Below are positions 1 through 20,000 of a stretch of DNA of 20,000 nucleotides, in pieces (positions within the stretch are counted from its first letter, which is position 1; each line of letters opens with the position of its first letter). The DNA comes from Chiloscyllium plagiosum. Its lineage: Eukaryota. The notes beneath the pieces were generated by a model, which did not search any database, was not told the origin of the DNA, and saw only the letters and a list, made by a program, of their open reading frames with translations. Both the position numbers and the translations under genes were made by a program. The DNA is taken from contig NC_057717.1 of NCBI RefSeq assembly GCF_004010195.1, positions 104,053,302-104,073,301 of the forward strand, given 5' to 3'.

Positions 1-254
1 GCAACTTGGAAGGGAGGCGAGTTCGTTTCGATTGCCAACCTGCCTCCCTCAGAAGTTTTCGCGTGTTCGGTTTGCAAAGGAAACCACAAACAGAGAGAGA
101 GAGAGAGAGAGAGAGTTCCTCTGTTATTTTCCAGCTTGCGTTTTCGGACTGTAGACCGCAGCGTGTGTGTGTGTCAGAGTGAGGGAGGTACAGTTGTCAA
201 TGTGGTCAGCACCCCACAACCCTGCAGTCTGGACGCTCTGCAATTGTCCCTCAG
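1..254 (+). other. Probable non-coding first exon / 5' UTR of the PTGER1-like gene
   Basis: Unique, relatively CpG-rich sequence ending in a good donor TCAG|GTAGGA (GT 255-256). Prostanoid receptor genes such as PTGER1 and PTGFR have a 5' non-coding exon, and the coding exon at 18662 has an acceptor upstream of its ATG. Inference; no transcript data. Confidence 0.45.
92..115. repeat. (AG)n microsatellite
   Basis: Perfect AG run, about 12 units. Confidence 0.95.
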
Positions 255-899
255 GTAGGAACTGCTCCCAGTTTCCCCTCCCCTACCCCCCCTCCTCACT
301 CTTTCCCCATCTCCTCTAGGATCGAGTTGCTAACTAACCCCCTCTCTCAACAGCACTGTGAGCATAGAGAGAGTCCACTGCCCACTCTCTGGGCACACCA
401 GTTAGGTGTTCTCAGGCTCCAACCCAGGACAGTTGAGGGGGTGGGGGGGATTCTTTCTAAAGGTCTGGCTTTGTGGGTTTGGGAAAGAGTTTAGGAACAG
501 GCATCTCTGCAGCCGCAGCTGCCAACAGGGCATTGGAACAGGAGGGTTAAAGGTAGGTGGTTTAGATACAGGAGCTGGAGTAAATAAAAGGGGACTCCTG
601 TGTCAGTGACAGAGGATTCCCAAGGTTTCTGACACAGGGAGATGAGGGAGAGTCTTCTGCTCTCTACAGTGGGTCGTTGTGATCCTGAAGGTGACCCCCA
701 AAGCGATCCTTTCAATCGGATTTGTACCTTCTAGGGTTTGACAGGCGATGGGAAAAGAGTGGTGTGGGGTTGGGGAGGGGGGAGATTGGGAACAGGCAGA
801 CTGGCGAAAATAGGAGCTGCCATTACTGTATGTGACTCCTTCCCGCTCACGTTCACTAAAACCAGGTCAGCTCTCTGTTCATAGTTCAGTGGGTGGTGC

Positions 900-1826
900 T
901 CACCCCCCACCCCACAACCCCCACAAACCCTCCTTCCCCTCTTCACAAGCCCACCCCCCCCACACACAAACCCTCCTGCCCCTCCCCACACAGACCACCC
1001 CCCACACAANNNNNNNNNNNNNNNNNNNNNNNNNNNNNNNNNNNNNNNNNNNNNNNNNNNNNNNNNNNNNNNNNNNNNNNNNNNNNNNNNNNNNNNNNNN
1101 NNNNNNNNNNNNNNNNNNNNNNNNNNNNNNNNNNNNNNNNNNNNNNNNNNNNNNNNNNNNNNNNNNNNNNNNNNNNNNNNNNNNNNNNNNNNNNNNNNNN
1201 NNNNNNNNNNNNNNNNNNNNNNNNNNNNNNNNNNNNNNNNNNNNNNNNNNNNNNNNNNNNNNNNNNNNNNNNNNNNNNNNNNNNNNNNNNNNNNNNNNNN
1301 NNNNNNNNNNNNNNNNNNNNNNNNNNNNNNNNNNNNNNNNNNNNNNNNNNNNNNNNNNNNNNNNNNNNNNNNNNNNNNNNNNNNNNNNNNNNNNNNNNNN
1401 NNNNNNNNNNNNNNNNNNNNNNNNNNNNNNNNNNNNNNNNNNNNNNNNNNNNNNNNNNNNNNNNNNNNNNNNNNNNNNNNNNNNNNNNNNNNNNNNNNNN
1501 NNNNNNNNNNNNNNNNNNNNNNNNNNNNNNNNNNNNNNNNNNNNNNNNNNNNNNNNNNNNNNNNNNNNNNNNNNNNNNNNNNNNNNNNNNNNNNNNNNNN
1601 NNNNNNNNNNNNNNNNNNNNNNNNNNNNNNNNNNNNNNNNNNNNNNNNNNNNNNNNNNNNNNNNNNNNNNNNNNNNNNNNNNNNNNNNNNNNNNNNNNNN
1701 NNNNNNNNNNNNNNNNNNNNNNNNNNNNNNNNNNNNNNNNNNNNNNNNNNNNNNNNNNNNNNNNNNNNNNNNNNNNNNNNNNNNCCACAAACCCTCCCAC
1801 ACCTCCCCACACAGCCCACCTCCCTC
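900..1826. repeat. C-rich ~42-bp minisatellite spanning an assembly gap
   Basis: Unit CACAAACCCTCC..CCTCCCCACACAG(A/C)CCACC occurs at ~922 and ~965, and again at ~1786 after the N run, so the array probably continues through the gap. Confidence 0.7.
1010..1784. other. Assembly gap (775 N)
   Basis: Run of N. Confidence 1.
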
Positions 1827-1904
1827 CAAAGACCTGCAGCTGCAGAATCCTCTTACTCCAGAGAACTGAACACCTCCTCCAGGCTCAGAGACTTCATTGT
1901 ATGG

Positions 1905-2005
1905 AAGGGTCTCTCGACCCGAAACAGTAACTGTGCTTTCTCTCTCCACGGGTGCTGCCAGACCTGCTGAGCTTTTCCAGCAATTGCTGTGTTTTTGTCT
2001 TTGTT
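1905..2005 (+). mobile_element. Penelope-like terminal repeat fragment (family B) with decayed hammerhead
   Basis: GGGTC-tctc-GACCC-GAAAC...GCTGCCAGACCTGCTGAGCTTTTCCAG is homologous to the reverse-strand copies at 5531-5650 and 5755-5905. The CUGANGA box is lost. Confidence 0.65.
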
Positions 2006-2149
2006 TGTTTGCGAGAGATTGAGAGCTCAGGCAGTGCTGAGCTGTCAGAGGCTGCTGTCCCGACCAAAGCCGGTGTCCAGCCTCTCAGGCAGAGGGAGAA
2101 AAATCCTTCAGGGTGAGCCTGAAGGAAAGCAGCGCCTCGTTTCCTGGTC

Positions 2150-2285
2150 ATGATGTGGAGGAGCCAGTGTTGGGCTGGGGTGGGCAGAGTTTAAAAATCA
2201 CACCGCACCAGCTTAGAGTCCAACAGGTTTATTTGGAAGCACTAGCTTTCGGAGCGCTGCTCCTTCATCAGGTGGTTGTTGTATG
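2150..2285 (-). mobile_element. Penelope-like terminal repeat fragment (family A) carrying a hammerhead motif
   Basis: Homologous to 5950-6040 (GGAG..GTGTTGG.CTGGGGTGG...AAAATCACA...AGTCCAACAGGTTTA.TTGGAAGC); contains a hammerhead core on the minus strand. Confidence 0.65.
2240..2274 (-). ncRNA. Minimal type-I hammerhead ribozyme motif (apparently intact)
   Basis: Minus strand reads CAC CUGAUGA A GGAGC agc GCUCC GAAA GCUA GUG. Stem I CAC/GUG, core CUGAUGA, stem II GGAGC/GCUCC, GAAA, palindromic AGCU as stem III, cleavage triplet CUA (cut between 2243 and 2242). Confidence 0.75.
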
Positions 2286-2489
2286 ATTTTTAACTAGTTT
2301 CCTGGTGTCCTTGCCAACAATTCTCACTTGAACCGGATTATCAAGTTGTTGAATGTGTGAAGTTGCAGTTTTACATGTCATGATGTAAGATTCTACAAGA
2401 ACAAAAGCTGACAGACTGAGACACACTGTTTGAAATAGTTTGTTGTTTGTGGAATCTTGCTGCATGACAATCACCTTCCCTATGTCACA

Positions 2490-2570
2490 ACAGGGCACGA
2501 CCCTTGAAAAGGTATTTAATTGTGGAATGTAGGAATTCGGTGCTACATGAATGCAAGTTCCTTCTGCTGA
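2490..2570 (+). mobile_element. Decayed L2/Deu-SINE-type 3' tail fragment
   Basis: GGTGCTACATGAATGCAAGTT resembles the GGTGCTATATAAATGAAGTT tail at ~3640. Confidence 0.4.
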
Positions 2571-3239
2571 TCCATGACTGTTTTGGATCTGACAAACCTG
2601 CCCCCCCGCCCCCCCCACGGTGAACTGTGCTTGCTGTCCGCAGAATTCGCTTTCATCCTGGTGAGCTGTGCTCAAATCTGCGCCCACCGTCAAAGCAGAA
2701 AATCCCAATGTCAACAGTCACGCTGCAGTTACAGCTGCATGTCTGTGGGGGAGGTGTTGGGGCTCCTTCACCGCCAGAGGCGTCAAACCCAGCAATTTGC
2801 TGGTGAGAGAGACCAGGGGAGTTTTCCACACCCCAAAAGGCGTGGGGTGAAAGTACAGAGTATGTGCTTGTCTGTACTAACTGATTTAGTGTTGGGTCTG
2901 TAATCTGTATCTTTTTGATGGAGGGGAGAGGGGGGGGGGGATGGAAGGGTGTAATCCTCCTCCCGTTGACAGGCCACTGGGTGAAAGTTTGATTCTATTG
3001 AATCTGAAGTGCACCCCGTGAGCATGATAAAACTCTGCTGTCCCTGTGTAAACACACTTACTCCCCTTTCCTCCTCTTCCCCCCCCCAGCCCCTCGCTGA
3101 TTTATTTGGCCCTTGGTCAGACAATCTCTCAATGTTCACACTTTCATCAAATTCATTTCTCAAAGCAAGCCCCAAAGTGCATGCAGTTGGAAGGATTTAC
3201 AAACTGAGTGAATGTTGAGAGAGGAAGTGATAAGCTCCC

Positions 3240-3675
3240 TAAACATTCCATTGCTTTTCCAGCAGTTTTTTTGTTAACACCTTCACTCTTGTGTTTGAAC
3301 TCCTGCATGGCCTTCTTGCTCCCCACCCCCCCCCACCCCCTGTCCCCTTTATAATCTCCTCTGGCCCCACAGCCCTCTGAAATATCTTCACTTTTCTACC
3401 TCTGGCCCCTTTTTTAGCATCCCCTTGCTTTAATCTCTCCATTATTACTGCCCGTGCATGAATTTCAAATGCTGGCATTCCCTCCCTACACTCCTCCACC
3501 TCCCCCTGCCTCACTTTCCTCCTTTTTAAGGACACTTCTCAAACCCTCTTCCAACAAGTTTTCAATCACTGTCTCCTTATGTGCTGCGCTCTGTTTCTGT
3601 GTTGCTGTGAAGTGCCTCTGGATTGTTCATGACATTTGAGGTGCTATATAAATGAAGTTCCAGTGCTGTTGTTAT
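3240..3675 (+). mobile_element. Degenerate L2-clade LINE 3' end (ORF2 C-terminus + 3' UTR)
   Basis: Remnants of the L2 ORF2 C-terminus (..LHGL.., W.SLP, FK..LK) and the tail GTGAAGTGCCT...GGTGCTATATAAATGAAGTT..GTTGTT. Confidence 0.65.
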
Positions 3676-3756
3676 CTTACTAACCGTTAAATGGTCCCAA
3701 GTATTGGAAGCAGCTACAGATTTGTTTATCTGCGTTGGATCCATTCTAAGGCTCAG

Positions 3757-3833
3757 CCTTTTAATGGATCAATACAATCAGTAGGAAAAAAAGGGAAGTA
3801 AGGTTTAGGAAAATATTCTGAGAGAGAGAGAGA
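3757..3833 (+). repeat. Diverged direct repeat, copy A (partner 4729-4810)
   Basis: CCTTTTAATGGATCAATACAATCAGTAGGAAAA...AGGAAAAT..(GA)n aligns with 4729-4810. Confidence 0.8.
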
Positions 3834-4260
3834 CAAAGGTCTTCACAGAGGGAAGGGTATGGACAGAAAGGAAATAAAGACAACTTTGTAAAGAGTGTCA
3901 GGGAAACAGAATAGAATGAATGAACAAATGAAAGAAACTGAGATGGCGGAAAGACCAAAGAAATGCAGAAGAATATCAAGTGAAGTTTACAAAAACTGGC
4001 CAAGTACACAGAGCAGAGTAAACAACCTGAAGCGATGAAGTGCAAAGGGAGTGAATGGCAAAAAAAAAGCTAAACAGACAGGGCAGGGAAATTGGCGCGC
4101 ACTCCGAGACACACACACATGCTGGTAGATGCAGACACACAAACAGAGAGACACATACTGATCGACGCAGAGAGAGAGAGACACATACAGACAGGGTATG
4201 GGAACCCATGCATACACCCACTGACATACTCGGAGACATGTGCAGAAACGCATACAGGCA

Positions 4261-4689
4261 CACAGAGAAGCAGACACACTCACAGCTATACGCACAGAGA
4301 AGCAGACACACTCAGCTATATGCACAGAGAAGCAGACACACTCAGCTATACGCACAGAGAAGCAGACACACTCACAGCTATACGCACAGAGAAGCAGACA
4401 CACTCACAGCTATATGCACAGAGAAGCAGACACACTCACAGCTATATGCAAGAGAAACAGACACACTCACAGCTATATGCACAGAGAAACAGACACACTC
4501 ACAGCTATACGCACAGAGAAGCAGACACACTCACAGCTATACGCACAGAGAAACAGACACACTCACAGCTATACGCACAGAGAAACAGGCACACTCACAG
4601 CTATACGCACAGAGAAGCAGACACACTCACAGCTATACGCACAGAGAAACAGACACACTCACAGCTATACGCACAGAGAAACCGACACA
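4261..4689. repeat. 32-bp minisatellite (about 13 units plus a partial)
   Basis: Unit GCACAGAGAA(G/A)CAGACACACTCACAGCTATA(C/T), with 30-31 bp variants; 13 GCTATA cores counted. Confidence 0.95.
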
Positions 4690-4728
4690 TGCACACTCCG
4701 AAATAGGCACGCACACACACGTCAGGAT

Positions 4729-4810
4729 CCTTTTAATGGATCCATACAATCAGCAGGAAAAGAGAGGGGAAAATGAGGCTCAGGAAAATCTTTTCTAGAG
4801 AGAGAGAGAG
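4729..4810 (+). repeat. Diverged direct repeat, copy B (partner 3757-3833)
   Basis: CCTTTTAATGGATCCATACAATCAGCAGGAAAA...CAGGAAAATC..(GA)n. Confidence 0.8.
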
Positions 4811-4877
4811 AAACCTCTGAGCTGCCTAATTCAGCCACTGTGCAACTTGAGTTTCCTTCATGATCCACAGTGAGCTG

Positions 4878-5018
4878 ACTGACCATCCCTAGTTGCCCCT
4901 CAGAAGGTGGTGGTGAGCTGAGTTTGTGAACTGCTGAAGTCCAGGGGGTATAGGGACACCCGCAAGTGCTTAGGGAGGGAATTCCAGGATTTTTGACCCA
5001 GCAACAATGAAGGAATGA
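4878..5018 (-). mobile_element. LINE 3'-terminal fragment (family sharing its tail with the SINEs at 14905 and 17121)
   Basis: The reverse strand encodes a decayed ..GSKSWNSLP..HHHLLRGN* type end. GGGCAACTAGGGATGG matches GGGCAATTAGGGATGG at ~17398. Confidence 0.6.
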
Positions 5019-5021
5019 TCA

Positions 5022-5510
5022 TATGAGCATACAAACTTCAGAATCAAGAACAGGATCGGGCCATTTAGTGCTTTGGCCCTGCTATACCGTTCAGTAGGAC
5101 CATGAAGTATTCTGGTGTAACCTCAAACCTGCCTCACGGCCTATCCCTGATAGCCTTTCACCGCCCGCTCCCCCCCCCCCAAGCTTAACAAGAATCCATC
5201 TATCTCTGCCTTAAACATATTGGGAGAATCCCACTTTCACCAATACTTTCAGGAACAGACTTCCCAACATTCATCACTTTCTGAGAGAAAGCCTTTTGCC
5301 TCATCTCTGTTTTAATTGGCCAACCTTCAATTATTAAACAGTGACCCCTAATTCCAGACTCTCCGATAGCAGGAAGCATCCTGTCCATATTCACCTGGTC
5401 AGGACCCCTCAGGATCTTATCTGTTTCAAACAAGACACCCTGCCTCCAATGGATACAGGCCTGGCCTGTCCACTCTTTCCTCATAAGGTACCCGTCAATT
5501 CCAGGTTTGA
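5022..5510 (-). mobile_element. CR1 LINE 3' fragment
   Basis: ORF 5200-5484(-) gives ETDKILRGPDQVNMDRMLP...RGHCLII...TEMRQKAFSQKVMN, a typical decayed CR1 ORF2 C-terminus, followed by 3' UTR. Confidence 0.85.
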
Positions 5511-5530
5511 GTCAAGAAACAGCTTTTATG

Positions 5531-5650
5531 AACAAAGTCAGAAATTTGTTGGAAAAGCTCAGCAAGTCTGGCAGCGTCCGTGGGAAGAAATCACAGTTAA
5601 CATTTCGGGTTGAGTGACCCTCCTTCAGAACTGATAGTAGCTGGGAAAAT
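5531..5650 (-). mobile_element. Penelope-like terminal repeat fragment (family B)
   Basis: Homologous to 1905-2005 and 5755-5905; carries a hammerhead-like motif. Confidence 0.65.
5594..5633 (-). ncRNA. Hammerhead ribozyme-like motif (slightly decayed)
   Basis: Minus strand CAGUU CUGAAGG A GGGUC acuc AACCC GAAA UGUU AACUG. 5-bp stem I; substitutions in the core (A9>G), stem II and the stem III palindrome (CpG>TpG). Confidence 0.55.
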
Positions 5651-5754
5651 GTTGCTTTATGTACAGAAATCCTGAAGGAGACAGAGGAGCAGAACTACTT
5701 GAAGGTGGACATGCCTAGAAGAAATGTCGTAGTGAGTTAAATACTAAATAAAAA

Positions 5755-5905
5755 CCAGTAGAGAACTGTGGATGCTGTAAATCAGGAACAAAAACAGAAA
5801 TAGTTGGAAAAGCTCCGCAGGTCTGTCAGCATCTGTGGAGAGAAATCAGAGTTAACGTTTCAGGTCCAGTGACCCTTCCTCAGAGTAATGATAGCTGGGG
5901 AAAGG
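5755..5905 (-). mobile_element. Penelope-like terminal repeat fragment (family B), tandem to the previous copy
   Basis: Same orientation as and homologous to 5531-5650, offset 255 nt. Confidence 0.65.
5849..5888 (-). ncRNA. Hammerhead ribozyme-like motif (core intact, stem I weakened)
   Basis: Minus strand uuacu CUGAGGA A GGGUC acug GACCU GAAA CGUU AACUC. Intact CUGANGA and GAAA, 5-bp stem II, palindrome AACGUU, GUU triplet. Confidence 0.6.
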
Positions 5906-5949
5906 TCTTTTATGAACGGCTTCCTATCTAATAATATCTCCCTCAATAA

Positions 5950-6040
5950 TTTGGAGATGCCGGTGTTGGACTGGGGTGGACAAAGTTTAAAAAAATCACA
6001 CAACACCAGGTTATAGTCCAACAGGTTTAATTGGAAGCTA
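5950..6040 (-). mobile_element. Penelope-like terminal repeat fragment (family A), truncated at the hammerhead
   Basis: Aligns to 2153-2240; homology stops at TTGGAAGC (6038). Confidence 0.65.
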
Positions 6041-6139
6041 ATAGGAATAACCTCCTTATTCCTGGATTCCATTCTTTTCCTGATGAATGAATGATAAAAT
6101 TCCATTAAATTATTATTGGCTGGAACTGCATTTGAAACT

Positions 6140-6702
6140 GTTTGAGGTCCCGCTGCATCTCAAAGCTTAGCAATCTCCCCTTACCGTATTTAAATAATAC
6201 ACTACGTTTTATTCTTTCTGCTGAAGTAGGTAGTTACATTTTTTTCCTGCTAAAATACATTTTTCCGTGCGTGCTCCATCCATTTGGTTTGATTTATTGT
6301 TGTCACGTGTACCTGAGTACAGTGAAACGTTCAGTTTTGTGAGCAGTACAGGCAGATCATAACAAACAAGGACACACAGACCATGGGTGCTCAGACAGAG
6401 CGAGGGTTGCAGGGTTATAGCTAAGCAGGAGGTGCACTATTCAAGATCAAGAAATTGTCAATATCTTTTTGTAATGTCCTTGTGTGCTCGTCACAATTTA
6501 CTTTCTGACCTATCTCTGTGTCATTAGTAAACTTGGCAGTCATTCATTCAGTGTGTATATCCAGAAAATGTTATATCAATTGCAGAGCTGTGTTTTTTAC
6601 TTGCTGCAATAGTTTTCAATGTGGTATCTTACCAAGTGCCTTTTGGAAATCTGGAAATTGAACATCTATTGGTTCCCCTTTAACCACAGCATGTTATCTT
6701 CA
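6140..6702 (-). mobile_element. Old CR1 RT-region fragments, interrupted by another LINE 3' end (~6285-6450); resumes at ~7010-7035 after a SINE
   Basis: Reverse-strand remnants of CR1 RT motifs (GEPIDV..DFQKA, KF.NDT); the sequence continues as AAAAACTCCAGGAGATTGG after the SINE. Confidence 0.55.
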
Positions 6703-7010
6703 TGGTGGCTCAGTGGTTAGCACTGCTCCCTCACAGCACCAAGGTCCCAGGTTCAATTCCAGCCTCGGGTGACTGTCTGTGTGGAGTTTGCACGTTCTCC
6801 CCGTGTCTGCGTGGGTTTCCTCCGGGTGCTCCGGTTTCCTCCTACAGTCCAAAGATGTGCAGGTTATGGTGGATTGGCCGTGCTAAATTGTCCGCAGTGT
6901 TAGGTACATCATTCAGAGGGAAATGGAACTGGGTGGGTTACTCTTCAAAGGGTTGGTGTGGGCTTGGTGGGCCGAAGAGTCTGTTCCCACACTGTAGGGA
7001 ATCTAATCTA
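6703..7010 (+). mobile_element. HE1-like tRNA-derived V-SINE
   Basis: A box TGGCTCAGTGG 6706-6716, B box GGTTCAATTCC 6750-6760, V-domain GTGTGGAGTTTGCACGTTCTCCCCGTGTCTGCGTGGGTTTCCTCCGGG, CR1-like 3' tail ending (AATCT)2. Confidence 0.9.
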
Positions 7011-7117
7011 AAAAACTCCAGGAGATTGGTGCAACTTAGAATGGTGATTGGCCTGCAGGGGAAAGGAGAGAGATTTTTTTTAAAAAGAAAGACATGGGGC
7101 AAATTTTCCAGGAGTGG

Positions 7118-7332
7118 TTTTCCCCTGTTCCTGCTACCCTCGTCCTTCAAGAAAGTAGAGATCGTGGGTTTGGAAAGTGCTGTGAAAGGAGCTTCCCATT
7201 TGTTGCTGTGCATCTTGTAGACAGTAGACACCGCAGCCACTGAGTGTTGGTGCTGGAGGGAGTGGATGCTTGGGGATGTGGTGCCAGTCAGGTGACTGCT
7301 TGGTCCTGGGTGGTGTCAAGCTTCTAGAGTAT
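7118..7332 (-). mobile_element. LINE ORF2 C-terminal fragment (same family as 4878-5018)
   Basis: Reverse strand gives ..KLDTTQD..HPL..AAVSTVYKMHSN.. Confidence 0.65.
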
Positions 7333-7384
7333 TTCGTCATGGTCATTGTGATCAGTCCAGTCACAGGTTACTGGTAACGTAGAT

Positions 7385-7685
7385 CACGTAAAGGCACCAT
7401 TGTCCCACTCAACAGAGAGATGACTGGTGATAGTTCAACCTGAGGATTGAGGTTGTGAAAGGGAGTCTTTTGTGGTTACCTCAGCTAGTGTGGGATTTGA
7501 ACCCGGAGTTAGTCATCGAGATGTACCGCATGGAAACTGACCCTTTGGTCCAACTTGTCCATGCTGACCCGGCATCCCAATCTGACCTTGTCCCATCTGC
7601 CAGCATCTGACCCATATCCCTCTAAACCCTTCCTATTATCAACATCTCTCTGCATCACAAACCAGTCTCCAGCTAATTGATTCCC
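7385..7685 (-). mobile_element. tRNA-derived SINE split by a CR1 3'-UTR insertion (7510-7638)
   Basis: Reverse-strand B box GGTTCAAATCC (~7493-7503); the head appears to resume at ~7640-7685. Confidence 0.55.
7510..7638 (-). mobile_element. CR1 3'-UTR stub
   Basis: Homologous to 7959-8084 and 18120-18225 (AGTCAT..GGAAAC.GACCCTT.GGTCCA..GTCCATGCTGACC..TATCCCTC.AAACC). Confidence 0.8.
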
Positions 7686-7714
7686 TAGTAAAGTGGGTAA
7701 TATAGCAAAAACTT

Positions 7715-7945
7715 GTACAAGCAGCAAGGCAATGAATGATCCGATAATCTGTTTTTAAATGTTGATTTCAGGATAAATATTGGCCAGGACATTGGTGAGA
7801 GAATTCCCCCCCTTCCCCCCTTCTTTTACAAATAACACCATCTGCCTCCGAGATAGTGCCTTGGTTTAATCTTCCATTTGAAAGACAGCCCCTTGTGACA
7901 GTGCAGCACTCCTTCAGCGTTGCTCCATCAGGAGTGTTAGCCTCT
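7715..7945 (-). mobile_element. Deu-domain SINE (SacSINE1/AmnSINE1-like), decayed
   Basis: GGATAAATATTGGCCAGGACA..GAGAATTCCCC..CTTGGTTTAAT..GAAAGAC..GACAGTGCAGCACTCC is the reverse complement of the DeuSINE central domain as recalled. Confidence 0.75.
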
Positions 7946-7958
7946 GGTGGCGCAGGGA

Positions 7959-8084
7959 AGTCATAGAGTCATACAGCACGGAAACAGACCCTTCGGTCCA
8001 TCCAGTCCATGCTGACCCTAATCCCAAACTAAACCAGTCCCACCTGCCAGCTCCTGGCCCGTATCCCTCCAAACCTTTCCTGTT
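7959..8084 (-). mobile_element. CR1 3' end, left piece of an element split by the 8085-11820 insertion
   Basis: Ends AAACCTTTCCTGTT. The uninterrupted paralog at ~18209 reads AAACCTTTCCTGTT|CATG, and CATGTATCC resumes at 11821. Confidence 0.85.
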
Positions 8085-10124
8085 GTGACTCTGAAGGGAA
8101 GTGGGGGGAGAATAGAAAAGTGCTAGTGGTAGGAGAGTCAGTAGTTAGATGGGTGGTCTTGGATGGGATTCCCGGAAGCTACGTTGCCTCCCAGGTGCCA
8201 GGGTCCGGGATGTCTCTGATTGAGTCTACAAGATGCTGAAGGGGGGAGGGTGAGCAGCCAGAAGTCATGGTGCACATTGGCACCACTGGCGTAGTCTGCA
8301 AAAGGATGAAGGTCTAACAAGTGATTTCAGGGAGTATCAGGGATAAGCAGAGTAGTAATCTCAGGATTGCTACCGGTACCACGTGCGAGTGAGGCGAGGA
8401 ACAGAGAGCGACTGCAGCTAAACACGTGGCTAACAGGGCTGGTGCAGGAGGGAGGGCTTCAGATACATAGATCATTGGGGTACCGTCTGGGGAAGGTGGG
8501 ACCTGTACATGAAGGACGGGTTGTACTTAAACTGGAGGGGCACTAGTGTCCTGAATGGGAGATTTGCTAGAGCTCTTCGGGAGGGTTTAAATTAGTTTGG
8601 CAGGGGGATGGGAATCCGAGCTACAGATCAGAGGAGAGGGTAATTGGTGAACGGACAGAAATAGAACGCAGAGAGTCTGGCAGGAAGGATACACAGTTGA
8701 TGGGTTAGAGTGTCTGTTTCAATGCAAGGAGTGTCAGGAATAAGAGATGAACTTACACCATGGATCAGTACTTGGAAATACGATGCTGTGGCCATAATGG
8801 AGACATGGATTTCACTGGGGTAGGAACAGTTGCCGGATGTTTCAGGGTTTAGGTCTTTTAAAAACAATGAGGGGAGTGAAAGTGGAGGGGGATGGCATCA
8901 CAGCTGCAGAAAAGAAGGTTGTTGAGGAAGAGTGGACGTCAGTAACAGGAAAGGAACAGTCACCGAATTTTTCTATAGACGCCCCAATAGCAGCAGAAAG
9001 ATGGAAGGACAGATTGGATAAAAGATCTTGGAGAGGTGCAGATGTAACAGAGTTATTGTCACGAGTTCCCCAATATTGATTGGAACCTCCTTAGTGCAGA
9101 TGTTCTGGATGGAGGCAGTTTTTTGTCAAGTTTTTCCAGGAGGGATTCCTGACTCAATATGTCGATAGGCTGACTGGGGGGGGGAGGCGGCCATATTGGA
9201 TTTGATGCTAGGCAATGAACCAGGTCAGGTGTCAGATCTCTCGATGGGAGGGCATTTCGGTGACAGTGACCACAACCACCTCACCTTTTCCATTGTCATG
9301 GAGAGGGATAGCAGTAGACAGTGTGGGAAGCTATTTAATTGGGGGAGGGGAAATTATACTGCGATTAGACAGGAGCTGTGGAGTATAAATTGGGGACAAC
9401 TGTTTTACAGGAAAGGCACCACAGAAATGTGGAGGCTGTTGAAGGAGCGCTTGTTGTGAGTGTTGGATAACCTTGTCCCACTGAGACAGGCAAGGAATGG
9501 TAAAGTGAAGGAGCCTTGGATGACAAGACAAGAGGGGCTTCTCTTCAAGAGAAAGAAGGAAGCTTACTTAAGATTAATGAGGCAAAGATCTGGCACAGCT
9601 TTAGAGGATTGCAGGATAGCTAGGAAAGAACTTCAAAAGTGGACTGAGGACAGCTAGGAGGGGCACGAGAAAGCCTTGGTGGGAAGGATTAGAGAAAACC
9701 CAAAGGCGTCCTTCACGTAGGTGAGGAATAAGAAAATGGTCAGAGAGGGTAGGGTCTATCAGGGATGGTGGAGGGAACTATGAAGAGGTAGGGGAGGCCC
9801 TAAATGAGTTTTTTGCTTCAGCATTCACTAGAGAGAGACCTTGTTAATAGTGAAGACAGCATGAACCAGGTTAATAGGCCTGAACGATTGATATTAAGGA
9901 AGTGGATGTGCTGAAAATGCTGAAGAATCAAGATAGATGGTCGGACTGAGATATCTGAGGTTACTACGGGAAGCGAGGAATGAGATTGCTGTGCCTCTGG
10001 CGATGATCTTTGCATCCTCCCTCTCCACGGGAGTAGTACCAGCTGATTCGAGGGAGGCAAATGTTCTGCTGTTCAAGAAAGGGAATAGGGAAATCCCTGG
10101 GAATTACAGACCAGTCAGTCTTAC

Positions 10125-10415
10125 TGGTCCAAAGATGCGCAGGTTAGGGTGAATTGGCCATGCTAAATTGCCCGTAGTGTTCCAGGGTGTGTAGGTGCAT
10201 TAGTCAGGGGTAAATGTAGGATATTAGGGTAGGGGAGTGGGTCTGGGTGTGCTAAATTGCCCGTAGTGTTCCAGGGTGTGTAGGTGCATTAGTCAGGGGT
10301 AATGTAGGATATTAGGGTAGGGGAGTGGGTCTGGGTGGGTTACCCTTCAGAGGGTTGGTGTGGACTTGGGCCAAAGGGCCTGTTTCGACACTCTAGGGAT
10401 TCTGTTTCTATTCTA
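10125..10415 (+). mobile_element. 5'-truncated HE1-like SINE inserted into CR1 ORF2, with internal 89/88-bp tandem duplication
   Basis: Homologous to 6847-7010; flanked by TTAC (10121-10124 and 10416-10419); duplicated units 10161-10249 and 10250-10337. Confidence 0.85.
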
Positions 10416-11495
10416 TTACGTCTTTGGTAAGGAAAGGATTCTGAGAGATAGGATGTATGACTATTTGGAAAAACATAGTTTGATTAAAGATAGTCAGCAT
10501 GGCTTTGTGAGGGGCAGGTCATCCCTCCCAAGCCTTATTGATGAAGGTTGAGCAGTGGATGTGGTGTCAGTGGATTTCAGTAAGGTATTTGATAAGGTTC
10601 CCCATGGTAGGCTCATTCAGAAAGTTAGGATTGGGATACAGGGAAATATGGCTATCTGGGTACGGAATTGGCTGGCCAAAAGAAGACAGCGAGTGGTAGA
10701 TGATGTAAAGTATTCCGACTGGAGCTCGGTGACCAGTGGTGTCCTGCAGGGATCTGTTCTTGGGCCTCTGCTCTTTGTAGTGTTTGTAAATGACTTGGAT
10801 GAGGAAGTGGAAGGCGGGTTAGTAAGTTTGCCGATGACACAAAAAGGTCGGTGGTGTTGTAGACCATGTCGAGGGCTATTATAGGCTGCAATATGTCATT
10901 GACACAATGCAGAGCTGAGCTGAGAAGTGGCAGATGGAGGTCAACCTGGTCAAATTTGAATGCTGAATACAGGGTTAAAGACAGGATTCTTGGAAATGTG
11001 AAGGAACAGTGGGATCTTGGGGTCCATGTACATAGATCCCTCAAAATTGCCACCCAAGTTTATATGGTTAAGAAGGCATATGGTGTTTTGGCCTCATTAA
11101 CAGGGGGATTGAGTTTAAGAGCCGTGAGGTTTTGCTGCAGCTCTACAAGTCCCTGGTGAAATCACACTTGGAATATTGTGTCCAGTTCTAGTCACCTCAT
11201 TATGGGAAGGATGTAGATGCTTTAGAGCGGGTGCAGAGGAGATTTCCCAGAATGCGACCTGGATTAGAGAGCATGTCTTATGAAGAGAGGTTGAGTGAGC
11301 TCTGGTTTTTCACACTGGAGAGAAGGAAGGGAGGTGACTTGGTTGGGGTGTACGGGGTAATGAGAGGCATAGATAGCCAGAGATTTTCCCTAGGGCAGAA
11401 ATGGCTGTCGTGAGGGGTCATTATTGTGAGGTGATTGGAGAGAGGTAGAGGGGAGATGTCAGAGGTAGGTTCTTTATGCAGAGAGTGGTGGGTGC

Positions 11496-11779
11496 ATGGA
11501 ATGCACTGCCAGCCGGTGGTGGTGGAGCTGGAGACATTAGGGACACTTAAGCGACTGCTGGACAAGCACATGGACGGCAGTAAATTGAGGGGTGAGTAGG
11601 TTAGGTTGACCTTAGATTGAGATAAATGCTCAGCACAATGGAATGCACTGCCAGCCGGTGGTGGTGGAGCTGGAGACATTAGGGACACTTAAGCGACTGC
11701 TGGACAAGCACATGGACGGCAGTAAATTGAGGGGTGAGTAGGTTAGGCTGACCTTAGATTGAGATAAATGCTCGGCACA
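11496..11779 (+). repeat. 142-bp tandem duplication in the CR1 3' end
   Basis: 11496-11637 and 11638-11779 differ at 2 positions by eye. Confidence 0.95.
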
Positions 11780-11820
11780 ACATCGTGGGCCGAAGGGCCT
11801 GTACTGTTCTATGTTCTACT

Positions 11821-12244
11821 CATGTATCCATCCAAATGTCTTTTAAACATTGTAATTATACCCATGTCCACCACTTCCTCACGGGGTGGGGGGTGAAGAG
11901 AGGAGGGAGGAATTTGCCTCATGTCTTTTTAAAATTCCTCTCCTCTCACCTGTTTAAAAATATGCCCCTTAGTCTCGAAATTTCCCATCCTAGGGAAAAG
12001 ACAACTGCCACTAACTCTATCTGTAGATCTCATTATTTTATAAATTTCTATTGGGTCGCCCCTCAACCTCCTACTCTCCAGTGGAAAATAGTCCCTGCCT
12101 CTCCTTTTTAGCTCAAACCTTCCATTCCTAGCAAGGTCCTGGTAAATCTCTTCTGAACCCTCTGCAGCTCAATAATAATCTTTCTATAACGGGGCGGCCA
12201 GAAATGGACTTGGTACTCCAGAGGAGGCCTCACTAACGTCCTGT
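11821..12244 (-). mobile_element. CR1 ORF2 C-terminus, right piece of the split element
   Basis: Colinear with the paralog at 18223-18560; reverse strand gives decayed LVRPPLEYQVHFWPP..LRATQ*KFIK.. Confidence 0.85.
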
Positions 12245-12689
12245 CCTGGGAGATTGACGGATGTCACAGCTATTTCCTGAAGTCAGCAACATTGCAATCT
12301 CCTGCTCAGATCAACAGGAAAGCCAACACTGGACTGAGCTCAGTGTTTCCATTTTTAACCTGCTCTGGCATATGAATGTCAACATTTAAACAGATAAAAT
12401 AACCAGGAGTAGGTACTCGTGTGTTAAATGGAGTGGATGCAGAGAGTCAATAAAGGGGATCTGTTTCCAGTAAAGTGGGGGAGGGGGGGGGGGGCATGAG
12501 TGTCTTAACTAATGGACAGTGTTTTCAGGAGATTAATAAAAACACCAGAGTGATCAGGACAATTTTTAGTTTCTGACTAGCAATGAGTTTTCTGAAAAGT
12601 GGTTCCAGAAGGTTCAATAACTGTACCAAAAAGCAAAATTTTGCTGGTCTATGGCCAGTCGGCGTGTGTGTTGTGTGTAACGTTGTCAC

Positions 12690-12812
12690 AGCCAGAGGTC
12701 TACGGCAGATCAAAAGTCCCTTTGGCCCTTCGGTGCTGCACTGGTCAAAAACAGCCACCTACCTCTTCTAACCCCACCTTCCAGCACCTGGTCCAAACCC
12801 TTGTATGCCTTA
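12690..12812 (-). mobile_element. Decayed CR1 3'-UTR stub
   Basis: AGAGGTCTACGGCA..CCCTTTGGCCC..TCTAACCCCACCTTCCAGCACCTGGTCC resembles other CR1 tails in the window. Confidence 0.5.
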
Positions 12813-12889
12813 GTGAATGGGTTAGCTCTTTCAAAGGGCTGGGGCAAATACTGTGGGCAGAATGGCTTACTACTTTGCATGTTTAACGT

Positions 12890-13360
12890 TGGAAGCAGTT
12901 CAGAGATGGTTCACTTGACTGATCCCTGCCACAAAGGGGTTTATCTCATGAGGAAAAGGTGGACAGACAGTGTGTCTTGGCACTTAGAGTGAGTGGCGAT
13001 CTTCTTGGGGTGTGTACCTTCCTGAGGGGAGTTGACAGGCTGGATTCTGGGACGATGTTTCCCCTTCGTGGAGATAAGACTGGGGGGAGAGCACTTTGAG
13101 GGTCAGAATAATGTTGTTGCTAATATTTGGAAATTTATGCCAGAAAGCAGCGTGCAGGGGACAACGTCTGAGTTCACAGCTGATCCAAAACCTTGCATAC
13201 TGTGGTGGGGCTCAGCGCAGAACTCCAAAAGTACATGGGTGCACAGGTTTGAGGTGTTATTGGCAGTTGAGTTAGACAGGATTTTAGCTGTAAGTCAGTC
13301 AGAAGTCTTCAGAAATAGTAAGGAATTTGAAGTTAAGATCATGATTAGGTGAGCTGTTCC
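12890..13360 (+). mobile_element. Highly decayed CR1 3' fragment
   Basis: GCAGTTCAGAGATGGTTCACT..TGATCCCTG..TCTCATGAGGAAAAGG..GGCGATCTT..CCTGAGGGGAGTTGACAGG (remnants of VQRRFTRLIP..SYEERL..GDL..ILRG.DR). Confidence 0.6.
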
Positions 13361-13409
13361 AATTCCGATAGAAAGCATCATGTCTGCATTCAGTCTCGAA
13401 GCATTTTAA

Positions 13410-14400
13410 CTTAGTGCCAACTCCTCTTTCCCCAAAACCCTGTGTTTTGTTTCAGTTTAAACAACCACCCAATGAGCTTTTGAAGGCCTCAGCTGAACCT
13501 ACCTCCACCACGGTGCATTCCACTCCCTAACCACTCGCTGTGTGAAAACATTTCTTTTCCTCATTGAACGTTTGGGGTTCCTTTTACAAATTACTGTCAA
13601 ATTGTGTGCTCTGACTCTCAATCCTTTTCCAAGAAAGAACATGTTCTTCCCCCCCCCTCTACTTTGCCCAAAAGCCTCTGACTTTGAACATCGCTATCAC
13701 ATCTCCTCTTCGCCTTCTCTCCTCTCCAATTTTCCCGAATACCTGAAGTTTCTCATTCCCAGAATTATTGTCATAAACCTCTCCTACAATGTGTTCACAT
13801 CCTATCTAAACTATACAATCTTCCAGTAGAGAGCTAGCTAGTGATCTGTGTAAGTTAATTGTAACTCCCTGCTCTGTACTCTAAGCTGCTCTAGTTAATT
13901 TTAGCAACTCTTTCTGTCTGTCCTGGAACTTGTGATCACTTACTTTTGTATCCACACCCAGGTCCCTCTGTCCCTGCACCCCCTTTAGAATGGTTGCCTC
14001 CCAAAGTCTGCCCATGTTCCTCGCAGTAAAATGCATCACCTCACACACTACCCAACATTGAAGTTCACCTACCACCCACCTGCCCCCTCCAGCAGGGCAC
14101 CTTTGGAATTTGGCAGTGATTACAATGATCTTAAGCAACAAAGTTTGAAATTATCCCCAGTGCACTGGACCGAGATTATTAATGGATTTCAGGAATATAT
14201 AAATCCCATTAGCGATCCCTGGAGAATTCCACTAAAAGCTTTCATCCAGCCCGACCAATACTTATTAACTATTAATCTGTTTCCTCTCCCTCAGGAAATG
14301 TGTACCAATATTGTTGCTACTAACCCCTTTAACCCATCAGTTATCACTTGCCTCTGATCTCTGCTGTCTAGCACTGTATTGAATGCCTTTTGGAGAGGAT
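13410..14400 (-). mobile_element. Old CR1 fragment (RT C-terminal half to 3' end)
   Basis: Reverse-strand remnants CEVMHF, ILKGVQGQRDLGV, FFTQRVVREWNA. Confidence 0.7.
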
Positions 14401-14454
14401 GCAGATCTCATCGATGGAAAATTCTCAAGGGGCCGAATGGCCACCTCCTTTCTT

Positions 14455-14760
14455 CTAATTACAATCCCTACAGTGTGGGAGCAGGCCATTTGGCCCATCG
14501 AGTTCATACTGTCCGTCTGAAGAGCATCCAACCCCCTGTAACCCTGCATTTCTAATGGCTAACCCACCTAGCCTGCACATCCCTGGACACTGGACAATTT
14601 AGAATGGCCAATCCACCCTAAACTCCACGTCTTTGGACTGTGGGAGGAAACCCACGCAGACATAAGGAGAATGTGTAAACTCCACACAGTCGCCTGAGGC
14701 TGGAATCAAACCCAGGTCCCTGGTATTGTGAGGCAGCAGTGCTAACCACTGTGCCACCCC
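14455..14760 (-). mobile_element. HE1-like V-SINE
   Basis: Reverse complement of GGTGGCACAGTGGTTAGCACTGCTGCCTCACA..GGTTTGATTCC..V-domain..CR1-like tail. Confidence 0.9.
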
Positions 14761-14904
14761 TCATCACTATAAGATAGTGCACAGGGGGACTTAAACCCCC
14801 AGTCAATAAAATCTTCATAGAAGGTACAGTTGAGTTAAACTTGAAACCATTGCTGGTCCTGTGGATATTTCTTTGCACACCAACAGTTAACTGACAGTTA
14901 ACCC

Positions 14905-15156
14905 ACTCTAAGTCTGGGATTAAGAGTCTAATGATGACCATGAATCCATTGTTGATGGGGGGGGGGGGGGGGGGGGGGGGTGAGGGGGGAAAGCCCATTT
15001 GATTCACTATGTCCTTCAGGGAAGGAAACAGCCATCCTTACCCACATGTGACTCCAGACCCACAGCAATGTGGTTGACCCTTAACTGCCCTCTGGGCAAT
15101 AAATGCTGGGCCCAGCCAGTAACGCCTGATCCAGTGAATGAGTTTTTTAAAAAAAT
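14905..15156 (+). mobile_element. 5'-truncated tRNA-SINE (same family as 17121-17468) containing a G24 run
   Basis: TCACTA.TGTCCTT.AGGGAAGGAAA..CATGTGACTCCAGACCCACAGCAATGTGGTTGAC..GGGCAATAAATG is shared with 17290-17425; poly-G 14957-14980. Confidence 0.85.
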
Positions 15157-15704
15157 CACTGCTGTAGGATCGTGAAACAACATCACCCACCACTCAAGCC
15201 TCAGTCTGTCCAGCACGGCTCCACCTCACCCAGTGACCCTGCGTTCAGAAAAGTAAACGTTCAAGTGGTTGAAATGAGCTGGCTCAGGCTGACTGAAGCA
15301 GGCCTTTTCCTTCTATTGAGAGGGGGTGTCACTGGCAAGGCAGGTTCCTTATAGTCTGGGAGTGTGAGTGCTCCATAAACATGGTGTATAGACTCTGCCA
15401 GGGAGTAGTTAGACCCAGGAGCTTGATGACCCATCCCAGTCCATGCTGCCTCCCAGTGGAGATGAGTTGGAATTACAGTATGGCTGGGCTGGGAACTTGT
15501 GTACCATACACAGGAACTCCAATCTGACGGCTCATTCATGTAGATGGTGGTTTTTTTTCTCTTCGCTGATTTCCAGCTGTATCCTGTCTTCATCACAGGC
15601 TCAGCCACCAAGTCGCTCCCCGCATCCCCGCGGGTCACTTTCACCCCAAACCTTCGACTCTCAACACAGCCAGCTATTCGGGTCAGGGAGGCATCACAGT
15701 TTCC

Positions 15705-15782
15705 CGTAGGCAGCATTCCAAACCCCACGACCGCTCCCGTCCAAATGGGCAAGGGCAGCAGATACATGGGGACACCACTCCC
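15705..15782 (+). mobile_element. Short LINE fragment (family of 7118-7332)
   Basis: CAGCATTCCAAACCCCACGACC..AAGGGCAGCAGATACATGGGGACACCAC is homologous to the reverse complement of ~7118-7180. Confidence 0.55.
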
Positions 15783-15857
15783 ACACAGAGCGGGAGAATC
15801 TGGGACACATTTCCCCCTGTGAAGTCGACACCAGCAATGTGTTTAAGGGGACGGTTT

Positions 15858-16598
15858 TAGAACAAACAAGGAAACTTTAGAGCCCAGGAACAGGCCCTTT
15901 GGCCTTCCAAGCCTGAGCTGATCCAAATCCACTGTCTAAGCCTGTCGCCCAATTCCTAAGGATCTGTATCCCTGTGCTCCACACCTACCCATGTATCTGT
16001 CCAGATGCACTTTAAATGAATCTACCGTGCCTGCCTCTGCCACCTCTGCTGGCAACGTGTTCCAGACACCCACCACCCTCTGTGTAAAGCACTTGCCGCC
16101 TGTATCCCCCTTAAACTTTCACCTCTCACCTTGAACGTGTGACCTCTTGTTATTGAATCCCTCAACGTGGGGGAAAGGCATATCTCTATCTATCCTGTCC
16201 ATACCCTTCATGATTTTGTAGACCTCAGTTAGGTTCCCCCCCCCCCACCACCCCCATCTTTTTTTATATAATGAAAACGATCCTAACCTACTCAGCTTCT
16301 TCATAGCTAGCACCCTCCATACCAGGCAACATCCTCATAAAATCTCTCTGCACCCTCTCCAAAGCATCCATATCCTTTTGGTAATGTGGCGACCAGAACT
16401 GTACACAGGTATTCTAAATGTGGCCGAACCAACGTCATGTACAATTTTAACATGACCTGCCAGCTCTTATACTAAATGCCCTGTCCGATGAAGACGAGCA
16501 GAGCATATGCCTTCCTGACCACTCTATCCACCTGTGCAGCCACCTTCGGGGTACAATGGACCTGAACTCCCAGATCTCTCTGCCCATCAACTTTTACC
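15858..16598 (-). mobile_element. Relatively young CR1 3' fragment
   Basis: Reverse strand LGVQVHCTPKVAAQVDRVVRKAY..LVRPHLE..VQFWSPHYQKDMDALERVQRDF..NLTEVYKIMKGMDR, then 3' UTR. Confidence 0.9.
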
Positions 16599-16904
16599 TC
16601 AAATCCCGGAAGGGAGTGAAACTCTGGTTACGTTCCAGAGTATATCCATCACAGCTGTGTCTTCCCATCACTTCAAACAGAGTTTTATAGTTATCTATAG
16701 CCACACGAGAGAAACTAATTAAAGGTTAGTGTTGACACGAATCTCCTGCCCAGAGAACTCTCCCCAGCGGCTACTTGTAAACTGGAAAAGTTATATTTAA
16801 GAGTATAATCCCCTTCTGTTAGTGAGTAACAGGAAAACAGTTGGTAAAACACAAATGCATGGCCAGTTTCCAAGACTAAAACCTCGGGTGAAAGGGTCAC
16901 TTCG

Positions 16905-16928
16905 CACACACACACACACACACACACA
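16905..16928. repeat. (CA)12 microsatellite with degenerate CA-rich flank to ~17000
   Basis: Direct reading. Confidence 0.95.
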
Positions 16929-17120
16929 GGCCTTACACAAACAATCCTCCATCACGCGTGCACACACTCCCCTCAGACACACACACTCACGCGCTCACTC
17001 TTACAAATCACCTGCAGATTTCGGATCATGTGCAGTTTATGTTTTCTTTCTGGAACCTGGCTGTATTGAGACCAGTCCGCAGTTTCTCAGGCTAGCTCAG
17101 TGCAACGGGGACAGTGAGAG

Positions 17121-17468
17121 AATGGTAGCACAGTGGTTATATAGCTGGCCATGAACCCCAGGAACGTGAAGTAATCGGGTTCAAATCTCACCACAGCAGC
17201 TGAAACTTGAAATTGAGTTAAATAAATCTGGAATTGAAACCTAATATTGACCAAACAGAAAGCTACCGTTGACTATTGTAAAACCCCTTCTGGCTCACTA
17301 ATGTCCTTTTGGGAAGGAAATCTTCCATCCTTACCTGGTCTGACCTGCATGTGACTCCAGACCCACAGCAATGTGGTTGACTCCTAACTGCCCTCTGGGG
17401 CAATTAGGGATGGGGCAATAAATGTACTAGCTAGCGATGCCCACATCCTGTGAATGTTTAAGAAAAAA
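17121..17468 (+). mobile_element. tRNA-derived SINE with LINE-shared 3' tail
   Basis: A box-like TAGCACAGTGG 17126-17136, B box-like GGTTCAAATCT 17178-17188, body shared with 14905-15156, tail GGGCAATTAGGGATGGGGCAATAAATG. Confidence 0.8.
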
Positions 17469-17478
17469 AGGGAGGAAG

Positions 17479-17784
17479 TTAGATTACTTACAGTGTGGAA
17501 ACAGGTCCTTTGGCCCAACAAGTCCATGCTGACCCGCAACCCACCCAGACCCATTCCCCTACATTTACCCCTTCACCTAAATCTACAGGCAATTTAGCAT
17601 GGCCAGTTCACCTAACCTGCACATTTTTGGACTGTGGAAGGAAACCGGAGCACCCGGAGGAAACCCACGCAGACACGGGGGGAATGTGCAAACTCCACAC
17701 AGTCAGTCGCCTGAGGCGGGAACTGAACCCGGGTCTCTGGCGCTGTGAGGCAGCAGTGCTAACCACTGTGCCACCGTGCCGCCC
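17479..17784 (-). mobile_element. Full-length HE1-like V-SINE
   Basis: Reverse strand starts GGGCGGCACGGTGGCACAGTGGTTAGCACTGCTGCCTCACAGCGCCAGAGACCCGGGTTCAGTTCC; V-domain with CpGs retained (young copy); tail GTAAGTAATCTAA. Confidence 0.92.
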
Positions 17785-18118
17785 AATGGGGTGGGGATCG
17801 GAGAGGGAGAGTCAGCTCCTCTAACTGTGTAGCACTCCCTCAGGAATGTCGGACTAGATTGAGGTCGGAGAATGAAATCTCTCGAATGTGCTACCTGAGG
17901 AGGGATTGAGGTGAAATGACGTGGAACTGGCTCAGAGTGAAGCTCTCAACACCACAGACCTGATTTCTCAACTCCTGTTAGACATCACATTTTATTGCAT
18001 TGCTCTGAAAAACTTTTCAAAGTCTAAGCGATTGCTGACAGTTGGCCCTTAAGCGAACAACTTTCTGGATGTTGTTGTTCGGTGTCTTTGTCTTGTAAAA
18101 ATTAACTTAACCCTTTAT

Positions 18119-18560
18119 GGAGTCATACAGCACAAAAACAGACCCTTCATTCCAACCAGTCCCAAACTAAACGAGTCCCTCCTGCCTGCTCCAGGCCCAT
18201 ATCCCTCCAAACCTTTCCTGTTCATGAACTTATCCCTTTATAACTTGACCCACGTTTGCACTTCCTCTGGAAGTTCATTCCATGCATGGACCACCCTCTG
18301 TTTTAAAAGTTGCCCCCATGTCTTTCGTAAATCTCTCTCCTCTCTTTAAAAATATGCCCCCCAGTCTTGTAATTCCCCTACCCTAGGGAACAGATACCTG
18401 CCATTCACTGTATCTATCCCCCTCACGATTTTATAAACCTCTATAAGGTCACCCCTCAGCCTCCTACGCTCCTGTGAAAAATGTCCCAGCCTCCTCTTAT
18501 AACTCAAACCCTCTATACCCAGCAACATCCTGGTAAATCTCCTCTGAACCTTCCAGTTTA
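18119..18560 (-). mobile_element. CR1 3' fragment
   Basis: ORF 18346-18528(-) MLLGIEGLSYKRRLG..RRLRGDLIEVYKIVRGID; paralog of the split element 7959-8084/11821-12244. Confidence 0.9.
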
Positions 18561-18639
18561 TTTCTATTAATGCTATGTTAATATAATGTTACATAAAATG
18601 TATGTACTGTAATAAAGAATTTGTGTTGATATTATAATG

Positions 18640-18664
18640 TATCAATTTTCTTTTCCCTCAGTAG
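18640..18664 (+). promoter_or_regulatory. 3' splice site with tandem NAGNAG acceptors
   Basis: Polypyrimidine tract TTTTCTTTTCCCT followed by CAG (ends 18661) and TAG (ends 18664). Confidence 0.8.
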
Positions 18665-18710
18665 GTGCATCAATGGATTTGTATTGGCTATGGACATGAG
18701 GAGATAGATA

Positions 18711-19568
18711 ATGGCTCAATATGGGAACATGACAGTCCTCTATCAAGGCTTTGTTAATGGCAACAGCAGCTCCCCGGCCAACAGCAGCCTCCTTCACAGT
18801 AGCCTATCCCAGAACAACACCAACCCTGTACTGTGTCCATGGAAGCCTACCAACTCGTCCATGGCTGTCGCTATTCCCAGCTTCTCAATGACTCTGGGCG
18901 CCTTGTCCAACATCATCGCCCTCGTCATCCTCATCAAATCCTACGCCCGGTTCCGCAGGCGTTCCAAGGCCACTTTCCTGCTCTTCGCCAGCAGCCTGGT
19001 GCTGACTGATTTTGTCGGGCATGTCATCCCTGGCGCACTGGTCCTGCGGCTCTACTCTGAGAACATCGTCAGCGCTGGGCCCATGTGCCAGTTCCTGGGC
19101 GGCTCCTTGGTGTTCTTTGGCCTGTGCCCGCTCTTCCTGGGCTGCATCATGGCGATCGAGAGGTGTGTAGGCGTCACCAAGCCCCTGCTCCACTCAGCCG
19201 TGGTGACCCCCACCAGGAGTAAGCTGGCCGTGCTCTGCCTTTGGCTGACGGCCGGGTTCGTCGCTTTCCTGCCCATCCTGAACTTCGGCCGATATGGCAT
19301 CCAGTGCCCAAGGACCTGGTGTTTCATCCGCCTGCGAGGCCCTGCCCAGCACTGGACAGAGGATGCCTTTGCCCTGCTCTTCTGTCTCCTGGGAGTGTTG
19401 GCCCTGTTGCTCTCACTGGTCTGCAACACTATCAGTGGAGTGACCCTCATCCAGGCCAGGATTAAGAAGCAGAATTGTAACCGCAGAGCAAAATCCCACG
19501 ACATCGAAATGGTCATCCAATTAATTGGGATCATGATGGTGTCCTGCATCTGCTGGAGCCCTCTTCTG
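18711..19568 (+). CDS. PTGER1: Prostaglandin E2 receptor EP1 subtype, main coding exon (N-terminus to end of TM6, 286 codons; partial CDS)
   Basis: EP1-diagnostic motifs TFLLF..SL..TD..GHVIPGALVLRLY, VFFGLCPL.LGC.MA.ERCVGVT.PLLH, Q.P.TWCFI, HD.EMV.QL.GIM.VSCICWSP. Strong Kozak context (A at -3, G at +4) with an in-frame upstream TAG. Donor CTG|GTGGGT at the TM6 intron position conserved in prostanoid receptors (phase 0). Confidence 0.92.
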
Positions 19569-19639
19569 GTGGGTATTGGCATTACAGTGCAGCATGTCAT
19601 CAGTGGGGAGGGCAGGGGAGGGCAGGTGGTGGTGGTGAG

Positions 19640-20000
19640 GATAAGCGACAGAATTCCAGAGCTCAGGGTCTGGGCTGGAGGAGGGGACAGAGATAAGGAG
19701 GGGGTGGAGGGGCTGGAGGAGGGGACAGAGATAGGGAGGGAGTGTAGGGGCTGGAGGAGGTTACAGAAATAGGGAGGGATATGGGTCTGGAGGAGGTTAC
19801 ACAGATGGGGAGGAGTGTAGGGACTGGAGGTCGTTGCAGATTTAGCAAGAGGTATGGGGCTAGAGGGGTTTACAGAGATAGGGAGGTGTATAGGAGCTAT
19901 AGGGGTCACAGATATAGGTAGGGGTATGGGGTGGAGTGGTTTACAACGATAAGGAGGGGTATCGGGCTGAAGAAGTTTTCAGAGACAGGGAGGGGTGTAC
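19640..20000 (-). repeat. G-rich 34-38-bp degenerate minisatellite derived from an L2 ORF2 segment (continues past window end)
   Basis: About 9 units of GGGGCTGGAGGAGGTTACAGAGATAGGGAGGGG.GTA. The reverse strand translates as PPYFCNLLQP / PPHLCNLLQ, and the adjacent reverse-strand CCCTGAGCTCTGGAATTC encodes PELWNS. Confidence 0.8.

Follow-up and report, generated by a model that had tools for sequence, protein, structure and literature searches.

A minimal type-I hammerhead motif at the 5' head of a very abundant ~131-bp shark repeat, probably of Penelope-like ancestry

A minimal type-I hammerhead motif was found on the minus strand, at 2274..2240, of a 20,000-nucleotide stretch of Chiloscyllium plagiosum DNA (assembly GCF_004010195.1, contig NC_057717.1, positions 104,053,302 to 104,073,301 of the forward strand; this whole stretch is referred to as the window). 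The motif is the 5' head of a repeat unit of about 131 bp (2279..2149) that is one of the commonest sequences in this lineage; this insertion is shared with a related species, and the family shows neutral decay of its CpGs. The motif was probably (at about 0.7) inherited from the ribozymes of Penelope-like elements (PLEs) rather than produced by chance, and the copy in the window is probably inert at its locus.

Anatomy, rarity and predicted folding of the motif

Minus strand 2274..2240 reads CAC CUGAUGA A GGAGC AGC GCUCC GAAA GC UA GUG, letter for letter as reported in an earlier reading of this DNA made from the sequence alone (the sequence-only reading). The core, 5-bp stem II, 3-bp stem I, CUA triplet and palindromic AGCU claimed there are all present, and the cut claimed between 2243 and 2242 agrees with hammerhead numbering. 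The parts of the motif are:

2240..2274, minus strand: minimal type-I hammerhead motif (sequence, pattern search, structural descriptor; energy of the 35-mer)
2274-2272 / 2242-2240, minus strand: helix I, 3 bp (CAC/GUG)
2271-2265, minus strand: C3-A9, the CUGAUGA box (hammerhead numbering)
2266..2268, minus strand: ATG inside the CUGAUGA box (A6 U7 G8), frame MKEQRSES, then stop
2264, minus strand: extra A between A9 and helix II (hammerhead numbering)
2263-2259 / 2255-2251, minus strand: helix II, 5 bp (GGAGC/GCUCC), with loop 2 at 2258-2256
2250-2248, minus strand: G12 A13 A14 (hammerhead numbering)
2247-2244, minus strand: A15.1 G15.2 C16.2 U16.1, palindromic AGCU in place of a closed helix III
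2243 and 2242, minus strand: A17 and G1.1, respectively (hammerhead numbering)
2242..2243, minus strand: predicted scissile bond, 3' of A17 and 5' of G1.1 (derived from hammerhead numbering)

All invariant core bases are present (C3-A9, G12 A13 A14, A15.1-U16.1, H17), and the cleavage triplet is CUA. Helix II is made of Watson-Crick pairs throughout (5/5), closed by G10.1-C11.1; helix I has three contiguous pairs (CAC/GUG) followed by a C-C mismatch, which is marginal though inside the published range. Helix III is not closed, and the self-complementary AGCU stands in its place. The frame that begins at the ATG in the box has 8 codons and ends at a TAG made by U16.1-A17-G1.1; with this frame closed after eight codons, the repeat unit is non-coding.

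The motif pattern, searched with up to three mismatches, gave a single match in the window and none in 200 shuffles; the loose pair of boxes, CTGATGA-N14-GAAA with one mismatch, gave at least one match in 84 of 200 shuffles and is therefore not rare alone. The full descriptor (helix I with 3 bp or more, at most one extra nt, helix II with 4-8 bp; GAAA, palindromic 15.1-16.1, H17) is of the kind proposed in the sequence-only reading, in that an extra nucleotide is allowed after A9. It matched once in the window, whose two strands make 40 kb, and never in 80 Mb of sequence simulated with an order-1 Markov model (dinucleotide make-up as in the window); the frequency estimated analytically was about 7e-10 per base. 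This rarity in simulated sequence argues that the motif is not a chance match. The Rfam hammerhead models matched neither the window, at the gathering score, nor segments of 301 nt and 66 nt at E<=10; these models may omit variants that have no helix III. Two other RNA classes were considered and rejected: a C/D-box snoRNA, with UGAUGA as C box (sR14, weak, E 0.51, 10.3 bits against a cut-off of 38; D box absent at the 3' end), and a group II intron fragment (11.3 bits, cut-off 34.5).

For the isolated 35-mer, the structure with helices I and II was predicted at -8.1 kcal/mol, against -9.1 kcal/mol for the minimum free energy (MFE) fold. In the whole 131-nt unit the predicted ensemble probability of helix II is about 9%, the head (UGAUGAAGGAGC) being paired with the 3' end (GCUCCUCCACAUCA) instead. 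A dimer drawn by hand with a shared 4-bp helix III came to -17.6 kcal/mol and is less stable than the predicted dimer MFE (-25.5 kcal/mol). The MFE fold of the unit also gave the following element:

2168..2225, minus strand: long imperfect hairpin with an A+C-rich 3' arm (predicted from the MFE of the 131-nt unit)

A and C make up 71% of the unit's final 42 nt (2190..2149), which fall within the predicted hairpin as its 3' arm. By analogy, this hairpin is a candidate equivalent of the AC-rich stem-loop at which PLE reverse transcriptase starts.

Extent, abundance and decay of the host repeat

The sequence-only reading had placed the motif in a repeat of ~135 bp, possibly abundant in sharks. 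The repeat proved real, at about 131 bp by depth profile (2279..2149), and extremely abundant in this organism and one relative (27,495-48,950 contigs per run). Two copies are seen in the window:

2149..2279, minus strand: a ~131-bp copy of the interspersed repeat, whose copy number is very high (depth profile, loose ends, self-match)
5946..6038, minus strand: second repeat copy, lacking the hammerhead (84% identity over 93 aligned columns)

Contigs of three DNA runs (X1 and X2, organism A; X10, the related organism B) were placed on 2080-2380 at 80% likeness. The family data so obtained are one depth-weighted pile-up on one diverged copy, being neither a copy count nor an alignment of copies, and the X1 depth is so high that some differences went uncounted. 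The contigs recruited were 48,950 (X1), 27,495 (X2) and 38,453 (X10), most of them 90-95% like the 2279..2149 copy (X1: 22,539 of 48,950). In the flanks the summed depth was 12-22; at 2223-2255 it reached about 6-8 million, and it returned to background left of about 2146/2149 and right of 2279. The ratio of repeat to flank, at face value of order 10^5, is one of depth, which is itself not copy number; the number of distinct contigs indicates at least tens of thousands of copies. Pattern searches with the hammerhead and the conserved downstream stretch gave 0 loci in viral, metagenome and genome contig collections. In literature text, longer strings of the family sequence and its RNA-letter form were unmatched, and a 13-mer gave unrelated matches only; a literature search for retrozymes in sharks likewise gave unrelated matches only among those listed.

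The 5' end of the copy at this locus is 2279, and those of other copies are at 2274 or 2273; the 5' ends cluster at these three positions rather than scatter. The 3' end, at ~2149, is discrete and carries neither a poly(A) nor a microsatellite tail; no target-site duplication was evident by eye around the 2149..2279 copy. A subset of copies runs on upstream of 2279, and the first ~15 loose letters are identical in all three runs; this common sequence indicates that longer versions of the repeat exist. Opposite-strand and tandem ('goes back') joints were observed in some contigs at depths of tens, against millions for the unit; the 2279..2149 locus itself holds a single unit with no tandem copy. 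Two X10 contigs (records 9 and 16) span both junctions of the repeat with unique flank, from which it follows that the insertion is orthologous in organism B and older than its split from organism A. The second copy, read 6038..5946, is homologous from unit position 40 (= G1.3) onwards, a point no more than 2 nt from the predicted cut. The depth at 2146-2200 is ~100-fold lower; taking this as a sign of a separate 5' module was rejected as unsafe, because the 3' half of the 2279..2149 copy is only ~80% like the other copy, which equals the likeness cut-off used.

Variants at 5% of depth or more were found at 8 of the 35 hammerhead positions (2240, 2243, 2250, 2251, 2255, 2256, 2257 and 2258) and at 4 of 28 positions in the adjoining 2212-2239; by this count the hammerhead is not preferentially conserved. 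Alternative letters never exceed about 30% of depth within 2240-2274. At 2240, G1.3 is replaced by A in ~8% of depth; at 2243, A17 is replaced by U in ~7% of depth, U still being a permitted H; the variants at 2257 and 2258 fall in loop 2. No variant reaches 5% in the CUGAUGA box or in the 5' strand of helix II, nor in most of the adjoining non-ribozyme sequence. Helix II variants at this level lie on the 3' strand only (2255 and 2251), both at CpGs. The two CpGs concerned, 2250/2251 and 2255/2256, show the transitions typical of methyl-CpG decay: that in the core, C11.1-G12 (2250/2251), is lost in 41-45% of depth (G12 to A in 17-20%), and that at the edge of loop 2 and helix II (2255/2256) in 38-42%. 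Essential and non-essential CpGs decay equally, which matches the prediction of neutral decay of dead copies. No compensatory changes in helix I or II were seen in the depth-weighted pile-up; the preferential conservation or covariation of core and stems, looked for on the suggestion of the sequence-only reading, was absent from this pile-up on one diverged copy.

Each of the three runs shows the same depth at 2240 as at 2243, with no step at the cut site, so that copies starting at the cut form no noticeable class. This fits the report that uncut RNA is the main template of the Anolis carolinensis element PAc (PMC11167929, in the sections drawn on here). With a single-cell poly(A) RNA run (X22) 0 reads were placed, which has no bearing either way.

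Comparison with Penelope-like elements and retrozymes, and the setting of the locus

According to the sections of PMC4209133 (Cervera & De la Pena 2014) drawn on here, minimal hammerheads (min-HHRs) occur in fishes and reptiles, with ~4,000 in coelacanth and ~9,000 in Xenopus; most stand singly at scattered sites and are interpreted as truncated PLEs. In these sections self-cleavage of single min-HHRs is given as undetectable, and dimers are said to cleave weakly. Beyond the descriptor, the hallmarks named in the same sections are large consensus families, an extra nucleotide after A9, G10.1-C11.1 and palindromic 15.2-16.2. Cartilaginous fishes are not named in PMC4209133 from the abstract to the start of Methods. 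As far as sequence goes, the published features are all present in the shark motif. Both kinds of motif are type-I, with an open helix I and the CUGAUGA/GAAA core; both have one unpaired nucleotide (A9/10.1), G10.1-C11.1 and a palindromic 15.x-16.x that implies a dimer; both occur as single dispersed motifs in large families. They differ in helix II (5 bp in the shark motif, 7-8 bp in the S. mansoni families of PMC4209133) and in helix I (3 bp in the shark motif, 4-5 bp in those S. mansoni families and 2 bp in a D. virilis variant). The shark copy number is apparently 1-2 orders of magnitude above the motif counts given for coelacanth and Xenopus in those sections, and, unlike PLE-borne min-HHRs, the shark motif has no flanking PLE ORF in the window. 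In their available sections, PLEs are reported in sharks (10.1101/443036, PMC8455134, PMC4350176), and PLE insertions are described as showing tandem and inverted arrangements (PMC8557442).

Searched with Pfam, all 90 of the 90 stop-to-stop frames of at least 70 aa in the window gave no PLE-type ORF or GIY-YIG domain; the only matches were one rhodopsin-type receptor and one reverse-transcriptase fragment:

10552-10884, plus strand: RVT_1 reverse-transcriptase fragment (Pfam)

This fragment was considered as a PLE partner and rejected: it lies 8 kb away on the other strand, and its relatives are of the AP-endonuclease kind. They carry Exo_endo_phos domains, which identifies it as a piece of an AP-endonuclease LINE, CR1/jockey-like. 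The ATG-in-box frame, read through its two stops (X), gave no related protein, which is weak evidence. The linkage to a PLE RT/GIY-YIG ORF that the sequence-only reading had proposed to look for was not seen in the window, where the sole RT fragment is LINE-type. Its proposal of a PLE terminal repeat or a short ribozyme-bearing element stood in part: an intact min-HHR in an abundant short repeat was confirmed; the link to a PLE ORF and the covariation were not.

In the unit, the cut falls at the 26th nt from the A of the ATG, and the unit ends at the 120th nt. The closest description is that of PAc, a Poseidon element of Anolis carolinensis, for which the sections of PMC11167929 drawn on here give an ORF start inside the hammerhead, a cut 26 bp downstream, reverse transcription that begins 111-118 bp into the ORF in a stem-loop rich in A and C, two start sites with an optional "tail" of 30-40 bp between them, and 0 reads starting at the cut site. 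Both elements have the ATG or ORF start in the hammerhead, the cut ~26 downstream and an AC-rich hairpin, predicted in the shark unit, at the end; the shark frame closes after 8 codons and its unit ends at +120, the two being likened by description only (PMC11167929, as far as these sections go). With its end at 120 nt, its 71% A+C and no A-tail, the unit shows the PLE-type layout of a hammerhead, a predicted AC-rich stem-loop end and no poly(A). Judged against values reported for another species, this likeness is to be read as resemblance, not homology.

Retrozymes and a Schistosoma SINE offer a second comparison. Metazoan non-LTR retrozymes are described, in the available sections of PMC7229834 and of the preprint 10.64898/2026.07.22.740005, as tandem arrays with canonical hammerheads, loop-loop contacts and circular RNAs; according to the same part of the preprint, vertebrate non-LTR retrozymes, including monomers and one chondrichthyan, derive from PLE pLTRs. 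The shark family may already be listed in the supplementary tables of 10.64898/2026.07.22.740005. Retrozymes (PMC7229834, in its available sections) and the Sm-alpha SINE (named in PMC6155905) are short and non-coding with a type-I hammerhead, like the shark unit; both use the RT of another element and attain copy numbers of 10^4-10^5, and their ribozymes are most active as dimers. In contrast to retrozymes, the shark locus is a solitary monomer with a minimal hammerhead, not a tandem array of at least two canonical ones.

The gene context is given by the following frame:

18708..19772, plus strand: open frame, first coding exon of an EP1 (PTGER1)-like prostanoid receptor (Pfam 7tm_1, 6.9e-24)

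The best solved-structure match of this frame is prostaglandin E2 receptor EP1 (3.7e-79, chain residues 17-238); the match to residues 17-238 identifies it as the first coding exon, and it is the sole EP1-like exon seen in the window. The hammerhead lies 16.4 kb upstream of this exon and antisense to it, and the location in a "PTGER1 intron" assigned by the sequence-only reading is thereby unsupported. The site could be a 5'-UTR intron or intergenic, the former requiring an untranslated first exon further upstream. For the neighbouring EP1 gene the repeat copy probably means nothing.

Origin of the unit and its meaning

In the preferred explanation, the 5' head of a retro-copied unit of ~131 bp is a PLE-type min-HHR, and the unit has reached a copy number in the tens of thousands or more in this elasmobranch lineage. 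The unit would correspond to a segment of a PLE terminal repeat (pLTR) that begins shortly before the ribozyme and reaches as far as the A+C-rich hairpin at which copying by the PLE RT sets in. It may be a minimal PLE retrotransposition product, owing to a short template or to extreme truncation, or else a non-autonomous element in its own right that relies on the PLE enzyme. Two motifs in the source RNA may base-pair at their AGCU palindromes, share the resulting helix III and be cut after A17; such cleavage would probably be weak and protein-assisted, and most genomic copies would come from uncut RNA. The copy at 2279..2149 is taken to be an old, neutral insertion, which a related species carries at the same locus; standing alone, with helix I only 3 bp long and helix III absent, this copy should have next to no catalytic activity. 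With regard to truncation, we note that a random process acting on a long PLE would be expected to leave scattered 5' ends, and the ends observed (2273, 2274, 2279) cluster.

A sub-variant of this explanation, tentative and the less probable form of it, is that the 131-bp unit itself transposes as a stand-alone ribozyme SINE or 'solo retrozyme' that parasitises PLEs, with its own 5' end and with a hammerhead kept for processing or recognition, much as in Sm-alpha and in vertebrate retrozyme monomers. The discrete 5' ends (2273/2274/2279) and discrete 3' end point this way, as do the lack of attached coding sequence, a copy number that is huge beside the thousands of min-HHRs given for coelacanth and Xenopus (PMC4209133, same sections), and the derivation of vertebrate retrozymes, monomers included, from PLE pLTRs (10.64898/2026.07.22.740005, same part). 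It is set back by the absence of a tandem copy at the locus and the rarity of tandem joints in contigs (tens against millions), by the existence of longer versions in the copies that extend upstream of 2279, and by the fact that pol III boxes or another promoter were not identified. A still more specific form, which we regard as doubtful, is a dedicated hammerhead-headed mini-retroelement of order 10^5 copies, with reverse transcription starting at the first AC-rich hairpin and the ribozyme kept for the PLE protein. Its source transcripts would have their 5' ends a few bases before the ribozyme, whose fold would be needed by the PLE protein as a protein-assisted ribozyme or a recognition element, and copies beginning at the cleavage site, such as 6038..5946, would be a footprint of in vivo cleavage. 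A shark repeat of order 10^5 would rival the abundance of axolotl retrozymes.

That the motif is a chance look-alike in an ordinary SINE- or LINE-derived repeat, free of ribozyme ancestry and activity, is improbable. The Rfam hammerhead models give it no score, there is neither covariation nor extra conservation relative to the adjacent repeat sequence, helix I has just 3 bp, the predicted fold of the whole unit favours another structure, and the pair of boxes alone is common by chance; yet the full descriptor has no match in 80 Mb, a frequency of ~7e-10 per base is implausible for a single ~131-nt family sequence, and the extra nucleotide after A9, G10.1-C11.1 and the AGCU palindrome coincide with the PLE min-HHR signature (PMC4209133, same sections), as the geometry of ATG in the box, cut site and 3' end parallels that of a characterised PLE (PMC11167929, same sections). 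Conserved intronic hammerheads are known in amniotes, and the 2279..2149 copy could in the same way be an exapted local ribozyme that processes an antisense or upstream EP1 transcript. It keeps every core base and both CpGs, each of which is lost in ~40% of family depth, and the insertion is kept at the same locus in the related species (X10 records 9 and 16). We consider this very improbable: near-identical copies number at least in the tens of thousands, this one has no dimer partner nearby (sole descriptor match in 20 kb, the second repeat copy being without the motif), and neutral DNA in slowly evolving genomes would also persist in a close relative at ~93-95% identity. Moreover, the published single min-HHRs showed undetectable self-cleavage (PMC4209133, in the sections named above).

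The preferred reading remains that of a PLE-derived, ribozyme-headed unit present in a very large number of copies. Elements of this kind are known, and finding one so abundant in sharks is a useful if unsurprising extension. Minimal hammerheads in PLEs were reportedly described in 2014, and their role is said to have been unclear since; those published cleave weakly in vitro and are dispensable for insertion in vitro, and to our knowledge some very successful PLE clades have no hammerheads. So large a shark family, with defined ends and several subfamilies, would be a rich natural data set: its many copies would let selection on the ribozyme fold in source elements be tested, and cleaved RNAs, if they ever serve as templates, should leave copies that start at G1.1. 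For annotation, this very common shark repeat should be labelled as PLE-derived and ribozyme-bearing.

Repeats and open frames around the hammerhead unit

Direct (D) and inverted (I) repeats are numbered within the window.

4199-4737: tandem array, period of about 32 bp (D1)
6701-6866, 14683-14758 and 17613-17778: another interspersed repeat, both orientations (I1, D12)
10552-10884 (+): reverse-transcriptase fragment (RVT_1, 2e-9)
11496-11779 and 10161-10302: 142-bp unit, tandemly duplicated at 99% identity (D5); 53-nt direct repeat, 100% identity, 89-bp spacing (D15)
19672-19986: G-rich tandem repeats of about 36-38 bp (D2/D3)

The 128-nt reference copy of D1 was found at 13 start positions, spaced mostly by 32 bp. 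I1 comprises 166 nt with 89% complementarity; since the ends of this interspersed repeat look tRNA-like by eye, it is probably a tRNA-derived SINE. The G-rich repeats begin within the EP1-like open frame (18708-19772, +; containing the first coding exon of a PTGER1-like prostanoid receptor) or directly past its end. Relatives of the reverse-transcriptase fragment carry Exo_endo_phos domains and include annotated proteins of several shark and ray genomes; a few bacterial assemblies, apparently contaminated, were also among the sources. The region 731-2084 is open over about 1.3 kb in all six frames; it is C-rich, contains repeats of about 43 bp of the CACAAACCCTCC... type (D11/D13), and gave no Pfam match.

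Predicted fold and limits of the hammerhead unit

1941-1994, 5546-5588 and 5790-5843: further repeat family (I5, I7, D10)
2273, 2274 and 2279: 5' loose ends of family copies in the contig pile-up

The further family is found close to both copies of the hammerhead repeat (2279..2149 and 5946-6038, both minus strand) in opposite relative orientation and therefore lies outside the unit. Within the unit, the 5' head UGAUGAAGGAGC (2265-2276, minus strand) is complementary to the 3' end GCUCCUCCACAUCA (2151-2166); folding prediction for the complete unit gives a panhandle, which would compete with hammerhead helix II and leaves that helix a modelled probability of about 9%.

Variant 5' ends and the copy at 5946-6038

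In a minority class of contigs from X1, one of the three DNA runs (594 of 48,950), the eight bases immediately 5' of ACCUGAUGA are an exact complement of A15.1..G1.3; they would close an 8-bp helix around the hammerhead core in these copies. Contigs of a second class (973) run on upstream of 2279 with about 15 common letters, and these were identical in all three runs, so that longer versions of the element exist. No step in family depth was seen in the contig pile-up at the predicted cleavage site (between 2243 and 2242, minus strand). The copy at 5946-6038 (-) starts at most 2 nt from that site, as expected of cDNA made from cleaved RNA, in this single case.

Follow-up and report, generated by a model that had tools for sequence, protein, structure and literature searches.

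A direct pair of decayed minimal hammerhead motifs in Chiloscyllium plagiosum, probably the remnant of a collapsed Penelope-like element insertion

Introduction

Minimal hammerhead ribozymes occur within pseudo-LTRs of metazoan Penelope-like elements (PLEs) (Cervera and De la Pena 2014, PMC4209133). In the sections of that paper on which we draw, the motifs have a type I core with an extra base after position 9 and a G at position 10.1, a palindromic stem III that is commonly CGUU and a stem I of 4-5 bp. They are mostly dispersed and single, with some inverted pairs, and where they form a direct pair they stand ~3 kb apart around an ORF. Even intact motifs of the PLE type cleave weakly or with the assistance of protein, according to excerpts of two reports (PMC4209133, PMC11167929). 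The insertions of endonuclease-bearing PLEs, in the extracts used here (PMC3846280, PMC8557442, PMC2377424, PMC8969392, PMC11167929), show direct pairs of terminal repeats, 5' truncation, a short flanking duplication, microhomology at junctions, an AT-rich target and a variable 3' end. The relevant sections of PMC3846280 report duplications 8-10 bp long, partial tandems, junctions with microhomology, and deletions, and those of PMC11167929 describe internal initiation of PLE reverse transcription.

Non-LTR retrozymes form the other close comparison (Cervera and de la Pena 2020, PMC7229834; Li, Clavereau and Pollet 2026, preprint 10.64898/2026.07.22.740005). In the portions of these sources considered here, they are full tandem units of 170-400 nt, low in GC, in which two or more successive units each contain a complete type I hammerhead; the monomer is highly self-paired, and linear and circular RNAs of unit length are abundant. 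The preprint reports retrozymes as derivatives of PLE terminal repeats, including in one chondrichthyan genome, and its chondrichthyan families (mean 363 bp) may include the family described below.

We analysed a 20,000-nt window of the Chiloscyllium plagiosum genome, in which an earlier note had pointed out two hammerhead repeats in tandem on one strand. The locus resembles the PLE motifs in its type I core, extra base, G at 10.1, CGUU stem III, short stem I and mostly single, sometimes inverted, dispersal; it differs from them in that both of its motifs are damaged and lie as a direct pair 255 nt apart rather than ~3 kb apart around an ORF. It has each of the features listed above for endonuclease-bearing PLE insertions, except that no ORF is left between the repeats and that the duplication measures 11 bp rather than 8-10 bp. 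With non-LTR retrozymes it shares two direct type I hammerheads within the 170-400-nt range, low GC and a PLE-related origin. Unlike these, it has no full-length repeated unit, its hammerheads are minimal and incomplete, and the stretch is not strongly self-paired as the published circles are. The words shark, Callorhinchus and Leucoraja are absent from the part of the PMC4209133 supplement that was searched, and we found no shark-specific description of the family in the open literature.

Results

The minus strand of the window carries two minimal type I hammerhead motifs, one whose core begins at 5883 (copy A) and another whose core begins at 5628 (copy B). The motif of copy A (5854..5883) has the core CUGAGGA with all core letters intact, followed by one extra A and a 5-bp stem II (5875-5871/5866-5862) whose closing pair, 10.1-11.1, is G-U. 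After stem II come GAA and ACGUU, giving the GUU triplet, the palindromic ACGU of stem III and the AACGUU palindrome at 5859-5854; the 5' arm of stem I (5884-5888) is degenerate. The motif of copy B (5594..5633) has the core CUGAAGG from 5628, in which position 9 is G instead of A, and continues with the extra A, a 4-bp stem II, GAA and AUGUU, with a U at 15.2. It retains a 5-bp within-copy stem I, CAGUU/AACUG (5633-5629/5598-5594), which is predicted to form in the isolated 51-mer. When compared with the consensus of the PLE motifs (core CUGANGA, extra base, stem II starting with G, GAAA, palindromic NNU-H), copy A agrees letter for letter except for the U at 11.1, and copy B fails at position 9. 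The short stem I of about 3-5 bp that characterises PLE motifs is present as 5 bp within copy B and as 4 bp from B to A, and is lost in the 5' arm of A. The offset between the copies is exactly 255 nt across 5543-5629 and 5798-5884, and the putative cut sites at 5854/5853 and 5599/5598 would delimit 255 nt.

These observations bear out the description given in the earlier note, namely two homologous minus-strand repeats at a spacing of 255 nt, with an intact core and AACGUU palindrome in one copy, a 5-bp stem I in the other and damage in both; its assignment to the minimal, dimer-type class is supported by the motif layout. A minimal-hammerhead descriptor applied to positions 1786-20000, outside the N gap, gave two matches without a core mismatch (copy A and a motif of a second family at 2271) and three when one mismatch was allowed, the third being copy B. 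Across 100 dinucleotide shuffles the same descriptor gave means of 0.0 and 0.01 and maxima of 0 and 1, respectively, which confirms that the pair is real and far above chance. An Rfam search at E<=1 returned no hammerhead match and one unrelated weak match only, and the folding z-scores of the isolated motifs were near zero and uninformative in either direction.

When hammerheads act as a dimer, each core pairs with the cut strand of its partner copy and stem I forms across the copies, a topology with which Fig. 1 of PMC4209133 is consistent. A G at core position 9 would be expected to cripple cleavage. Site 1, in which the core of B would act on the cut strand of A, has four stem I pairs, but its core position 9 is G and its stem III contains a U-G pair at 15.2-16.2. 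Site 2, in which the core of A would act on the cut strand of B, has an intact core and only one of the first four stem I pairs. Since the 5-bp stem I of copy B is a within-copy pairing and the stem I of a dimer is cross-copy, neither site is complete, and release of a 255-nt RNA needs both cuts. Folding predictions agree: a forced partial dimer reached -45.0 kcal/mol against a free minimum of -63.9 kcal/mol, a cost of 18.9 kcal/mol, and the inner cross-copy stem I pairs have predicted probabilities below 0.001. The doubt that the earlier note had cast on present activity is thus upheld, and on this modelling the hammerhead pair is most likely inert today.

A retained cis-acting dimer ribozyme that still processes a present-day RNA would account for the survival of every core letter in copy A and for a 3' junction common to a second species. 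We consider this highly improbable: apart from the broken cross-copy sites, with their negligible inner stem I probabilities, the pattern of substitutions between the copies (16 transitions and 7 transversions, with 5 changes at CpG) resembles neutral decay, and the nearest identified exon, which starts at 18711, is on the opposite strand. Furthermore, even intact motifs are weak, only one of nine Xenopus dimers having cleaved in vitro in the part of the preprint drawn on here (10.64898/2026.07.22.740005). The exon in question is a prostanoid receptor coding exon on the plus strand, running from 18711 to ~19574, with its best match to EP1 (E 1e-78); a tandem array of a 36-38-mer lies just behind it at 19672-19996.

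Homology between the copies is limited to 5786-5906 against 5530-5652, a stretch of 123 alignment columns that is 79.7% identical; the global alignment has 94 identities and 23 substitutions. The duplicated part therefore makes up only ~120-130 of the 255 nt, at 79-80% identity. The intervening sequence (5653-5761) resembles neither side: against the DNA upstream of copy A, 277 of 300 shuffles score equally well, and against the DNA downstream of copy B, 63 of 300. Tandem Repeats Finder reported no array at the block. The tandem unit of ~255 nt that the earlier note implied is not borne out by these comparisons.

To place the two copies in their family, we aligned four public runs to 5401-6150 at 80% likeness, and three of these gave 71,103, 80,816 and 11,127 contigs. 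Taken as a contrast only and not as copy number, the summed contig depth in run X2 was 10 on the single-copy flank, 1.2e5-3.2e6 in the bins of copy A (5751-5900), 1.4e4-3.6e5 in those of copy B and 498-1,736 in the spacer. The hammerhead module is thus up to 10^5 times as deep as the single-copy flank and the spacer 50-170 times, a contrast of about a thousandfold. Many contigs start with the letter that directly precedes the core (5884) and stop at 5762, with unrelated, A/T-rich flanks beyond. The common form of the family is therefore a dispersed stub of ~123 nt. Copy A (5762..5906, minus strand) can accordingly be described as a 5'-truncated terminal-repeat stub in which 5762-5884 is the high-copy module, and copy B (5534..5654, minus strand) as a second stub, whose tail ends ~27 nt, in register, before the usual family end. 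Several contigs join two opposite-strand family copies at 5883-5884, an arrangement that can be likened to the inverted PLE ends described in PMC3846280, as excerpted here. In the contig counts and the opposite-strand joints, the family is dispersed, high in copy number and often single or inverted, as PLE hammerheads are. The many family contig starts and inverted joins at 5883-5884 lie upstream of the cut site and not at it.

The alignments also indicate which of the letters in A and B are unusual. At 5622, core position 9 of copy B, 78% of the aligned depth has the canonical A9, whereas at 5862, position 11.1 of copy A, only 37% has C, so the G-U pair of copy A may be a common state of the family rather than private damage. 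A further run (X17), from another organism and possibly of RNA, contains the family, but its depth is zero in the single-copy bins 5901-5925 and 6051-6150, and it is thus uninformative for this locus. Pattern scans for family copies found none in viral contigs and none in either of two scans of metagenome contigs. A single pattern match in a bacterial genome was dismissed as chance, the core and flanks being absent. We also rejected the reading of joints that skip ~255-262 nt as deletions or circles; these are best read as single family copies that fit partly A and partly B.

The spacer (5665..5761, minus strand) is a low-copy repeat that continues the tail of copy A at other loci and may be the start of the element body. 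Three paralogous contigs run from the copy A tail into it (5668-5814, 5678-5814 and 5683-5847, with 21-26 differences each), and all three leave the window sequence at 5668-5683, before copy B, with 173, 604 and 67 unmatched letters beyond. These statements hold for the pieces listed, 24 of 165,925 contig pieces and 15 of 379 joints, and two of the three paralogues may represent a single locus in two species. No paralogous piece among those listed bridges the spacer and copy B, and a bridging copy broken by a large indel could lie beyond them. As the paralogues are attached to an A-type tail, the spacer is best understood as the element's own continuation behind that tail; the joint near 5665 seems to be specific to this locus. 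Unrelated unique DNA, which the earlier note had named as the alternative for this spacer, is not what was found.

A repeated spacer that is joined to an A-type tail elsewhere also speaks for a retrozyme-like origin, in which a short, non-autonomous, low-copy mini-element of 255 nt (a PLE terminal repeat with ~95 nt of body) would have been excised by dimer hammerheads, circularised and reverse-transcribed about 1.5 times round into the site in one event. The 373-nt block between the flanking repeats described below corresponds to ~1.5 such units, the size and GC content (42%) fall inside the published low-GC range of 170-400 nt (PMC7229834, in the part consulted), and an origin of retrozymes from PLE terminal repeats is what the preprint reports. 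Against this, the listed paralogues stop short of copy B, no tandem array was detected, and minimal hammerheads are assigned in the accessible part of PMC7229834 to PLEs and not to canonical retrozymes. None of three structural retrozyme features appears at the locus. The full tandem unit is wanting, with ~120-130 of 255 nt duplicated; neither hammerhead is complete, given the G9 of copy B and the missing stem I of copy A; and the 255-nt stretch, folded as a circle, reaches -45.9 kcal/mol against -42.2 +/- 4.0 for shuffles (z -0.91), so it is not unusually self-paired, a property that decay may have erased. The relic of a unit releasing a ~255-nt RNA that the earlier note proposed is, for these reasons, unlikely.

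The block is flanked by an exact 11-bp direct repeat, with an upstream copy at 5907..5917 (GTTCATAAAAG on the minus strand) and a downstream copy at 5523..5533, also on the minus strand. It is the longest exact word common to the zones 5900-5950 and 5495-5545, and when 50,000 zone pairs of that size were drawn at random away from tandem arrays, only 59 shared an 11-mer. Both 11-mers map to one position of a LINE copy in the window, 12898-12908. The right flank (5305..5533, minus strand), a decayed LINE ORF2 remnant, aligns to LINE copies from 12898 and from 11231, and in each case 0 of 300 shuffles were as good. The left flank (5918..5937, minus strand) is the probable continuation of this LINE; its alignment, 5937..5907 to 12879..12908, is modest, with 8 of 300 shuffles as good. 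Continuity at the protein level is weak (264 of 1,000 shuffles for the left flank and 130 of 1,000 for the right), a far-left protein match lies at an unexpected position (28 of 1,000), and DNA alignments to the LINE beyond the neighbouring second-family stub are not significant (55 of 300 and 83 of 300). The target is assigned to the LINE class because an RVT_1 match at 10555-10884 lies just upstream of the second LINE copy (from 11231). The LINE may be of CR1 type.

The exact repeat around the 373-nt block is a probable target-site duplication. The junction on the side of copy B is also found in a second species, in a contig on 5413-5569 with 3 differences. No empty target site was seen in the data, which counts against the target-site-duplication reading. 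Of the earlier view that the two copies form one unit, what stands is that a single bounded block is probable; a recurring unit of ~255 nt is not seen.

Whether the block arose in one insertion or in two steps turns on the same boundaries. Within the PLE reading, a single event is slightly favoured over two separate insertions at one target, or the local duplication of one, and the latter are nearly as probable. A single outer duplication, with no exact inner repeat above 6-7 nt around the joint, argues for one event, as does one minority letter that A and B share (5804/5549), at which 88% of the aligned depth differs. The two-step account involves the same class of element as the collapsed-PLE explanation and differs from it only in the number of events: a second stub would have inserted at the same cut site, giving the order repeat, A, spacer, decayed repeat, B, repeat, or recombination between the flanking repeats would have duplicated the locus, after which the second copy lost ~126 nt.

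Several observations lend this account weight. A look-alike of the 11-bp repeat (5655..5664, minus strand) occupies, with respect to B, the position that the true copy has with respect to A, and 27 of 5,484 19-nt zones do equally well. The outer 11-mers are identical although A and B diverge by 19.7%, which has a chance of 0.09-0.15 on one clock. Furthermore, B shares two letters with a third copy, C, that A lacks (5594 and 5579), a stub of the second family lies ~30 nt from the block, and PLEs tend to insert into or beside existing copies, according to the excerpted review (PMC6765202). The look-alike would then be a decayed third copy of the duplication; alternatively it is native sequence that served as junction microhomology. 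A consensus of the loose ends of the family, compared by hand, matches 5630-5659 at 22 of 30 letters and is B-like at least to 5658, so the look-alike is at least partly native, and no exact inner repeat longer than 6-7 nt marks the joint. Overall, we regard two steps at one target as a plausible but less probable history.

Copy C (1903-1994, plus strand) is a more decayed member of the first family, with its core destroyed. It faces a stub of the second family (2149-2296, minus strand) tail to tail, and no clear flanking repeat was found around it, the best being 6 nt. The second-family stub has its core at 2271, with the core intact, a 5-bp stem II, an AGCU stem III and a 3-bp stem I, and is more intact than either copy A or copy B. 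It is flanked by an exact 10-bp direct repeat (2139-2148 and 2297-2306), and a flanking repeat of this size around a second stub in the window counts in favour of the PLE reading. The stub close to the block (5946..6038, minus strand) is a headless member of this second family, ~30 nt upstream of the block and 83.9% identical to 2150-2240; its other copies continue into the hammerhead of the second family from loose ends at 6037-6038. It has the highest depth of the aligned stretch, up to 1.1e7 in run X2. Contig joints link the two families, from 5884 to 5991 and from 6035 to 5795, and the two may often lie side by side.

Elsewhere in the window, tandem arrays occur at 4261-4689 (a 32-mer, 13.6 copies), 10161-10337 (an 89-mer, 2 copies) and 11496-11780 (a 142-mer, 2 copies at 99% identity, either a recent duplication or an assembly artefact). 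A dispersed short repeat with copies at 6701-6866, 14592-14758 and 17575-17778 (83-89% identity) is probably a SINE, and an N run, an assembly gap at ~1010-1785, is flanked by similar C-rich repeats.

Discussion

The best explanation of the block at 5523-5917, and one in which we have considerable confidence, is that it is a decayed remnant of PLE activity, made up of two terminal-repeat stubs in direct order and almost no element body. Between the stubs lie ~95 nt of the element's own downstream sequence, and the whole sits within an 11-bp duplication inside an older LINE. The 5'-truncated, partial-tandem terminal repeats and the short target-site duplication that are typical of PLEs are both present, with modest support from the left flank. 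Membership in the PLEs is assigned by motif and architecture; no gene for the telomerase-like reverse transcriptase or the GIY-YIG endonuclease that define PLEs was linked to the family here, which counts against the assignment, and a Pfam search of the ORFs adjoining the block gave no match.

From the motifs, the flanking repeat, the copy-number profile and the broken cross-copy stems, all of which are observed, we infer the following steps of insertion. A PLE endonuclease would have cut an AT-rich target, and reverse transcription would have started inside the tail of copy B, where 3-4 nt are shared with the target. Copying would then have passed through hammerhead B into a second segment of tail and hammerhead, and ended where a short match to the target lies just upstream of hammerhead A. 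Nearly all of the element body would have been lost, either because copying jumped between templates or through a later deletion. The distance of 255 nt would then be a by-product of the collapse and not the length of a unit. The ancestral motifs presumably acted like other PLE minimal hammerheads, by weak cleavage assisted by dimer formation or by protein.

Should the unlikely mini-element reading be true, the block would preserve, as a genomic fossil, the copying of more than one unit from a circle, a step that has been proposed but not shown for PLEs, and the mini-element would be a retrozyme caught at birth. On the collapsed-PLE explanation, the locus matters little beyond being one decayed data point from a very large family, whose kind has been described since 2014. 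Short, duplication-bounded direct pairs such as this one would mark the points at which PLE reverse transcription begins, jumps and ends. Counting them genome-wide would address a question that the literature consulted leaves open, namely whether circular templates or template jumps give rise to PLE tandems.
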